From an uncultured Acidimicrobiales bacterium (lineage in GTDB: Bacteria > Actinomycetota > Acidimicrobiia > Acidimicrobiales > Aldehydirespiratoraceae), in contig CATQHS010000001.1 in assembly GCA_958296055.1 (NCBI GenBank), positions 692,277 to 756,276 on the forward strand: a stretch of DNA of 64,000 nt, written 5' to 3'. The notes beneath the pieces are model-generated. The model ran no database searches. It saw nothing but the letters and a program-made list of their open reading frames with translations, and was not told where the DNA came from. Positions within the stretch are counted from its first letter, which is position 1. Every line of letters begins with the position of its first letter. Of this stretch, positions 1 to 64,000 are shown piece by piece. Position numbers and translations under genes: made by a program.

Positions 1-773
1 TCGATATCACCACTTCCTGTATCGGGGTCTCGGAAGTAATAGAGACAGCCGTCAGTCAAGCTGTTCTCAAGCATACGCAGGATTGAGGTCCCTCTAACGA
101 CACCGTCCGGCTGGGTCGGGGTTTGAATCAGTTGATGGAATGGCGAGTCTTCGTCGAAATTGAGTCGCTCCAAAACAAACGAGGGGAAGCGTTTGCGCAT
201 CAGCGCAGGTGGGAGAGGTCCCTCGGTGGAGGGCAGCAGTTCGTAGACTAAGCCCTTAGGAAGTGGTCTCGTTGAGTTCACGAGGATGAACTGAGCGCGC
301 TGCTCGCCCTTGCTTGCCGTGATGAAGGCGGTGATGCACAGCGGGAAGAAGTCTACATCAGCCTCACGAACGGCAGCGCACCTTTGCTGGCCATCGACAA
401 TCCAGCCGGGCTTGTCCTCATCCGGCAGATCCTCATCGACAGGAACGATCAGCGTGCCTGGGGTCACGTATCCGTCATCTTGACTGATAGGCTCGGTCGG
501 CTCGAAATGAACTCGAGTGTCGAAGGCGACGACGATCGCGTTGGGGATCATCGGCGAAGTCGTTTCGATATATGAACGGATCGCGGCGACATGAGCCAAT
601 ACCTCGGGCCTTTGATAGCCTGCGATCTGCCGCTCATCGCGTCGTACCCGACTTACCGTCGTGAACTTCGACAAATCTTTGCCGTCAACGGCAAACGTAT
701 AGAGCCGCCGTTCGCGGCCCTGTCGCACCTCAAGGGCAGAGAACCGCAGTTCGTACGTTGACTCCCCACTCAC
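1..773 (-). CDS. DGQHR-domain protein (DndB/DpdB-like); 3' end cut by the window edge
   Basis: Absent from the ORF track because it runs off the left edge. Reverse-strand reading from GTG at 773 gives VSGESTYELRFSALEVRQGRERRLYTFAVDGKDL...PGWIVDGQQRCAAVREADVDFFPLCITAFITASKGEQRAQFILVNSTRPLPKGLVYELL... It has the DGQ(H/Q)R motif and an FI.VN...PL block. GAGGAG lies 12 nt upstream. The gap to the upstream gene is only 8 nt. Confidence 0.75.
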   Translation of the reverse strand, partial: MSGESTYELRFSALEVRQGRERRLYTFAVDGKDLSKFTTVSRVRRDERQIAGYQRPEVLAHVAAIRSYIETTSPMIPNAIVVAFDTRVHFEPTEPISQDDGYVTPGTLIVPVDEDLPDEDKPGWIVDGQQRCAAVREADVDFFPLCITAFITASKGEQRAQFILVNSTRPLPKGLVYELLPSTEGPLPPALMRKRFPSFVLERLNFDEDSPFHQLIQTPTQPDGVVRGTSILRMLENSLTDGCLYYFRDPDTGSGDI

Positions 774-781
774 GGTACCAG

Positions 782-2032
782 TTAACTCCTCGGGTCAGTC
801 CGGTCGAGTTCTCGGTGAAGTCTCTCTGAGAAGACCGCGAGATTATGAAATCCTCGTCGCCGATTCCGGTCGGCTCCCCGAAAGATGATCACTTCAACCC
901 CGATCTCCCTGCAGACATTGCATCTGCATCGCTTCCACGGTGTTGCCTCAAGCGTTCGTTGATACTCTGCACTCCAATCCTTTTTCGCCTTGAACAGTTC
1001 AGCGTACGAGCAAATCGCGTCAAGAACACTCTCGACACTTTCGTTGCCTCGGTCGTAATTTCGCAACCGACTGAGACAGTCTCGTTCTAGCTGCCGAGCC
1101 AATTTCTGATCGACTAGGCCCGCCGTCACCTGTCTGCGCAACCTGGTGTTGCCATCGACTTGAGGGATGCGAAGGGCGACAAAACTGCTATCGAGCGTGT
1201 AGTAGTTGTCCTTCTCATCCTTAAAGGCTTGGCGGAAGGGAGATGTGCTATCAAAACTCGTCACACCGAACCCTGCAAAGTCATGTACATGCGCCGTGCG
1301 GGTGATGCCCAAGAGGTGCAGTTGCGCGGTTGGATCGAGAGCGATCGATACCTCCTTAAGCGACTTGAGGATATCGGGGGTCTTCAGCGGCACCATGCCC
1401 CCAAGAGCAATCCGGCCGTACCCGATGCTCTGCAGTTGCGTCACTGCCCTCGCATAGGACAGTGGGCTCCAACCGTGGGCTACTGCCATGGGTTCGAACT
1501 GGCACCTGCGAGCCCGGTGCAACCGGAGGAACTCTGCTGCGAGTTCGATGGTGAGGCTCTGACGGAACTTCCACTCCTCCGGTACGTCGTCGGCGCTCTT
1601 CGCGTCCAGTTCAGCGTCATAGCCGAAGATCAGGTGGTCCATCGCGATTCCTAGGTCCAGGTTGCATTCATCGTAGAAGTCCAAGACCTCCTCAACTGTG
1701 TACACGGGTTGATCTTCGCGTACGTAGGTGAACGCGCCGCAATCGCCCATGATCTTGAGGTAATCGCCTCTCTGATCAAGCCGGAAAAATCGCTTGGCAC
1801 CTTGTCGATAGAGACGGTTGCGTTGGGCCTCGGTATATTTGGCTGTTGTCCCAAATAGGCCGTCCACGATGGGCTTGGAGATCAGCAGCCCGTCGTATGG
1901 TGGCGGATCGATAACTTCATGGGCATAGCGATCGTCTCTCTGGCGGACGCGATAGATTGATCGCTGCTCTTTGATAAAGTCGAAACTCGGGTCGACTTGA
2001 TCCTGGCTGTCGGGGAAGTAGAACTGCATCAC
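782..2032 (-). CDS. tRNA-guanine-transglycosylase-fold protein, DpdA-like (putative DNA base-exchange enzyme)
   Basis: 416-aa ORF with TGT-fold landmarks GDCGAFTY, IALGGMVPLK, HLLGITR and VTSFDSTSPFRQA, plus the Zn site CRCNVC...GFH. The upstream gene's stop overlaps its start (GTGATG at 2027-2032). GC is much lower than in the core genes. Confidence 0.75.
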   Translation of the reverse strand: MMQFYFPDSQDQVDPSFDFIKEQRSIYRVRQRDDRYAHEVIDPPPYDGLLISKPIVDGLFGTTAKYTEAQRNRLYRQGAKRFFRLDQRGDYLKIMGDCGAFTYVREDQPVYTVEEVLDFYDECNLDLGIAMDHLIFGYDAELDAKSADDVPEEWKFRQSLTIELAAEFLRLHRARRCQFEPMAVAHGWSPLSYARAVTQLQSIGYGRIALGGMVPLKTPDILKSLKEVSIALDPTAQLHLLGITRTAHVHDFAGFGVTSFDSTSPFRQAFKDEKDNYYTLDSSFVALRIPQVDGNTRLRRQVTAGLVDQKLARQLERDCLSRLRNYDRGNESVESVLDAICSYAELFKAKKDWSAEYQRTLEATPWKRCRCNVCREIGVEVIIFRGADRNRRRGFHNLAVFSERLHRELDRTDPRS

Positions 2033-2961
2033 GCCTGCCCGAACAGTAGGCTAAACCGTGCCTGCTCGCACGCCTTGCCTTCGTCACGGAAGCGTCGGAG
2101 CGCAGATGTCTTGGTCGCGTTCGGGAACTCCGCCAAGTACTCGCAGATCCAGTCCAAGATCACGTCGTCACGCTGCCGCCGACGATTGAAAGAAGGAAGT
2201 TCGCCAGCCGTCGCCGTCAGTTCGGCCACGATGCTCCGAGCCTCGTCTACGTTATACGCAAGGTTTCCGAGTTTTGCAAGAACCGCCTTGGCCGCGCGGA
2301 GGTTGGTTGACGACAGCGAGCCGCCAAGCACGAGCCTCAGACTGCCGGATACCGCCACCCAGCATTCTTCCAATCCCGCTAGGGGCTTACCAGAAGCGAA
2401 GACCATTACTCGCTTGGGATCACCGAGGCGCTCAATGAGAGTTGTCAAATCGGTGGCTATCGCATCGAGATAGTCTCGTCCCACGCAGACTACCACGCTT
2501 GTGGCAGATTCAGCCTGCTCGAGATCAACGAGGCGCTGAGGGCCGCCCCGATGCAGAACCTCGGCACGCGTCAATTCATCCCACCACTGCCGCCGGACAT
2601 GGCGGGATGCCATTAGATCCGACGTTGCGAGCACTGAATCCGGGTGTCGAGCAGAAAGGGTTGCCCCGTACATTGGCACTCTGTCGCGAATTCCAACAAG
2701 ACCTAAGCCAGCCGAAACAACAGAGACGCTGATCTGCCTGGACGACTCGGCGCATGAAGCGAGTTCCATTCCAGTTTTCCAGTACTCCCCTGCGTACAGA
2801 TCCGTAGCCATGAACCGCCGAGGAGATGTCGAGACAAGAGCAACCCACTTGGCGACACGATCCGATACGGGCACCTGACCGACATTGCGTAACTGCGGAT
2901 ACTCGGGCTCTAACGCACGCTTACGGGCTGTACAAGAGAGGATGATATGCAGTTTCTGCAT
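2029..2961 (-). CDS. Hypothetical protein with a YaaA/DUF328- or DUF6884-like N-terminal region
   Basis: 310-aa ORF with an ATG start at 2961. N-terminal pattern is HIILSCTARKR...DLYAGEYW...VVSAGLGLV...PMYGATLS. The family assignment is from memory of the motif pattern only. It is first in the coupled three-gene cassette. Confidence 0.5.
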   Translation of the reverse strand: MQKLHIILSCTARKRALEPEYPQLRNVGQVPVSDRVAKWVALVSTSPRRFMATDLYAGEYWKTGMELASCAESSRQISVSVVSAGLGLVGIRDRVPMYGATLSARHPDSVLATSDLMASRHVRRQWWDELTRAEVLHRGGPQRLVDLEQAESATSVVVCVGRDYLDAIATDLTTLIERLGDPKRVMVFASGKPLAGLEECWVAVSGSLRLVLGGSLSSTNLRAAKAVLAKLGNLAYNVDEARSIVAELTATAGELPSFNRRRQRDDVILDWICEYLAEFPNATKTSALRRFRDEGKACEQARFSLLFGQA

Positions 2962-2986
2962 CTACTGACACTACCGACTATGGCAA

Positions 2987-3739
2987 CTAGGGAGCACTGC
3001 CATGACGCCCAGAGCGCCCTCCTCTATCCTTCATGGCACCGGTCGGGGCAGCCGCGGCTTGTCTCAGCGTTGCCAGATGGGCGCGCACCGCTGGGACGCG
3101 ACCTAGCAGATAGCTGAGAACCTCGTCTTTTTGGCGCTCGAACACCGGATCGCCGTCGAGCGCGCCCGACTCTTCTAGCAAATTGACGATCCTGTCCAGA
3201 GTCGGAGAGTGCAAAGACGTGCCGTACCTTTGAGTGTGGAACCGAATCCCGTCCTCAATGGTGTACGGGCTCTGAGAGTCCAACGCCGCTATGTCGATGT
3301 AGTCCCGAACCTTCGGTCGATACATGATGACGTCGAGCTTAGACGCGAACAGGTCGGGCAGGGAGGCCACTCGCATCCCGCTCACGCTCAAACTTCGACC
3401 GATCGGCTCGACGTAACCGGGACGGTCTCCCCGTACAGGAGCGAGGAAGACCTGAACGGACACGCCGGAGACTAGAGCCTGCAACCAATCCGTCTCAGCA
3501 GCCATCAGCTCGAATGACAGAGAGCGCTGCTCCATCCGCTTGGCCACTTGACGCCCCGAGAATGTCCGTTGCGCCATGTAGTCCAAGTCATACGACATCC
3601 GGTGGCGCAGGTGCACGGCCAATGCCGTGCCTCCCATCAGGGCTCCGCTCATGGGGGTGACCGCCGCGGCCACTGCCCGCCATACTTCGCACATGCGGTC
3701 ACCGAGCAAATCGCTCCAATCCTCGATGTCCGGTTTCAT
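2987..3739 (-). CDS. Nucleotidyltransferase toxin of the AbiEii/AbiGii family (DUF1814)
   Basis: An internal ATG at 3739 (MKPDIEDW...) was chosen over the 324-aa ORF, whose Arg-rich N-terminus overlaps the upstream gene. NTase motif GALMGGTALAVHLRHRMSYDLDY and a later KLDVIMYRPKVRDYIDIAAL block are present. The junction with the upstream gene is an ATGA overlap (3736-3739). Confidence 0.8.
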   Translation of the reverse strand: MKPDIEDWSDLLGDRMCEVWRAVAAAVTPMSGALMGGTALAVHLRHRMSYDLDYMAQRTFSGRQVAKRMEQRSLSFELMAAETDWLQALVSGVSVQVFLAPVRGDRPGYVEPIGRSLSVSGMRVASLPDLFASKLDVIMYRPKVRDYIDIAALDSQSPYTIEDGIRFHTQRYGTSLHSPTLDRIVNLLEESGALDGDPVFERQKDEVLSYLLGRVPAVRAHLATLRQAAAAPTGAMKDRGGRSGRHGSAP

Positions 3740-4680
3740 GGTGTCTCGCGGGCGCGAATGGTCGAATCCAGCGTCACGGCGATGCTGCCCGCGTCGTAGC
3801 CGCGCCTGGCCCGGATCTGTTTCAGCGCCTCCACGGGAAGATGCGTCAGCGCCCAGTTGCGAGCCGCCACGTCTGGGCCGCTGAGCATCGTGTCGGCCAC
3901 CGTCAAGGCGTGCTCGGGAAGCCGCAGATCCGCGGCGTTGGCGCCCGACCAGAACAGCCACCAGAACTCATGGGGCACCCGCTCGGGGCATTCCCCGACG
4001 ATGGCCGGGCGCCGCGGCAGGTATGCGATCGCCTCGGAACAGACCTCGGAAGGCGACATAGACCACACCCGCGCTCGGGTCGGCCGATAGCCGCGCTGCA
4101 CCGCGGCCTCCTCGCAAACCGCATAGCCGCGGCGGGCCAACTCGTTCAAACAGCGCCGGGCGTGCGCCGGCGAGAGGCGCGCCTCGGTGGCGATCCGGTC
4201 CGCGGTCGCGCCCCGGTAACAGCTCCGCAGCACGGCCATGACCGTCCGCTGACCGGCTGTCAGAGACTCAATCGGGTTGGCGTCGGGGTCGAGGTACCAC
4301 GGCAGCCTCCGAGTCACGACTGATTCAATGTCGGCGGGCATTCGCAGCAGGGCTTCGAGCCGTCTCGGGCCCGGCGGACGTTCGGTGAGCTCCAGGGCGC
4401 GGGCCACCCTCCGGGCGGTCGGAGCGGACACGCCCAACAGCCGCTTCACGCCACTCGGACTGGTGTCCTCGGCGTCGGCCGCCCTCGCCCACGCGTCTAA
4501 ACCGATCTTCGACGAATGCAGCGCCGACTCGGTGGTGACCGTGAAGTCGCGGCGGCAGGCCCGGCAACGCCATCTGCTCAAGGTTCTCCGCGGCCGGACT
4601 GCGACCTTCTCGTCGGAACACCGTGGGCATCGAATGCCGCCCGGCCACCGAAGGCGAACGCACAGAGCTTCGGTGCTCAC
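3736..4680 (-). CDS. Zn-ribbon + winged-helix protein, putative cognate antitoxin or regulator for the AbiEii toxin
   Basis: 314-aa ORF with a GTG start at 4680. The N-terminus RLRWPGGIRCPRCSDEKV...RWRCRACRRDF is a four-Cys ribbon like the transposase Zn-ribbon domain. The central LTAGQRTVMAVLR...ADRIATEARLSPAHARRCLNELARRGYAV resembles a wHTH. Its stop is coupled to the toxin start. Confidence 0.55.
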   Translation of the reverse strand: MSTEALCVRLRWPGGIRCPRCSDEKVAVRPRRTLSRWRCRACRRDFTVTTESALHSSKIGLDAWARAADAEDTSPSGVKRLLGVSAPTARRVARALELTERPPGPRRLEALLRMPADIESVVTRRLPWYLDPDANPIESLTAGQRTVMAVLRSCYRGATADRIATEARLSPAHARRCLNELARRGYAVCEEAAVQRGYRPTRARVWSMSPSEVCSEAIAYLPRRPAIVGECPERVPHEFWWLFWSGANAADLRLPEHALTVADTMLSGPDVAARNWALTHLPVEALKQIRARRGYDAGSIAVTLDSTIRARETP

Positions 4681-4741
4681 CGCTCAAGCCTATCGCTAAC
4701 GATGGGGCTTTATCTTTCGATATGTACGAGATGTACGAGAC

Positions 4742-5689
4742 TCAGCCCCAACCGAGCTGGCTGCGGGCCTGGGCCACGTCGAGGGCCAACTGCTCGGCGA
4801 GCTGGTCGATCCCTTCGAACTTGCGCTCGCTGCGGATGAAGTCGATCAGCTCCACCCGCACCTCGCGGTCGTACAGGTCGCCGTCGAAGTCCATGAAATG
4901 GACCTCCAGCAACGACTGCTCGGCGTGCTCGTGGAAGGTGGGGCGGCGGCCGATGTTGATGGCGCAGCCCCGGCGGCTGCCGTCGTCGAGGATGCCCCAG
5001 CCCGAGTAGACGGCGTCGGCGGGCCAGGCCATCAGGGGGGGTGCCGGGATGTTGGCGGTGGGGAAGCCGATGGTGCGGCCCCGCTGCTCGCCTCTCACCA
5101 CCACGCCCCGGACCTCATAGGGCCGGCCCAGCATCCGGGCCGCCCGGGCCACGTCGCCCCCGGCCAGCGCCCGCCGGATGGCGGTGGACGACACCGGCTC
5201 CGGGGCGTCGGACCGGTGCCGGATCAGCTCCACCGGCACCACCTCGAAATCCCACTCCCGGCCCAGCCGGATCATCTCGTCCACATTGCCGGAGCGGCCC
5301 TTGCCGAAATGGAAGTCCTCGCCCACCACGATGGCCCGAGCGTGCAGGGCGTCCAAGAACACCTGCTCCACGAACTCCTCGGGGTTGGTGCCGGCCCGGA
5401 TCTCGTCGAAATGGATGACGTAGGCGTAGTCCAGCCCCTGGGCCTCCAGCAGCTCCAGCTTCTGGTCGAGGGTGGTGAGCAGCTTGGGCGCGTTCTCGGG
5501 CCGCACCACGTGGGCGGGATGGATGTCGAAGGTGACCACGGCCGAGGCCACCTCCAGCCGGGCCGCGGTCACCGCCACCTGCGAGAACACCTCCTGATGC
5601 CCGAGGTGGACGCCGTCGAACACGCCGACGGTGGCCGCCACCGACACCGCGGCGGGCAGCCGGTCGCGCTGATCGTGCAGCAACTCCAT
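4742..5689 (-). CDS. ribF: Bifunctional riboflavin kinase / FMN adenylyltransferase
   Basis: 315 aa. VGVFDGVHLGHQ, GEDFHFGKGRSG and a C-terminal riboflavin kinase block (GFPTANI...EVHFMDFDGDLYDREV). Confidence 0.92.
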   Translation of the reverse strand: MELLHDQRDRLPAAVSVAATVGVFDGVHLGHQEVFSQVAVTAARLEVASAVVTFDIHPAHVVRPENAPKLLTTLDQKLELLEAQGLDYAYVIHFDEIRAGTNPEEFVEQVFLDALHARAIVVGEDFHFGKGRSGNVDEMIRLGREWDFEVVPVELIRHRSDAPEPVSSTAIRRALAGGDVARAARMLGRPYEVRGVVVRGEQRGRTIGFPTANIPAPPLMAWPADAVYSGWGILDDGSRRGCAINIGRRPTFHEHAEQSLLEVHFMDFDGDLYDREVRVELIDFIRSERKFEGIDQLAEQLALDVAQARSQLGWG

Positions 5690-5778
5690 CGCCGCCTACC
5701 GATGCCCTGTCGCCAGCGACAAGGCGATGCCGTGCTCTCCGTGTCCCGGTTCCATCGCCGGCCGACGCTACCGGTGCC

Positions 5779-6657
5779 TCACCCGGCCACCACCACCATC
5801 GGCTTGGCCGCCGCGCCGAAGGGCTCGTACACGGCCAGCAGCTCGCCGACGGGGCCGTGGACGGCCCACGGGCCTTGGCCGGTGGCCCCGAGGCGGTCGC
5901 AGTCCAGCACCCGGCCGCAACCGACGTCGGCCGCGCCGGCCTCGTCCACGCTCACGCCGGGGAGGTGACTCACGGCCGCGGCCATCGGCAGCAGGACCGG
6001 GCTGGACACCGGGCGGGCCTGGTCCAGGCCGAAGCCCCCCACCGCGGTGCGGCGCAGCGACCGCAGATGGGCACCGCCTCCCAGGGCCCGGCCCAAGTCC
6101 GAGGCCAGGACCCGGACGTAGGTGCCCGATGAGCACTCGACCGCGGCCCGCCACACCCCTTCGGACCCGGCGGCGGGGGCCACATCGAAGCGGTGAACGG
6201 TCACGGGCCGGGCCGGGCGGTCGACCTCCACGCCCTCGCGGGCCAGCTCGTACAGCCGCCGGCCCCCCACCTTCACCGCCGACACCATGGGCGGCACCTG
6301 CATGATCTCGCCGGTGAGAGCCTCGGCCGCGGCCCTCACCTCGGTCTCGGCCACCTCGGCCATGTCCCAGCGGGCCATGACCCGGCCCGACGAGTCGCCG
6401 GTGTCCGTCTCAGCCCCGAGCACGATCTCGGCCTCGTAGCTTTTGGGCAAGACGGTGAGGAAGCGCAGCAGGCGGGTAGCCCGCCCCACCCCCAGCACCA
6501 GCACGCCGGTGGCGTCGGGGTCGAGCGTCCCGCTGTGGCCGACCCGGCCGGTGCCCAGCACGCCGCGGGTTTTGGCCACCACGTCGTGGCTGGTCCACCC
6601 GGCCGGCTTGTCCACCACCGCCACGCCGCTCGGGCCGCCGCCCCGCCGCCGGCTCAC
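5779..6657 (-). CDS. truB: tRNA pseudouridine(55) synthase
   Basis: 292 aa. VDKPAGWTSHDVV...GHSGTLDPDATGVLVLGVG. Conserved position between rbfA and ribF. Confidence 0.92.
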   Translation of the reverse strand: MSRRRGGGPSGVAVVDKPAGWTSHDVVAKTRGVLGTGRVGHSGTLDPDATGVLVLGVGRATRLLRFLTVLPKSYEAEIVLGAETDTGDSSGRVMARWDMAEVAETEVRAAAEALTGEIMQVPPMVSAVKVGGRRLYELAREGVEVDRPARPVTVHRFDVAPAAGSEGVWRAAVECSSGTYVRVLASDLGRALGGGAHLRSLRRTAVGGFGLDQARPVSSPVLLPMAAAVSHLPGVSVDEAGAADVGCGRVLDCDRLGATGQGPWAVHGPVGELLAVYEPFGAAAKPMVVVAG

Positions 6658-6724
6658 GGCTGATGAGGGCAGCCCGGCCGCGCCAGCCCACGGCTAATGC
6701 GGATCGCCGCCCGGCCAGGCCGGC

Positions 6725-7138
6725 TCACGGCCGGTTCGAAACGTCCGGGCCGGGGTGATCCAGCTCTCCCAGCAGCAGATCGATGCGCTCGCCGGTGCGC
6801 ACCGAGGCGTCGGGCCGGAACCGAAGGGCCGGGATCTTGCGGAGCCGGGCCTCGTCGCCCACCGACCGGCGGAGCCGGGCCCCGTGCTCCTCGAAGGCCT
6901 CGGCGATCTCGGGGGCGTCGTCGCCGTCGAGGGTGGTGAACCACACCGTCGCCCGGTCCAGGTCGCGGTCGACGTCCACCCCGGTCACCGACACCAGCCC
7001 CAAGCGCTCGTCGTCGATCTCCTCGAGGGCCTCGGCCACGATGCGGCGGATCAGCTCGGCCACCCGGGCGGGGCGGTGGCCCGCCCGGTGGTCGGGATGG
7101 AACCGGGTCTCGCGGGATCGGCGGGAATGGCGGGCCAT
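6725..7138 (-). CDS. rbfA: Ribosome-binding factor A
   Basis: 137 aa. RVAELIRRIVAEALEE...VSVTGVDVDRDLDRATVWF. Immediately downstream of infB. Confidence 0.9.
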   Translation of the reverse strand: MARHSRRSRETRFHPDHRAGHRPARVAELIRRIVAEALEEIDDERLGLVSVTGVDVDRDLDRATVWFTTLDGDDAPEIAEAFEEHGARLRRSVGDEARLRKIPALRFRPDASVRTGERIDLLLGELDHPGPDVSNRP

Positions 7139-7144
7139 CCCCGA

Positions 7145-10100
7145 TCACCCCTCCGAGGTGCGGGCTATCTCGCGCTCCTCGTAGGTCTCGATGACGTCGC
7201 CCGACCTCAGGTCCTGGAAGTCGCTCAGCCCCACCCCGCACTCGTAGCCGGAGGAGACGGTGCGCACATCCTCTTTGAACCGCTTGAGCGACGAAACCGC
7301 GCCCTTCCAGATGACGGCCCCGTCCCGCAGGAACCGAACCCTCGAGCCCCGCCTGATCTCGCCGTTCTGCACGTAGCAGCCGGCGACGGCCCCCACCCGG
7401 GGGACCCGGAAGATCTCCCGCACCTCGGCCTCGCCGGTGACGACCTCCTCGATCTCGGGGGCGAGCATCCCGGCCCGGGCCGATTCCATGTCCTCGAGGA
7501 GCTTATAGATGATCTCGTAGGTGCGGATCTCGACGTTCTCAGCCTCGGCCGTTTCCCGGGCCTTGCGGTCGGGGCGCACGTTGAAACCGATGATGGTGGC
7601 GTTGGCCGCGGCGGCCAGTCCGACGTCGCTCTCGGTGATGCCGCCCACCCCTCGATGCACGAACCCGATCCTGACCTCGTCGGCCTCGAGCTTGCGCACG
7701 CTTCCGGTGACGGCTTCCAGCGATCCGTTGGCGTCGGCTTTCACGATCAGGTTCAGCGTGGCCGCCTCGCCCCGGCTGATCCGGGTGAAGATGTCCTCCA
7801 GCCGGGCCCCGCCCGACAGGGCGTGGGCATCCCGGCCCAGGCTCGACTGGCGCTGCCAGTGCTCGCGGGCGCTGGCCACCCGGCCCGCCACCTTCTCGTT
7901 GGGGGCCACCACGAAGGGGTCGCCGGCCTCGGCCACCTCGGAGAGGCCGAGCACCTGCACCGGGGTGGACGGCCCGGCCTGGTGCAGGACGTCGCCCCGG
8001 TCGTCGAGCAGGGCCCGGACCCGGCCCCAAGCCGCCCCGGCCACCACCGGGTCTCCGGCCTCCAGCATCCCCCGCTGCACCAGCACGGTGGCGACCGGGC
8101 CTCGGCCGATGTCTAGGTGGGCCTCCAGCACCACGCCGCCCGCTCGGCCCTCCTCCGGGGCCTGCAGGTCTTCCACCTCGGCCAACAACAGGACCTGATC
8201 GAGCAGGTCTTCTAGGCCTGTTTCATGCAGGGCCGACACCTCGCAGAAAATGGTGTCTCCGCCCCAGACTTCGGGAACGAGGCCGTGCTCGGCCACTCCG
8301 GCCATGGTCTTTTGCACGTCGGCGTTGTCCCGGTCGATCTTGTTGACGGCCACCACGATGGGGACTTCGGCCGCCTTGGCGTGATTAATGGCCTCGATGG
8401 TCTGGGGCATGACCCCGTCGTCGGCGGCCACCACCAGCACCACTATGTCGGTGGCGTCGGCCCCTCGGGCCCGCATGGCCGTGAACGCCTCATGGCCGGG
8501 GGTGTCGATGAAGGTGATCCTCTTGCCGTCCCGCTCCACCTGGTAGGCGCCGATGTGCTGGGTGATGCCGCCCGCCTCGCCGGCGACGACGTTGGCGCTG
8601 CGGATGCGGTCCAACAGGAGCGTCTTGCCGTGGTCGACGTGGCCCATCACCGTGACCACCGGCGGACGGCCGGGGGCGCCGGAGTCATCACCGTCGAAAA
8701 GGTCGGCGGTGCCGACCTCGAGGAGCTTCTGGAGCTCCAGCTCCTGCTCTTCGCCGGGATCCACGAGCCGGATGTCGGCCCCCAGTTCGGCTGCGAACAA
8801 CTCGATCATGTCGTCGCTGAGGGACTGGGTGGCGGTGACCATCTCACCCTGGTGCATCAGGAAGCGAACCACATCGGCCGCGGTGCGGTTGAGCTTGGGG
8901 CCGAGATCCTGGGCGGTGGAGGCCCTTTCGATCACCACCTCCCCGGCGGGTATCGGCGTGTCCAGAGGGGTGTAGGACGGGACGTCCATGGGCTGGAGCT
9001 CTTCGCGCACGCGCCGCCGTCGGCTCTTGCGCCGGGGCGGGCGCCGTTGGCCCCCTCCGGGACCGCTCCGACCGCGGCCCCCTCCGGGGGGGCCGGGTTG
9101 GGGCCCCGCTCCCGGCACCGATTGGCGGGGACCGCCGCTGGGCCGGGGACCGGCCGGGAAGGGGCTTCGCCTGGGCCCCGGGGATCGCTCGCCGGGGCGG
9201 TCGGACGGGCGGCGGGGACCGGCGCCGGCCGGGCGGGAGGACGAAGAACGGCGGGGAAGGGGGCCGGAGCCGGCCGGGCGGCCCGGAGGCGACCGGAGCG
9301 GAGGAGGCGGGGGCGGGATGGGCTTACCCGAACGCGACATCGGAGGAGGCGGGATCGGCTGGCCCGAACGCGACACCGGAGGAGGCGGACCAGACCCCGG
9401 AGGAGGCCCACCAGACGCTGGAGCCTGCCTCCCCGGCGGACCCGACGCCGGAGCCTGCCTACCCGGCGGACCAGACGCCGGAGCCTGCCTACCCGGCGGA
9501 CCAGACGCCGGAGCCTGCCTACCCGGCGGACCAGACGCCGGAGGGCCAGACCTCGGAGCCTGCCTCCCCGGCGGACCGGACGACGGAGCCTGCCTACCCG
9601 GCGGACCACCCGCCGCCGGAGCCTGCCTCCCTGGCGGACCACCAGACGCCGGAGCTTGCCTACCCGGCGGACCCGACGCCGGAGGGCCAGACCTCGGAGC
9701 CTGCCTCCCCGACGGGGCGGCGGCGTCGAATGCCGCGGCCGCTTGGCCCGGCGGAGCGCCAACCGAGGGGGGGGTGCGTCGGGCCGGCGGTCTCTCCGGC
9801 GCGGCCGAAGGCCCAGCCGCGGCCGGCGGCGCGGCGGCCAGCGGCGGCGGTTCCTCTTCGACCGGGCGGCGAGGAGGGGCCACGCTGCCGCTGGAGGAGA
9901 TGGCCTGGCGAGGCGGCCCGGGCGGCGGCGGGGGGGCTGCCCGGGGCTCGGCTCTCTTCGGCGCGGCTGCCGGGGGCTCGGCTTTCTTCGGTGCGGCTGC
10001 CGGGGGCTCCGCTCTCTTGGGCGGGGCCGGCATGGATTCCACCTTGGGTTCTGCCTGCCCGGTTTCGGTTTTCTCGAAGGTCGGCTTGGGCTCGGCCTTG

Positions 10101-10522
10101 GCCGGTTCGGTCTTCGCCGATCCGGTCACATCGGCACCGGCCGCGGCGGCGAGGTTCGGAGCCTCGGCCCTGGACACGGCATCAGCGGCGACCCGGGCCT
10201 CGGCCGCCTCGATCGGAGTCGCCGGCGCCGGGACTTTCTCGGCCCCGGGCCCGGAGACCCGGGCCCCGGCCGCCTCAGCGTCATCGGCGGCGACCTCAGG
10301 GGCGGGAGCAGCCTGCGGGGGGTCCGAGACGGCGGGAGGCTCTGGCTCGGAGAGCAGCCCTTCCCGCTCAGCCTTGCGGCGAACCCGGTCGGCTTGGGCC
10401 TCGACGATGCTGGACGAATGGGACTTCACCCCGATGCCGAGCTGACCGCAGAGGTCCAAGGTCTCCTGATTGGGGAGGCCAAGCTCTCGAGCCAGCTCGT
10501 AGACGCGGATGTTGCTTGGCAC
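7145..10522 (-). CDS. infB: Translation initiation factor IF-2 with a long Pro/Ala/Gly-rich repetitive N-terminal region
   Basis: 1125 aa with a GTG start. N-terminus is (V)[14 protein letters not shown]. GTPase block [17 protein letters not shown]...DTPGHEAF...NKID, and a conserved C-terminal domain. Confidence 0.95.
9400..9715 (-). repeat. In-frame 30-nt tandem repeat array inside infB (about 10 units, three consecutive perfect copies)
   Basis: The unit ggaccagacgccggagcctgcctacccggc is perfectly repeated around 9450-9540, with diverged copies on both sides. It encodes reiterated GPPGRQAP(A/S/R)SG. Confidence 0.9.
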
Positions 10523-10543
10523 GGGTGCCCTCTCGCCTCGGCG

Positions 10544-10828
10544 TTACCTGGCGTCACCGATGCCGGGCCCGGGCCCAACCCGTGGCGACGGCCACGAATC
10601 CCGAAGCCTAGCCACCGCATCCCGGTTCACGTCAGTTCTCAAGGCCCGCCCGAGGGCCCGACGTTTGACGGCCGCGTCCAGGCAGGCCGCGTCGTCGCAG
10701 AGCCAGGCGCCCCGACCCGGACCGGCGCCCAACGCCAACTCGCCGTTCCGGCCGAGCCGGACCCGGCGCAGCTTGCCGGCCGAAGCGCGGATCCCGCAGC
10801 CGATGCAGGTGCGGATCGGGCTCAGCGC
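10544..10828 (-). CDS. ylxR: YlxR/DUF448 family RNA-binding protein
   Basis: The C-terminal 94 aa of the 255-aa ORF read [12 protein letters not shown]...GRGAWLC..., the YlxR signature, in the conserved nusA-ylxR-infB position. No ATG, GTG or TTG lies near the expected start (a CTG at 10825 is possible), so the 5' end is uncertain. Confidence 0.6.
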   Translation of the reverse strand, partial: ALSPIRTCIGCGIRASAGKLRRVRLGRNGELALGAGPGRGAWLCDDAACLDAAVKRRALGRALRTDVNRDAVARLRDSWPSPRVGPGPGIGDAR

Positions 10829-11994
10829 TCGGTCGCCCGCTTGTCGCCCGCCCTGGCCGCGGAACCCCCGGCCACCGGACCCGCGACCCCAGAGGTGGCC
10901 GCGGTCCAGTCCTGGACGCTCAGGGCCTCTCCCCCGTCGGCGGGCTGCCACACCTGCTCTCCGGTGGCGGAGTCGACCACCCACTCCCCCTCGGCCCAAT
11001 CCACGTTGGCGTAGGCCTCCTCCTCGACCAGTTGGGTCTCGCTCTTGATGTTGACCCCCCAGCCGGTCAGCCGGCTGGCCAGGCGGGCGTTCTGGCCCTC
11101 TTTGCCGATGGCCAGCGACAACTGGTAGTCGGGAACCACCACCACGCAGTCGCCGGTGGTCTCGTCCACCCGCACCTCTTTCACCCGGGCCGGAGACAGC
11201 GCCTTCATCACGTATTCCTCGAGGTCGGCGCTGAAGGGGACGATGTCGATCTTCTCGCCCCTCAGCTCGTTGACCACTTGGCGGACCCGAGCCCCCCTGG
11301 CCCCCACGCAAGCGCCGACCGGGTCGACGTTGGGGTCGTTGGAGCTGACCGAGATCTTGGTCCGGTGACCCGGCTCGCGGGCGCAGGCCTTTATCTCCAC
11401 CACCCCGTCGGCGATCTCGGGCACCTCCAGCTCGAACAGGCGCTTGACCAGGCCGGGGTGGGTCCGGCTCACCACGATCTGAGGGCCCTTGGACGTCTTG
11501 CGGACCTCCACTATGTAGGCCTTGAGACGGGCGTTGGAGTCGGGCCGCTCATAGGGGACCTGCTCGGCTTGGGGCAGCAGGGCCTCCACCCGACCCAGGT
11601 CGAGCAGGGTGTAGCGGGCGTCGGTCTGCTGGATCATGCCGGTGACGATGTCGCCCTCGCGGCCCGCGTACTCCTCGTACTTGAGCTCCCGCTCCGCCTC
11701 CCGGATGCGCTGGGTCATGACCTGGCGGGCGGTCTGGGCCGCTATCCGCCCGAAGTCGTCGGGGGTGACCTCGAACTCCTCGCCCACCGGCTCGCCCATC
11801 TCGTCGAGATCCTGGGCGAAGACCCGGAACTCCATGGTCTCGGGGTAGACCGTGACCCAGGCGTACTCGTGCGCGCCCGGCATGCGCTTGTAGGCCGATT
11901 CCAGCGCGTCGGCGAGGGCCGCGAGCAGGGAGTCGACGGTGATCCCCCGCTCGGCGGCCAGAGCCTGGAGCGCTTCCATCATCTCGGCGTTCAT
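10822..11994 (-). CDS. nusA: Transcription termination/antitermination factor NusA
   Basis: Internal ATG at 11994 ([18 protein letters not shown]...). S1 and KH blocks ([10 protein letters not shown]..., [47 protein letters not shown]). The upstream 90 aa of the ORF are Pro/Arg-rich and treated as spurious. Confidence 0.9.
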
Positions 11995-12007
11995 GGCATC
12001 TCGGCGT

Positions 12008-12619
12008 TCATGTCGCCGCCTCTCTTTGGTGTGAGCTTGCTGGGGACGGTGATCGGCCAGACGGGCCGGCCCGGGTCGAGGACCGGCGAGACCCGGTCTC
12101 AGCGCCCCGGCCCGGCTTGGGGGCCGGCCCCCATTCGAAGACGGTGCGGGCCCAGGTGATCTCGTCGTAGCCGACCCGGCGGGAGGCTCCGGCGGCGGAG
12201 TCACCGGCGCTCTCGTCGGCGCCCTCCCCGGCCTCCCGGATCTCCACCCCGTCGTCGTCGGCACCGGCTAGTACCCCGGCGACGCGCCGGGGGCCGTCGA
12301 AGTCGGGGGCCGTCTTCAACTTGACCGGCGAGCCGACCGCGCCTCGGAAATGGTCGGGGGTGCGCAGCCGCCGCTCCAGGCCCGGACTCGACACCTCCAG
12401 CGTGTAGCGGCCCGGAATCGGGTCATGCGCGTCGAGCTCACGGCTGACCGCCCGGGCCAGGCGGGTGATGGCGTCGAGGCCGATGCCGCCGTCGGCGTCG
12501 ACCAGCACTCTCAGCACCCCCCCGTTGTGCTCCACGTCGTAGAGCCGGGCCGACTCGGCCTCGACCATCGGGGCCACCAGGTCGCGGATCCGGTCGGCGA
12601 CCGCCGCGCTCTCAGCCAC
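12008..12619 (-). CDS. rimP: Ribosome maturation factor RimP
   Basis: GTG at 12619 (VAESAAVADRIRDLVAPMVEAESARLYDVE...YTLEVSSPGLERRL). Conserved position upstream of nusA. The exact start is uncertain. Confidence 0.75.
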   Translation of the reverse strand: MAESAAVADRIRDLVAPMVEAESARLYDVEHNGGVLRVLVDADGGIGLDAITRLARAVSRELDAHDPIPGRYTLEVSSPGLERRLRTPDHFRGAVGSPVKLKTAPDFDGPRRVAGVLAGADDDGVEIREAGEGADESAGDSAAGASRRVGYDEITWARTVFEWGPAPKPGRGAETGSRRSSTRAGPSGRSPSPASSHQREAAT

Positions 12620-13841
12620 GGCCCCGGCGGATCCCGGCCACCGCCGCTTCGGCGCCGTTGGCGTCTGAGCCGAGCACGGCCAGATTCCGGCGCCTGTCCT
12701 CCTCCGCGGCCCGGACGGCCTCGGCTCGCATCCCCCGGGCCCGCTCCAAGGCCGCATCGGGGCCCTGTTCGCAGATCAGCTCGGCCCACTCCACCAGGGT
12801 GTCGACCATCTCGTCTTCTCCGACCACGGCCACGTTCTGGCCCTTCACGAACAGATGGCCCCGCCGGTTGCCGGCCGCGATGCCCAAGTCGGCGTGACGG
12901 GCCTCGCCGGGCCCGTTCACCACGCAGCCCATGACCGCCACCTGGAGCGGGATCTGGCGCGACTCCAAGGCCTCCATGGCCTCGGAGGCTATGGAGAAGA
13001 CGTCCACCTCGGCCCGGCCGCAGCTCGGGCAGGCGATCAGGTCCACGTTGCGGCGTTCCCTCAGGCCCATGGCCTCCAGCAGCCACCGGCCCGCCCGGGC
13101 CTCCTCCACCGGGTCGGCGGTGAGCGAGTATCTGATGGTGTCGCCTATCCCCTCGGCCAGCAGGGCGGCGATGCCGGCCGTGGACTTGACCACCCCGACC
13201 GGGGGCGGGCCGGCCTCGGTGACCCCCAGGTGCAGCGGGTGGTCGGTGACCTCGGCCAGGCGCCGGTAGGCGTCGATCATCAGCGGCACATTCGAGGCCT
13301 TGACCGAGATCTTCACCAGGTCGAACCCGACCTCGGTGAAATAGGACAGTTCCCGCAGGGCCGACTCCACCATGGCTTCGGGGGTCACGCCCCGCTCGGG
13401 GTCGTACAGATCGGGATCGAGCGAACCGCCGTTGACGCCGATGCGGACGGGCACGCCCCGGTCCCGGCACTCCCGGGCCACCAGCTTGATGTGGGCCGGG
13501 TTGCGGATGTTGCCGGGGTTGAGCCGCAGGCAGTGGACGCCGGCGTCGAGGGCGGCCAGGGCCATCCGGTGGCTGTTGTGGACGTCGGCCACGATCGGCA
13601 CCGGCGACCGGGGCACGATCCGGGCCAGGCCTTCGGCCGCCTCGGGCCGGTTGCAGGTGCATCGGACGATGTCGGCGCCCGCGCCGGCCAGGGCGTAGAT
13701 CTGGGCGAGGGTGGCCTCGTGGTCGGCGGTCTTGGTCACGGTCATGGACTGGACGGTCACCGGCGCGCCGCCGCCCACCGGCACCGACCCCACCATGATC
13801 TGGCGGGTCGGCCTGCGGGGGAATCGGGCCTGGAAGTCCAC
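12612..13841 (-). CDS. ispG: 4-hydroxy-3-methylbut-2-en-1-yl diphosphate synthase (flavodoxin)
   Basis: 409 aa with a GTG start. RRPTRQIMVGSVPVGGGAPVTVQSMT and ACPSCGR...MGCVVNGPGE. Confidence 0.92.
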   Translation of the reverse strand: MDFQARFPRRPTRQIMVGSVPVGGGAPVTVQSMTVTKTADHEATLAQIYALAGAGADIVRCTCNRPEAAEGLARIVPRSPVPIVADVHNSHRMALAALDAGVHCLRLNPGNIRNPAHIKLVARECRDRGVPVRIGVNGGSLDPDLYDPERGVTPEAMVESALRELSYFTEVGFDLVKISVKASNVPLMIDAYRRLAEVTDHPLHLGVTEAGPPPVGVVKSTAGIAALLAEGIGDTIRYSLTADPVEEARAGRWLLEAMGLRERRNVDLIACPSCGRAEVDVFSIASEAMEALESRQIPLQVAVMGCVVNGPGEARHADLGIAAGNRRGHLFVKGQNVAVVGEDEMVDTLVEWAELICEQGPDAALERARGMRAEAVRAAEEDRRRNLAVLGSDANGAEAAVAGIRRGRG

Positions 13842-13847
13842 GGTGAG

Positions 13848-13853
13848 AATCTA
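13848..13853 (-). promoter_or_regulatory. Candidate -10 hexamer (TAGATT) for a leaderless ispG mRNA
   Basis: The minus strand reads TAGATT-CTCACC-GTG(start). Six nt between the hexamer and the start codon matches the TANNNT geometry of actinobacterial leaderless transcripts. Confidence 0.35.
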
Positions 13854-13874
13854 CCGACGCGGCCCGCCGATCAG

Positions 13875-14009
13875 CCGGACCGCGGTTCAACCGGCCCGCC
13901 AGCCCCCGCCGGACCGCGGTTCAGCCGGACCCGCCCAGCCAGCCGGACCGCCGGACCGCGGTTCAGCCGATCATCCAGTCCGTCGGACCGCCGGACCGCG
14001 GTTCAGCCG
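13875..14009. repeat. Four direct copies of about 19 nt, CCGGACCGCGGTTCA(G/A)CCG, with palindromic core ACCGCGGT
   Basis: Copies lie at 13875-13893, 13909-13928, 13951-13969 and 13991-14009. Copies 3 and 4 share 27 identical nt. The last copy contains the stop codon of the M50 protease gene. All lie upstream of the ispG start. Confidence 0.85.
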
Positions 14010-15682
14010 AAGTTGACCGGATCGATGATGTCTCGCATCAGCGCCACGCTGGTGATCGCCAGCAGCAGCGCCACCACCGCGTAGGTGACGGGCAGGAGCT
14101 TGGCCGCGTCCACCCGGTACTGGCGGCCGCCGAAGGAGCGGATCCGCTCGTAGGTGGCCACCGCGGCGTGGCCGCCGTCGAGGGGCAGCAGGGGAATCAG
14201 GTTGAACAGCCCCAGCACGATGTTCACCAGGGCCAGCACCTCAAGGGCTTCCACCAGCCCGCTCTCGGTGGCCGACACGCCCAAGCGGGCCACGCCGTAA
14301 ATGGAGATGACCCGGTACTCGTCGCCGATCCCGCCGTCGAGCCGGCGGGTCTCCAACTCCCGAGCCGTGTCGGGCCCGGCCGGGCCGGCGGGACTGTCAC
14401 CGAGCCAGTCGAAGGCGCCGTTGAACCCGTCGGTGAAGGCCCGGGGGATGGTTCCGACGATGTCGACGGTGATCGACGCCACCAGCCGGAACGACGATCC
14501 CAGGGAATCGGCCAGCCCCGCCGATCGGCGCTGGTAGCGGGCGGAGACGCCGAAAAACCCGGTGACGGCCCGGCCCGGATCGACCAGTTCGGTCATGACC
14601 GCGCCCTCCACCAGGCTGGGCTCGCCGGTCCGGGCGTCGATGAAGGCGATATTGACCAGCCGGCCGGGCCGGGACCGGGCGAAGTCGGCCAGTTCCTGGT
14701 AGGTGGGCGGGCCGTCGCTGTCCAGGCCCTCCACGGCCAGGATGCGGTCGTTGGCGATCAGGCCGACGATCCCGGCCGCGCCCTCGGCGGTGAGGCGCTC
14801 CCCGATCCTGACCGCCGCGGTGCGCTCGACGCCGTCGCGGCGGTAGGCGACGGTCACCTCCTCGCCGCCGAGGCCCGAGACGAGCAGCCCGAAGTGCTCA
14901 AAGGTGGAAAGGCCGGCGCCGTTCACCGAGAGCAGCTCGTCGCCGGGCTGGAGGCCGGCTTGGGCCGCGGCGCTGTCGGCCGAGACGGTGGCCAGGGTCC
15001 AGTCTTGGTGCTCGGAGGCCGCCGTCGTGTGGTTGAAGGCCCGGTCGTCGATCATCAGCACCGCGAAGATCACCGCCAGCGCTATCACGAAATGCATGCC
15101 GGGGCCGGCCACCAGCACCAGCATCCGCCGGGGATAGCTCTGGGAACGGAAGCTGCGGGACTCCTCGGCGGGGTCCACCTCGTCGAGGCTGTTCATCCCG
15201 ATGATCCGCACGTAGGCGCCCAGCCACAGCCCCTTGACGCCGTAGGTGGTCTCCCCCCGGCGGAACGACCAGATGCGGGGGCCGAAGCCGATGAACAGCT
15301 CGGTGACCTTCATGCCCGTCCACCGGGCGGCCATGAAGTGCCCCATCTCGTGCAAGAAGACCATCACCACCAAAGCGCAGACGACGATCACCCAGCTCCA
15401 CCCGGCGAACCACCCCAGCGCGACCAGACCGGCGGCCAGGCCGACCGGGCCGAGCCAGCCGCTGCGCGACTCCTCCGGAGGCCGGGGCGGACCGGTGGAC
15501 AGCGAGACCAGCCGCCGGGGCTGATCGTCGCCCCGCTCACGCCGCCCCAACCGAGACGAACCGCCCCCGCGCTCACGCCGCTCCAACCGAGACGAACCGC
15601 CTCCGCTCTCAAGCCGCCCCAACCGAGACGAACCGTCGTCGCTCTCGAGCCGCCCTAACGGTGACGAACCGTCGTCGCTCAT
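14003..15682 (-). CDS. M50 family site-2 zinc metalloprotease (RseP/Rip1-like) with a PDZ domain
   Basis: ATG at 15682 forms an ATGA overlap with the dxr stop. HEMGHFMAARWTGMKV, a PDZ-like middle region and a C-terminal NLIPLLPLDGGH. The N-terminus carries a 12-aa x4 repeat. Confidence 0.88.
   Translation of the reverse strand: MSDDGSSPLGRLESDDGSSRLGRLESGGGSSRLERRERGGGSSRLGRRERGDDQPRRLVSLSTGPPRPPEESRSGWLGPVGLAAGLVALGWFAGWSWVIVVCALVVMVFLHEMGHFMAARWTGMKVTELFIGFGPRIWSFRRGETTYGVKGLWLGAYVRIIGMNSLDEVDPAEESRSFRSQSYPRRMLVLVAGPGMHFVIALAVIFAVLMIDDRAFNHTTAASEHQDWTLATVSADSAAAQAGLQPGDELLSVNGAGLSTFEHFGLLVSGLGGEEVTVAYRRDGVERTAAVRIGERLTAEGAAGIVGLIANDRILAVEGLDSDGPPTYQELADFARSRPGRLVNIAFIDARTGEPSLVEGAVMTELVDPGRAVTGFFGVSARYQRRSAGLADSLGSSFRLVASITVDIVGTIPRAFTDGFNGAFDWLGDSPAGPAGPDTARELETRRLDGGIGDEYRVISIYGVARLGVSATESGLVEALEVLALVNIVLGLFNLIPLLPLDGGHAAVATYERIRSFGGRQYRVDAAKLLPVTYAVVALLLAITSVALMRDIIDPVNFG
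15536..15680 (-). repeat. In-frame 36-nt x4 tandem repeat at the 5' end of the M50 protease gene
   Basis: The core aaccgagacgaaccg recurs at 15549, 15585 and 15621, with a diverged copy at 15657. It encodes SSPLGRLESDDG / SSRLGRLESGGG / SSRLERRERGGG / SSRLGRRERGDD. Confidence 0.85.
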
Positions 15683-16836
15683 GCCGCTCTCCGGTGGATG
15701 ATCTCGTTCGCGGCCGCTCGGGCCCGGTGGTCGCAGTCCAAGACGGCGTCGACGCCGTCGGCCGGGAGCCCCGGCCACCGCTCGAGGGCCTCTGACAGCA
15801 CCGCGGCGATGTCGAGCCAGCCGATGCGACCCCCCAGGAACGCCTCCACCGCCACCTCGTTGGCCGCGTTGAGCCAGGCCGGAGCGGTCTCGCCGGCCCG
15901 TCCGGCGGCGAAGGCCAAGTCCAGGCACCCGAATGCGCCCCGGTCGGGGGGTTCGAAGTCGAGCCGGCGCAGCTCGCTCCAGTCGATGGGCCCGAAGGCC
16001 AGGTCCAGCCGGTCCGGGTGGGCCAGGGCGTAGCCGATGCAGAGCCGCATGTCGGGCTTGGAGAGCTGGGCCATGGTGGCGCCGTCGGAATAGGTCACCA
16101 TCGAGTGGACCACCGACTGGGGATGCACCACCACGTCGATGCGGTCGTAGCCGACGCCGAACAGCTCGTGGGCCTCGATGACCTCAAGCCCCTTGTTCAT
16201 GAGCGTGCTGGAGTCGATGGTGACCTTGGGGCCCATGGACCAGGTCGGGTGGGCCAGGGCCTCGGCCGGCGTAACCGCCCCCAGCTCGGTCCGGGCCCGG
16301 CCCCGGAACGGCCCGCCGCTGGCGGTCAGCACCACCGCCGCCACCCGGCGGGGGTCGCTGTTGGCCCGCAGGCACTGGTGGACGGCGCAGTGCTCGGAGT
16401 CCACTGGGATGATCTCGGCCCCCGGAGTGGCCCGGGCCCGCTGCACCACCGGGCCGGCCGCCACCAGCGACTCCTTGTTAGCCAGTCCCAGCCGCCTGCC
16501 CGCCTCCAGGGCGGCCAGGGTCACCGGCAGGCCGGCGAAGCCGACCACCCCGTTGATCACCGTGTCGGCCAGCCGGGCGGCCGCGGCCATGGCCCCGGCG
16601 CCGGCCATCAGCTCGGTGCCGGCCGGGAGCCGGCCGGCCAGGGCCGGGGCCTGCTCGGCGTCGGCGATGGCCACGGCGTCGGGCCGGAACTCGAGGGCCT
16701 GCTCGGCCAGCCGGTCCACCGAGCGGGCCGCCCCCAGCGCGGCCACCCGATACCGCTCCGGCCGGGCCCGCACGATGTCGAGCGTCTGGGTCCCGATCGA
16801 GCCGGTGGACCCGAGCACGGCCACCGAAGCGGTCAC
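15679..16836 (-). CDS. dxr: 1-deoxy-D-xylulose 5-phosphate reductoisomerase
   Basis: GTG at 16836 (VTASVAVLGSTGSIGTQTLDIV...), 385 aa. LANKESLV, DSEHCAVHQC and a HPTWSMGPKVTIDSSTLMNKGLEVIEAH block. The rest of the 742-aa ORF is a spurious 5' extension. Confidence 0.92.
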   Translation of the reverse strand: MTASVAVLGSTGSIGTQTLDIVRARPERYRVAALGAARSVDRLAEQALEFRPDAVAIADAEQAPALAGRLPAGTELMAGAGAMAAAARLADTVINGVVGFAGLPVTLAALEAGRRLGLANKESLVAAGPVVQRARATPGAEIIPVDSEHCAVHQCLRANSDPRRVAAVVLTASGGPFRGRARTELGAVTPAEALAHPTWSMGPKVTIDSSTLMNKGLEVIEAHELFGVGYDRIDVVVHPQSVVHSMVTYSDGATMAQLSKPDMRLCIGYALAHPDRLDLAFGPIDWSELRRLDFEPPDRGAFGCLDLAFAAGRAGETAPAWLNAANEVAVEAFLGGRIGWLDIAAVLSEALERWPGLPADGVDAVLDCDHRARAAANEIIHRRAA

Positions 16837-16928
16837 TGCGCCCGCCCGGGGCCGGCCGGGGCCCAGGCCCGCGGGGCCTGCCCGCGGGCCGTCATGGGTG
16901 CTGCCCGCCTGAAAGCCAGGACCCGGGC

Positions 16929-18218
16929 TCAGATGATGTCGGCAATCAGGGCCACGTAATAGGTGACGGGCAGCGCGAACAGCAGCCCGTCGATGCGGTC
17001 GAGCACTCCCCCGTGGCCGGGGAGAATGGCGCCCATGTTCTTGATGCCCAGGTCCCGCTTGAGCAGCGACTCGGCCAGATCGCCGATCGGGGCGGCGATG
17101 GCGATGGCGACGGCCATGATGATGGCGGTCCACAGGTCGCCGGGGCTGTCGGCCACCGGCGCGGGCGCGGCCAGTACGCCCATGACCACCCCCGCGCCCA
17201 CCGCGACGACGCAGCCGCCGAGCAGACCCTCGAGGGTCTTGGCCGGGCTGGCCGACGACAGCGGCGTCCGGCCCGCGGCCCGGCCCACGAACAGCCCGCC
17301 CACGTCGTAGCCGGCGGTGACGACGATGGCCGTCGTGAGCAGGCCGGTCCCGTGGTCGCCGAGGGTCAGCATCAGGGCGGCGTGAGAGCCGAGCACGCCG
17401 ATGTAGACGACGCCGAAGACGGTTGTGCCCAGACCCCGCAGCGGGCCCTCCACGCCGATTCCGGTCAGATACCACAGGGCCCCGAACACCACCGTGAGCA
17501 CGCAGACCACCGGTATGGCCGCCTCGCCCCGCCAGTAGACGGCCAGCGGCATGGCCACCACCCCGGCCAGGCCCAGCAGGACGGCGGGCTGGTATCCGGC
17601 CAGGCGCACCGCGTTGAGCCACTCGATGGCGGCCAGGCCCAAGGCCACGGTCACCACTATCAGAGTCACCGCCGGTCCGGCGGCCATGGCCAGCAGGATG
17701 GCCGCGGCCAAGGCCACCCCCACCACCACGGACATGGGCATGTCGCGCTCTTCGCCGCCGGACGCCGCGGTTGGGGCCCCGGGCATCCCGTACCCGGCGC
17801 CGGCGGCCGCCCCTTCGTCGTACACGAAGAAGTCGTCTCCGGTCACGGCCTGTTCGTTCGGATCTTGGGTTCCCACCAACGGAACGCTCCCTTCGCTCTC
17901 GGCCCACTGCGGAGACGGAGGCAGGTCGGACCAGACCTCCATCTCGTCGGCGCCGGCCTCCATCAGCACCGGCTCGCCCGGGGGCTCGGCCGATCCCGGC
18001 ACCGCGGCCGACCCCGGCACCTCCACCTGGGGCACCGCCCCGGTGGGGGGCTCGCTCCAGTGGGGCAGCAGGTCGTCGTCCGCGGCGAACATTTCCTCGC
18101 CCACCTCGAACACCGACCGGCCCGGCGCCACGTCCTCGGGTTCAGCCGCCGGGTCGGGCTGAGCCCCGCCGATCCGGAAGCCCTCGCTCACGTTCTCGCC
18201 TCTTGTCTCGTCGCTCAC
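16929..18218 (-). CDS. cdsA: Phosphatidate cytidylyltransferase with an acidic/Pro-rich N-terminal extension of about 150 aa
   Basis: 429 aa. The C-terminal signature is SLLKRDLGIKNMGAILPGHGGVLDRIDGLLFALP, preceded by multiple hydrophobic helices. Confidence 0.88.
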   Translation of the reverse strand: MSDETRGENVSEGFRIGGAQPDPAAEPEDVAPGRSVFEVGEEMFAADDDLLPHWSEPPTGAVPQVEVPGSAAVPGSAEPPGEPVLMEAGADEMEVWSDLPPSPQWAESEGSVPLVGTQDPNEQAVTGDDFFVYDEGAAAGAGYGMPGAPTAASGGEERDMPMSVVVGVALAAAILLAMAAGPAVTLIVVTVALGLAAIEWLNAVRLAGYQPAVLLGLAGVVAMPLAVYWRGEAAIPVVCVLTVVFGALWYLTGIGVEGPLRGLGTTVFGVVYIGVLGSHAALMLTLGDHGTGLLTTAIVVTAGYDVGGLFVGRAAGRTPLSSASPAKTLEGLLGGCVVAVGAGVVMGVLAAPAPVADSPGDLWTAIIMAVAIAIAAPIGDLAESLLKRDLGIKNMGAILPGHGGVLDRIDGLLFALPVTYYVALIADII

Positions 18219-18247
18219 GGAATCATCCTTCCGGGTGCCGAACTCGA

Positions 18248-21424
<3,177 letters not shown>

Positions 21425-21650
21425 GCCTGTCTTCCTCCCCGGTTCGGCGTGGCCCGCGCCCGACGCCGCGAGGCGACCGGGTGAACGGCGCGGGTTGCGT
21501 GATGATTCGGAGACGCCGCTCGGCGCCGCCGGGCCCGTTGCCGGACCGCCGGGCAGTGTAGCCCCGGCCGGGCCGGTCTAATCAGGGGCGCCGGTTCGAG
21601 GAACGCGGGCGGCAGAGGCGACGAAGGCCGGACAGACCACACGGACCGGT

Positions 21651-22205
21651 TCAGGGCGGGTCGTCCAGGGGAATGAGTCGGACCGTGACCGCGCCGGCGG
21701 CGGTCAGCGAGGCCGGGTCGACGTAGGCGCCGTCGACTCGCACCCCGAAGTGGAGCCGCTCCGAGGCCAGGCCGACCGGGTCGCCCCGGGCCAGCCGAGC
21801 GCCGACGGGCGCGGTTATGCGCTCCAGGTACGAGTACGAGCTGACCACGCCGGCGCCGTGGTCGATGGTCACGTGCAGACTGCGGGCCACGGACCCGGCG
21901 AAGACCACCTCGCCGGCCGCGGCCGCGGCCACCACGTCGCCGGGCTCGGTGTCGTACTCGATGCCCCGGTTGCCGGGGCCATAGGGGCCTTCGGGCATCC
22001 GGAACGGGTCGCCGACCGGGGCCGACACCGGGGGCTGGAACCAGGGCTCGGACCGCGGCCCGGGCGCCGGAGCCCTCGGCGGCGGCGATGAGGCGGGCGC
22101 TGGCGGCCGGGACTCGGCCGGGGGCGCGGACAGGTCCAGACCGCAGGCGGACGGCGACAGGGCCGCGGCCAAGGCGAGGGCCGCCGACCGGCGGGCGAGG
22201 GGCAC
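21651..22205 (-). CDS. M23/LytM-family peptidase, probable lipoprotein
   Basis: 184 aa. The signal-like N-terminus ends in SPSAC. GIEYDTEPGDVVAAAAAGEVVFAG...HVTIDHGAGVVSSYSYL...HFGVRVDGAYVDP. Confidence 0.8.
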   Translation of the reverse strand: MPLARRSAALALAAALSPSACGLDLSAPPAESRPPAPASSPPPRAPAPGPRSEPWFQPPVSAPVGDPFRMPEGPYGPGNRGIEYDTEPGDVVAAAAAGEVVFAGSVARSLHVTIDHGAGVVSSYSYLERITAPVGARLARGDPVGLASERLHFGVRVDGAYVDPASLTAAGAVTVRLIPLDDPP

Positions 22206-22292
22206 GGGGCCACCTCCGGGGGTGTCAAGTCTCCTCGGGGAAGCGGCGCCGGCGGCGGGCCTGAAGGGACGGGCCGGCTCGCCCGCTCGACT

Positions 22293-23243
22293 CTAGGGCC
22301 GGTCCGGGTCGGCTCCTCTCGGCGCCGGCTTCGGTCCGGCGGCCGCGGCGGCCTGGCAGGAGGCGATGACGGCCACGGTGACGATGTCGTCGGCCCGGCA
22401 GCCCCGGGAGAGGTCGTGGATCACGCCGGCGGTGCCCTGCAGCAGCGGCCCGTAGGCCCGGGCCCGGCCCAGGCGCTCGGTGATCTTGTAGGCGATGTTG
22501 CCCGAGTCGAGGTCGGGGAAGACGAACACGTTGGCCCGGCCGGCCACGGGCGAGCCGGGGGCCTTGGATTCAGCCACCTCCGGCGCCCAGGCCGCGTCGA
22601 ACTGCAGCTCGCCGTCCACGGCCAGCCCCGGCGCCCGCCGGCGCGCCATCTCCACTGCGGCCCGCACCCGGTCCACTCGGGGGCCCTGGGCGCTGCCCTT
22701 GGTGGAGTACGACAGCATGGCCACCCTGGGCTCGCCGCCCGCCAGCCCCCGGTAGGTGGCCGCGCTGGACACCGCGATGGAGGCCATCTGCTCCGGGCTC
22801 GGCTCGGGCACCACCCCGCAGTCGCCGTAGACCACCGGGGCGCCGTCGGGCAGCACCAACACGAAGCTGCTGCTCACCAAGTCGGCGTCGGGGGCGGTGC
22901 CGATGCAGAAAAGGGCGGCCCGCACCACGTCGGCCGTGGGCCGGGTGGCGCCGGCCACGCAGGCGGAGGCCTCGCCGGCGGCCACCATGAGCGCGGCCAC
23001 GTGCAGCGGGTCGCCGAGGTCGATCCGCTCCCGCTGCTCCGACGCCTCGGCCGCGGCCCGCACCGCCGGCGAGCACAGGGCGGCCGGGTCGTCGACCAGC
23101 ACCGGAACGGCCAGTCCCTCCCGCCGGAGGCGCTCGGCCGCGGCCCGGGCCCGCCGGTCCCGGCCGTCGGCCAGCGCCACCCTGACCGGCGCGGCCCGGG
23201 CCCGCTCGTACCACGACTCGACGACCGCGGACCGGGTCGTCAT
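22293..23243 (-). CDS. pta: Phosphate acetyltransferase (short PTA_PTB type)
   Basis: 316 aa. SYSTKGSAQGP...DGELQFDAA...ANVFVFPDLDSGNIAYKI...GPLLQG...DLSRG. Confidence 0.8.
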   Translation of the reverse strand: MTTRSAVVESWYERARAAPVRVALADGRDRRARAAAERLRREGLAVPVLVDDPAALCSPAVRAAAEASEQRERIDLGDPLHVAALMVAAGEASACVAGATRPTADVVRAALFCIGTAPDADLVSSSFVLVLPDGAPVVYGDCGVVPEPSPEQMASIAVSSAATYRGLAGGEPRVAMLSYSTKGSAQGPRVDRVRAAVEMARRRAPGLAVDGELQFDAAWAPEVAESKAPGSPVAGRANVFVFPDLDSGNIAYKITERLGRARAYGPLLQGTAGVIHDLSRGCRADDIVTVAVIASCQAAAAAGPKPAPRGADPDRP

Positions 23244-23295
23244 CGCCGCCGGGGATTGGACGCCCGGCCCCCGCCGCCGACTGCGGGCGGCGCGG

Positions 23296-24273
23296 TCAGC
23301 CCTTGCCCCGCCAGGGGATGAGCCGCTTCTCGGCCAGGCGCATGGTCACGTCCATGAGCACCCCGAGGATGCTGATGAGGATCACCGCCGACAGCATCAG
23401 GTCGAGCAGGAAGAACTGGCGGGCCTTGAAGATGGTGAACCCGAGCCCGGCGCTGGACCCGAGCAGCTCGGCCGCCACCAGCGTGCCCCAGCACACGCCG
23501 ATGGCCACCCGGAGCCCGGTGAAGATCTCGGGCAGGGCGTTGGGCAAGATGACGTGGCGCAGCACTTGGGCCTTGGACGCGCCCAGCGAGTAGGCGGCGT
23601 GGACCTTGGTGGTGTTCACCGCCAGCACCCCGGAGCGGGCCGCGATCACCATGATCCACACGGCCGCGAACAGCAGCAGGTTGACCTTGCCCTCCTCCCC
23701 GATGCCGAACCACACGATGAACAGCGGGATCAGCGCCAGCGGCGGTATGGGCCGCAGCAGCTCCACCACCGGGTCGAAAATGCCCCGCCAGCGGTTCGAC
23801 AGGCCCATGGCCAAGCCGACGGGCACGCCGACGGCCACCCCCCAGAACAGGCCCTTGACCAGCCGGCTGAAGCTGAGCCACAGGTGCTGCCACAGCGTGA
23901 AGCCGCTGTAGCCGTCGCGGGCGAACTCCCAGGCCGCGTCCCAGACCTGCAAGGGGCTGGGCAGGGTCGATTCGCTCAGCCACTGCGTGTAGGAGCACTC
24001 GGGCAGCCCCGAGAAGTCGGCCGGGGCCTCGGCGGCCCGGTCGCAGTCGCGCAGCAGGTCGCGCTGGCCGTAGCTCTCGTCGGCGGAGAGCCCGGCCCTC
24101 ACCTCCTCGGCGTGGTCGGCCCATTCGGAGGGCAGGCCCCACACTTGGGTGGCCACGAACCACATGGCGATGATGACGACCAGGCTGGCCACGGTCCAGA
24201 CCGCGGCGCCGCTCACCTCGGCCGCGTCGCCGAAGGTGACGGTCTTGCGGGTCTTCGACGGCGCGGGGTCCAT
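23296..24273 (-). CDS. tauC: ABC transporter permease, NitT/TauT family (TauC-like)
   Basis: ATG at 24273 (MDPAPSKTRK...) overlaps the ATPase gene stop (TGATG). LLRPIPPLALIPLFIVWFGIGEEGK...SLGASKAQVLRHVILPNALPEIFTGLR. The rest of the 690-aa ORF is spurious. Confidence 0.85.
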   Translation of the reverse strand: MDPAPSKTRKTVTFGDAAEVSGAAVWTVASLVVIIAMWFVATQVWGLPSEWADHAEEVRAGLSADESYGQRDLLRDCDRAAEAPADFSGLPECSYTQWLSESTLPSPLQVWDAAWEFARDGYSGFTLWQHLWLSFSRLVKGLFWGVAVGVPVGLAMGLSNRWRGIFDPVVELLRPIPPLALIPLFIVWFGIGEEGKVNLLLFAAVWIMVIAARSGVLAVNTTKVHAAYSLGASKAQVLRHVILPNALPEIFTGLRVAIGVCWGTLVAAELLGSSAGLGFTIFKARQFFLLDLMLSAVILISILGVLMDVTMRLAEKRLIPWRGKG

Positions 24274-25643
24274 CACACCGCCCCGGTGCCCATGATCTGC
24301 TCCTCCATCTCCCAGATGAGCGAGAGGATCTCCTCGCGGGTGCGGATGAACTCGGCCGAGGTTTTCAGCTCCCGGGGGTCGGCGGCCAGCGCCTCCCGGG
24401 CGAAGGGCAGGTCGTAGACCCGCTCGATCCGCCCGGGCCGGGGGGCCATCACGAAGAGCTGGTCGCCCAGATACAGCGCCTCCTCCACGCTGTGGGTGAC
24501 CAGCACGATGGTCTTGCCGGTCTCGTTCCAGAGCTCGAGCACCAGGGCCTGCATCTTCTCCCGGGTCAGCGCGTCGAGGGCGCCGAGGGGCTCGTCCATG
24601 AGGATGATCCTGGGGTCGTTGGCCAGGCAGCGGGCCAGCGCCACCCGCTGCTGCATCCCCCCCGAGAGCTCGTAGACGGCCTTTTCGCCGAACTCTTGCA
24701 GCCCCACGATGCGGAGCAGGTCCTGCACCGCCTCCCGGGAGGCGGGGCGGGAGCGGCCGTTCATGCGGGCCCCGAAGCCCACGTTGTCGTTGACGGTGAG
24801 CCACTCGAACAGCGCCCCCCGCTGGAACACCATGCCCCGGTCCTGCCCGGGGCCCCGGATGGGCTCGTCGCCCAGCCTCACCTCCCCGGAGGTCGGGGCG
24901 AGGAACCCGGCGATGATGTTGAGCAGCGTGGTCTTGCCGCAGCCCGACGGCCCCAGCAGGGTGAGCAGGCGCCCGGGCTCCAGCGTGAAGGACACGTCGG
25001 CCAGGGCCTCCACCCGGCCGCCGTCGGGCAGTTCGTAGACCATGCCCAGGCCCTCCACCGCCAAGGGGCTCTCGGTCCTCGACTCGGTGACGTACGGTAC
25101 TTTGGAAGGGTCGAAGCGCACTTCGGGACGGCCCAGCGCGAACCAGGCCCGGACCAGGGCCAGAGCCGTGCCCAGCAGCACCAGATAGGGGATGGAGGAG
25201 TCGGAGCGCTGCCGAAAAGCCAGCACGACGGCGACCAGCGCTCCCGCGGCCAAAGCCAGCCACACATAGCGGGCCAGGCCGGCCCGGGTGGCCTCGCAGA
25301 CCCGGCGGTAGGCCACCATCAGGGCCATCAGGCCCGCGCCGGCGCTGATAGACACGGCCGGCAGCCACAGCGGCGCCGTGTCCCGGAAGGCCAAGACGAC
25401 GCCGCCGACCATGGCGCCCGAGGCCATGAGCTGGCCGATCAGGACAATCCCGTCGGAAGGGCGGGCGGCCGCGTCGGCGGCCCGGAAGCGGCGGGCGGGG
25501 GTGACGAGCAGGTCGACGGCCATGGCGACCGAGGCCGCGGCCGCTACGGCCAGCAGCGCCACCCCGATCCAGGCCGCCCCCCGGGCGACGCCGGCGCTGA
25601 GGGCGCCGAAGGCATCGGCCAAAGCTTGGACTACCGGCTCCAC
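24273..25643 (-). CDS. tauB: ABC transporter ATP-binding protein (TauB-like) fused to a hydrophobic N-terminal domain of about 190 aa
   Basis: 456 aa. The ATPase part starts near LAVEGLGMVYE...LLGPSGCGKTTLLNIIAGF...LSGGMQQRVALAR...LMDEPLGALD. The upstream 190 aa share the same frame, have GC-saturated third positions and contain several helix-length hydrophobic runs. Confidence 0.8.
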   Translation of the reverse strand: MEPVVQALADAFGALSAGVARGAAWIGVALLAVAAAASVAMAVDLLVTPARRFRAADAAARPSDGIVLIGQLMASGAMVGGVVLAFRDTAPLWLPAVSISAGAGLMALMVAYRRVCEATRAGLARYVWLALAAGALVAVVLAFRQRSDSSIPYLVLLGTALALVRAWFALGRPEVRFDPSKVPYVTESRTESPLAVEGLGMVYELPDGGRVEALADVSFTLEPGRLLTLLGPSGCGKTTLLNIIAGFLAPTSGEVRLGDEPIRGPGQDRGMVFQRGALFEWLTVNDNVGFGARMNGRSRPASREAVQDLLRIVGLQEFGEKAVYELSGGMQQRVALARCLANDPRIILMDEPLGALDALTREKMQALVLELWNETGKTIVLVTHSVEEALYLGDQLFVMAPRPGRIERVYDLPFAREALAADPRELKTSAEFIRTREEILSLIWEMEEQIMGTGAV

Positions 25644-25734
25644 TATCGGCTCACCTCAGGCGTCTCACCTCGTGCTGGGCGGACTCACCCGACGGGACTG
25701 GACGACCCGCCCGGTGAGCGCACCCTAGCCAAGA

Positions 25735-26607
25735 TCAGTCGACCGCTTCCAGGAAGCTGGTGTCCACGTAGGAGTCGTAGCTGGGCAGGGCCGAGTCGAT
25801 CTCGCCCTGGGCCACGAAGAAGTCCATCTGCTCCTTCATCACCGACTGGACGGTGCCGCCCAGCCAGGCCTCGGAGAGCTGCGCGTCCTTCTCCGGGAAG
25901 GTCATGTCGTCGAGCAGGGCCACGGTGGCGGCGCGGTCCAGGCCCACCGCTTCGGCCATGGCGTCGATGAACGGCGACCGGTCGGCGTTGTAGGCCCGGT
26001 TGGCGTCCTCGGTCACCTGCAGGAAGCCGGTCACCACGTCGGGATAGGCCTCGGCGAAGTCGCCGGTGGTGGAGATGATGTCGAACCCGGGGATGCCGAT
26101 GGCCTCCAGTTCGGCGCCGGTCATCACCAGATTGCCGCCGTTGGGGATCATCTCGTTGACCGAAGCGGCGAAGGCGCAGGCCATGGCCACCCGGCCCGAG
26201 GCCAGGGCCGCCACCGCGGCCGGGCCGCCCTCGGACTGGATGAGCTCGACCGCGGTGGTGTCCACCCCGAGGTATTCGAGCATCTTCAGCAGCTTGAAGT
26301 GGGTGGTGTTGCCCAGCGGGGTGTAGATGCTCTGACCGGCCAGCATCTCGGCCGCGTTGTCCTGGGTGATGCCGTAGTCGGGGTTGGCCACGCAGTTGTC
26401 GGTGTCGGAGTAGGTGACCGCCACTCCCAACAGCACCAGGTCCGAGCCGCCGGTCACGAAGTTGGCGAACGGGGTCACGCCCGCCGTTTCGCCGGCCGCG
26501 GTCGGCGGCGGCGCGGCGGTGTCGGGGCTCGGCGATGAGTCATCGCCGCCGCCGCAAGCGACGGCGACGAGACCCAGCGCCAACAGCGCGGCCGACAGCC
26601 GCCTCAA
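25735..26607 (-). CDS. TauA-like substrate-binding lipoprotein paralogue lacking the first ~60 residues of the mature fold
   Basis: 290 aa. Lipobox LVAVACGGG, then a Pro/Ala linker joining directly to ...TPFANFVTGGSDL.... From there to the C-terminus it is near-identical to the neighbouring full-length copy. Confidence 0.75.
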   Translation of the reverse strand: MRRLSAALLALGLVAVACGGGDDSSPSPDTAAPPPTAAGETAGVTPFANFVTGGSDLVLLGVAVTYSDTDNCVANPDYGITQDNAAEMLAGQSIYTPLGNTTHFKLLKMLEYLGVDTTAVELIQSEGGPAAVAALASGRVAMACAFAASVNEMIPNGGNLVMTGAELEAIGIPGFDIISTTGDFAEAYPDVVTGFLQVTEDANRAYNADRSPFIDAMAEAVGLDRAATVALLDDMTFPEKDAQLSEAWLGGTVQSVMKEQMDFFVAQGEIDSALPSYDSYVDTSFLEAVD

Positions 26608-27355
26608 GAAATCACTCGACCGCTTCCAGGAAGCTGGTGTCCACGTAGGAGTCGTAGCTGGGCAGGGCCGACTCGATCTCGCCCTGGGCCACGAAGAAGT
26701 CCATCTGCTCCTTCATCACCGACTGGACGGTGCCGCCCAGCCAGGCGTCGGAGAGCTGCAGGTCCTTCTCCGGGAAGGCGAAGGCGTCGAGCAGGGCGCT
26801 GGTGGCGGCCCGGTCCATCTCCGCCGCCGCGGCGATGGTGTCGATGAACGGCGCCCGGTCGTTGTTGTAGGCCCGGTTGGCGTCCTCGGTCACCTGCAGG
26901 AAGCCGGTCACCACGTCGGGATAGGCCTCGGCGAAGTCGCCGGTGGTGGAGATTATGTCGAAGACCCGGATGCCGATGTCCTCCTGCTCGGCGCCGGTCA
27001 TCACCAGGTTCCCGCCGTTGGCGACCATCTGGTTGACCGCGCCGCCGAAGGCGCAGGCCATGGCCACCTCGCCCGAGTCCAAGGCCGCCACCGCGGCCGG
27101 TCCGCCCTCGGACTGGATGAGCTCGACCGCGCCGGTGTCCACCCCGAGGTGCTCGAGCATCTTGAGCAGCTTGAAGTGGGTGACGTTGCCCAGCGGGGTA
27201 TAGATCTTCTGGCCGTCCAGCGTCTGGGCCGCGTTGTCTTTGGTGACCCCATAGTCGGGGTGGGCCACGCAGTTGTCGGCGTCGGCGTAGGTGACCGCCA
27301 CCCCCACGATCAGCAGGTCCGAACCGCCGGTCACGAAGTTGGCGAACGGGGTCAG
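25735..27355. repeat. Tandem segmental duplication, period 877 nt (25735-26478 versus 26612-27355)
   Basis: The first ~130 nt of each copy (the 3' ends of the genes) differ at only a few positions. Similarity continues to the ...TPFANFV... codons. Confidence 0.9.
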
Positions 27356-27607
27356 GCCCTGCGAGTAGGAGATGTCGATGTCGCCGGCCTCCATGGCCTG
27401 GGCCATGTCCCCCCCGCTGACGAACGGCGTCCAGTTCACCGTCAGGCCCAGCTCGGCGTCGTAGGTCTTCTCGGCCTGGGCCACCTGGTTGGCGGTCGGC
27501 CACTCCAGGAAGTAGGCGACGTTGAACTCCTCCAAGTCGGACGAGTCGTCGCCGCAGGCGACGGCTACCAGGCTCAGCGCCATCAGTGCTGCCATCAGTC
27601 TCTTCAT
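26612..27607 (-). CDS. tauA: Taurine/sulfonate-type ABC substrate-binding lipoprotein (TauA-like)
   Basis: 331 aa. Lipobox LVAVACGDD. It aligns by eye along its whole length to E. coli TauA as I recall it (VAQAE.T...G.TV.W..F.SG....A...GD..I; THFKLLKMLEHLGVD...VELI; DFAE.YPDVV; YDSYV.TSFL). Confidence 0.75.
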   Translation of the reverse strand: MKRLMAALMALSLVAVACGDDSSDLEEFNVAYFLEWPTANQVAQAEKTYDAELGLTVNWTPFVSGGDMAQAMEAGDIDISYSQGLTPFANFVTGGSDLLIVGVAVTYADADNCVAHPDYGVTKDNAAQTLDGQKIYTPLGNVTHFKLLKMLEHLGVDTGAVELIQSEGGPAAVAALDSGEVAMACAFGGAVNQMVANGGNLVMTGAEQEDIGIRVFDIISTTGDFAEAYPDVVTGFLQVTEDANRAYNNDRAPFIDTIAAAAEMDRAATSALLDAFAFPEKDLQLSDAWLGGTVQSVMKEQMDFFVAQGEIESALPSYDSYVDTSFLEAVE

Positions 27608-27663
27608 CTGATTCCCCCCTATTGGATTCGGTTCCCCTTGATTGGTCCCCTCTTTGGTTAGAG

Positions 27664-27736
27664 CACCCCGTACGGGATTTGAACCCGTGCTACCACCTTG
27701 AGAGGGTGGCGTCCTAGGCCGCTAGACGAACGGGGC
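27664..27736 (-). tRNA. tRNA-Glu (anticodon CTC)
   Basis: Manual cloverleaf of 73 nt: acceptor GCCCCGT/ACGGGGT, D arm GTCT..GGAC, anticodon stem CCACC/GGTGG with loop CTCTCAA, T arm ACGGG-TTCAAAT-CCCGT, discriminator G. No encoded CCA. Confidence 0.9.
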
Positions 27737-27740
27737 CGGG

Positions 27741-27812
27741 CTCGGGGAGGAGGACTCGAACCCCCAATGACTGGACCAGAACCAGTAGTGTTGCCGATTA
27801 CACCATCCCCGA
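27741..27812 (-). tRNA. tRNA-Gln (anticodon CTG)
   Basis: Manual cloverleaf of 72 nt: acceptor TCGGGGA/TCCCCGA, D arm GTGT..ACAC, anticodon stem ACTGG/CCAGT with loop TTCTGGT, T arm GGGGG-TTCGAGT-CCTCC. No encoded CCA. Confidence 0.9.
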
Positions 27813-27861
27813 ATCACCGCGAGCGTAGCGCCGGGAGCCGGGATGCAACCCCGGCCTGCGG

Positions 27862-29313
27862 CTAGATTTCGCGATCCTCGCCGCCGCCCTGTTCGGCGAG
27901 CCGGGCTCTGGCCTTCCTCAGCCGGGCCAGCGTCTCGTCTCGGCCCAGCAGCCGCATCGGCCCCCACAGCGGCAGGCCGACGTTGGACCCGCTCAGGGCC
28001 ACCCGCACCGGGGCCTGGGACAGCACCCGGGCCCCGAGGCGGGCCCCGATCTCGTCGCCCGCCCCCATGACGATCGACTCCAGGCGCTCCGCCGAGGCGA
28101 AGTCGGCGCCGGCCAGCCGCTCGGAGACCAGCTCGAGCACCTCGGCCGCGGCCCGGCCTTTCACCATCACCTTGTGCCAGGCCCGGGGGTCGTAGTCGAC
28201 CTCGGCGGCCATGACCCAGTCCACCCAGCCCGCCACCTCGCTCAGCTTGGCCGCCCGCGGCTGAATCTCCGGGGCCAGCGCCCGCACCGCCTCGGGGTCG
28301 TAGCGGCCGGCCCGCCCGCCGGGCCCGAACCGGCCCCTCAGAAACGGCTCGGCCCGCTCGACCAGCTCGTCGGGGGTCAGCGCCCTCATGTAGGCGGCGT
28401 TGATATGGTCGAGCTTGCGGGGGTCGAAGAAAGCGGGCGACTTGGTGACCGCTCCCAGGTCGAAGAGGGCGACGATCTCGGCCATGGGCCGGATCTCGGT
28501 CTTGTCGGGCGGGCCCCAGCCCAGCAGGGCCAGGTAATTGGCCATGGCCTCGGGCAGATATCCCTGCTCCCGGTAGTGGCCGAGCGAGACGTCGTCGCGC
28601 CGCTTGGCCAGCTTCTGGCGCTTCTCGTTCACCAGCAGGGGCAGGTGGGCGTAGGCGGGGGGCGGCCCGTAGCCGAGCGCCTCCCACAGCAATCGCACCT
28701 TGGGGGTGGCGTTGAGCAGGTCCTCGCCCCGGATGACGTGGCTGATGCCCATGTGGCGGTCGTCCACCGCGTTGGCCAGCAGGAAGGTGGCCGACCCGTC
28801 GGCCCGGCGGATCACGAAGTCCTCCAGGGCGGGGTTGGGGAACGAGACCCGGCCCCGGATCAGGTCGTCGACCACGGTGGCGCCAGTGTCGGGGGCGCGG
28901 AAGCGCACCACCGCGCCGGGGCCGTCTTTGACGCCGCGGTCCCGGGACCAGCCGTGGTAGCCGGGGGGCAGGTCGGCCTCGGCCGCCCGGGCTTCGATCT
29001 CGGGGCCGGACAGGTCGCAGAAGTAGGCCGCGCCGGCGGCCACCAGCCGGTCGATGGCCTCGGCGTACAGGCCGCCCCGCTCGGACTGGAAGTGAGGCCC
29101 CTCGTCCCAGTCGATGCCGAGCCAGCCTAGCGGCTCGACGATGGCGTCGACGTATTCCTGGGCCTTCAGCGAGGCGTCGGTGTCCTCGATCCGCAGCACC
29201 ATCGCGCCCCCCCGGCTGCGGGCGAACAGCCAGTTGAACAGAGCGGTGCGGGCGCTGCCGACGTGAAGGTAGCCGGTAGGGGCTGGCGCGAACCTGACCC
29301 TGGGAGCGGGCAC
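27862..29313 (-). CDS. gltX: Glutamate--tRNA ligase
   Basis: 483 aa with a GTG start. [28 protein letters not shown]...MVLRIEDTD and a KLAKRR (KMSKS-type) motif. Adjacent to tRNA-Gln and tRNA-Glu. Confidence 0.95.
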   Translation of the reverse strand: MPAPRVRFAPAPTGYLHVGSARTALFNWLFARSRGGAMVLRIEDTDASLKAQEYVDAIVEPLGWLGIDWDEGPHFQSERGGLYAEAIDRLVAAGAAYFCDLSGPEIEARAAEADLPPGYHGWSRDRGVKDGPGAVVRFRAPDTGATVVDDLIRGRVSFPNPALEDFVIRRADGSATFLLANAVDDRHMGISHVIRGEDLLNATPKVRLLWEALGYGPPPAYAHLPLLVNEKRQKLAKRRDDVSLGHYREQGYLPEAMANYLALLGWGPPDKTEIRPMAEIVALFDLGAVTKSPAFFDPRKLDHINAAYMRALTPDELVERAEPFLRGRFGPGGRAGRYDPEAVRALAPEIQPRAAKLSEVAGWVDWVMAAEVDYDPRAWHKVMVKGRAAAEVLELVSERLAGADFASAERLESIVMGAGDEIGARLGARVLSQAPVRVALSGSNVGLPLWGPMRLLGRDETLARLRKARARLAEQGGGEDREI

Positions 29314-29374
29314 GGGACGAGGGTACCGGCAGATTCGGCCCCATTTGCCCTAAACCGTTCGCGACCAACCCGCT

Positions 29375-29390
29375 GGCTATAGCCTAATAT
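29375..29390 (+). promoter_or_regulatory. 10-bp perfect palindrome GGCTATAGCC abutting a -10-like TAATAT upstream of the plus-strand RDD gene
   Basis: Palindrome at 29375-29384 and TAATAT at 29385-29390. AGGAG at 29418-29422 lies 5 nt before the GTG start at 29428. The region is a divergent intergenic space shared with gltX. Confidence 0.3.
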
Positions 29391-29427
29391 CGCTGCGATC
29401 AACCACCGCTGCAAATCAGGAGTCGCC

Positions 29428-30012
29428 GTGTCCAACCTGCCCCCGCCTCCGCCTCCGCCGAACCCAGGCTCCCCCGCTCCTTCGCCGAACCCAGGCTCCC
29501 ACGCTCCTGGCGCTATGACAGGCTGGGCGATCACCGGCACCGGTCAACAGCTAGAACTCGCCAGCGCCGGATCACGACTCGGAGCCCGGATCCTCGACGG
29601 CGTGATCATGGGCGTAGTGTTGATCGTCTTGATCGTCATCGGCGCCTTGGCGCTGTTCGGAGTGGATTCCGGGGACTCCACCGCCGATGAAGAAACGACC
29701 GGATTGGTATTGTTCTTCGGCGTCATAGCGCTAATGACGGTGATCGGCTTGTTCTATGAGGTTGTGATGATCGCCACGCGGGGGCAGACCTTGGGCAAGA
29801 TGATGACGAGCATCAAGGTGGTGCGGGCTGATAACGGGCTCCTGCCCGGATGGGGCAAGTCGATCGGGCGCTGGATCATTCCCGTGGTGTTGGCTTTCGT
29901 CCCGGTTGTTGGGTGGTTGTTGTCCCTACTCGTCTATCTCTCGCTCCTTTGGGACTCAGCTCGGCAAGGCTGGCACGACAAGGCCGCGGGAACGCTAGTC
30001 GTGAAGGCGTGA
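29428..30012 (+). CDS. RDD-family membrane protein (paralogue 1) with a poly-Pro N-terminus
   Basis: 194 aa. (M)SNLPPPPPPPNPG..., RLGARILDGVIMGVV..., QTLGKMMTSIKVV..., QGWHDKAAGTLVV. Good SD sequence. GC is lower than in the core genes. Confidence 0.8.
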   Translation: MSNLPPPPPPPNPGSPAPSPNPGSHAPGAMTGWAITGTGQQLELASAGSRLGARILDGVIMGVVLIVLIVIGALALFGVDSGDSTADEETTGLVLFFGVIALMTVIGLFYEVVMIATRGQTLGKMMTSIKVVRADNGLLPGWGKSIGRWIIPVVLAFVPVVGWLLSLLVYLSLLWDSARQGWHDKAAGTLVVKA

Positions 30013-30058
30013 CTCTGGCCCAGTGATCCGCCAGAAAGTTCTATGAATATCTCCCCAT

Positions 30059-30082
30059 GAGCGTTACGTCGACGCGACGCTC
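30059..30082. terminator. Weak hairpin between the convergent RDD genes
   Basis: GAGCGT-(12 nt containing CGTCGACG)-ACGCTC. No U-tract. Speculative. Confidence 0.2.
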
Positions 30083-30085
30083 AGC

Positions 30086-30700
30086 TCAGTTCCCGCCGGT
30101 GAATACGACACGACTGCCGACCATTTTGTCGTGCACAGTCTGGCTCCGGTCGCCCCGCAGCAGCCACAGATGATCAACCAGCCACAGCAGCAGGACCAGC
30201 GGCAAGGCCACAGTGCCCAAAGGAATCACGAACAAGATCCAGAAGGGCCCGAAAGGAACTAAAAAGATGAGGCCGGCGAATCTGGCGTCTCTGGCCATTC
30301 CCCGCCAGAAGCCGAGGGTCCGGCTGTGGTCGCCCGCCGTCACCACCTTCAGCTTCAGGAACGCCTTGCCCGGCGTCCGACCGAGCAAGCCCGTGAGCAG
30401 ACCACCCCAGGCCAAGGCTGCGAGCACTGAGAGCGCGGGGAAGGCGACAGATAGGACGCCCCGCGCGTGGTTAGAGGGATCGTTGGTGGGGAAGACCAGG
30501 TCCCACATGCCCTCCAGCGGGCCCCAGAGCACGATGGAGATCAAAAAGACCGGCACCAAGATCGCCCCGAAGCAGACCAGATCGACCAGGAAGGCGCAGA
30601 CGCGCTGATCCAAGCTGGCCGACGGCAGCCGCGATCCGTCCGAGCTGGACTCGCCGGGCGACAGAGGCCCGTCTGGCGAAGCCGCCGGCGTCCGATCCAA
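30086..30700 (-). CDS. RDD-family membrane protein (paralogue 2); the start codon appears decayed
   Basis: 204 aa from TTG at 30700. RVCAFLVDLVCF..., RTPGKAFLKLKVV..., QTVHDKMVGSRVVF. The in-frame upstream codons ATC GGC AGT CTT CCT TCG CCT CCT... mirror the ATG AGC AAC CTC CCC CCG CCT CCG... start of paralogue 3. Confidence 0.7.
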   Translation of the reverse strand: MDRTPAASPDGPLSPGESSSDGSRLPSASLDQRVCAFLVDLVCFGAILVPVFLISIVLWGPLEGMWDLVFPTNDPSNHARGVLSVAFPALSVLAALAWGGLLTGLLGRTPGKAFLKLKVVTAGDHSRTLGFWRGMARDARFAGLIFLVPFGPFWILFVIPLGTVALPLVLLLWLVDHLWLLRGDRSQTVHDKMVGSRVVFTGGN

Positions 30701-30760
30701 GATCTCCGGCGGAGGAGGCGAAGGAGGCGAAGGAAGACTGCCGATGCCGGGAGATTATGT

Positions 30761-31501
<741 letters not shown>

Positions 31502-31596
31502 GCCTCAGAGTTTACTAAGAGCGCGCGCACAGAGCGGGACGCTGAGCCAGCCCCGCTACTAGCCGACGCGGGTAGCCCAGCCAGAGGCGTCAAGGG

Positions 31597-32118
31597 CTAC
31601 GCCAGGCCCAGGGGACGGCGCCAGTCATGGCGGCAGGCTTCGGCCATCGCTTCGGCCGAGGCCCGCAGCGTCTCCTCGGGCACCAGATGGGCCAGCCAGC
31701 GGGACGAGCCGTAGCCGTGCTCGCCGGCCATCCCGGAGAAGCAGGCCCAGCGCCACTCCACCAGCTCCGAGGGAGGCCGGCGCAAGTAGCCGAACAGCTC
31801 CAGGGCCAGCCTCACGTCGTGGACCACCGGGGCCCGGGCGAACAGCGACGCCCGGCGCAGGGCCACCGCCACGCACCCGGCCAGGACGTCGTCGCGGCTC
31901 TCGCCGTCGGCCAGGATCAGATGGTCGCCGAAGCGGCGGGCCAGCCCGAGCGCGTAGCCCTGGTCGGGGCCGGGGCTGCCCAGGCCCGGGCCGCGAGGCT
32001 GGGGGCCTCCCACCACCTCGCCGGGGCGGTCCGCCGTCCACGAGCCCCGGCGCCGGGGCGGCGACTTATAGGTGGAGGGCGACCGGTTCGTGGCGGGCAC
32101 GTACGACGGGGCGGACAC
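31597..32118 (-). CDS. Hypothetical protein
   Basis: C-terminal 173 aa of the 557-aa ORF, starting at GTG 32118 just after the upstream synthase stop. Third positions are GC-rich and I recognise no motif. The rest of the ORF overlaps the synthase gene out of frame. Confidence 0.5.
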   Translation of the reverse strand: MSAPSYVPATNRSPSTYKSPPRRRGSWTADRPGEVVGGPQPRGPGLGSPGPDQGYALGLARRFGDHLILADGESRDDVLAGCVAVALRRASLFARAPVVHDVRLALELFGYLRRPPSELVEWRWACFSGMAGEHGYGSSRWLAHLVPEETLRASAEAMAEACRHDWRRPLGLA

Positions 32119-32204
32119 GACCGCCAGCCTAGAGCGGCCAGACTTTTGCGACGCGAAGGCAGCCGGTGGAGGCCGGAGCCAACCGCTTCTCGATGGGGCC
32201 GCCC

Positions 32205-33851
32205 TCAGTCGTTGGCGTGGAGCAGCCCGTAGACGATGGAGTCGGCCAGGGCCTGCCAGGAGGCCTCGATGATGTTGGTCGACACCCCGATGGTCGTCCA
32301 CGAACTGCGGTGGTCGGTGGAGTCGATCAGCACCCTGGTGATGGCCCCGGTGCCGCTCTGGGTGTCGAGCACCCGGACCTTGAAGTCGGTCAAGGTGATG
32401 CGGTCCAAGGCCGGGTACTGCCCGTTCAGGGCCGACCGCAGCGCCGAGTCCAGGGCGTTGACCGGCCCGTTGCCCTCCCCCACCGCGGTACGGCGGTCGT
32501 CGCCCACCCAGATCTTGACGGTGGCCTCGGTCTCGACATCGACGGCCACGTCGTTCCAGGCCCGGGCCCCGGTGCCGGACCGGTGGTCGAGCGACACCCG
32601 GAACGACTCCAGCCGGAAGAAGTCCTGCTCCCAGCCGGCCGCGCCCCGCATCAGCAGCTCCAGGGAGGCGTCGGCCGCCTCGAAGTGGTAGCCGGCGTGC
32701 TCGAGCCGCTTCAGGGTGTCGATCACGTCGCCCAGCACCCGGCCGTCTATGTCTATGCCCAGGTCGGCCGCCTTCATCTGCAGGGTGCTGCGGCCCGACA
32801 TCTCCGACACCAGCACCCGGGTGCCGTTGCCGACCAGGGCCGGGGACACGTGCTCGTAGGAGTCGGGGCGGCGGCTGAGGGCGCTGGTGTGCAGGCCGGC
32901 CTTGTGGGCGAAGGCGCTGGCCCCCGCGTAGGGCTGCTGGGGGTTGAGGGGGATGTTGACCAGCTCGGCCACGTGGCGGGCCACCGAGGTCAGCCGCTCC
33001 AGCCGCCCGGAGGGCAGGGCCCCGATGCCCATCTTGAGCTCCAGGTTGGCGATGATGGGCACTAGGTCGCAGTTGCCGACCCGCTCGCCGTAGCCGTTGA
33101 TGGTGCCCTGCACCTGGGTGGCTCCGGCCCTCACCGCGGCCAGGGCGTTGGCCACCCCGCAGCCGGTGTCGTTGTGGACGTGGATGCCCACCCCGCAGTC
33201 GACGTGGTCGGCCACCTCGGCCACCGCCGCCTCCACCGCGGGGGGCAGCGAGCCGCCGTTGGTGTCGCACAGCACCACCGTCTCGGCCCCGGCCATGGCC
33301 GCGGCCTCGATCACCCGCAGGCTGAACTCCCGGTTGCGGAGGTGGCCGTCGAAGAAGTGCTCGGCGTCAAACAGCACCCGCTTGCCCTCCGCTACCAGAA
33401 AGGCGACCGAGTCGGCCACCATGGCCACCCCGTCGTCCAGGGTGGTGCGCAGCGCCTCGGTGACGTGGTAGTCCCAGCACTTGCCGACGATGCACACGAT
33501 CTCGGTGCCGGCTTCGGCCAGGCGGGCCAGGGTGGGGTCGGAGTCGACCCGGCCCTTGGGCCGGCGGGTGGAGCCGAAGGCGACCAGCTCGCTGGTGGCC
33601 AGGGTCAGCTCGCCGGCCCGGGCGAAGAACTCGTCGTCTTTGGGGTTGGCGCCGGGCCAGCCCCCCTCGATGAACGACACCCCGAGGTAGTCGAGCTGCT
33701 CGGCGATGCGCAGCTTGTCGGCCACGGTGAGCGAGATGCCCTCGAGCTGGGAGCCGTCCCGCAGGGTGGTGTCGTAGACGTCCACCGCCGCGGGCCACGA
33801 CGGGTTCCGGGCCGGGGCGGCCCGGGCGGCGGCCTCGCCACCGGTGCTCAT
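32205..33851 (-). CDS. cimA: Citramalate synthase / 2-isopropylmalate synthase family protein (CimA type)
   Basis: 548 aa. YDTTLRDGSQLEGISLTVADKLRIAEQLDYLGVSFIEGGWPGANPKD, HVHNDTGCGVANALAAV and a C-terminal LeuA-dimer-like region. Lies in the leu/ilv cluster. Confidence 0.7.
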   Translation of the reverse strand: MSTGGEAAARAAPARNPSWPAAVDVYDTTLRDGSQLEGISLTVADKLRIAEQLDYLGVSFIEGGWPGANPKDDEFFARAGELTLATSELVAFGSTRRPKGRVDSDPTLARLAEAGTEIVCIVGKCWDYHVTEALRTTLDDGVAMVADSVAFLVAEGKRVLFDAEHFFDGHLRNREFSLRVIEAAAMAGAETVVLCDTNGGSLPPAVEAAVAEVADHVDCGVGIHVHNDTGCGVANALAAVRAGATQVQGTINGYGERVGNCDLVPIIANLELKMGIGALPSGRLERLTSVARHVAELVNIPLNPQQPYAGASAFAHKAGLHTSALSRRPDSYEHVSPALVGNGTRVLVSEMSGRSTLQMKAADLGIDIDGRVLGDVIDTLKRLEHAGYHFEAADASLELLMRGAAGWEQDFFRLESFRVSLDHRSGTGARAWNDVAVDVETEATVKIWVGDDRRTAVGEGNGPVNALDSALRSALNGQYPALDRITLTDFKVRVLDTQSGTGAITRVLIDSTDHRSSWTTIGVSTNIIEASWQALADSIVYGLLHAND

Positions 33852-33860
33852 GGTCTCGGC

Positions 33861-34781
33861 CTAGTCATCGACGTGCTCGACCCAGGTCTTGTAGCGGTCG
33901 ATCCGGCCCCGCACCGCGTCGGCGTATACCTCGGCGATGGCCAGGGTCCGGGGACCGGGGCAGTCCAGGGGCCGGTCGTCGATGGAGTTGACCGCGCTCA
34001 CCTCGGCCGCGGTGCCGGTCAGGAACACCTCGTCGGCCAGGTAGAGGTCGCTGCGGGCCAGATCGGCGACCTGAATCTCGATGCCGGCGTCGGCGGCGAT
34101 GTCCATCACCGAGTCCCGGGTGATGCCGGGCAGCGCTCCCGCCGATATGGGCGGGGTGACCATGACGTCGCCCAGCCCGGCGAAGATGTTCTCGCCCGAG
34201 CCCTCGGCCACCAGCCCGGCGCCGTTGAGCATGATGGCCTCGTCGTAGCCGGCGTTGAGGGCCTCCATCTTGGCCAGGGTGGAGTTGACGTAGGTGCCGG
34301 TGGCCTTGGTGGCCGGGGGCACGGTGTTGTGTCCGGGGCGGACCCACGACGAGATCTTCAGGCGCACGCCCTTGGTGAGGACGTCGTCACCTAGGTAGGC
34401 CCCCCAGGGCCACACCGCGATGGCCACGTCGGTGGTGCAGCCGGTGGTGGCCAGCCCTATCTCCCCGTAGCCGTAGTAGGCGATGGGGCGCACGTAGCAC
34501 GACGGCAGCCCGCTGTCGCGCACCACCAGCTTGCAGGCCTCGACGAGCTCGGCCACCGAGTAGGGCATGGCCATCCCCAAGACCCGGGCTGAGCGGTGGA
34601 ACCTCTCGATGTGGTCGGTGAGTCGGAACACGGCCGGCCCGGACTCGGTCTCATAGGCCCGGATGCCCTCAAACACGCCGGTGCCGTAGTGCAGGGTGTG
34701 GGTGAGCACGTGGATCTTGGCGTCTTCCCAGGCAACGAGCTCGCCGTTCATCCAGATGTTCTCGGTGGGGGTGATGGGCAT
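33861..34781 (-). CDS. ilvE: Branched-chain amino acid aminotransferase
   Basis: 306 aa. IWMNGELVAWEDAKIHVLTHTLHYGTGVFEGIRAY...TGTYVNSTLAK...GENIF...PGITRDSV. Confidence 0.9.
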   Translation of the reverse strand: MPITPTENIWMNGELVAWEDAKIHVLTHTLHYGTGVFEGIRAYETESGPAVFRLTDHIERFHRSARVLGMAMPYSVAELVEACKLVVRDSGLPSCYVRPIAYYGYGEIGLATTGCTTDVAIAVWPWGAYLGDDVLTKGVRLKISSWVRPGHNTVPPATKATGTYVNSTLAKMEALNAGYDEAIMLNGAGLVAEGSGENIFAGLGDVMVTPPISAGALPGITRDSVMDIAADAGIEIQVADLARSDLYLADEVFLTGTAAEVSAVNSIDDRPLDCPGPRTLAIAEVYADAVRGRIDRYKTWVEHVDD

Positions 34782-34853
34782 CGGTTCGGAACCTTCTCTT
34801 GAGGGTGATCAGTTCAGGTCGGAGGCGGGCGGCGATTGGTCGGGTATTCGGAT

Positions 34854-35819
34854 CTAGAGGCGGGCGACGATGGCGGCGCCGATTTCGGCGGTGCTGCCGG
34901 TGAGCGTCTCGGGGCGGGCGCAGGCCTTGCGGATCCGCTCGGCGGCCGCGACCTCGCCCAGGTGGTCCAGCATCATGGCCCCCGACAGCACGGCCGCCAC
35001 CGGGTTGGCCCGGCCGGTGCCGACGATGTCGGGAGCCGAGCCGTGGACGGGCTCGAACATCGACACCCGGCCGGGGTGCAGGTTGGCGGTGGGGGCCAGC
35101 CCGATCCCGCCCGACACCGCGCCCCCCAGGTCGGTCAGGATGTCGCCGAAGAGGTTGTCGGTGACCACCACATCGTAGCGGCCCGGGTCCTCCACGAAGT
35201 AGATGCAGGCCGCGTCCACGTGGTTGTAGGCGGTGGAGACCCCGGGGTACTCGGCCGCCACCTCGTCGAAGGCGCGCTGCCACAGGTCGCCGGCGAAAGT
35301 GAGCACGTTCGTCTTGTGGACCAGGGTGAGGTGGCCCCGCCGAGCCGAGGCCAGGTCGAAGGCGTAGCGGATCGCCCGCTCCACTCCCCGGCGGGTGTTG
35401 ACCGAGCCCTGGGTGGCGATCTCGTGGGGGGTGTGGCGGCGCAGGAACCCTCCCTCCCCGGCGTAAGTGCCCTCGGTGTTCTCGCGGATGACGGTGAAGT
35501 CGTGGCCCTCGGCGGCGAAGGGCCGCAGGTTGATGTAGAGGTCGAGTTCGAAGCGCATCTTCAGCAGCAGGCCCCGCTCGATGACCCCGGGCGCCACATC
35601 GGGGTGGCCCACCGCCCCGAAGTACAAGGCGTCGAGGCCGCGCCACTCCTCGATGGTGGCGTCGTCGAGGACGGTGCCGTCGGCCAGGTAGCGGGCTCCG
35701 CCCAGGTTGTAGTGGACCAAGTCCAGTTCGACCCCGGCCGCGGCGATGACCTTGAGCCCCTCGGCCACCACCTCAGGGCCGATGCCGTCGCCGCCGACGA
35801 CTCCCACTCTGTGCGCCAT
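34854..35819 (-). CDS. leuB: 3-isopropylmalate dehydrogenase
   Basis: 321 aa. [13 protein letters not shown]...[13 protein letters not shown]...[21 protein letters not shown]...[11 protein letters not shown]. Confidence 0.9.
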
Positions 35820-35914
35820 GGCTGCTCGCTTTCGGTAGGTCGCTTTTAGCTGGGCGGCTCGGGGCCGATTGAGGGCTTACAAGAACAAACCGCCCACCGG
35901 AGTGGACGGTAGAG

Positions 35915-35940
35915 GACGCACGCCGGGACCGGCGTGCGTC
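35915..35940. promoter_or_regulatory. Perfect 12+12 inverted repeat GACGCACGCCGG-GA-CCGGCGTGCGTC in the leuB/greA divergent intergenic region
   Basis: Read directly from the sequence. It lies 96 nt from the leuB start and 173 nt from the greA start. Function is unknown (operator or RNA hairpin). Confidence 0.3.
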
Positions 35941-36112
35941 AGGGAATCACGATGATCGCGTCGGTGATGGCGGCTCGATTCGTCACCGGCCCGAGTATAC
36001 CCGAGGCGGACCGCGACCGACCCCCAACGGGGCGGCACCAGGACTGGGCGGGACGGGGCCGGGCCGCGACGGGACGTGACGGGGCCGCACCGGGCGGCGG
36101 TAGGATCGGTCC

Positions 36113-36577
36113 ATGGCCGAAGCCCAGCAGCTCTCGGCGGCCGCCCACCAGCGGCTCTCCGAGGAACTGGAGGATCTCACCACCCGGGGCCGCACCGACA
36201 TAGCCGCCAAGATCGAGGCGGCCCGGGCCCTCGGCGACCTGTCCGAGAACGGCGACTATCATGCGGCCAAGGAGACCAAGGCCCTGATGGAGTCCCGGAT
36301 CCTGCACCTGACCCGGCTCCTCGACAACGCCGAGATAATGGAACGCACTTCCGACGGACATGTGATCGGTGCCGGGTCGATCGTTTCGGTCAGCTACGAC
36401 GGCGACGAGCCGGAGCGCTTCCTGGTGGGATCGATCGAAGAGCAGCGCGACGACCTCACCGTGGTCTCGCTCGGGTCGCCCATGGGCCAGTCCCTGCTGG
36501 GGGCGTCGGCCGGCGACGAGGTCTGCTACGAGTCGCCGGCCGGCCCGGTGCGAATCACCGTGGCCGCCGTCGAGTGA
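36113..36577 (+). CDS. greA: Transcription elongation factor GreA
   Basis: 154 aa. LSAAAHQRLSEELEDLT...IAAKIEAARALGDLSENGDYHAAKE...SPMGQSLLGASAGDEV. Confidence 0.92.
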   Translation: MAEAQQLSAAAHQRLSEELEDLTTRGRTDIAAKIEAARALGDLSENGDYHAAKETKALMESRILHLTRLLDNAEIMERTSDGHVIGAGSIVSVSYDGDEPERFLVGSIEEQRDDLTVVSLGSPMGQSLLGASAGDEVCYESPAGPVRITVAAVE

Positions 36578-36584
36578 CGGTGAG

Positions 36585-36782
36585 ATGGACCGGGCCGGCC
36601 AAGCCGATCCGGGCGTCGGGGCCGCCGCAGGGGTTGGGCCCCGGCCGTCGAACCTGCGCTGGGCCCGGGCGGCCCTGGTGATCGGGGGGCTGCTGCTGGC
36701 CGCGGGCGCGGGCCTCATCGTGTGGGACGCGGCCAGCGACGACTCCCCCGCCCCGGTGGTGATCACCGGGACGGGCGGCTAG
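36585..36782 (+). CDS. Small single-pass membrane protein (hypothetical)
   Basis: 65 aa. The ATG lies 8 nt after the greA stop. The hydrophobic core is ALVIGGLLLAAGAGLIVW, and third positions are GC-rich. No homology was recognised. Confidence 0.35.
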   Translation: MDRAGQADPGVGAAAGVGPRPSNLRWARAALVIGGLLLAAGAGLIVWDAASDDSPAPVVITGTGG

Positions 36783-36845
36783 GCCGCGAGCGCCGGCGCC
36801 GGGACTGAGCCGGATACCAAACCGGAGAGCCAAAGGACGAGAGCA

Positions 36846-38255
36846 GTGGCAGAACCGAAAACCCTCAGCGAGAAGATCTGGGACCGGCATTTGGTGGTGG
36901 AGGGCGGCGACGGCCAACCCGACCTGTTGTACATCGACCTGCACTTGGTCCACGAGGTCACATCCCCCCAGGCCTTCGAGGGGCTGCGCCTCTCCGGGCG
37001 GGGGGTCCGGCGGCCCGACCTCACCGTCGCCACCGAGGACCACAACGTGCCCACCGCCGACATCGACCGGCCCATCGCCGATGAGATCAGCCGCGTCCAG
37101 GTGGAGACCCTGCGCCGCAACGCCGACGAACTCGGCATCGTCAACTACCCGATGGGCCACCCCAAGCAGGGCATCGTGCATGTGATCGGCCCCGAGCAGG
37201 GCTGGACCCAGCCGGGGATGACCATCGTCTGCGGCGACTCCCACACCTCCACCCACGGCGCCTTCGGGGCCATCGCCTTCGGCATCGGCACCAGCGAGGT
37301 GGAGCACGTCCTGGCCACCCAGACCCTGCCCCAGATGCGCCCGGGCACCATGGCCGTGACCGTCGCCGGGGAGCTGCCAGCCGGGGTCTCGGCCAAGGAC
37401 GTGATCCTGGCCATCATCGGCCGGATCGGCACCGGCGGCGGGATCGGCAAGATCATCGAATACCGGGGCCCGGTCATCGAGTCGCTGTCGATGGAGGGGC
37501 GGATGACGGTGTGCAACATGTCGATCGAGGCCGGGGCCCGGGCCGGCCTGATCGCCCCCGACGACACGACTTTCGCCTATCTCCAAGGGCGGGAGCGGGC
37601 CCCTTCGGGGTCGGCCTTCGCCGAGGCGGCGGCCGACTGGCGGGCGCTGGCCACCGACCCGGGGGCCGCCTTCGACGAGGAGGTGGTGCTGGACGGGGCC
37701 GCCATCGGGCCCATGGTCACCTGGGGCACCAACCCGGGCCAGGTGGCCCGCCTGGACGGCTCGGTGCCCAGCCCCGACGAGGTGGCCGACCCCGGCCGGC
37801 GAGACAGCGCGGCCCGGGCCCTCGACTACATGGGCCTGACAGCCGGGACGGCCATGCGCGACATCGCGGTGGACACCGTCTTCATCGGCTCGTGCACCAA
37901 CAGCCGCATCGAGGACCTGCGGGCGGCCGCGGCGGTGGCCGAGGGCCGCCGGGTGGCCGACGGGGTGCGGACCCTGGTGGTGCCCGGGTCGGGCCAGGTC
38001 AAGGCCCAGGCCGAGGCCGAGGGGCTCGACGGCGTGTTCCGGACCGCCGGCTTCGACTGGCGCGAGCCGGGCTGCTCCATGTGTCTGGCCATGAACCCCG
38101 ACAAGCTGGCGCCGGGCGAGCGGGCGGCCAGCACCTCCAACCGCAACTTCGAGGGCCGCCAGGGCCGGGGGGGCCGCACCCATCTGGTGTCGCCCCCGGT
38201 GGCGGCGGCCACCGCCATCGCCGGCGCCTTCGCCCGGCCCGAAGACCTGCCATGA
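36846..38255 (+). CDS. leuC: 3-isopropylmalate dehydratase large subunit
   Basis: 469 aa with a GTG start. [10 protein letters not shown]...[14 protein letters not shown]...[13 protein letters not shown]...[12 protein letters not shown]...NRNFEGRQG. Confidence 0.95.
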
Positions 38256-38319
38256 GGGCGGCGGGCCGATCAACCAGCGCCAGGACGGGCGGATTCGGCC
38301 CCGCCGGGGCGGTGGCGCC

Positions 38320-38913
38320 ATGAGGGCGGTGAGCGTGGTCACCGGCACGGCGGTGCCCTTGGACCGCTCCGACGTGGACACCGACCAGATAATCCCGTCG
38401 GACTGGCTCAAGCGGGTGGAGCGCACCGGCTTCGGGAGGGGCCTGTTCTCGCAGTGGCGCGACGACCGGGGCTTCGTGCTCAACGACGAGCGCTACGCCG
38501 GGGCCTCCATCCTGGTGGCCGGGGTCAACTTCGGCACCGGGTCGTCCCGGGAGCACGCGGTGTGGGCCATCCAGCAGTACGGCTTCGAGGCGGTGGTCAG
38601 CCCCCGCTTCGCCGACATCTTCCGCAACAACTGCACCAAAAACGGCCTGGTGCCGGTGCAGGTGGACCCCGAAGTCGGGGCCCGGCTCATGGCCGCGGTG
38701 CAGGCCGACCCGGGCCTGGAGATCACCGTCGACGTGACCCGCCTCCGCCTCGAGGCCCCCGCCATCGGCCTAGAGGCCGACTTCCCCCTCGACGCCGGCA
38801 CCCGGACCCGGTTCCTGGAAGGCCTTGACGACATCGACCTGACCCTGCGCCACGCCAACGCCATCACCTCCTACGAGCAGACCCGCCAGACCTGGCTCCC
38901 GTCAGCCACCTGA
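38320..38913 (+). CDS. leuD: 3-isopropylmalate dehydratase small subunit
   Basis: 197 aa. DVDTDQIIPSDWLK...NFGTGSSREHAVWAIQQYGF...FADIFRNNCTKNGL. Confidence 0.93.
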   Translation: MRAVSVVTGTAVPLDRSDVDTDQIIPSDWLKRVERTGFGRGLFSQWRDDRGFVLNDERYAGASILVAGVNFGTGSSREHAVWAIQQYGFEAVVSPRFADIFRNNCTKNGLVPVQVDPEVGARLMAAVQADPGLEITVDVTRLRLEAPAIGLEADFPLDAGTRTRFLEGLDDIDLTLRHANAITSYEQTRQTWLPSAT

Positions 38914-38943
38914 CCGGACGGAGCGGCGCCGAGGGCAGACGCT

Positions 38944-39111
38944 TTACTCCCAAGCGGCTAGCTCATCCTCCGGCAGCGGCTCGAAGAAACGGTCGTCGAT
39001 CTCGGCTTGGTCCTTCATGGCACCGAACCGGCGGACGCCTCGCTCGTCGGACGGAGCGGCTCGTGTCGGGGCATCGTCGGTGGGGGTAGGCTGATTGGCC
39101 ATGCGACCCAT
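38944..39111 (-). CDS. Small ORF ending in an antitoxin-like tail (hypothetical)
   Basis: 55 aa from ATG 39111. The C-terminus ...FGAMKDQAEIDDRFFEPLPEDELAAWE resembles the ...G.I.I.DDFDAPLPE..L..FE tails of Phd/VapB-type antitoxins. No toxin gene is adjacent. Its start overlaps the start of the divergent ORF at 39095. Confidence 0.3.
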   Translation of the reverse strand: MGRMANQPTPTDDAPTRAAPSDERGVRRFGAMKDQAEIDDRFFEPLPEDELAAWE

Positions 39112-39490
39112 GTTGGCCCGGGTGTTCCGGCTGATCAAGATCGGCGCCATCAGCGGGCTGATCGTCGGGGCGATTCGCATGTTGCTGGGGCGGAGACAGC
39201 CCCCGGTGACCGGGGAGGCGTCCTGGCCCACCCTGGCCGAGCGGGCCGGCGCCGCTCAGGCCCAGCAGAGCGAGCCCGCAGCCGACGAGCAAGCCGAACC
39301 GGCCGACGGCGAGGACTGGGTCGAGCCGGTGGACGGGGCCTGCCCGGCCACCCACCCGGTGAAGGGCAAGCCCGGCTCGGGCATCTTCCACCTGCCCGGC
39401 GGCCTCTTCTACGACCGGACCGTGCCCGAGCGGTGCTACCGGTCGGCCGAGGCCGCCGAGGCCGACGGGCTCCGACCGGCCAAGCGCTGA
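39095..39490 (+). CDS. Membrane-anchored hypothetical protein with a conserved-looking C-terminal module
   Basis: 131 aa with very GC-rich third positions. The N-terminal helix is IKIGAISGLIVGAIRMLL. The C-terminus HPVKGKPGSGIFHLPGGLFYDRTVPERCYRSAEAAEADGLRPAKR resembles a short C-terminal module found on diverse bacterial proteins. I believe it is called the sunset domain, but I have not verified that. Confidence 0.55.
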   Translation: MAMRPMLARVFRLIKIGAISGLIVGAIRMLLGRRQPPVTGEASWPTLAERAGAAQAQQSEPAADEQAEPADGEDWVEPVDGACPATHPVKGKPGSGIFHLPGGLFYDRTVPERCYRSAEAAEADGLRPAKR

Positions 39491-39560
39491 AGCCGGTCCT
39501 GAAACGCCCCTAGGGCGGCAACCGGTTGAGCGAGCCGCCGGGCCCGGCCCGCCGGACCGG

Positions 39561-41603
39561 CTACTGGTCGAGGCCGCGGATCTTCACAGAGGGCAGGTCG
39601 CCGGCGGGCTCGAACCCCAGCACCCGGCCGAAGAAGGCCAGCTCCGACTCCAGTGCGGCGACGATGGTCTCGGCCCGCCGGAACCCGTGCTGCTCCCCCT
39701 CGAAGAGCAGGTAGGCCACCGGGACGCCTCTGGACTCCAGGGCGTCGACTATGGCCGAGGACTGGCCGGGCGGAACGATGGCGTCCTCGGACCCCTGCAA
39801 CACGATCAGGGGGGCGTCGATGCGCTCGGCGCTGTTGATCGGGGAGCGCTCCTCGTAGAGGCGGCGGGCCTCGGGGTAGGGGCCGACCAGGGTATCGAGA
39901 TAGCGGGACTCGAACTTGTGGGTATCGGCGGCCAGGGCACCCAGGTCGGCCACGCCGTAGCGGCTAGCGCCGGCCGCGAACCCGTCGTGGAAGGCCAGCG
40001 CGGCCAGCACGGTGAGACCCCCGGCGCTGGAGCCTCGGATGATGAGCCGCTCGGGGTCGGCGTCGCCCCGGTCCACCAGGTACCGGGCCGCGGCCGCGCA
40101 GTCGGCCACGTCGATCACCCCCCAGCCCCCCTCTAAGGCCCGGCGGTACGGACGGCCGTAGCCGGTGGAGCCCCGGTAGTCGACGTCGACCACCGCTATG
40201 CCCCGGGACGTCCAGTACAGGATGGAGGGCTGGAGCTGGCGGCGGGCCGCGGCGGTGGGGCCGCCGTGGGCCAGCACCAACAGCGGGGGCAGCTCGCCGG
40301 GCGGTCCGGCCCAGCCGGGGTTGGCGGGCCGGTAGTAGAGGCCGTGGGCCCGGTCGGTGGCGCCCGGCCCGGCGCCGCCGACGGGTTCAGCGGGGAAGGT
40401 GATGGCCTCGGGCGGCGCCGCGAACCCCTCGCCGAACCCCAGCGGGCGGGACGGCCGGATCACCCGCCGCTCCGGCGACGGCTCCCCGCCGCCGCTGGCC
40501 CCAGCGGCGACAGCGACGACTTCGGGCTCGTGGCCCCAGCCCGCCGCCGCGTAGGCCACGGCCCCGGTGTCGGCCATCACCGCCACCGAGGCGATGGCCG
40601 AATCGGAACCGGCGGCGGAGATCGACGCGGGCTCGGCCGCGGTCGAGCCGCCGGGCAGGACCACCGGCGAACTCCCGGCGGCGGCGAAGACCAGCTCGTC
40701 GCCGGTCGGGCGGCCGGCCGCGGCGACGACCCCGGCCGGGCCCGCCCCCCAGCGCTGCATTCCCAGCACCCAGGCCGGGCCGCCGGCCACGTCGCACTCC
40801 CCGGTTATCACCCCGGCCAGGGCCCCGGTGACCAGATCGACCTCGTAGAGGTTCCACCAGTCGTCGTGGTCGCTGCACACCAGCAGGCGATCTCCCCACC
40901 AGCCGGGCTGGACCAGGCTCCGGTCTCCCCTCTCCCCCACCACCGCCACCTCGGCCCCCAAGGTGCCGTCGCCCAGTTCGTACACGTGCAGCCGGGTGGC
41001 GTCCCAGGGCATGTCGGGATGGTTCCAGGCGATCCAGGCCAGCCGGTCGCCGGCGGGCGAGGGCCGGGGGGCCATGGCGAAGTCGGACCCCGACCACAGC
41101 ACCTCGACCCGCTGGGACCCGTCGGCGGCCACCGCCACCAGCTCGTTGACGGGCTCTCCGCCGGACTCGACGCGGTGGCGCTCCCGCACGCAAACGCACC
41201 AGCGCCCGTCGGGGGTCACCCGCCCGTCGGCGTAGCGCCAGGCCCGGGGCGCCGGCGGCTGAGGGGTGAGCATCACCGGGTCGGCGCCGGGGCGGTCCAG
41301 GCGGCGCAGGCGCTGGTCGGCGTGATCGACGTAGAAGAGCCGACCGTCGCCGGGCCACCAAGCCCCGCCCCCGTACTCGTGCACCAGGGTGCGCACGTTG
41401 GCGTCGGGGCCGGTGAACTCCTCGGTGAGCCCGGTGCGCAGGCAATGGCGCATCACCGCGGCGCGGCCCCGTTCTTCGGGCCGGGTCTCGGCCCACCACA
41501 GGTATCGGGCCTGCACCGGGTCGGCCATCACCTCGGCGATCCCCGCCGCCCCGGTCACCAGGGACTCGGCGCTGATGGGCGACGGCCAGGCCCCGTAGGG
41601 CAT
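39561..41603 (-). CDS. S9 family serine peptidase (prolyl oligopeptidase / dipeptidyl aminopeptidase type)
   Basis: ATG at 41603 (MPYGAWPSPISAESL...), 680 aa. A beta-propeller-like N-terminal half, then HGGPTAAA...VDVDYRGSTGYG...IRGSSAGGLTVLAAL...LQGSEDAIVP...EGEQHGF. Confidence 0.85.
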   Translation of the reverse strand: MPYGAWPSPISAESLVTGAAGIAEVMADPVQARYLWWAETRPEERGRAAVMRHCLRTGLTEEFTGPDANVRTLVHEYGGGAWWPGDGRLFYVDHADQRLRRLDRPGADPVMLTPQPPAPRAWRYADGRVTPDGRWCVCVRERHRVESGGEPVNELVAVAADGSQRVEVLWSGSDFAMAPRPSPAGDRLAWIAWNHPDMPWDATRLHVYELGDGTLGAEVAVVGERGDRSLVQPGWWGDRLLVCSDHDDWWNLYEVDLVTGALAGVITGECDVAGGPAWVLGMQRWGAGPAGVVAAAGRPTGDELVFAAAGSSPVVLPGGSTAAEPASISAAGSDSAIASVAVMADTGAVAYAAAGWGHEPEVVAVAAGASGGGEPSPERRVIRPSRPLGFGEGFAAPPEAITFPAEPVGGAGPGATDRAHGLYYRPANPGWAGPPGELPPLLVLAHGGPTAAARRQLQPSILYWTSRGIAVVDVDYRGSTGYGRPYRRALEGGWGVIDVADCAAAARYLVDRGDADPERLIIRGSSAGGLTVLAALAFHDGFAAGASRYGVADLGALAADTHKFESRYLDTLVGPYPEARRLYEERSPINSAERIDAPLIVLQGSEDAIVPPGQSSAIVDALESRGVPVAYLLFEGEQHGFRRAETIVAALESELAFFGRVLGFEPAGDLPSVKIRGLDQ

Positions 41604-41691
41604 GACCGCCGGGCTGGTCACCGGCTCGCGTCCGGCCGATTGACGACGCGGCCCGGCCGCCCCGCCAGCGCGGCGGCGGCCCGCGACGCGG

Positions 41692-42897
41692 TCACCGGCG
41701 CTCGCCCAGCAGTTCGACGATGCGGTCCACCCCCTCGACCAAGTCGTCGTCGGCCAGGGCGAAGGAGAGCCGGATGCCGCCGGGGGCGCCGAACACCTCG
41801 CCGGGGACCACGGCCACCTTGGCCTGCTCCAGCAGGACCCGGGCCAGCTCCAGGGTGGTGGCCGGGGTGGTCCCGGCGAGGTCGCGGCCCAGCACCCCGG
41901 CCATGTCCGGGAAGGCGTAGAAGGCGCCCTGGGGCTCGGGGCAGACCACACCGTCGATGCCGCTCAGCATCTCATGCATCCTCCGGCGTCGGCGGTCGAA
42001 GTGGCTCCGCATCTCGGCCACCGCGTCCAGCGGCCCCGACACCGCGGCCAGAGCCGCGGCCTGGGCCACGTTGCCGACGTTGGCGGTGGTGTGGGACTGC
42101 AGGGCCAGCGCCGCCTTCACCACGTCGGGCGGCCCGATCATCCAGCCGACCCGCCATCCGGTCATGGCGTAGGTCTTGGCCACGCCGTTGACCACGATGC
42201 AGGCGTCGCGGATCTCCGGGACCAGCACCGGCAGGGAATGGTGCTCGTTGTCGCCGTACACCAGGTGCTCGTAGATCTCATCGGCGATCACCCAGACGCC
42301 GTGCTCGGCCGCCCACCGGCCGATGGCGGCGATCTCCGAGCGGGGGTAGACGGCGCCGGTGGGATTCGAGGGCGACGTGAAGATCAGGGCCTTGGTGCGG
42401 GGGGTGCGGGCCGCTTCGAGCTGCTCGACGGTCACCCGGTAGCCCTGGGCCGCGCCGGCGGGCACCGGCACGGTCACCCCGCCGGACAGGGCGATGGGCT
42501 CGGGGTAGGTGAGCCAGTACGGCGCCGGCACCAGTACCTCGTCGCCGGGGTCGACGATGGCCGAGAGGGCGTTGAAGACGGCGTGCTTGCCCCCGTTGCT
42601 CACCAGCACCTCCGACGGCACCACCTGAAGGCCCGAGTCGCGGGCTGTCTTGGCCGCGATGGCCTCTCTGAGCTCGGGCAGGCCGCCGGCCGGCGAGTAC
42701 TTGTGGTTCCTCGGGTCGCGGCAGGCGGCGGCCGCCGCGGCCACGATGTAGTCGGGGGTGGGGAAGTCGGGCTCGCCCGCGCCGAACCCGATCACGCTCT
42801 CCCCCGCGGCCCGCAGCTCCTGGGCCTTGGCCGTGATGGCGAGGGTGGCCGACGGGGTGATGGCGCCGACCCGGCGGGAGACTCGGGGCTTGGTCAT
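41692..42897 (-). CDS. Pyridoxal-phosphate-dependent aminotransferase (aspartate aminotransferase class I)
   Basis: ATG at 42897 ([21 protein letters not shown]...), 401 aa. [28 protein letters not shown] and [16 protein letters not shown]. Confidence 0.88.
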
Positions 42898-42972
42898 GGC
42901 CCTGAGCGTACCGACGGGCGCCGGGGGCGGGGGCGGCGTCACCGGAGGGGTTCCGGCTGCCAGACTGGGGGG

Positions 42973-44163
42973 GTGACCGCTAGTCCCGCCACCCCCTTGG
43001 ACGGCGGCGCCGTCCCCGGCGCCGCCGTCGCAGACATCGTCATCCCCGCCGGTCTGCGGCCCGCCGACGGGCGGTTCGGCTGCGGCCCGGCCAAGGTGAG
43101 GCCCGAGGCGGTGGCCGAGCTGGCCCGCCGGGCCGTCGACTACATGGGCACCAGCCACCGCCGGGCCGGGGTGCGGTCGGTGGCGGCCGATCTGCGCCGC
43201 GGCGTGGCCGAGCTGCTGCGGGCCCCCGACGGCTACGAGATCGTCCTCGGCAACGGCGGGGCCACCGCCTTCTGGGACGCGGCCTCCTTCGGCCTGATCG
43301 AGCGGCGCAGCCATCACCTGTCGCTGGGCGAGTTCAGCTCGAAATTCACGGCCGTGACCCGGGCCGCGCCCCATCTCGACGACCCGTCGGTGCACGAGTC
43401 AGAGCCCGGCGCCCGGCCCCCGATCGCCGCCGTTGCTGGGGTCGACGCCTGCTGCTATCCCCACAACGAGACCTCCACCGGGGTGATGATCCTCCCCGAG
43501 CGGCCCGGCGGAGCCGACGGCACCTCGGCCTCGGAGGTGGTGACGCTGGTGGACGCCACCTCGGCCGCGGGCGGCCTCGAGTTCGACCCGGCCGCGGTGG
43601 ACGCCTACTACTTCGCGCCCCAAAAGGCCCTCTCCAGCGACGGCGGGCTCTGGATCGCCATGGTCTCGCCAGCCGCGGCGGAGCGGATCGAGCGCATCTC
43701 CGCCTCGGGGCGCTGGACGCCGGCCTTCCTAGACCTCAAGGCCGCCCTGGACCTCTCCCGCAAGGACCAGACCTACAACACCCCGGCCCTGGCCACCCTG
43801 CTCCTCACCGCCACCCAGGTGGGCTGGATGAACGACAACGGGGGTCTGGGGTGGGCCGCGGCCCGCTCCCGCCGGTCGTCGGAGATCCTCTACGGCTGGG
43901 CCGAGACCTCCGAGATCGCCGCTCCCTTCGTGACCGACCTGGCCTATCGCAGCCCGCTGGTGGGCACCATCGACTTCGACCCCCGCCTCGACGCCGACGT
44001 TCTGGCCGGGGTGCTGCGGGCCAACGGGATCATCGACACCGATGGCTACCGCAAGCTGGGCCGCAATCAGCTCCGGATCGGCATGTTCCCCGCGGTCGAG
44101 CCCTCCGACGTGGAGGCCCTCACCGCCTGCATCGACTACGTGGCCGAACGCCTCGCCCCCTAA
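42973..44163 (+). CDS. serC: Phosphoserine aminotransferase (actinobacterial type)
   Basis: GTG at 42973. [12 protein letters not shown]...[12 protein letters not shown]...NETSTGV...[16 protein letters not shown]...[10 protein letters not shown]...GGLGW...[18 protein letters not shown]. Confidence 0.85.
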
Positions 44164-44176
44164 GGTTTTCTGGACC

Positions 44177-44521
44177 GTGGAACCTGAGGAACCAGCCGGC
44201 GAGACGGTGGAGATCCGGCCGGGGGCCCGCTACCGGTGCCCGGACTGCCCCACCGAGGTGGTGGTGGTCAAAGGCGAAGGCCGGGGCCGCCTGACCTGCG
44301 GCGGCACTCCCATGTCCGACCCCGCCGCCGTTGACGCCGCCCCGGGCGGCGCCTCCCCGGGAGACGGGGATACGGAGGCCGCGACCCTGCTGGGCAAACG
44401 CTACGGCGACCCCGGCGACACCGTGGAGGTGCTGTGCACCAAAGCCGGGGCCGGCCCTCTGGGTCTGGACGGCGCGGTGTTGTCGGTGAAGGCGCCCAAG
44501 CCCCTGCCCGCCTCGGACTGA
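44177..44521 (+). CDS. Small hypothetical protein with a partial Cys ribbon
   Basis: 114 aa from GTG 44177, 14 nt after the serC stop. YRCPDCPTEVVVVKGEGRGRLTCGGTPM has the layout of a desulforedoxin-like knuckle with only three Cys. The C-terminus is GKRYGDPGDTVEVLCTKAGAG. Confidence 0.5.
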   Translation: MEPEEPAGETVEIRPGARYRCPDCPTEVVVVKGEGRGRLTCGGTPMSDPAAVDAAPGGASPGDGDTEAATLLGKRYGDPGDTVEVLCTKAGAGPLGLDGAVLSVKAPKPLPASD

Positions 44522-44549
44522 CCCCCGCCGCCGCTGAAGCCGCCGGCCC

Positions 44550-44645
44550 ATGAACCGCCGCCATCCCATGAGAGCCATCCCATGAGCCATCGCCATCCCG
44601 TGAGACGCCGCCCATGAGAGCCATCCCGTGAGAGGCCGCCCGTGA
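44550..44645 (+). promoter_or_regulatory. 14/18-nt repeat array forming four RTGA-linked mini-ORFs that end in the start codon of the downstream acyl-CoA synthetase gene
   Basis: The mini-ORFs are 44550-44585 MNRRHPMRAIP*, 44582-44617 MSHRHPVRRRP*, 44614-44631 MRAIP* and 44628-44645 (V)RGRP*. Each TGA overlaps the next ATG or GTG. The last TGA (44643-44645) overlaps the GTG at 44642 of the main ORF. Confidence 0.6.
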
Positions 44646-46159
44646 ACCTGATGCTGCTGCTGGAGATGGCCGCCGCCGCGGGCGGCGACCGGGTGGCGGC
44701 CGGGTCGGGGCCCGGCGCCGTCACCTACCGGCAGCTCATGGACGAGACCGCAGCTCTGGCCGGGCGGATTAGGGCCTCGGGGGCGGAGTACCTGGTGGTG
44801 TGCGACGAGTCGAGCCCGGCCCTGGTGACCGCCCTGTTCGGGGCGGCCTGGGCCGGAGCGCCCTACGTGCCCCTCAACTACCGGCTGACCCCGGGCGAGC
44901 TGGCCGCCCTGGCCGCCCGGACCCGCCCGGCCCTGGCCCTTGTCGGCGACGGCGACCCGGCCGGGCTGGGGCTCGCCGACGGCATCGAGGCCATCGAGTT
45001 GTCCCGGCTCCGGGCCGACCCCGGCGGCGGCAGCGAGCCGGCCGAAGCGGGTTCGTGGCCCATGGACCCCGACGCGGTCGCCGTCTTGTTGTACACCAGC
45101 GGCACCACCGGCCCCCCCAAGTCGGCGGTGCTGAGACACCGCCATCTGACGTCCTACATCTTCGGGGCGTCGGAGCTGATGGCCGCGGGACCCGACGAGG
45201 CCAATCTGATCGCGGTGCCGCCGTATCACATCGCCGGGGTGGCCATCACCCTGTCGCAGATCTACATCGGGCGGCGGATCGTGTACATGCCCCGCTTCGA
45301 CCCCGACGGCTGGATCGACCTGGTCCGCTCCGAGGGCATCACCCACGCCATGGTGGTGCCGACCATGCTGACCCACATCGTCGACGCCCTCGACCGGCGG
45401 GGCGAAACGATCACCTCGCTGCGCTCGCTGGCCTACGGCGGGGGCCGGGCCCACCCCTCGGTGGTGGAGAAGGCCCTGGGCCTGTTCCCCGAGACCGGCT
45501 TCGTGAACGCCTACGGGCTCACCGAGACCAGCGCCACCGTGAGCCTGCTCAGCCCCGACGACCACCGGGCCGCGGCCGCCTCTTCCGACCCCGGGGCCCG
45601 GGCCCGGCTGGCGTCGGCGGGGCGGCCCATCCCCGCGGTGGAGGTGTCGATACGAGACGGCGCTGGGGCCGAGGTCTCACCGGGCGCCAGCGGCGAGGTC
45701 TGGGTCCGGGGGGCCCAGGTGGCCGGCGAGTACCTGGAGGGCGGGGCCCGGCTCGACCCCGACGGCTGGTTCGCCACCCGCGACACCGGCTACGTCGACG
45801 CCGACGGCTACCTGTACCTGCTGGGCCGCGACGACGACATCATCATCCGGGGGGGCGAGAACCTGTCGCCGGGCGAGATCGAGGACGTGCTGCTGAGCCA
45901 CGACCGGGTGCTGGACGCGGCCGCGGTGGGGATGGGCAGCCGGGAGTGGGGCGAGGAGGTGGCGGTGTTCGTGGTGGCCTCGGCGCCAGCGCCGTCGGAG
46001 GCCGAGCTCTGCGAGCTGGTGCGGTCTCGGCTCCGGTCCAGCCGGGTCCCCGCCCGGGTGGTCTTCACCGACGAGCTCCCCTACAACGAAACGGGCAAGA
46101 TCCTGCGCCGGGTCCTCAGAGCCCGCCTGGCCGACCCCGCCGCCGCCGCCGGCTCGTGA
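44642..46159 (+). CDS. AMP-dependent synthetase/ligase (acyl-CoA synthetase family)
   Basis: 505 aa. LLYTSGTTGPPKSAVLRH, YGLTETS, DTGYVDADGYLYLLGRDDDIIIRGGENL and the GKILRR lysine motif. Confidence 0.88.
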   Translation: MNLMLLLEMAAAAGGDRVAAGSGPGAVTYRQLMDETAALAGRIRASGAEYLVVCDESSPALVTALFGAAWAGAPYVPLNYRLTPGELAALAARTRPALALVGDGDPAGLGLADGIEAIELSRLRADPGGGSEPAEAGSWPMDPDAVAVLLYTSGTTGPPKSAVLRHRHLTSYIFGASELMAAGPDEANLIAVPPYHIAGVAITLSQIYIGRRIVYMPRFDPDGWIDLVRSEGITHAMVVPTMLTHIVDALDRRGETITSLRSLAYGGGRAHPSVVEKALGLFPETGFVNAYGLTETSATVSLLSPDDHRAAAASSDPGARARLASAGRPIPAVEVSIRDGAGAEVSPGASGEVWVRGAQVAGEYLEGGARLDPDGWFATRDTGYVDADGYLYLLGRDDDIIIRGGENLSPGEIEDVLLSHDRVLDAAAVGMGSREWGEEVAVFVVASAPAPSEAELCELVRSRLRSSRVPARVVFTDELPYNETGKILRRVLRARLADPAAAAGS

Positions 46160-46184
46160 CCGGAGCCCCCCGGCGCGGTCGGCC

Positions 46185-47183
46185 GTGACCGAATCCGGCC
46201 GGGGCCGGGTCCTGCGCTGGTCGCTGGCCGAGGCCCGGACCGTCTTGGCCGGGCCCGATCTCGACCGCGCCGTCGCCGACGGCAAGGCCGCGGCCGTGGC
46301 GGTGGCCACCGGCGACGACCCGGCCGACGATGTGGGCCGGGCCCTGGCCCGGCTGCCCGTGGTGGCGGTGGCGGCCGGCGCCGGGAGCGATGCCTGGGAC
46401 GTGGTCGCCGCCGACCCGGGCCCGGTGCTGGCCGGGGTGGAGGCCAACCCGGACGCCTCGGTGATCGCAGCCCAGACCCTGCGCCGCACCGCGGTGCTGG
46501 GCCTCGACGACGGCCTGCTGGTCGAGAGCCTGGCCTACGCCGTTCTGCAGGCCGGGCCCGAGCACCGGCGCTGGCTGCACGGGCGGGGTCGGCGGGTCCG
46601 GCGCGACCGCCACCAACGGAGGGTGACGGTCACCGACCGAGGCGACGCCGTCACCGTCACGCTGGACCGGCCCCGGCTGTTCAACCTGTTCGACGCGGCC
46701 ATGCGCGACGAGCTGGCCGACGTGCTGCGAGCCCTGGGGGCCGGTTCGGACCGGCGGCCGGTGGTGCTGACCGGGGCCTCCGGCGCCTTCTGCGCGGGCG
46801 GCGACCCGGCCGAGTTCGGCACCGTGGAAGACCCCGTCCGGGCCCACCTGATCCGCTCCGAGGCCTCCGTGGCCCCAGGGCTGGCCGCCATCGCCCCCCG
46901 GGTCACCGCCCTAGTGGACGGGGCCTGCGCCGGGGCCGGGGTGGAGCTGGCCGCCTTCTGCGGAACGGTGCGAGCCACCCGGCGGGTCCGGTTCCGGCTG
47001 CCGGAGCTGGCCATGGGCCTGATCTGCGGAACGGGGGGGATGGTGAGCATCCCTCGCCGCATCGGCCGCCAGCGCACCCTTGAATGGCTGCTGACCGGTG
47101 CCGAGCTGGACTCGGACACGGCCCGGCGCTGGGGCTTGGTAGACGAACTGGTGGACGAGACAGCCGACGAGATCGAGCCCTGA
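46185..47183 (+). CDS. Enoyl-CoA hydratase/isomerase (crotonase) family protein with atypical domain order
   Basis: 332 aa. The crotonase core VTVTLDRPRLFNLFD...GASGAFCAGGDPAEFG...VDGACAGAGVELAAFC...LLTGAELDSDTARRWGLVDELV lies in the C-terminal half and ends without the usual helical tail. The N-terminal ~150 aa end in ...LVESLAYAVLQAGPEHRRWL, which looks like such a tail. Confidence 0.75.
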   Translation: MTESGRGRVLRWSLAEARTVLAGPDLDRAVADGKAAAVAVATGDDPADDVGRALARLPVVAVAAGAGSDAWDVVAADPGPVLAGVEANPDASVIAAQTLRRTAVLGLDDGLLVESLAYAVLQAGPEHRRWLHGRGRRVRRDRHQRRVTVTDRGDAVTVTLDRPRLFNLFDAAMRDELADVLRALGAGSDRRPVVLTGASGAFCAGGDPAEFGTVEDPVRAHLIRSEASVAPGLAAIAPRVTALVDGACAGAGVELAAFCGTVRATRRVRFRLPELAMGLICGTGGMVSIPRRIGRQRTLEWLLTGAELDSDTARRWGLVDELVDETADEIEP

Positions 47184-47223
47184 CCGCCCCCGACCGGGGC
47201 TTGCCGGCCCGGCCGCTCGAAGG

Positions 47224-49008
47224 TTACGAGTCCGCCGCCGGCTGGGCCCGCCACGCGTCGGGGTTGCCCGAGCGGCGGAACCCGACGCGGAGCCGGCCCA
47301 TCTGAACCGTCCCGGCAGCAGACTCGGCGGCGGCGAGGCGGTGAACGATCCGGCCCGCGGCCACGGCCTCGACCGGACTGGCCGGCAGGTCGCCGCTCAG
47401 CTTGACTTCGAGAGACCCGCCCGACTGCCCGAGCTGGGATCGGGTGGCGACCAGCAGCACCTCCGAGGGCGTGGTCACGACGAAGTGGCGCCGGTAGTGC
47501 ACGGCCAGCATCCCCCAGATGGCGGCGTGGGTCTTGGTGTCCTCGGCCAGCTCGATCGGCAACACCAGCGCCAACACGCCGCCTCGCCGGATGAAGTCGT
47601 CGGCCCGGCGGATCACGAACTCCGAGATGTTGGCCTTGGACGACGGCGGGTGCATGATCACCAAGTCGCTGCTGTCGCTGGTGGTGACGCACTCCCCTTC
47701 GTCGTCGAAGCCCATGGAGGCGAGGCGGACTTGGAGCCGCTCCAGCGGCTGGGCGGGGTGGCGCAGCGCCAGCAGGGACGCGGTGAGCGTCACCGCCGCC
47801 GGGTTGACGTCGGCGCCGACCAAGACGTTCTCGAGCATCTCGGAGTGGAGGGATTCGTCGTCGAGCCCCGCGCCGCGCATCCGGGCCGCCATGCGGCCGT
47901 AGGCGGCGTCCAGCAGCACCCCGGTCCCGCAGGCGAAATCCACCACTCGCAGGGCCCCGATGCGGGCGGGATCGCCCCAGTCGACTCCCATCTCGGCCAC
48001 AGCCAGCTCGGCCAGCAGGTGGGCGGTGGGCGGGCGGGTGAAGTCGCCCGCCGGCAGTCCGGCGTGTTTGGTGGCCAGCGAGACGGCGGCCGCGCCCGCC
48101 AGGTTCCCGTCGACCCAGGCTCGGCTGGCCAGCCTCAGGGCGATCGGGTTCACTCGGCGGAGCAGTTGCTCGGCGTCGTCCGCGTGCATGCACTCCAGCA
48201 GCCTGCCCGGCAGGTCGAAGACGGCGGCGTGGCCGGGCGCCGAGGCGATCCGCCGCCAGACCTCGAGCATCTCCTCCCGGCCGTCGCCGGAACCGGGCCC
48301 GGGCACCGAATAGCCGTCGGCCAGCCGGACCCCGGCCATGGCCGCTTGGCACATCACCGCGTTCAGGATGAGCGCCCACACCCGACGGGGAAGATCCCGG
48401 TTGAGGGGGCTCTGCAGGTGCTCGGCCGCGTCCCGCATGCCGGCAGTGGCGTGAGACGACCGGTGGACCCGGATAGACCCGACCATTGCCGCGGTAGCCG
48501 CCTCCACCATGTCGATCGGCGATCCGAAGAGTTCGCAGTCATCGGCGATGTCGGAGACGGCGCCGCTCAGCCACCCGCTGCTGGGCACCTCGTCGAACGC
48601 CAAGTTGCTGAACGGCCCGTCCACCGACAGCAGCCGGTACTGGCCACCGATCGAGTCGGGGATCCCGGAGGCGCCCGCCTCGCCGGCGGAGTCGGCGGCG
48701 TCCGTCTCGGGCAGTTCCGGGCGCACCGCGGCCACCCGCACGATGGGGCGGCCCGACGGCATCAACTGAGCGCCCCGGATCAGCCTTCGGGCCGCCTTGT
48801 CCAGGTCGGCGGGGTCGCCCGCGGCGGTGTGGACCACGACGGGGCGGCTGGCGTTGCCGCTGGCCGGCATGACCACCGCGGCCAGGTTGGTGATGTCGCC
48901 CTTCTCGCCCACCGCCACCGCGCCGGTCTCCACCTCCCACAGCCGGGGCGGGAGCCGCCGCCGGAGGGCTTCGACAAGCTGCGAGTTGAACCGGTCGATG
49001 GGCGTCAC
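47224..49008 (-). CDS. Class I SAM-dependent methyltransferase-like protein (N6-DNA-MTase layout, degenerate motif IV)
   Basis: 594 aa with a GTG start. Motif I VVDFACGTGVLLDAA, then VGADVNPAAVTLTASLL, then DLVIMHPPSS where (D/N/S)PP(Y/F/W) is expected, then GGVLALVLP. I do not recognise the N-terminal ~340 aa. Confidence 0.6.
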   Translation of the reverse strand: MTPIDRFNSQLVEALRRRLPPRLWEVETGAVAVGEKGDITNLAAVVMPASGNASRPVVVHTAAGDPADLDKAARRLIRGAQLMPSGRPIVRVAAVRPELPETDAADSAGEAGASGIPDSIGGQYRLLSVDGPFSNLAFDEVPSSGWLSGAVSDIADDCELFGSPIDMVEAATAAMVGSIRVHRSSHATAGMRDAAEHLQSPLNRDLPRRVWALILNAVMCQAAMAGVRLADGYSVPGPGSGDGREEMLEVWRRIASAPGHAAVFDLPGRLLECMHADDAEQLLRRVNPIALRLASRAWVDGNLAGAAAVSLATKHAGLPAGDFTRPPTAHLLAELAVAEMGVDWGDPARIGALRVVDFACGTGVLLDAAYGRMAARMRGAGLDDESLHSEMLENVLVGADVNPAAVTLTASLLALRHPAQPLERLQVRLASMGFDDEGECVTTSDSSDLVIMHPPSSKANISEFVIRRADDFIRRGGVLALVLPIELAEDTKTHAAIWGMLAVHYRRHFVVTTPSEVLLVATRSQLGQSGGSLEVKLSGDLPASPVEAVAAGRIVHRLAAAESAAGTVQMGRLRVGFRRSGNPDAWRAQPAADS

Positions 49009-49057
49009 GGCTCGGAGCCGCCGGTCGCCGAGGGCGGCAGTCCCCCGAGCGCCGGGG

Positions 49058-49882
49058 TCACTTGTGGCCGAAGGACTGGGACAGGGACGAGCCCTCGAAC
49101 CCCTGCGGGACCACGCCGGTGGTGGCGTACATGTACAGAGCGGTCTGGAAGATGGCGTTGAGGGCGGTGATGACCACGGCCACCACGACCAACCAGGCTA
49201 CCGCCAAGGGGATCCCCACCCAGGCCGCACCGACCGACGAGGCCACCACCGCCAGGATCACCGCCGGTATGACCAGCACGAACCCGAGCAGGCCGAAGCC
49301 GACCCGGGCGATCAGGTTCTCGCCCCAGGTATGGCGCAGCAGCGCGGCCGAGCGCTTGAGCCCGTTCACCGCGCCCATCTCGTCGATTATCACCGCGGGC
49401 ACCACCAGGAACGTCACCACTTCCCAGGCCATGCCGATCATGTCGACCACGATGCGGCCCAGGAACCCGGCCCGCTCCCGCATGGCTTGCAGCACCAAGC
49501 CCACGGTGGTGGTCATCAGGGCCCAGGGCACCAGCCCGGCCAGCCGGGAGAAGGCCCGGCGCACCGAGCTGCCGACGGTGGGGTCGCCCCCGGTCAGCCG
49601 CTCGTGGGCGCCGGCCACCAGGGCGCCGTTGAAGAACACCGAGGTGATCCCCAGGGCCAGGGCGGCGGCCACGCCGACCACCACTGCCGCCGGGCCGACG
49701 GTGACGCCGTCGGCTCCGCCCGGGGCCGCGGAGCTGGTGACCAAGATCACAACCAGGGCGGCTCCGCCCACCGCGGCCGACACCAGAAACGACAAGACCG
49801 GGAGCCACATCAGCTCTCGGTCCTTCTTGAGCACCGACCAAGAGAGCTTGGCCAGCGCCAGAGTGTTTTGGATGCGTCCCAT
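49058..49882 (-). CDS. Polytopic membrane protein (DUF6159-like, hypothetical)
   Basis: ATG at 49882 (MGRIQNTLALAKLSWSVLKKDRELMWLPVLSFL...), with about six hydrophobic helices. The family name is from memory only. Confidence 0.6.
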   Translation of the reverse strand: MGRIQNTLALAKLSWSVLKKDRELMWLPVLSFLVSAAVGGAALVVILVTSSAAPGGADGVTVGPAAVVVGVAAALALGITSVFFNGALVAGAHERLTGGDPTVGSSVRRAFSRLAGLVPWALMTTTVGLVLQAMRERAGFLGRIVVDMIGMAWEVVTFLVVPAVIIDEMGAVNGLKRSAALLRHTWGENLIARVGFGLLGFVLVIPAVILAVVASSVGAAWVGIPLAVAWLVVVAVVITALNAIFQTALYMYATTGVVPQGFEGSSLSQSFGHK

Positions 49883-49957
49883 GGCCGTCAGGCTACCACC
49901 GGCCCGCCCCGCCCCGGCGCCTCCCAAAACAGGCCGAAACCGGCCCTGAGGGGGCGG

Positions 49958-51163
49958 TCAGCGGGGCCCGCGGGGCAGCCCCAGCACCCGTTCGGCGATG
50001 ACGTTGCGCTGGATCTGGTTGGAGCCCCCGTAGATGGTGTGGGCTCGGGAGAACAAGAAGGTCCGCTGCCAGCGGTCGAGCCGGTAGCCGATCCGGCCGC
50101 CGCCGTCGCGGGCGCCGTCGGCCACCGCCATGGCGGCCGGCCCCCGCACCATCATGGCCAGCTCGCCCAGCCTGCGGTGCCATGACGCCCACTGGAGTTT
50201 GCCGATCGACTGCTCGGGCCCGGGCAGGCCGTCGCCGGCCAGGGCGGTGAGCATCCGCAGGTGGTTGTAGCCCATGATCTCCAGCTCCACGTAGGACCGC
50301 ATCAGCTCGTCGCGCACCGCCGGGTCGTCCCAGCGGCCGCCGGACCGGGCCTCGGCCATCAGGTCGTCCAGCTCGGCCCGGAAGCCGATCTGCTGGCCCA
50401 GCGTGCTGGCGCCCCGCTCGAAGCCGAGCGTGCCCATGGCCACCCTCCAGCCGTTGCCGGCCCCGCCCACCACCAAGTCCTCGTCGGTGGCGGCGTCGGT
50501 GAAGAAGACGTGGTTGAAGTCGTCGGCGCCGTTGATCTGGACTATGGGCCGGACCTCGATGCCGGGCTGGTCCATGGGGGCCAGCAGGTAGGACAGGCCG
50601 GCGTGGCGGGTGGAGCCCTCGGCGGTGCGGGCCAGCACGAAAATCCAGTCGGCGTGCTGGGCCAGCGACGTCCACACCTTCTGGCCGTTGATCACCCACC
50701 GGCCGTCGGTGAGGTAGGCCCGGGTGGCGACGTTGGCCAGGTCGCTGCCCGCGTCGGGCTCGGAGTAGCCCTGGCACCAGAGCTCGGCCGCAGCCAAAAC
50801 GGGGGGAACGAACCGGCGCTGCTGCTCGGGCGACCCGAAGGCCATGAGGGTGGGGCCGAGCAGGGTGAGCCCCATGTTGGGCAGCCGGCCGGGGGCCCGG
50901 GCCTCGACGTAGACGGCGTGGAACGCCACCTGCTGGGCCAGGGTGCACCCCCGGCCCCCGATCCAGGCCGGATAGTCCAACCCGAGCCAGCCGCCGCCGG
51001 CCAGCTCCGCCTCCCAGGCCAGTTGCACCTCGACGGGGATGTCGTCCTGGCCGGTCAGGCCCCGGCCCCGGTACCGGCCGAACTCGCCGGCCAGGTGCTC
51101 CTCCAGCCAGGTCCGAGCCTCGTCGGCGAACTCGGCCAGGGCCGGGTCCCATCCGATGTCCAC
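49958..51163 (-). CDS. Acyl-CoA dehydrogenase family protein
   Basis: 401 aa. WCQGYSEPDAGSDLA, INGQKVWTS and a C-terminal IYGGSNQIQRNVIAERVLGLP. Confidence 0.88.
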   Translation of the reverse strand: MDIGWDPALAEFADEARTWLEEHLAGEFGRYRGRGLTGQDDIPVEVQLAWEAELAGGGWLGLDYPAWIGGRGCTLAQQVAFHAVYVEARAPGRLPNMGLTLLGPTLMAFGSPEQQRRFVPPVLAAAELWCQGYSEPDAGSDLANVATRAYLTDGRWVINGQKVWTSLAQHADWIFVLARTAEGSTRHAGLSYLLAPMDQPGIEVRPIVQINGADDFNHVFFTDAATDEDLVVGGAGNGWRVAMGTLGFERGASTLGQQIGFRAELDDLMAEARSGGRWDDPAVRDELMRSYVELEIMGYNHLRMLTALAGDGLPGPEQSIGKLQWASWHRRLGELAMMVRGPAAMAVADGARDGGGRIGYRLDRWQRTFLFSRAHTIYGGSNQIQRNVIAERVLGLPRGPR

Positions 51164-51240
51164 CCCGCCAGGGTAGGCCCGCCCTCCGCTCCGTCTGCCC
51201 GGTCCGGGCTTCGGGTCGGCCCGGCGGGCGGCGGGCCGTT

Positions 51241-51307
51241 ATCACCGGCGGCCCGGCGGGTCGGACTGGCGGCCGGTCGCCGGTCATCACCGGCGGCCCG
51301 GCGGGTC
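51241..51307. repeat. Two identical 22-nt direct repeats (ATCACCGGCGGCCCGGCGGGTC) in a divergent intergenic region
   Basis: Copies at 51241-51262 and 51286-51307, between the acyl-CoA dehydrogenase gene (minus strand) and the acyl-CoA synthetase gene (plus strand). Confidence 0.85.
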
Positions 51308-51349
51308 CGACCCGGCGGCCGACTCCGGCCCCGGCCCTACCATCGGGGC

Positions 51350-52906
51350 GTGCCCGCCGAGCCCGACCTGCTCACCGAGGCGGCCCGGCGGGCAGCCCGC
51401 AAGCACGGCGAGCGGGCCGCCTTCGCCGCCCCCGACGGGTGGCACCTGAGCTTCGCCGGCCTGGACCGGGCCGCTCAGGAGATCGCAGCCGGCCTGCGGG
51501 CCCGGGGGCTGGGACCGGGTTCGACGGTGGCCCTGGTGCTCGATTCGGGGGTGGACTACGCGGCCCTGTATCTGGCCGCGGCCCGGATCGGGGCGGTTAC
51601 CGCGGGCATCAACCCGGCGGCCACCGCGGCGGAGGCGGCGGGGTGCCTGAGGATCGTCCGCCCCCATCTGATCGCCGTCCACCGCCACCTGGCCTCTCTG
51701 GTGCCGGCGGGCGCCGCGCCCTTGGTCGAACCCCTGGCACCGGCCGCGGGCCCGGACTCGGTGGGAGGAGAGCTGCGCGGCGGCTCAGGACCCGGCAGCG
51801 GGCCCAGACCCGGCGACGGCCCAGGACTTGGCGACGGGCCGGGACTCGGCGGTAGGCGCGGCGAGCGGCCGGTTTGCATCTGCTTCACCTCGGGATCGAC
51901 GGGCGCGCCCAAGGCGGCCTGGTTCGGCGACCGCCAGCTCGCCGCCGTCGCCGCCGTTGACGCCGGCGGGTCCTGGGGCGGAGGCGGCCATGGGCTGGCC
52001 GTCACCCCCATGGCCCACGTCGGCTTCATGACCAAGCTGGCCTGGCTGCTGGACGGGGGCCAGACCGCCCATCTGCTCGGGCGCTGGTCGGCCGGCGGAG
52101 CCCTGGAGGCCATCGCCCGGCACCGGATGCCGGCGGTGGCCGGGGTGGCGCCTCAGATCGCGCTCATGGTCCGCCACCGGCTGATCGACGAGCTCGACTT
52201 CTCGGCGGTGAGGGCGATCACCGCCGGGGGCGGCCCCTCCCCGCCCGACTTGGTGAAGGCCGCCCGCCGGGCCTTCGGCGCCCCCTATTCGATCCGCTAC
52301 TCCTCCACCGAGTCGGGGGGCGTGGGGCTGGCCACCGCCCTAGACGCCGACGACGACGAGGCCTGCCACTCCATCGGGCGGCCCCGGCCCGGCGTGGAAG
52401 CCGCCGTCCGGGACTCCAACGGGTCGGCGCTGCCGCCGGGCCGGGTCGGGGAGCTGTGGCTGCGGTCGCCGACGGTGATGTCGGGGTACTGGGGCGACCC
52501 GGCCGCCACCGCCACCGCCCTGGCCGACGGCTGGCTCCGCACCGGCGACCTGGCATCGGCCGACGAGCGGGGCCTGTACCGCCTGGCCGGCCGCCTCGAC
52601 GAGATGTACGTGCGGGGCGGTTACAACGTGTACCCGCTGGAGGTCGAGGGCGTGCTGGGCGGCCACCCCGGGGTGGCCGAGATCGCGGTCATGGGCCAGC
52701 CCGACCCGGTGATGGGCCAGACCGGCCTAGCCGTGGTCGTGCCCGAGGAGGGCTCCCCGCCGGTGACCCTGGAGGAACTCCGGGCCTTCGGGGCGCACAA
52801 GCTGGCCCGCCACAAGCTGCCCGAGGCCGTGGTCACGGCCGGCGAGCTGCCCCGCCGGCCCAACGGCAAGCTCGACCGGGTCCGCCTGGCCGAGCAGTGG
52901 GGCTGA
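51350..52906 (+). CDS. AMP-dependent synthetase/ligase (second acyl-CoA synthetase-like gene)
   Basis: GTG at 51350 (VPAEPDLLTEAARRAARKHGERAAF...), 518 aa. CFTSGSTGAPKAA, STESGG, TGDLASADERGLYRLAGRLDEMYVRGGYNV and GKLDR. A low-complexity Gly/Pro insert precedes the AMP motif. Confidence 0.85.
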   Translation: MPAEPDLLTEAARRAARKHGERAAFAAPDGWHLSFAGLDRAAQEIAAGLRARGLGPGSTVALVLDSGVDYAALYLAAARIGAVTAGINPAATAAEAAGCLRIVRPHLIAVHRHLASLVPAGAAPLVEPLAPAAGPDSVGGELRGGSGPGSGPRPGDGPGLGDGPGLGGRRGERPVCICFTSGSTGAPKAAWFGDRQLAAVAAVDAGGSWGGGGHGLAVTPMAHVGFMTKLAWLLDGGQTAHLLGRWSAGGALEAIARHRMPAVAGVAPQIALMVRHRLIDELDFSAVRAITAGGGPSPPDLVKAARRAFGAPYSIRYSSTESGGVGLATALDADDDEACHSIGRPRPGVEAAVRDSNGSALPPGRVGELWLRSPTVMSGYWGDPAATATALADGWLRTGDLASADERGLYRLAGRLDEMYVRGGYNVYPLEVEGVLGGHPGVAEIAVMGQPDPVMGQTGLAVVVPEEGSPPVTLEELRAFGAHKLARHKLPEAVVTAGELPRRPNGKLDRVRLAEQWG

Positions 52907-52916
52907 CCGGCGCCGG

Positions 52917-54164
52917 TCAGCCCTGTTCCCCGCATCTCGGGCTCAGGCGCAGGGCGGAAGTCACCTCCGGCATCGCCATGATCGGATGCTCGCTGGAGGC
53001 GGCGGAGTAAAGGTCCAGCAACGCCGCCGCTTCGTAGCCTCGGCGCCCCTTGCCGATGCTGCGAGACGCGAGAACGCCCGCCTGGGCCAACGTCTGCAGC
53101 GCCTGCCGGGCCCGGCGCTCGGTCCGCCCGTACCGCTCCGCCACCATCTTCGAGTCGAGCACCGGGTGCAGGGTCAGGTCGCGCAGGATCTGGGCGACCA
53201 GAGACTTCCGCTTGGGCGCCACCGCCTGCTCCCACCGGTCGCGTATCTCGGCTGCGGCGGAGCGAATCGCCGACCCCAGATGGCAGGCGAAGACCGTGGC
53301 CTCCTCCAGCAGGCGGATCATCGGGCCCCAGATCCGGTCCGGCTCGGCGCCGCCGTCGGCGATCGCTCGATGCGATCGGCTCAGCGCCTCGAAGTATTCG
53401 CCGCGGCGGCGGGCCAGGTGAGCGCTGACCGGCACCGTGCTCGTAGCGGTGATCAGGCCGTGGCGGGCCCAGAGCATGTGGATCAGCGCTCGTCCGGCCC
53501 GGCCGTTGCCGTCGGGGAACGGGTGGATGTGCTCGAACCGGGCGTGGGCCACCGCGGCCTGGACCAGGGGCCGCTCGGTCCCGCTCGTGTTCATATAGCC
53601 CACGAGATCGGCCATCAGCTCGTCGACGGCATCGGGGGGAGGAGAGACGAAGTCCGCATTCGCCGGGGTAGGTCGGAGATCGCCGCCGCCGATCCAGTTC
53701 TGGGTGCGGCGGATGGCTCCGGGGGTCGCCCACTCGTATTCGGGGTCGTCGGCCATCAGCGTCTCATGAACCGCGCAGATGTCCTCCACTGCGAACGGGC
53801 GGCTGGCGTCCGACCCGATCCGCAGCGCCAGTTCGGTGGCGGCGATGTTGCGGAGGGCGGTCTTCTCCGGCTGTCGGCCCTCGCCGGTGGCTTCGGACCT
53901 GGCCAACCGGCGCAGCGACGGGTGAACCCCCTCGATGGTGGTGGAGGACGCGCCCTCCGTGTGGCTGATCAGCCAGTCGCTCACCGGAGACCGCTCATCG
54001 TGCGCGAAGGCCCTGACCTCCTCCTCGGCTGCTCTGAGCCGGTCGAACTCAGCCGAGTCCATGCGCACGACCGTCCCGGCGACCGGGGGCGGCACGAAGC
54101 ACCGATACGGGACCCGCTCCCCTTGAGGGCTCGTCCAGATCCGCTCCACCCAATGTCCGGCCAT
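52917..54164 (-). CDS. Fic family protein (AMPylase-type) with an N-terminal inhibitory-helix motif and a C-terminal wHTH
   Basis: ATG at 54164 with GAAGG 9 nt upstream. The Fic motif is HPFPDGNGRAGR. STTIEG matches the (S/T)xxxE(G/N) inhibitory motif. The C-terminus is ...RARQALQTLAQAGVLASRSIGKGRRGY. Confidence 0.85.
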   Translation of the reverse strand: MAGHWVERIWTSPQGERVPYRCFVPPPVAGTVVRMDSAEFDRLRAAEEEVRAFAHDERSPVSDWLISHTEGASSTTIEGVHPSLRRLARSEATGEGRQPEKTALRNIAATELALRIGSDASRPFAVEDICAVHETLMADDPEYEWATPGAIRRTQNWIGGGDLRPTPANADFVSPPPDAVDELMADLVGYMNTSGTERPLVQAAVAHARFEHIHPFPDGNGRAGRALIHMLWARHGLITATSTVPVSAHLARRRGEYFEALSRSHRAIADGGAEPDRIWGPMIRLLEEATVFACHLGSAIRSAAAEIRDRWEQAVAPKRKSLVAQILRDLTLHPVLDSKMVAERYGRTERRARQALQTLAQAGVLASRSIGKGRRGYEAAALLDLYSAASSEHPIMAMPEVTSALRLSPRCGEQG

Positions 54165-54299
54165 GACACAAACCTTCTCAGATCGCCGGCTCTGACCGTC
54201 GACGGCCCACAATGACTTCCGCCACGCCGGAGTTTCGGCGCGTTGAGGCTTGTCAAGCTATCAAAATTTCCGCAAGGTCGCCGATGAGGCCGGGCTGAC

Positions 54300-55286
54300 T
54301 TATCGGCGGCGGGCTCTCTGCTCGGCCAGCTCGCGGCGCAGGGCCAGGTAGCGGTCGAAGCGGCGGGGGTCGAGGTCGCCGGCCTCGACTGCGGATCGCA
54401 CCGCGCAGTCGGGCTCGGCGCCGTGGGCGCAGTCCGAGAACCGGCAGCCCGCGCTCAGCCGCTGGAGGTCGGCGAACACCCGGTGAAAGGCCGCCTCGGC
54501 GTCCCAGGGCGACAGGGAGCGCAGGCCGGGGGTGTCGATGACCAGGCCGCCGTCGCCGGGCAGCAGGATCAGCTCCCGGGCGATGGTGGTGTGGCGGCCT
54601 CTGGCGTCCGAGGGCCGGACCGGGCCAGTGGGCACCGCCTCGGCCCCGGCCAGGGCGTTCACCAGTCTGGACTTCCCGGTGCCGCTGGCCCCCACCAGCA
54701 CCAGGGTGCGGCCCGGCCCCAGCCGCCGCCGGATCGGGTCGAGCCCCGTGCCGGCAGCGGCGCTGGCCACTGCGATGGGGGCGTCGCCGGCCACCGCGGC
54801 CACGCCGGCCCGATACTCGGCACCCTCGGCGGGGTCGGCGCACAGGTCGGCCTTGGTCAGGACGATCAGCGCGGGGGCGCCGCTGTCGTCGGCCATCACC
54901 AGCATCCGCTCGAGCCATCCGGGGGGGAGGGGCCGGTCCAGGCCGGCCACGATGCCGACCACGTCGAAGTTGGCGGCCAGCGCCTGGCTGCGCCGACCGG
55001 GGCCGAGGCGACGGAGCCCGGTGCGGCGGGGAAGGACCCGGTCGATCACCAGATCGCCGTCCCGCCGGGCCACCTCGACCCAGTCGCCGGTGACCGGGGC
55101 CAGGTCGGGCTGGGCCCGCACCGAGCTGGACAGAACTCGGACCCGGCCCGGGCCGGTCACCACGTCGCACTCGCCCCGGTCCACCCGCACCACCCGGCCC
55201 GGGTCGGCGCCGGGCCGGACCGCGCCCGCCACCCAGTCGTCCCAACCCCACCGACCCAGCCCGGCGCCGGCCGCGGCCTCACCCAT
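54300..55286 (-). CDS. rsgA: Ribosome small-subunit-dependent GTPase A
   Basis: 328 aa. Circularly permuted GTPase: LTKADL...LVGASGTGKSRLVNAL...TIARELILLPGDGGLVIDTPG..., with a Cys/His Zn cluster CRFSDCAHGAEPDC. Confidence 0.9.
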   Translation of the reverse strand: MGEAAAGAGLGRWGWDDWVAGAVRPGADPGRVVRVDRGECDVVTGPGRVRVLSSSVRAQPDLAPVTGDWVEVARRDGDLVIDRVLPRRTGLRRLGPGRRSQALAANFDVVGIVAGLDRPLPPGWLERMLVMADDSGAPALIVLTKADLCADPAEGAEYRAGVAAVAGDAPIAVASAAAGTGLDPIRRRLGPGRTLVLVGASGTGKSRLVNALAGAEAVPTGPVRPSDARGRHTTIARELILLPGDGGLVIDTPGLRSLSPWDAEAAFHRVFADLQRLSAGCRFSDCAHGAEPDCAVRSAVEAGDLDPRRFDRYLALRRELAEQRARRR

Positions 55287-55449
55287 AACCGGTACTCATC
55301 GAACCCAGATAGTGGCCCACGGGGCCGGTCCCGCGAAAGCCCGAAAGCCCGAGCCTGGCGGCCCGGCCCCGTTAGAGTCGAGCCACTCGCCCGACGCGGC
55401 CGCTCCGGGACCGGCCGAGGCCGCGGAAACCACCGACAGGGGGCAGATC

Positions 55450-57225
55450 ATGGCGGACAGCCAGGAATCATCGGCGCCGGCCCCGGAGTCCGCTCCGGCC
55501 CGGCAGGCGCTGTCCCGCTCCCAGAGGATCATGGGCTTGGCGGCCGGGGTGGTCTCGGCTGGCCTGGCCCTGGCCATCGGCGAGTTGGTCGACGGGATGA
55601 GCGAGGCGCAGCCGTCGCTGGTGGTGGCCGTGGGCGAGCTGATAGCCGACTACACCCCCGGTAACGTGGTGGCGGCCAGCATCGACAACCTGGGCAGCAA
55701 CCAGAAGTGGGTGCTGCTGACCGGCATCACCGTGGTGACCCTGCTGGCGGGCGGGGTCTTGGGCCGGGCCGCGGTGAGGGGCCGTCGGGACCTGGTCTTC
55801 GGCGGTTTCGCCGCCTTCGGGCTGCTGGGGGGCTGGGCCACGGCCCGCAACCCCTTCAGCTCCGCGGCCGTGTCCTGGCTGGTGGCAGCGCTGGCGACCG
55901 GCATCGGTTTGGCCGCCCTGCTGTTCCTGACCAGCCGAATGCGCCCCGGTTCTGCACCGGCCTCGGGGCTAGGGGCGGGCCGCCCGGAGCCAGCGCCCGC
56001 CTCGGTGGGCCTAGGGTCGGGGCCGGACCGCCCGGAGCCGGCACCCGAGACGGCCGCCGCGCTCGCCGGGCCCGATCCGAACCGGCGGGCCTTTCTGACC
56101 TACGCAGGCGGCGTCGCGGTTGTGGCCGGGGCCCTGGTGTGGATCGGGCGGCGGGTAAAAGGGACTTCGGCGGCCGAGCAGGCTCGCTCCGCCGTCGAGC
56201 TGCCCCCCACCAGAGCAGCCCCGACCAGCACGAGCGCCAGCACTGGCGAGGTCTCGACGGCCGAGTCCGCCGGGGCCGCCGCCGCCAATCCGAGCGTCTT
56301 CGACCAGGTGGCCGGGCTCGACACCTTCGACGGGGTCGAGCACATCTCGACCTACCTGACCTCCAACGAGACCTTCTACCGGATCGACACCGCCCTGTCG
56401 CCCCCCCAGGTGGACCCGGCGGCCTGGAACCTGCAAATCACCGGCATGGTCGACAACCCCTACCAGCTCACCTTCGACGAGATCCTGGGCATGGACCTCA
56501 GCGATCACGTCGTCACCCTGCAGTGCGTCTCCAACCAGGTGGGCGGCAAGCTGGTCGGCAACGCGGTGTGGACCGGCGTGCCCCTCACCTCCATCCTGGA
56601 GCGGGCCGGGGTGCAGCCCGGCGCCACCCAGATCGTGGGCCGGTCGGTGGACGACTGGACGGCCGGGTTCCCCACCGGGCTGATCAGCGACGGCCGCAAC
56701 GCGCTGCTGGCGGTGGGCATGAACGGCGAGCCCCTGCCGGTGGCCCACGGGTTCCCGGCCCGGCTGATCGTGGCCGGGCTCTACGGCTACGTGTCGGCGG
56801 TGAAGTGGCTCTCCGAGATCCACCTCACCACCTGGGAGGGCTTCGACGCCTACTGGGTGCCCAGGGGATGGTCCAAGGAGGGTCCCATGAAGACCCAGAG
56901 CCGCATCGACGTCCCCAAAGGCTCCGACCGGCTCACAGCCGGCCAGACCACTCCCATAGCCGGCGTGGCCTGGGCCCCCACCCGGGGCGTGCAGGCCGTG
57001 GACGTGCGGATCGACGGCGGGGGCTGGCAGCGCTGCGAGCTGGCCGAGGTCCTGGGCGACGAGAGCTGGGTGCAGTGGCAGCTCCCGTGGACCCCCTCCG
57101 CCGGCCGCCACACCATCGAGGTGCGAGCCACCGACGGCACCGGCGCGCCGCAGAGCCCGGGCCCGGTCCCGCCCCGGCCCAACGGCGCCGAGGGCTGGCA
57201 CTTCGTCGAGGTGATCGTCTCCTAG
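55450..57225 (+). CDS. Molybdopterin-dependent oxidoreductase of the sulfite-oxidase (SUOX) fold with an N-terminal membrane region
   Basis: ATG at 55450, 591 aa. N-terminal hydrophobic helices, then an Ala/Pro linker, then FYRIDTAL...LQCVSNQVGG...NGEPLPVAHGFPARLIVAGLYGYVSAVKWL and an Ig-like C-terminal domain. Confidence 0.82.
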   Translation: MADSQESSAPAPESAPARQALSRSQRIMGLAAGVVSAGLALAIGELVDGMSEAQPSLVVAVGELIADYTPGNVVAASIDNLGSNQKWVLLTGITVVTLLAGGVLGRAAVRGRRDLVFGGFAAFGLLGGWATARNPFSSAAVSWLVAALATGIGLAALLFLTSRMRPGSAPASGLGAGRPEPAPASVGLGSGPDRPEPAPETAAALAGPDPNRRAFLTYAGGVAVVAGALVWIGRRVKGTSAAEQARSAVELPPTRAAPTSTSASTGEVSTAESAGAAAANPSVFDQVAGLDTFDGVEHISTYLTSNETFYRIDTALSPPQVDPAAWNLQITGMVDNPYQLTFDEILGMDLSDHVVTLQCVSNQVGGKLVGNAVWTGVPLTSILERAGVQPGATQIVGRSVDDWTAGFPTGLISDGRNALLAVGMNGEPLPVAHGFPARLIVAGLYGYVSAVKWLSEIHLTTWEGFDAYWVPRGWSKEGPMKTQSRIDVPKGSDRLTAGQTTPIAGVAWAPTRGVQAVDVRIDGGGWQRCELAEVLGDESWVQWQLPWTPSAGRHTIEVRATDGTGAPQSPGPVPPRPNGAEGWHFVEVIVS

Positions 57226-57288
57226 CGAGGCCTTCGGGAGGGGGGCGTCCACTTCGGCGAGGGCCGGGCTTGGACGGCCCAGCCCGGC

Positions 57289-58165
57289 TTGGCCGCCACC
57301 GTCTGGGAGACCCCCGCTTACCAGCTTCTCTGGGCCGACGGCGGGAGCGAAACCGACCTGCGGAGGATCTGGGAGGCCAGGCAGGGCCGCCGGGGCTGGG
57401 TAGTGATCCTGCTGGCCGCTTCCAGCGACTCCGGCCGGGTTCGGGTGGTCGGACCCCAGGCCGCCCGGCCGGTGCGGGAACTCCCCGTCGGGCTCGTCTG
57501 GAGCCTGCTGCGAAAGAGCCGCGACTACGCGCCCCGCGAGGCGGCCGCGCTCATGGCCGGCGAGTTCGGTCGCCTCGAAGAGGCGGTGGTGCCCGGGATC
57601 AGGGTCAAGGACCTGCTCACCCCCCACTTCGTGCAGGACCGCCTGCGCCGGCCCGAGAACCAGAGGCGCCTGGCCGACGCGGTGGCCGGCATAGAGCCCT
57701 CGGGCGACCGGACGTGGCGCTGGTTGTTCGAGAGGTTCGGCTACCGGATTCAACAGCTTCCGAGGCGGGGCTACCTGCTGTGGCACGACGACGCGCCGGT
57801 GGCGGTGGTTCACCCGTATCGCAGCCCGTCCCTGTTCAGCCGCCTCACCCGCAACGGGGAGCTGCCCGAGGGCCTGGCCCTGGCCGACTGCCGGCGCCAC
57901 GGCGCCGGATGGGCGGTGCTGGCCTCCGGGGGCCGATACCGGCTGTTTTCGAGCCGACCGCCGGTGGGGCCGGCTTCGGGCCAGTACGTCGAGGTGGACG
58001 CGGACGATCTGGAGCGGGAGAACCGCTTCTACCTGGGCCTTTTATCACCGGATTCGCTGCGGGAGGGAGGCTGGCTCACCAGGTGGGTCGAAGAGACCAA
58101 GGACTTCGGCGAGGAGCTGCGCAAGGGCCTGGAGGAGCGGCTGATCACCAACCTGTCCGACGACT
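57289..58165 (+). pseudogene. N-terminal fragment resembling the nuclease-like head of large type IIG/RM-type DNA methyltransferases; truncated at an AT-rich junction
   Basis: TTG start, so the 5' end is uncertain. ...RWLFERFGYRIQ...HGAGWAVLASGGRYRLFSS...GQYVEVDADDLERENRFYLGLLSPDSL... matches the W(G/A).L(T/A)NG..(W/Y)RL(Y/F)...Y.E.DL pattern of such N-termini as I remember it. After ...LEERLITNLSDDW the frame runs into 25%-GC sequence and the next gene. No methyltransferase domain follows. Confidence 0.45.
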
Positions 58166-58236
58166 GGACATCCAAAAAAATAATTTTCAAGGATTTCAAG
58201 ATTATTTCAGGTAAAGGGGTGTCATTGTCACACCCC
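58166..58236 (+). other. AT-rich junction segment with three ATTTCA(A/G)G repeats and a 7-bp hairpin
   Basis: The sequence reads ccaaaaaaataattttcaaggatttcaagattatttcaggtaaa, then GGGGTGT-cattgtc-ACACCCC (58216-58236). It is by far the most AT-rich stretch in the window. Confidence 0.7.
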
Positions 58237-58241
58237 TGTTG

Positions 58242-58247
58242 TAGAGT
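58242..58247 (+). promoter_or_regulatory. Candidate -10 hexamer (TAGAGT) for a leaderless DUF222-HNH transcript
   Basis: TAGAGT-gatcgc-ATG(58254). The geometry is the same as at ispG. No convincing -35 element was found. Confidence 0.35.
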
Positions 58248-58253
58248 GATCGC

Positions 58254-59663
58254 ATGTTCGTTGGAGTGGATGCGGTCGAGCGGTTCGACAAGGACTTGGA
58301 CTCTCTGCTGGGGCGGGTGCGCGCCGGGGAGGTGACCTTGGGCCGCCTCAGGGATCTGATCGCGGGCAGCCGCTCGGTGGAGGCCAAGATGGCCATGCTG
58401 CAAACCGAGGCAGCCCGGTTAATCGCCCTAGGGGAGCGTCACGGCGACGGCGGCGCCTCGGTGCTGTGCGACCAGGCCGGCAAGTCCCGGGCCCAGGCCC
58501 GCCGCCATCTGGCCGTCGCCGAGACGCTCGACGAAATGCCTCAGGTGCGCTCGGCGGTGGACGCCGGGGAGGTGTCGCTGACCAACGCCGAGCGCCTGGC
58601 CCACGCGGCCAAGCGCACCGGCCCCGAAACTGTCGACGCGTCCGCCGGCTTGCTGGACAAGGCTCGGCAACTGCCGCCAGACCGGTTCGCCCGCGAGGTC
58701 GCCGCCTGGACCCAAGGCCAGCAGGCCGACCACGGCCACGGCGACTACCTGCGCCAGCGCCAGCGGCGCTACCTCAGGATGCGCCGGGAGGGCGACATGA
58801 TGCGCTTCGACGGCCAATACGACCTCGAAGCCGGCACCCGCATCGGCGCCCGCCTTCAACGGCTGGCCGAAGCCCTCCGCCGCCAAGACGACCAGGCCGC
58901 CCGCAACGGCGGCGGGACCGGCGACGGCGAGGGCCGCCGAACCTGGGATCAGCTCCAAGCCGACGCCCTCGACCAGCTCGCCTCTGGCGATGCCGGATCC
59001 AATGACCGGGGCGGCGCTGGGGGCAGGCCCAAGGCCGAGGTGATCGTGGTGGCCGACATCGGGGTGCTCACCGGCGACGACCCGTCCGGCCGCTGCGAGA
59101 TCCCCGGAGTGGGCCCGGTGCCCCCGGAGGTGCTGGAACGCGTCGCCTGTGACGCCGAGCTCACCGGCGTTTTGTTCAGCGAAGGCAAGCCGCTTTACCA
59201 CGGGGCCACGGTGCGCACCGCCACCAAAGCCCAATGGCGGATGCTGGTCGCCCGAGACGGGGGCTGCATCGGCTGCGGCGCCGAGCCCCGGTGGTGCCAG
59301 GCCCACCACACCGTCCCCTACGCCCGATCCCGCCGCACCGGCATCGACCAGCTCGTGCTGGTGTGCTGGCAATGCCACCACAACATCCACGACCACAACT
59401 GGCAGCTCACCCACCGCCAAGGCAAACCAGCCCTCCAACCCCCCGACCCCGCCGACATCCGCCCTCGTCGCGGTCACGCCAGCCAAAACGCCCGCAGCAA
59501 CAGCAGCCCCCCGCCTCCCCCCGACCACAGCAGGCCCCCACCCCCAGACCGAGCCGTCCCCAACCCGGACCGAGAAGCCCCAGCCCCTCCAAACCCGGAC
59601 CGACAACCCGACCGAGATCAAGGCACAGACCGAGAAAGAGCCCCAGCCCTCTTCCCAACCTGA
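58254..59663 (+). mobile_element. DUF222 + HNH endonuclease protein gene (REP13E12-type selfish element)
   Basis: 469 aa. A DUF222-like N-terminal half (...LQTEAARLIA...AQARRHLAVAETLDEMPQVRSAVDAGEVSLTNAERLAHAAKR...). The HNH block is CIGCGAEPRWCQAHHTVPYARSRRTGIDQLVLVCWQCHHNIHDHNW. The tail is Pro-rich. Confidence 0.85.
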
Positions 59664-59676
59664 CCCCGACCCCAGG

Positions 59677-59796
59677 GCAACGGTGAAAGGTCGCCAGTGA
59701 GCCAGGCCAGCGGCATAGGCACCACCAACGTCAGAAAGGAGCCCGTCAACAAAGAGCCAAGAGAGCAACCGTGAAAGGTCGCCAGTGAGCCAGGCC
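59677..59796. repeat. 32-nt direct repeat x2 (GCAAC(G/C)GTGAAAGGTCGCCAGTGAGCCAGGCC)
   Basis: Copies at 59677-59708 and 59765-59796 with one mismatch, just downstream of the HNH gene stop. Confidence 0.85.
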
Positions 59797-59805
59797 GGGG
59801 GGTGG

Positions 59806-59852
59806 CACGGGGGTTAGCGTCGGCGCCGCTTGCGGCGACGACCGCCCCCGTG
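59806..59852 (+). terminator. Long GC-rich imperfect hairpin, possible intrinsic terminator without a U-tract
   Basis: The outer stem is CACGGGGG ... CCCCCGTG. The inner stem is GCGTCGGCGCCGC-TT-GCGGCGACGACCGC with one or two mismatches. It lies 143 nt after the HNH stop. Confidence 0.35.
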
Positions 59853-59967
59853 ACAGGACCCGCCGGCCGGGCAGCGCAAAGACGAAGACAGGACCCGCCG
59901 GCCGGACAGAGCAGCCGCCCAGAAACCGAGGAGAGAACCCGGCCCCCATGACAGGGCCCGTCGGCCG
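59852..59967. repeat. Three direct copies of GACAGG(A/G)CCCG(C/T)CGGCCG upstream of the Moco hydroxylase gene
   Basis: Copies at 59852-59870 and 59887-59905 (identical 19-mers) and a diverged copy at 59950-59967. The gene start is at 59994. Confidence 0.8.
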
Positions 59968-59993
59968 CTCCCGGGTCTAATCTGTAGGCGATC

Positions 59994-62648
59994 ATGGGCG
60001 ACTTAGCCAGCACCGAGTTCGTCTGCAACGGCTCGACGGTGCGCGTCGGCGAGCATCCCCACCTGCTGGCCGCGCTACGCGAGGAACTGGACCTGGTGGC
60101 GGCCAAGGACGGCTGCTCGCCGTCGGGGCAGTGCGGGGCCTGCACCGTGCTGATCGACGGCAAGGCCAGGGTGGCCTGCCAGGTCCCCCTGGAGAAGGCG
60201 GCCGGGGCCTCCGTGGTCACCCCCGAGGGCCTCTCCGGCGACGAGCGGGAGCGCTTCGCCGCCGCTTTCGGGGCGGCCGGGGCGGTGCAGTGCGGGTTCT
60301 GCATCCCCGGGATCGTCATGCGGGCCAAGGCGCTGATCGACCGGCACGGCCCCGATCTCACCCGGGAGCATGCCTCCCGCCATCTGGGCGCCCACCTGTG
60401 CCGCTGCACCGGCTACCTCAAGATCCTCGACGCGGTGGAGATGCTGGCCTCCGGGGCCGACGGCCGCTCCGGGCCCCCGCTGGAGCCCGTCCGGGGGATC
60501 GGATCCCGGTCGGCCCGCTACGAGTCGTTCGACCTCACCCTGGGCGACAAGCTCTTCATCGACGACATGAAGGTCCCGGGCCTGCTGCACGGGGCGGTCC
60601 GCCTGGCCGACCACGCCCGGGCCAACGTGATCTCCATCGACGCCGGCCCCGCCGAGGCCGTCCCCGGCGTGGTGAGGGTGTTCACCGCGGCCGACGTGCC
60701 CGGCGACCTGCTCATCGGCCTCATCCACAAGGACTGGCCCGTGTTCGTCCCCGTCGGGGGCCGCACCGCCTACCTGGGCGACGTGATGGCCCTAGTGGTG
60801 GCCGAGGACCGCGAATCCGCCCGCCGGGCCGCGGCCCTAATCGACATCGCCTACCAGCCGCTGGACCCCATCACCGACCCCGAGACGGCGGTGGCCCCCG
60901 GCGCCGAGGACGCGGTGGGCCACCTCGACGGCAACGTCTTGTCGGTGTCGGCCTACCGGCGGGGCGGCGACGTCGCCGACGCCCTGGCCCGGTCGGCCCA
61001 CACCGTTACCGAGACGTTCCGCACCCAGCGGGTGGAGCAGGCCTTCCTGGAGCCCGAGTCCACCCTGGCCGTGCCGGTCGCGGCCGACGGCGGCGCCCGC
61101 CGCCTCGACGTGTGGTCGGGGGGCCAGGGGGTGTGGGACGACCGGGACCAGATCGCGGCCGTGCTCGGGGTGGGCCCCGAGGCGGTGCGGGTCACCCAGG
61201 TGGCCAACGGCGGGGCCTTCGGGGGCAAGGAGGACTGCTCCAACCAGACCCAGACCGCCCTGGCCGCCTGGCTGCTCGACCGCCCGGTGAAAACCACCTT
61301 CTCCCGCCCCGAGTCCATGCTCGTACACCCCAAGCGCCACCCGGTGCGCATCCACCTGGACGCGGGCTGCGACGCCGACGGCCGCCTCACCGCCCTGCGG
61401 GCCCGGATGCTGGGCGACTCCGGCCCCTACGCCTCGGTGGGCATGAAGGTGCTGGAGCGGGCGGCGGGCCACGCCTGCGGCCCCTACGCCGTCCCGGTGG
61501 TGGACGTGGAGGCCGTGGCGGCCCGCACCAACAACAGCATCGGCGGGGCCTTCCGGGGCTTCGGGGCCAACCAGGCCCAGTTCGCCACCGAGGGGGCTAT
61601 GGACCGGCTGGCCGCCGCGGTGGGGATCAGCGGCTGGGAGATCCGGTCCCGCAACGCGGTGGCTCCGGGAGCGGTGTGGGGGCCGGGCCAGATCATGGAC
61701 GAAGGCTGCGCCGGCGCCCGCCAGTGCCTCGACGCCGTCCGCCCCGCCTACGAGGAGGCCCGGGCCGCGGGCCGGGCCGTCGGGCTGGGCCTGGGGCTGA
61801 AGAACTCCGGTCTCGGCAACGGCTACGTCGAGGTCAGCCGGGCCGTGGTGCGCTTCGCCGCCGACGAGCGCCGCCCGCCGGGAACGGCGGCCGGGCCCGA
61901 CACCGCGGTGGAGGTCCGCCACGGCTGGACCGAGATGGGCCAGGGGGTGCACACCGTGGCCCTCCAAGTGGCGGTGGCCGAGCTGGGCATCGACCCCGAG
62001 CGGGTGAGGGTGGTGGTGGACACCAGCCGCGAGCTGGGCGACGGCCAGACCACCGGGTCGCGGGGCACGCTGATGGGGGCCGGGGCGGTGGCCGACGCCT
62101 GCCGGGCCGCTCTGGCCGGAGGCTGCCTGACCGGGGTCGACTACGCCGGGGAGTACCGGGTGGACTGGACCAACAGCCTCGACGATCCGACGGCCAACCC
62201 GGTCATCCACTCCACCTTCTCCTACGCGGCCCAGGTGGTGGTGGCCGACCCGGCCACCGGCCGGATCGAGAAGGTGGTGGCCGCCCACGATGTGGGCCGG
62301 GCCGTCAACCCGCTGCTGTGCGAGGGCCAGATCGAGGGCAGCGTGCACATGGGCCTGGGCTACGCCTTGGGCGAGGACTTCCCGTGTGACCCCGACGGCC
62401 GGCCGGGGCCCGACACCCTGCGGGGGCTCAACATCATCCGGCCCAAGGACATGCCGCCGGTGGAGGTGATCCTGGTGGAGGCCCCCCAGCCCGACTCTCC
62501 CTACGGCATCAAGGGGGTGGGCGAGATCGGCCTGGTGCCCACGGCCGGGGCGGTGGCCGAGGCCATGCGCCAAGCCGACGGCCAGTGGCGGGACCGGCTC
62601 CCCATCGCCGCCCACCAACCGGTGATGGCCGCATCCGCCCGAGCGTGA
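59994..62648 (+). CDS. Xanthine dehydrogenase/aldehyde oxidase family protein: fused 2x[2Fe-2S] + molybdopterin-binding subunit, with no FAD domain
   Basis: 884 aa. GCSPSGQCGACTVLIDGKARVAC and QCGFCIPGIVM...CRCTGY, followed by a/b-hammerhead and Moco domains (...GGAFGGKE...GFGANQ...GQG.HT...GVGE...). Confidence 0.88.
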   Translation: MGDLASTEFVCNGSTVRVGEHPHLLAALREELDLVAAKDGCSPSGQCGACTVLIDGKARVACQVPLEKAAGASVVTPEGLSGDERERFAAAFGAAGAVQCGFCIPGIVMRAKALIDRHGPDLTREHASRHLGAHLCRCTGYLKILDAVEMLASGADGRSGPPLEPVRGIGSRSARYESFDLTLGDKLFIDDMKVPGLLHGAVRLADHARANVISIDAGPAEAVPGVVRVFTAADVPGDLLIGLIHKDWPVFVPVGGRTAYLGDVMALVVAEDRESARRAAALIDIAYQPLDPITDPETAVAPGAEDAVGHLDGNVLSVSAYRRGGDVADALARSAHTVTETFRTQRVEQAFLEPESTLAVPVAADGGARRLDVWSGGQGVWDDRDQIAAVLGVGPEAVRVTQVANGGAFGGKEDCSNQTQTALAAWLLDRPVKTTFSRPESMLVHPKRHPVRIHLDAGCDADGRLTALRARMLGDSGPYASVGMKVLERAAGHACGPYAVPVVDVEAVAARTNNSIGGAFRGFGANQAQFATEGAMDRLAAAVGISGWEIRSRNAVAPGAVWGPGQIMDEGCAGARQCLDAVRPAYEEARAAGRAVGLGLGLKNSGLGNGYVEVSRAVVRFAADERRPPGTAAGPDTAVEVRHGWTEMGQGVHTVALQVAVAELGIDPERVRVVVDTSRELGDGQTTGSRGTLMGAGAVADACRAALAGGCLTGVDYAGEYRVDWTNSLDDPTANPVIHSTFSYAAQVVVADPATGRIEKVVAAHDVGRAVNPLLCEGQIEGSVHMGLGYALGEDFPCDPDGRPGPDTLRGLNIIRPKDMPPVEVILVEAPQPDSPYGIKGVGEIGLVPTAGAVAEAMRQADGQWRDRLPIAAHQPVMAASARA

Positions 62649-62722
62649 CCCGGCCATGACCGCCCCCGCCGCCGCCATTGGGGGCCGGGGCCGGCGACGG
62701 GTCCAACCGGCGTGACCCGGCC

Positions 62723-63814
62723 ATGACGGTCCCGAGCCTCGGAGAGCCGGCCCCGCAACCCGGCGACCCGGCCCTGAGCCTCGGAGAGCCGGGCACCACG
62801 CCGGGGCTGGTGTGCGCCCACCACCATCTGTATTCGGCGCTGGCCCGGGGGATGCCCGCCCCGCCCCGCACCCCTCGGTCGTTTCTGGACATCCTGGAGC
62901 TGATCTGGTGGCGCCTGGACCGGGCTCTGGACCTCGACGCCATCGAATGGTCGGCCAAGCTGGGGGCCCTGGAGGCCCTGGAGTCGGGCACCACCGCCAT
63001 CATCGACCACCACGAGTCCCCCAATGCCATCGAGGGCGCCCTGGACGTCATCGCCGCCGCCTGCGCCGAGGTGGGGGTGCGAGCGGACTGCGCCTACGGC
63101 GTCACCGACCGCCACGGCCCGGCCGGGGCCGCGGCCGGGCTGGCCGAGAACGACCGGTTCCTGCGGGCCGGGGGCCGGGGCCGGGTCGGCGTCCACGCCG
63201 CCTTCACCTGCTCGCAGGCCACCCTGGAGACGGCCGCGGGCCTGGCCGCCGACCACAACACCGGCGTTCACATCCACGTGGCCGAGGGCCCCGACGACGC
63301 CGGCGCCGGCGACCGGCTGGCCCCCCTGGCCGCCGACGGCTGGCTGCTGGTGCACGCCGTCCACCTCGACCTAGAGCTGCCGGGCACCATCGTGCACAAC
63401 CCGAGGTCCAACATGAACAACGCGGTGGGCTACGCCCGGCCCGCGGCCCGGCCCAACCCGGTGGCGCTGGGCACCGACGGGATCGGAGCCGACATGCTCG
63501 ACGAGTTCCGGGTCGCCTACGCCCGCCACCGCGAGGACGACGTGACCGCCACCCCGGAGGCGGCCTGGGGGTGGCTGGAGACGGGCTGGGAGCTGTTCCC
63601 CGAAGCCCGCGCCGATGTGGTCCGCTGGTCGTATGGGGCCACAGACCCGTGGTCGCTGGCCTTCACCACCGGGGTGAGGGCGCTGGACGCGGTGATCGAC
63701 GGCGAGGCGGTGTTGCGCGGCGGCCGGCCCACCCGGGTCGATCCCGACGAGATTCGGGCCAAGGCGGCCGAGGCCGCGGCCCGGCTGTTCGCCCGACTCG
63801 ACGAGATACCGTGA
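62723..63814 (+). CDS. ssnA: SsnA-like amidohydrolase (chlorohydrolase/deaminase superfamily), N-terminally short
   Basis: ATG at 62723; an in-frame TTG at 62678 is also possible. [15 protein letters not shown]..., [28 protein letters not shown] and GTDGIGADM. It lacks the usual ~55-aa N-terminal beta-sandwich segment. The symbol rests on remembered similarity to E. coli SsnA. Confidence 0.65.
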
Positions 63815-63872
63815 CCGCCGCCGTCGCCGCCGTCGCCGCCGTCGAAGCCACCACCGAAGCGAGGAACCGCCC

Positions 63873-64000
63873 ATGACCCGACCCGTGGCCCTCTACCTCC
63901 AGGACGCCCACCCCGTCGGCGAGTCCATCGAGCACGTGCGCTACGCCGAGGCCAAAGGATTCGAGGCGGTGTGGCAGGCCGACTGCCGGCTGGTGCGCGA
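63873..64000 (+). CDS. LLM-class (luciferase-like) flavin-dependent oxidoreductase; 5' part only, runs off the window
   Basis: Not in the ORF track because no stop lies inside the window. [42 protein letters not shown]... is typical of LLM N-termini. Confidence 0.55.

Follow-up and report, generated by a model that had tools for sequence, protein, structure and literature searches.

A dpdC-dpdA-dpdB operon, very probably the modification half of a horizontally acquired Dpd island, in an uncultured Acidimicrobiales bacterium

In the Dpd system, DpdA and DpdB insert preQ0 into DNA, with DpdB acting as an ATPase, and DpdC makes dADG (PMC10164549). DpdC has been described as DUF328-like (PMC5699537) and as a DUF6884 protein (PMC11888242). 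Altogether, 2,335 unique Dpd islands have been catalogued, 333 of them in Actinomycetota, the group of this phylum being marked by synthesis and restriction operons that are both complete (PMC11888242). Here we analyzed a 64,000-nt stretch of contig CATQHS010000001.1 from an uncultured Acidimicrobiales bacterium (the window), the left edge of which cuts dpdB. Positions 1-2961 very likely represent the dpdC-dpdA-dpdB modification operon of a horizontally acquired Dpd restriction-modification island, situated just downstream of ribF and beside an unrelated AbiEii pair. An earlier note, written from the letters of the window, had read the same genes as a variant or minimal base-exchange module, in which a protein of 310 residues could not be equated with any known Dpd component.

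Three intact minus-strand ORFs are tightly packed at 1-2961 (Table 1), with dpdB open at the left edge. The dpdC stop codon (TGA, 2029-2031) overlaps the start of dpdA (GTG at 2030-2032 or ATG at 2027-2029) within GTGATG at 2027-2032, and dpdA and dpdB are separated by 8 nt (774-781). This packing, overlap and gap had all been proposed before and were verified on the sequence, and the motifs quoted at that time were all found as well, namely GDCGAF, ALGGMVP, HLLGIT, FDSTSPFRQA, CRCNVC...H, DGQQR, FILVNSTRPLP and the N-terminal strings of DpdC. The gene for the DGQHR protein is indeed cut by the window edge, as had been stated, with 257 of about 375-390 residues present in the open ORF at 1-773. 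Beyond the boundary spacer, ribF, truB, rbfA and infB come next on the same strand. No tRNA gene was found near this right boundary of the foreign segment, and no phage genes adjoin dpdC-dpdA-dpdB. An Rfam search of the whole window, in which a preQ1 riboswitch among others was sought, returned two tRNAs at 27.7 kb and nothing else, while a promoter and terminator scan of 1-6000 gave counts at shuffle level and says nothing on transcription units.

Table 1. Features at the left end of the window
Feature	Coordinates	Strand	Remarks
dpdB, 5' two-thirds	1..773	-	257 codons, GTG start; open to left window edge
dpdA, predicted DNA-guanine transglycosylase, TGT fold	782..2032	-	416 aa, or 415 aa from ATG at 2029
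dpdC, DUF328/DUF6884-like	2029..2961	-	310 aa
AbiEii-family nucleotidyltransferase toxin gene, non-Dpd neighbour	2987..3739	-	likely start ATG at 3739, 250 aa
Zn-ribbon + winged-HTH protein, putative antitoxin/regulator of abiEii	3736..4680	-	314 aa
Right boundary of foreign segment	4681..4741		61-nt spacer, ribF stop to first island gene

The dpdA product matches the NCBIfam model for DpdA, NF041059, over profile positions 1-405 of 406 (E 2.4e-172, 573.3 bits, cut-off 200) as well as the PADLOC DpdA model (E 4.2e-176), and it can be aligned along its whole length with the structure of S. Montevideo DpdA (PDB 7UI4; E 1.3e-131, about 50% identity). In this alignment, all 10 published catalytic and substrate-pocket residues of 7UI4 are identical in the window protein, with Asp95, Phe99, Asp130, His181, Gly182, Gly206, Gly207, Leu236, Asp256 and Phe265 corresponding to D97, F101, D132, H186, G187, G211, G212, L241, D261 and F270, respectively; the CxCxxC...H zinc site is also kept. 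Membership among the tRNA-guanine transglycosylases was considered and rejected, given scores of 17.1 bits with PF01702 (GA 26.3), 15 bits with TIGR00449 (cut-off 47.6) and 15.3 bits with TIGR00432 (cut-off 350). The suggestion of a DpdA-type TGT thus held up, and on these matches we assign the 416-aa protein as DpdA.

Its partner scored 326.5 bits with the NCBIfam DpdB model NF041060 (cut-off 300; E 1.7e-97) despite its truncation, in keeping with its earlier description as a DpdB-type DGQHR protein. It also matched the DGQHR family TIGR03187 (1.3e-48) and PADLOC DpdB (6.4e-98), and is 88-92% identical to DpdB of three related loci (L001-L003) and 51% identical to the DpdB annotated by PGAP on plasmid pPOL9A. 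The presence of DGQQR in place of DGQHR, which might be taken as the sign of a variant, was rejected as such, since DGQQR is invariant in all 18 aligned sequences of DpdB and its paralogs; NSTxPLP is likewise invariant across the family. The edge-cut protein is accordingly identified by homology as DpdB, the DGQHR/ParB-like ATPase partner of DpdA.

The 310-aa protein, which the earlier note had left without a Dpd counterpart, matches the PADLOC DpdC model PDLC02817 over its full length (E 1.7e-59; residues 1-309 vs. profile positions 1-292 of 299), and nine further PADLOC DpdC models match it as well. It shows homology (E 1e-13 and 4e-25) to the gene that immediately precedes dpdA in the annotated canonical cluster of pPOL9A, is 66-78% identical to the gene at the same position in L001-L003, and keeps every invariant column of an 11-sequence alignment, with only about 25% identity to enterobacterial DpdC. 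The YaaA/DUF6884 flavour that had been noticed is real, albeit weak and sub-threshold (DUF6884, E 0.0025, 18.4 bits vs. GA 30; YaaA NF002545, E 0.0033, 17.1 bits vs. cut-off 324, over a 72-residue stretch only), and DpdC itself is so described in the two papers cited above. We regard the second of these matches as resemblance and rejected membership among the YaaA/DUF328 peroxide-stress proteins. A search of solved structures with DpdC gave no significant match, and PGAP leaves the family at the DpdC position unnamed even in canonical clusters. The family similarities of the Dpd proteins are much too strong to be put down to chance (E 1e-59 to 1e-172). The 310-aa protein is, as judged from its sequence, DpdC.

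If the mechanism worked out biochemically for the Salmonella Montevideo orthologues, and not at the window locus, is carried over, DpdA, with its TIM-barrel TGT fold, would swap genomic guanine for preQ0 (7-cyano-7-deazaguanine), with D261 as the predicted nucleophile and D97 as the predicted general acid/base. For this swap, DpdB, a ParB/DndB-like protein of the DGQHR type, would have to hydrolyse ATP. DpdC, acting independently, would then hydrate the nitrile of the DNA-borne preQ0 to the amide, yielding dADG (7-amido-7-deazaguanine), and the modified DNA would serve as a self mark for the helicase/nuclease restriction proteins DpdD-K.

The cassette is clearly foreign in composition because its GC and GC3 lie far below those of the core genes, bearing out what had been estimated by hand. 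GC is 0.56-0.58 in 1-3000, compared with about 0.72 for most of the sequence past the first 5 kb of the window, and GC3 is 0.62-0.65 in dpdC, dpdA and dpdB vs. 0.94-0.96 in ribF, truB and rbfA. Going leftward, GC3 falls in steps from ribF (0.95-0.96) through the Zn-ribbon/HTH gene (0.83) and abiEii (0.72) to the dpd genes. The dpd island is very probably an ordinary defence island, horizontally acquired by a high-GC host.

No homologue of the Dpd restriction genes (dpdD-dpdK) was found in the 64-kb window, which ends inside dpdB; the earlier note had seen none either, and its suggestion that partners might lie to the left is favored by the related loci. About 90 of these loci have their genes arranged as dpdC-(extra dpdB)-dpdA-dpdB, and the C-A-B layout of the window is found in L003 and L012-L014; in 42 of 47 related loci, dpdC is located no more than 2.4 kb upstream of dpdA. 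In all six of the closest relatives with enough flank (L001-L003 and L012-L014, DpdB 84-92% identical), dpdE and dpdF follow directly after dpdB, and dpdG and dpdH are also present in five, L013 ending inside dpdF. The PADLOC matches in these loci are 4e-223 for DpdE, 4e-236 for DpdF and 5e-21 for DpdG; the stretch of about 2 kb beyond dpdF/dpdG encodes dpdH, as revealed by tblastn with pPOL9A DpdH (1e-26 to 1e-28). In L003, an ORF of 537 aa on the minus strand runs antisense to dpdG, and L001 shows a DpdF/DpdG deletion. Since dpdE-dpdF follow dpdB in 6/6 closest relatives at the point where the window ends, the missing restriction genes most probably lie just off the window, with dpdE, dpdF, dpdG and dpdH beginning within a few hundred bases to its left. 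The restriction half of the island is thus most probably present, as suggested by synteny with these relatives.

We consider it unlikely that the locus is instead an orphan, restriction-less dpdCAB island, in which the modification would protect against foreign nucleases or serve as an epigenetic mark and the AbiEii toxin-antitoxin pair might stabilise the island. Besides the absence of restriction homologues from the window, islands that contain dpdC but no restriction genes have been documented (PMC11888242), and of the 33 related loci in which 4 kb or more of sequence follows dpdB, 15 have no downstream restriction homologue detectable with the reference set used; however, several of these 15 have their restriction genes on the upstream side or reversed in direction, and the window stops exactly where dpdE-F, followed in five cases by dpdG-H, are found in the closest relatives. 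The proximity of abiEii, which ends 25 nt before the start of dpdC on the same strand, also speaks for the orphan reading, but an AbiE pair was found in none of the 89 related dpd loci searched. A more specific form, in which restriction-less dpdC-dpdA-dpdB shares a transcript with the Zn-ribbon/HTH-AbiEii pair and is stabilised by it, has no linked preQ0 pathway and lays down a mark outside classical restriction-modification, appears quite improbable; if it were true, its novelty would be confined to the coupling with the AbiE pair, as restriction-less dpdCAB islands have already been described.

The claim of an AbiE-type pair next to the cassette stood for one of its two members. The toxin gene matches Pfam PF08843 (AbiEii; E 1.4e-11, 45.2 bits vs. 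GA 22.5), with weak matches to PADLOC AbiEii models (2e-4 and worse), but profile searches of the 314-aa partner gave no match to AbiEi families; what this protein does contain is similarity to Zn_ribbon_IS1595 (1.2e-5) and HTH_IclR (1.8e-5). An ATGA start/stop overlap at 3736-3739 couples the Zn-ribbon/HTH gene translationally to abiEii. Because none of the 89 related loci has it, the pair is no conserved partner of these genes, and we regard it as an unrelated neighbour that is not part of Dpd.

With respect to preQ0 supply, tblastn with profile-verified QueC, QueE, QueD and FolE2 queries from L004/L009 gave no match in the window with an E below 0.06. Genes of the que/folE2 type are present in 39 of the 89 related loci and in none of those from the closest clade. 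As no que/folE genes occur in the 64 kb, we surmise that preQ0 would be supplied from elsewhere in the genome or by salvage. One could also read this lack, together with the deletion in L001, as pointing to a silent remnant, intact as a cassette but inactive, be it for want of preQ0 or through truncation of the island outside the window. There is very little chance of this, given that the three frames are open, the start/stop coupling is intact and the catalytic residues are all kept; moreover, it is common for islands to have no preQ0 genes linked to them, and such islands are thought to use the host Q-pathway or salvaged preQ0 (PMC11888242). Finally, a new base-exchange or defence module, in which the TGT-like and DGQHR proteins join a novel YaaA/DUF6884-like component to install a different modification, is extremely improbable, for the sub-threshold Pfam/NCBIfam matches and the lack of a PGAP name that favor it are set against ten matching DpdC models, homology to the canonical DpdC-position gene with every invariant residue shared, a DpdA pocket identical at all published positions to that of the preQ0-inserting enzyme, and DGQQR as the norm for DpdB.

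The variant or minimal module of the earlier note therefore falls with its third protein, a match of which to DpdC had been named beforehand, together with dpdD-K immediately to the left, as an outcome that would speak against the proposal; the match to DpdC is seen here, and restriction genes to the left are favored by synteny with the six closest relatives. What we very probably have is an ordinary, already described Dpd system and no new base-exchange system. The locus adds a further Dpd island to those on record, in a high-GC host and beside another defence-type module, and matters little beyond its correct annotation. It does carry a caution. Because dpdC is left unnamed by NCBIfam/PGAP and falls below the Pfam DUF6884 threshold, canonical dpd operons seem to have an unknown partner when they are read from sequence or Pfam alone.

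Among known systems, phage DpdA, bacterial TGT and archaeal arcTGT have the TGT TIM-barrel fold and double-displacement base exchange in common with the DpdA of the window, and the phage DpdA enzymes work without DpdB and DpdC. The closest relatives of the window locus are the Dpd islands of Acidimicrobiia MAGs (VXWX01000019/58, CBDHCM010000006) and of metagenome contigs (MKWU01003224/4524), with 85-88% identity in DpdA, 84-92% in DpdB and 66-78% in DpdC, and 81-85% at the DNA level over dpdA-dpdB. Look-ups for exact copies of DpdC, DpdA (from either start), RibF and AbiEii found none, nor did a scan of metagenome contigs for exact 40-mers, with a nearest relative at 89% identity in DpdB. Four of them (L003 and L012-L014) resemble the window in having no extra dpdB paralog, and none has linked que genes; unlike the window, these relatives have a GC of 60-63%, nearer to that of their own hosts, are without an upstream AbiEii pair and sit in different chromosomal contexts. 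The Enterobacter cloacae plasmid pPOL9A (NZ_CP086409.1) has the same order of DpdC-position gene, dpdA and dpdB as the window, with 50% identity in DpdA, 51% in DpdB and an E of 4e-25 for the DpdC-position protein, but the restriction genes there (dpdD, K, J, I, H, G, F, E) form a convergent operon on the opposite strand, whereas dpdE-F-G-H are co-directional in the closest relatives of the window. Compared with the Dpd system of Salmonella enterica serovar Montevideo (dpdA-K), the window has a distant DpdC (about 25% identity to the enterobacterial type), a high-GC host and no linked preQ0 genes; both have the same three modification proteins in one operon of a horizontally acquired island, and their DpdA enzymes have the same Asp pair, base-stacking Phe/Leu, His/Gly pocket and zinc site.

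The three cassette ORFs lie co-directionally on the minus strand at the left end of the window, with intact and coupled reading frames: the stop of the 310-aa ORF overlaps the start of the 416-aa ORF inside GTGATG (2027-2032), and an 8-nt gap (774-781) separates the latter from the ORF cut by the window edge. Their composition is foreign to the surrounding genome, with a GC of 0.56-0.58 in positions 1-3000 vs. ~0.72 for most of the window past 5 kb, and a GC3 of 0.62-0.65 in the three genes vs. 0.94-0.96 in ribF, truB and rbfA directly to the right. The earlier note, a reading of the sequence alone, had described this packing and foreign low-GC character, and both were borne out; every motif it quoted was found in the cassette. 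Near the cassette, we detected no tRNA gene, no Rfam family and no promoter or terminator signal above chance.

Features of the cassette, its neighbours and other stretches of the window
Feature	Coordinates	Strand	Evidence
dpdB (predicted), 257 codons from GTG start, frame open to window edge	1-773	-	NF041060
dpdA (predicted), 416 aa	782-2032	-	ORF; NF041059, PADLOC DpdA, 7UI4
dpdC (predicted), 310 aa	2029-2961	-	ORF; PADLOC DpdC profiles
AbiEii-family nucleotidyltransferase gene	2987-3739	-	Pfam, 45 bits vs. GA 22.5
314-aa Zn-ribbon (IS1595-type) + IclR-like wHTH protein, upstream of abiEii	within 2987-4680	-	Pfam
infB	7145-10522	-	
Two adjacent RDD-family membrane protein genes	30086-31501	-	
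431-aa Fic/DOC-domain protein	52917-54212	-	Pfam, E 5.6e-20
469-aa DUF222 + HNH endonuclease protein	58254-59663	+	

Profile and structural comparisons identify the 416-aa protein as DpdA, in keeping with the TGT-like, DpdA-type assignment made earlier: it scored 573 bits against the DpdA equivalog NF041059 (cut-off 200) over the whole profile, matched PADLOC DpdA at E 4e-176, and aligned end to end with the crystal structure of Salmonella Montevideo DpdA (PDB 7UI4) at ~50% identity (E 1.3e-131), while tRNA-TGT models gave matches below threshold only in Pfam and NCBIfam profile searches. In the S. Montevideo enzyme, Asp95 is the general acid/base and Asp256 the nucleophile, with Asp130, His181, Gly182, Gly206 and Gly207 recognizing the base and Phe99, Leu236 and Phe265 stacking (Gedara et al., PMC10164549); in the alignment to 7UI4, all ten are identical, as D97, D261, D132, H186, G187, G211, G212, F101, L241 and F270, respectively, and the CxCxxC...H zinc site is likewise conserved. 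Likewise, the edge-cut partner, read previously as a DGQHR/DpdB-type protein, reached 326.5 bits against the DpdB equivalog NF041060 (cut-off 300) with just about two-thirds of the protein in the window, and is thus assigned to DpdB. We rejected the notion that its DGQQR motif, in place of DGQHR, marks a variant, as DGQQR is invariant in all 18 aligned DpdB and DpdB-paralog sequences, including the PGAP-annotated DpdB of the Enterobacter cloacae plasmid pPOL9A.

The earlier note could not equate the 310-aa protein with a known Dpd component, but its similarity to DpdC marks it as such: 1) ten PADLOC DpdC profiles matched it, the best at E 1.7e-59 over residues 1-309 (profile positions 1-292 of 299); 2) a tblastn search against plasmids returned one match, the gene directly upstream of dpdA on pPOL9A, whose fully annotated canonical cluster runs from this dpdC-position gene through dpdA and dpdB to dpdD, K, J, (I), H, G, F and E; 3) it retains all invariant columns of an 11-sequence alignment (C-x-x-x-K, LYxGxxW, SAGxGL, YxAT, WW and E-x-x-RF). 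Even on pPOL9A, PGAP leaves this gene an unnamed "hypothetical protein", which explains why NCBIfam gave a weak YaaA match and Pfam a sub-threshold DUF6884 match. The YaaA/DUF6884-like appearance noticed earlier fits DpdC, which has been described as similar to DUF328/YaaA (PMC5699537) and as carrying DUF6884 (PMC11888242).

Scanning a single genome from each species yielded nine dpd loci and a metagenome scan 80 more, giving 89 related loci. The three closest loci of the genome scan belong to Acidimicrobiia MAGs (DpdA 85-88% and dpdA-dpdB DNA 81-85% identical). The trio recurs elsewhere, a check proposed in the earlier note: of 47 loci that could be judged, 42 have dpdC upstream of dpdA at a distance of ≤2.4 kb. 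An extra DGQHR paralog sits between dpdC and dpdA in 39 of these 47; dpdB is the most frequently duplicated dpd gene in the GATOR-GC survey (PMC11888242). The window lacks this paralog, as do L003, L012-L014 among close relatives, and L008. A third, more distant DGQHR/DndB-like gene occurs upstream in L002 (6393-7505) and in L004 (4163-5296, adjoining queC), and in the metagenome loci L040, L042 and L045, dpdB is immediately followed by a second DpdC-like gene (order C-B'-A-B-C).

No restriction-type genes are visible in the window, as had been remarked, but this is most simply an edge effect. In all six closest loci with sufficient flank (L001-L003, L012-L014; DpdB 84-92% identical), dpdE and dpdF directly follow dpdB (in L003, PADLOC DpdE 3.8e-223 and DpdF 3.6e-236), and the window stops exactly where they would begin. 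Five of the six continue with dpdG (PADLOC 5e-21) and dpdH (tblastn to pPOL9A DpdH, 1e-26 to 1e-28), the latter running off the locus end in L001-L003; L013 ends inside dpdF. Since restriction-less dpdCAB islands exist (PMC11888242), we hold the edge effect to be very probable rather than certain. By analogy with S. Montevideo biochemistry (PMC10164549), DpdD-K would restrict DNA lacking the modification.

One Acidimicrobiaceae MAG, SB0668_bin_28, carries two Dpd islands, L001 (VXWX01000058) and L003 (VXWX01000019), both with DpdA 85-88% identical to that of the window and only one with the extra dpdB paralog; this could reflect a genuine duplication or a bin that mixes strains. In L001, DpdF has 768 vs. 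858 aa and DpdG is reduced to its C-terminal half, a pattern suggestive of a deletion spanning the dpdF/dpdG junction.

With profile-verified QueC, QueE, QueD and FolE2 from L004 and L009 as queries, neither the 64-kb window (best E 0.066) nor the loci of its closest clade yielded homologues. PreQ0-gene homologues occur in 39 of the 89 loci, and a complete block of queC, Cx14CxxC-type queE and queD, plus folE2 in L004, lies immediately upstream of dpdC in L004 (4163-7883) and L009 (5271-6993). A class of Dpd islands that have no linked preQ0 genes has been documented and is thought to rely on the queuosine metabolism of the host or on salvage (PMC11888242).

On the strand shared with the cassette, abiEii immediately precedes dpdC, its stop falling 25 nt ahead of the dpdC start. 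Its start is likely the ATG at 3739, where an ATGA overlap (3736-3739) couples it translationally to the gene for the 314-aa protein; a longer call (324 aa from 3961, overlapping the upstream gene by 225 nt) is probably over-extended. The AbiE-type toxin pair proposed earlier stands for AbiEii, but its partner matched no AbiEi family and may thus act as a non-canonical antitoxin or as a regulator of the toxin. GC3 steps up toward the core genes (0.62-0.65 in dpd, then 0.72, 0.83 and 0.95). Because none of the 89 related loci holds homologues of the pair, it is not part of Dpd but an independent neighbour, at a site just downstream of ribF that resembles a defence island.

Elsewhere in the window, the DUF222/HNH gene occupies a lower-GC stretch (0.68-0.70) with unusually strong AT skew (0.38 at 59001-60000), which may be another small foreign insertion. 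The Fic/DOC gene has a GC3 of 0.87, somewhat below its neighbours, and the RDD pair, with Pro-rich N-termini, sits in a 2-kb dip (65-66% GC, AT skew ~0.25). The unusually long N-terminal region of infB (~500 aa, rich in Pro, Ala and Gly) holds repeated units (23 protein letters, not shown), the probable cause of the 80% GC peak at 9001-10000.

The cassette had been put forward as a candidate variant module, yet each feature seen has been described for Dpd islands: the three genes and their synteny, a DpdC of the DUF328/DUF6884 kind, the DGQQR motif, the absence of linked que genes, toxin-antitoxin genes on the flank, horizontal transfer and occurrence in Actinomycetota (PMC5699537, PMC10164549, PMC11888242). 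As PGAP would also automatically name two of its three proteins, we regard the cassette at 1-2961 as a Dpd cassette of an already known kind.
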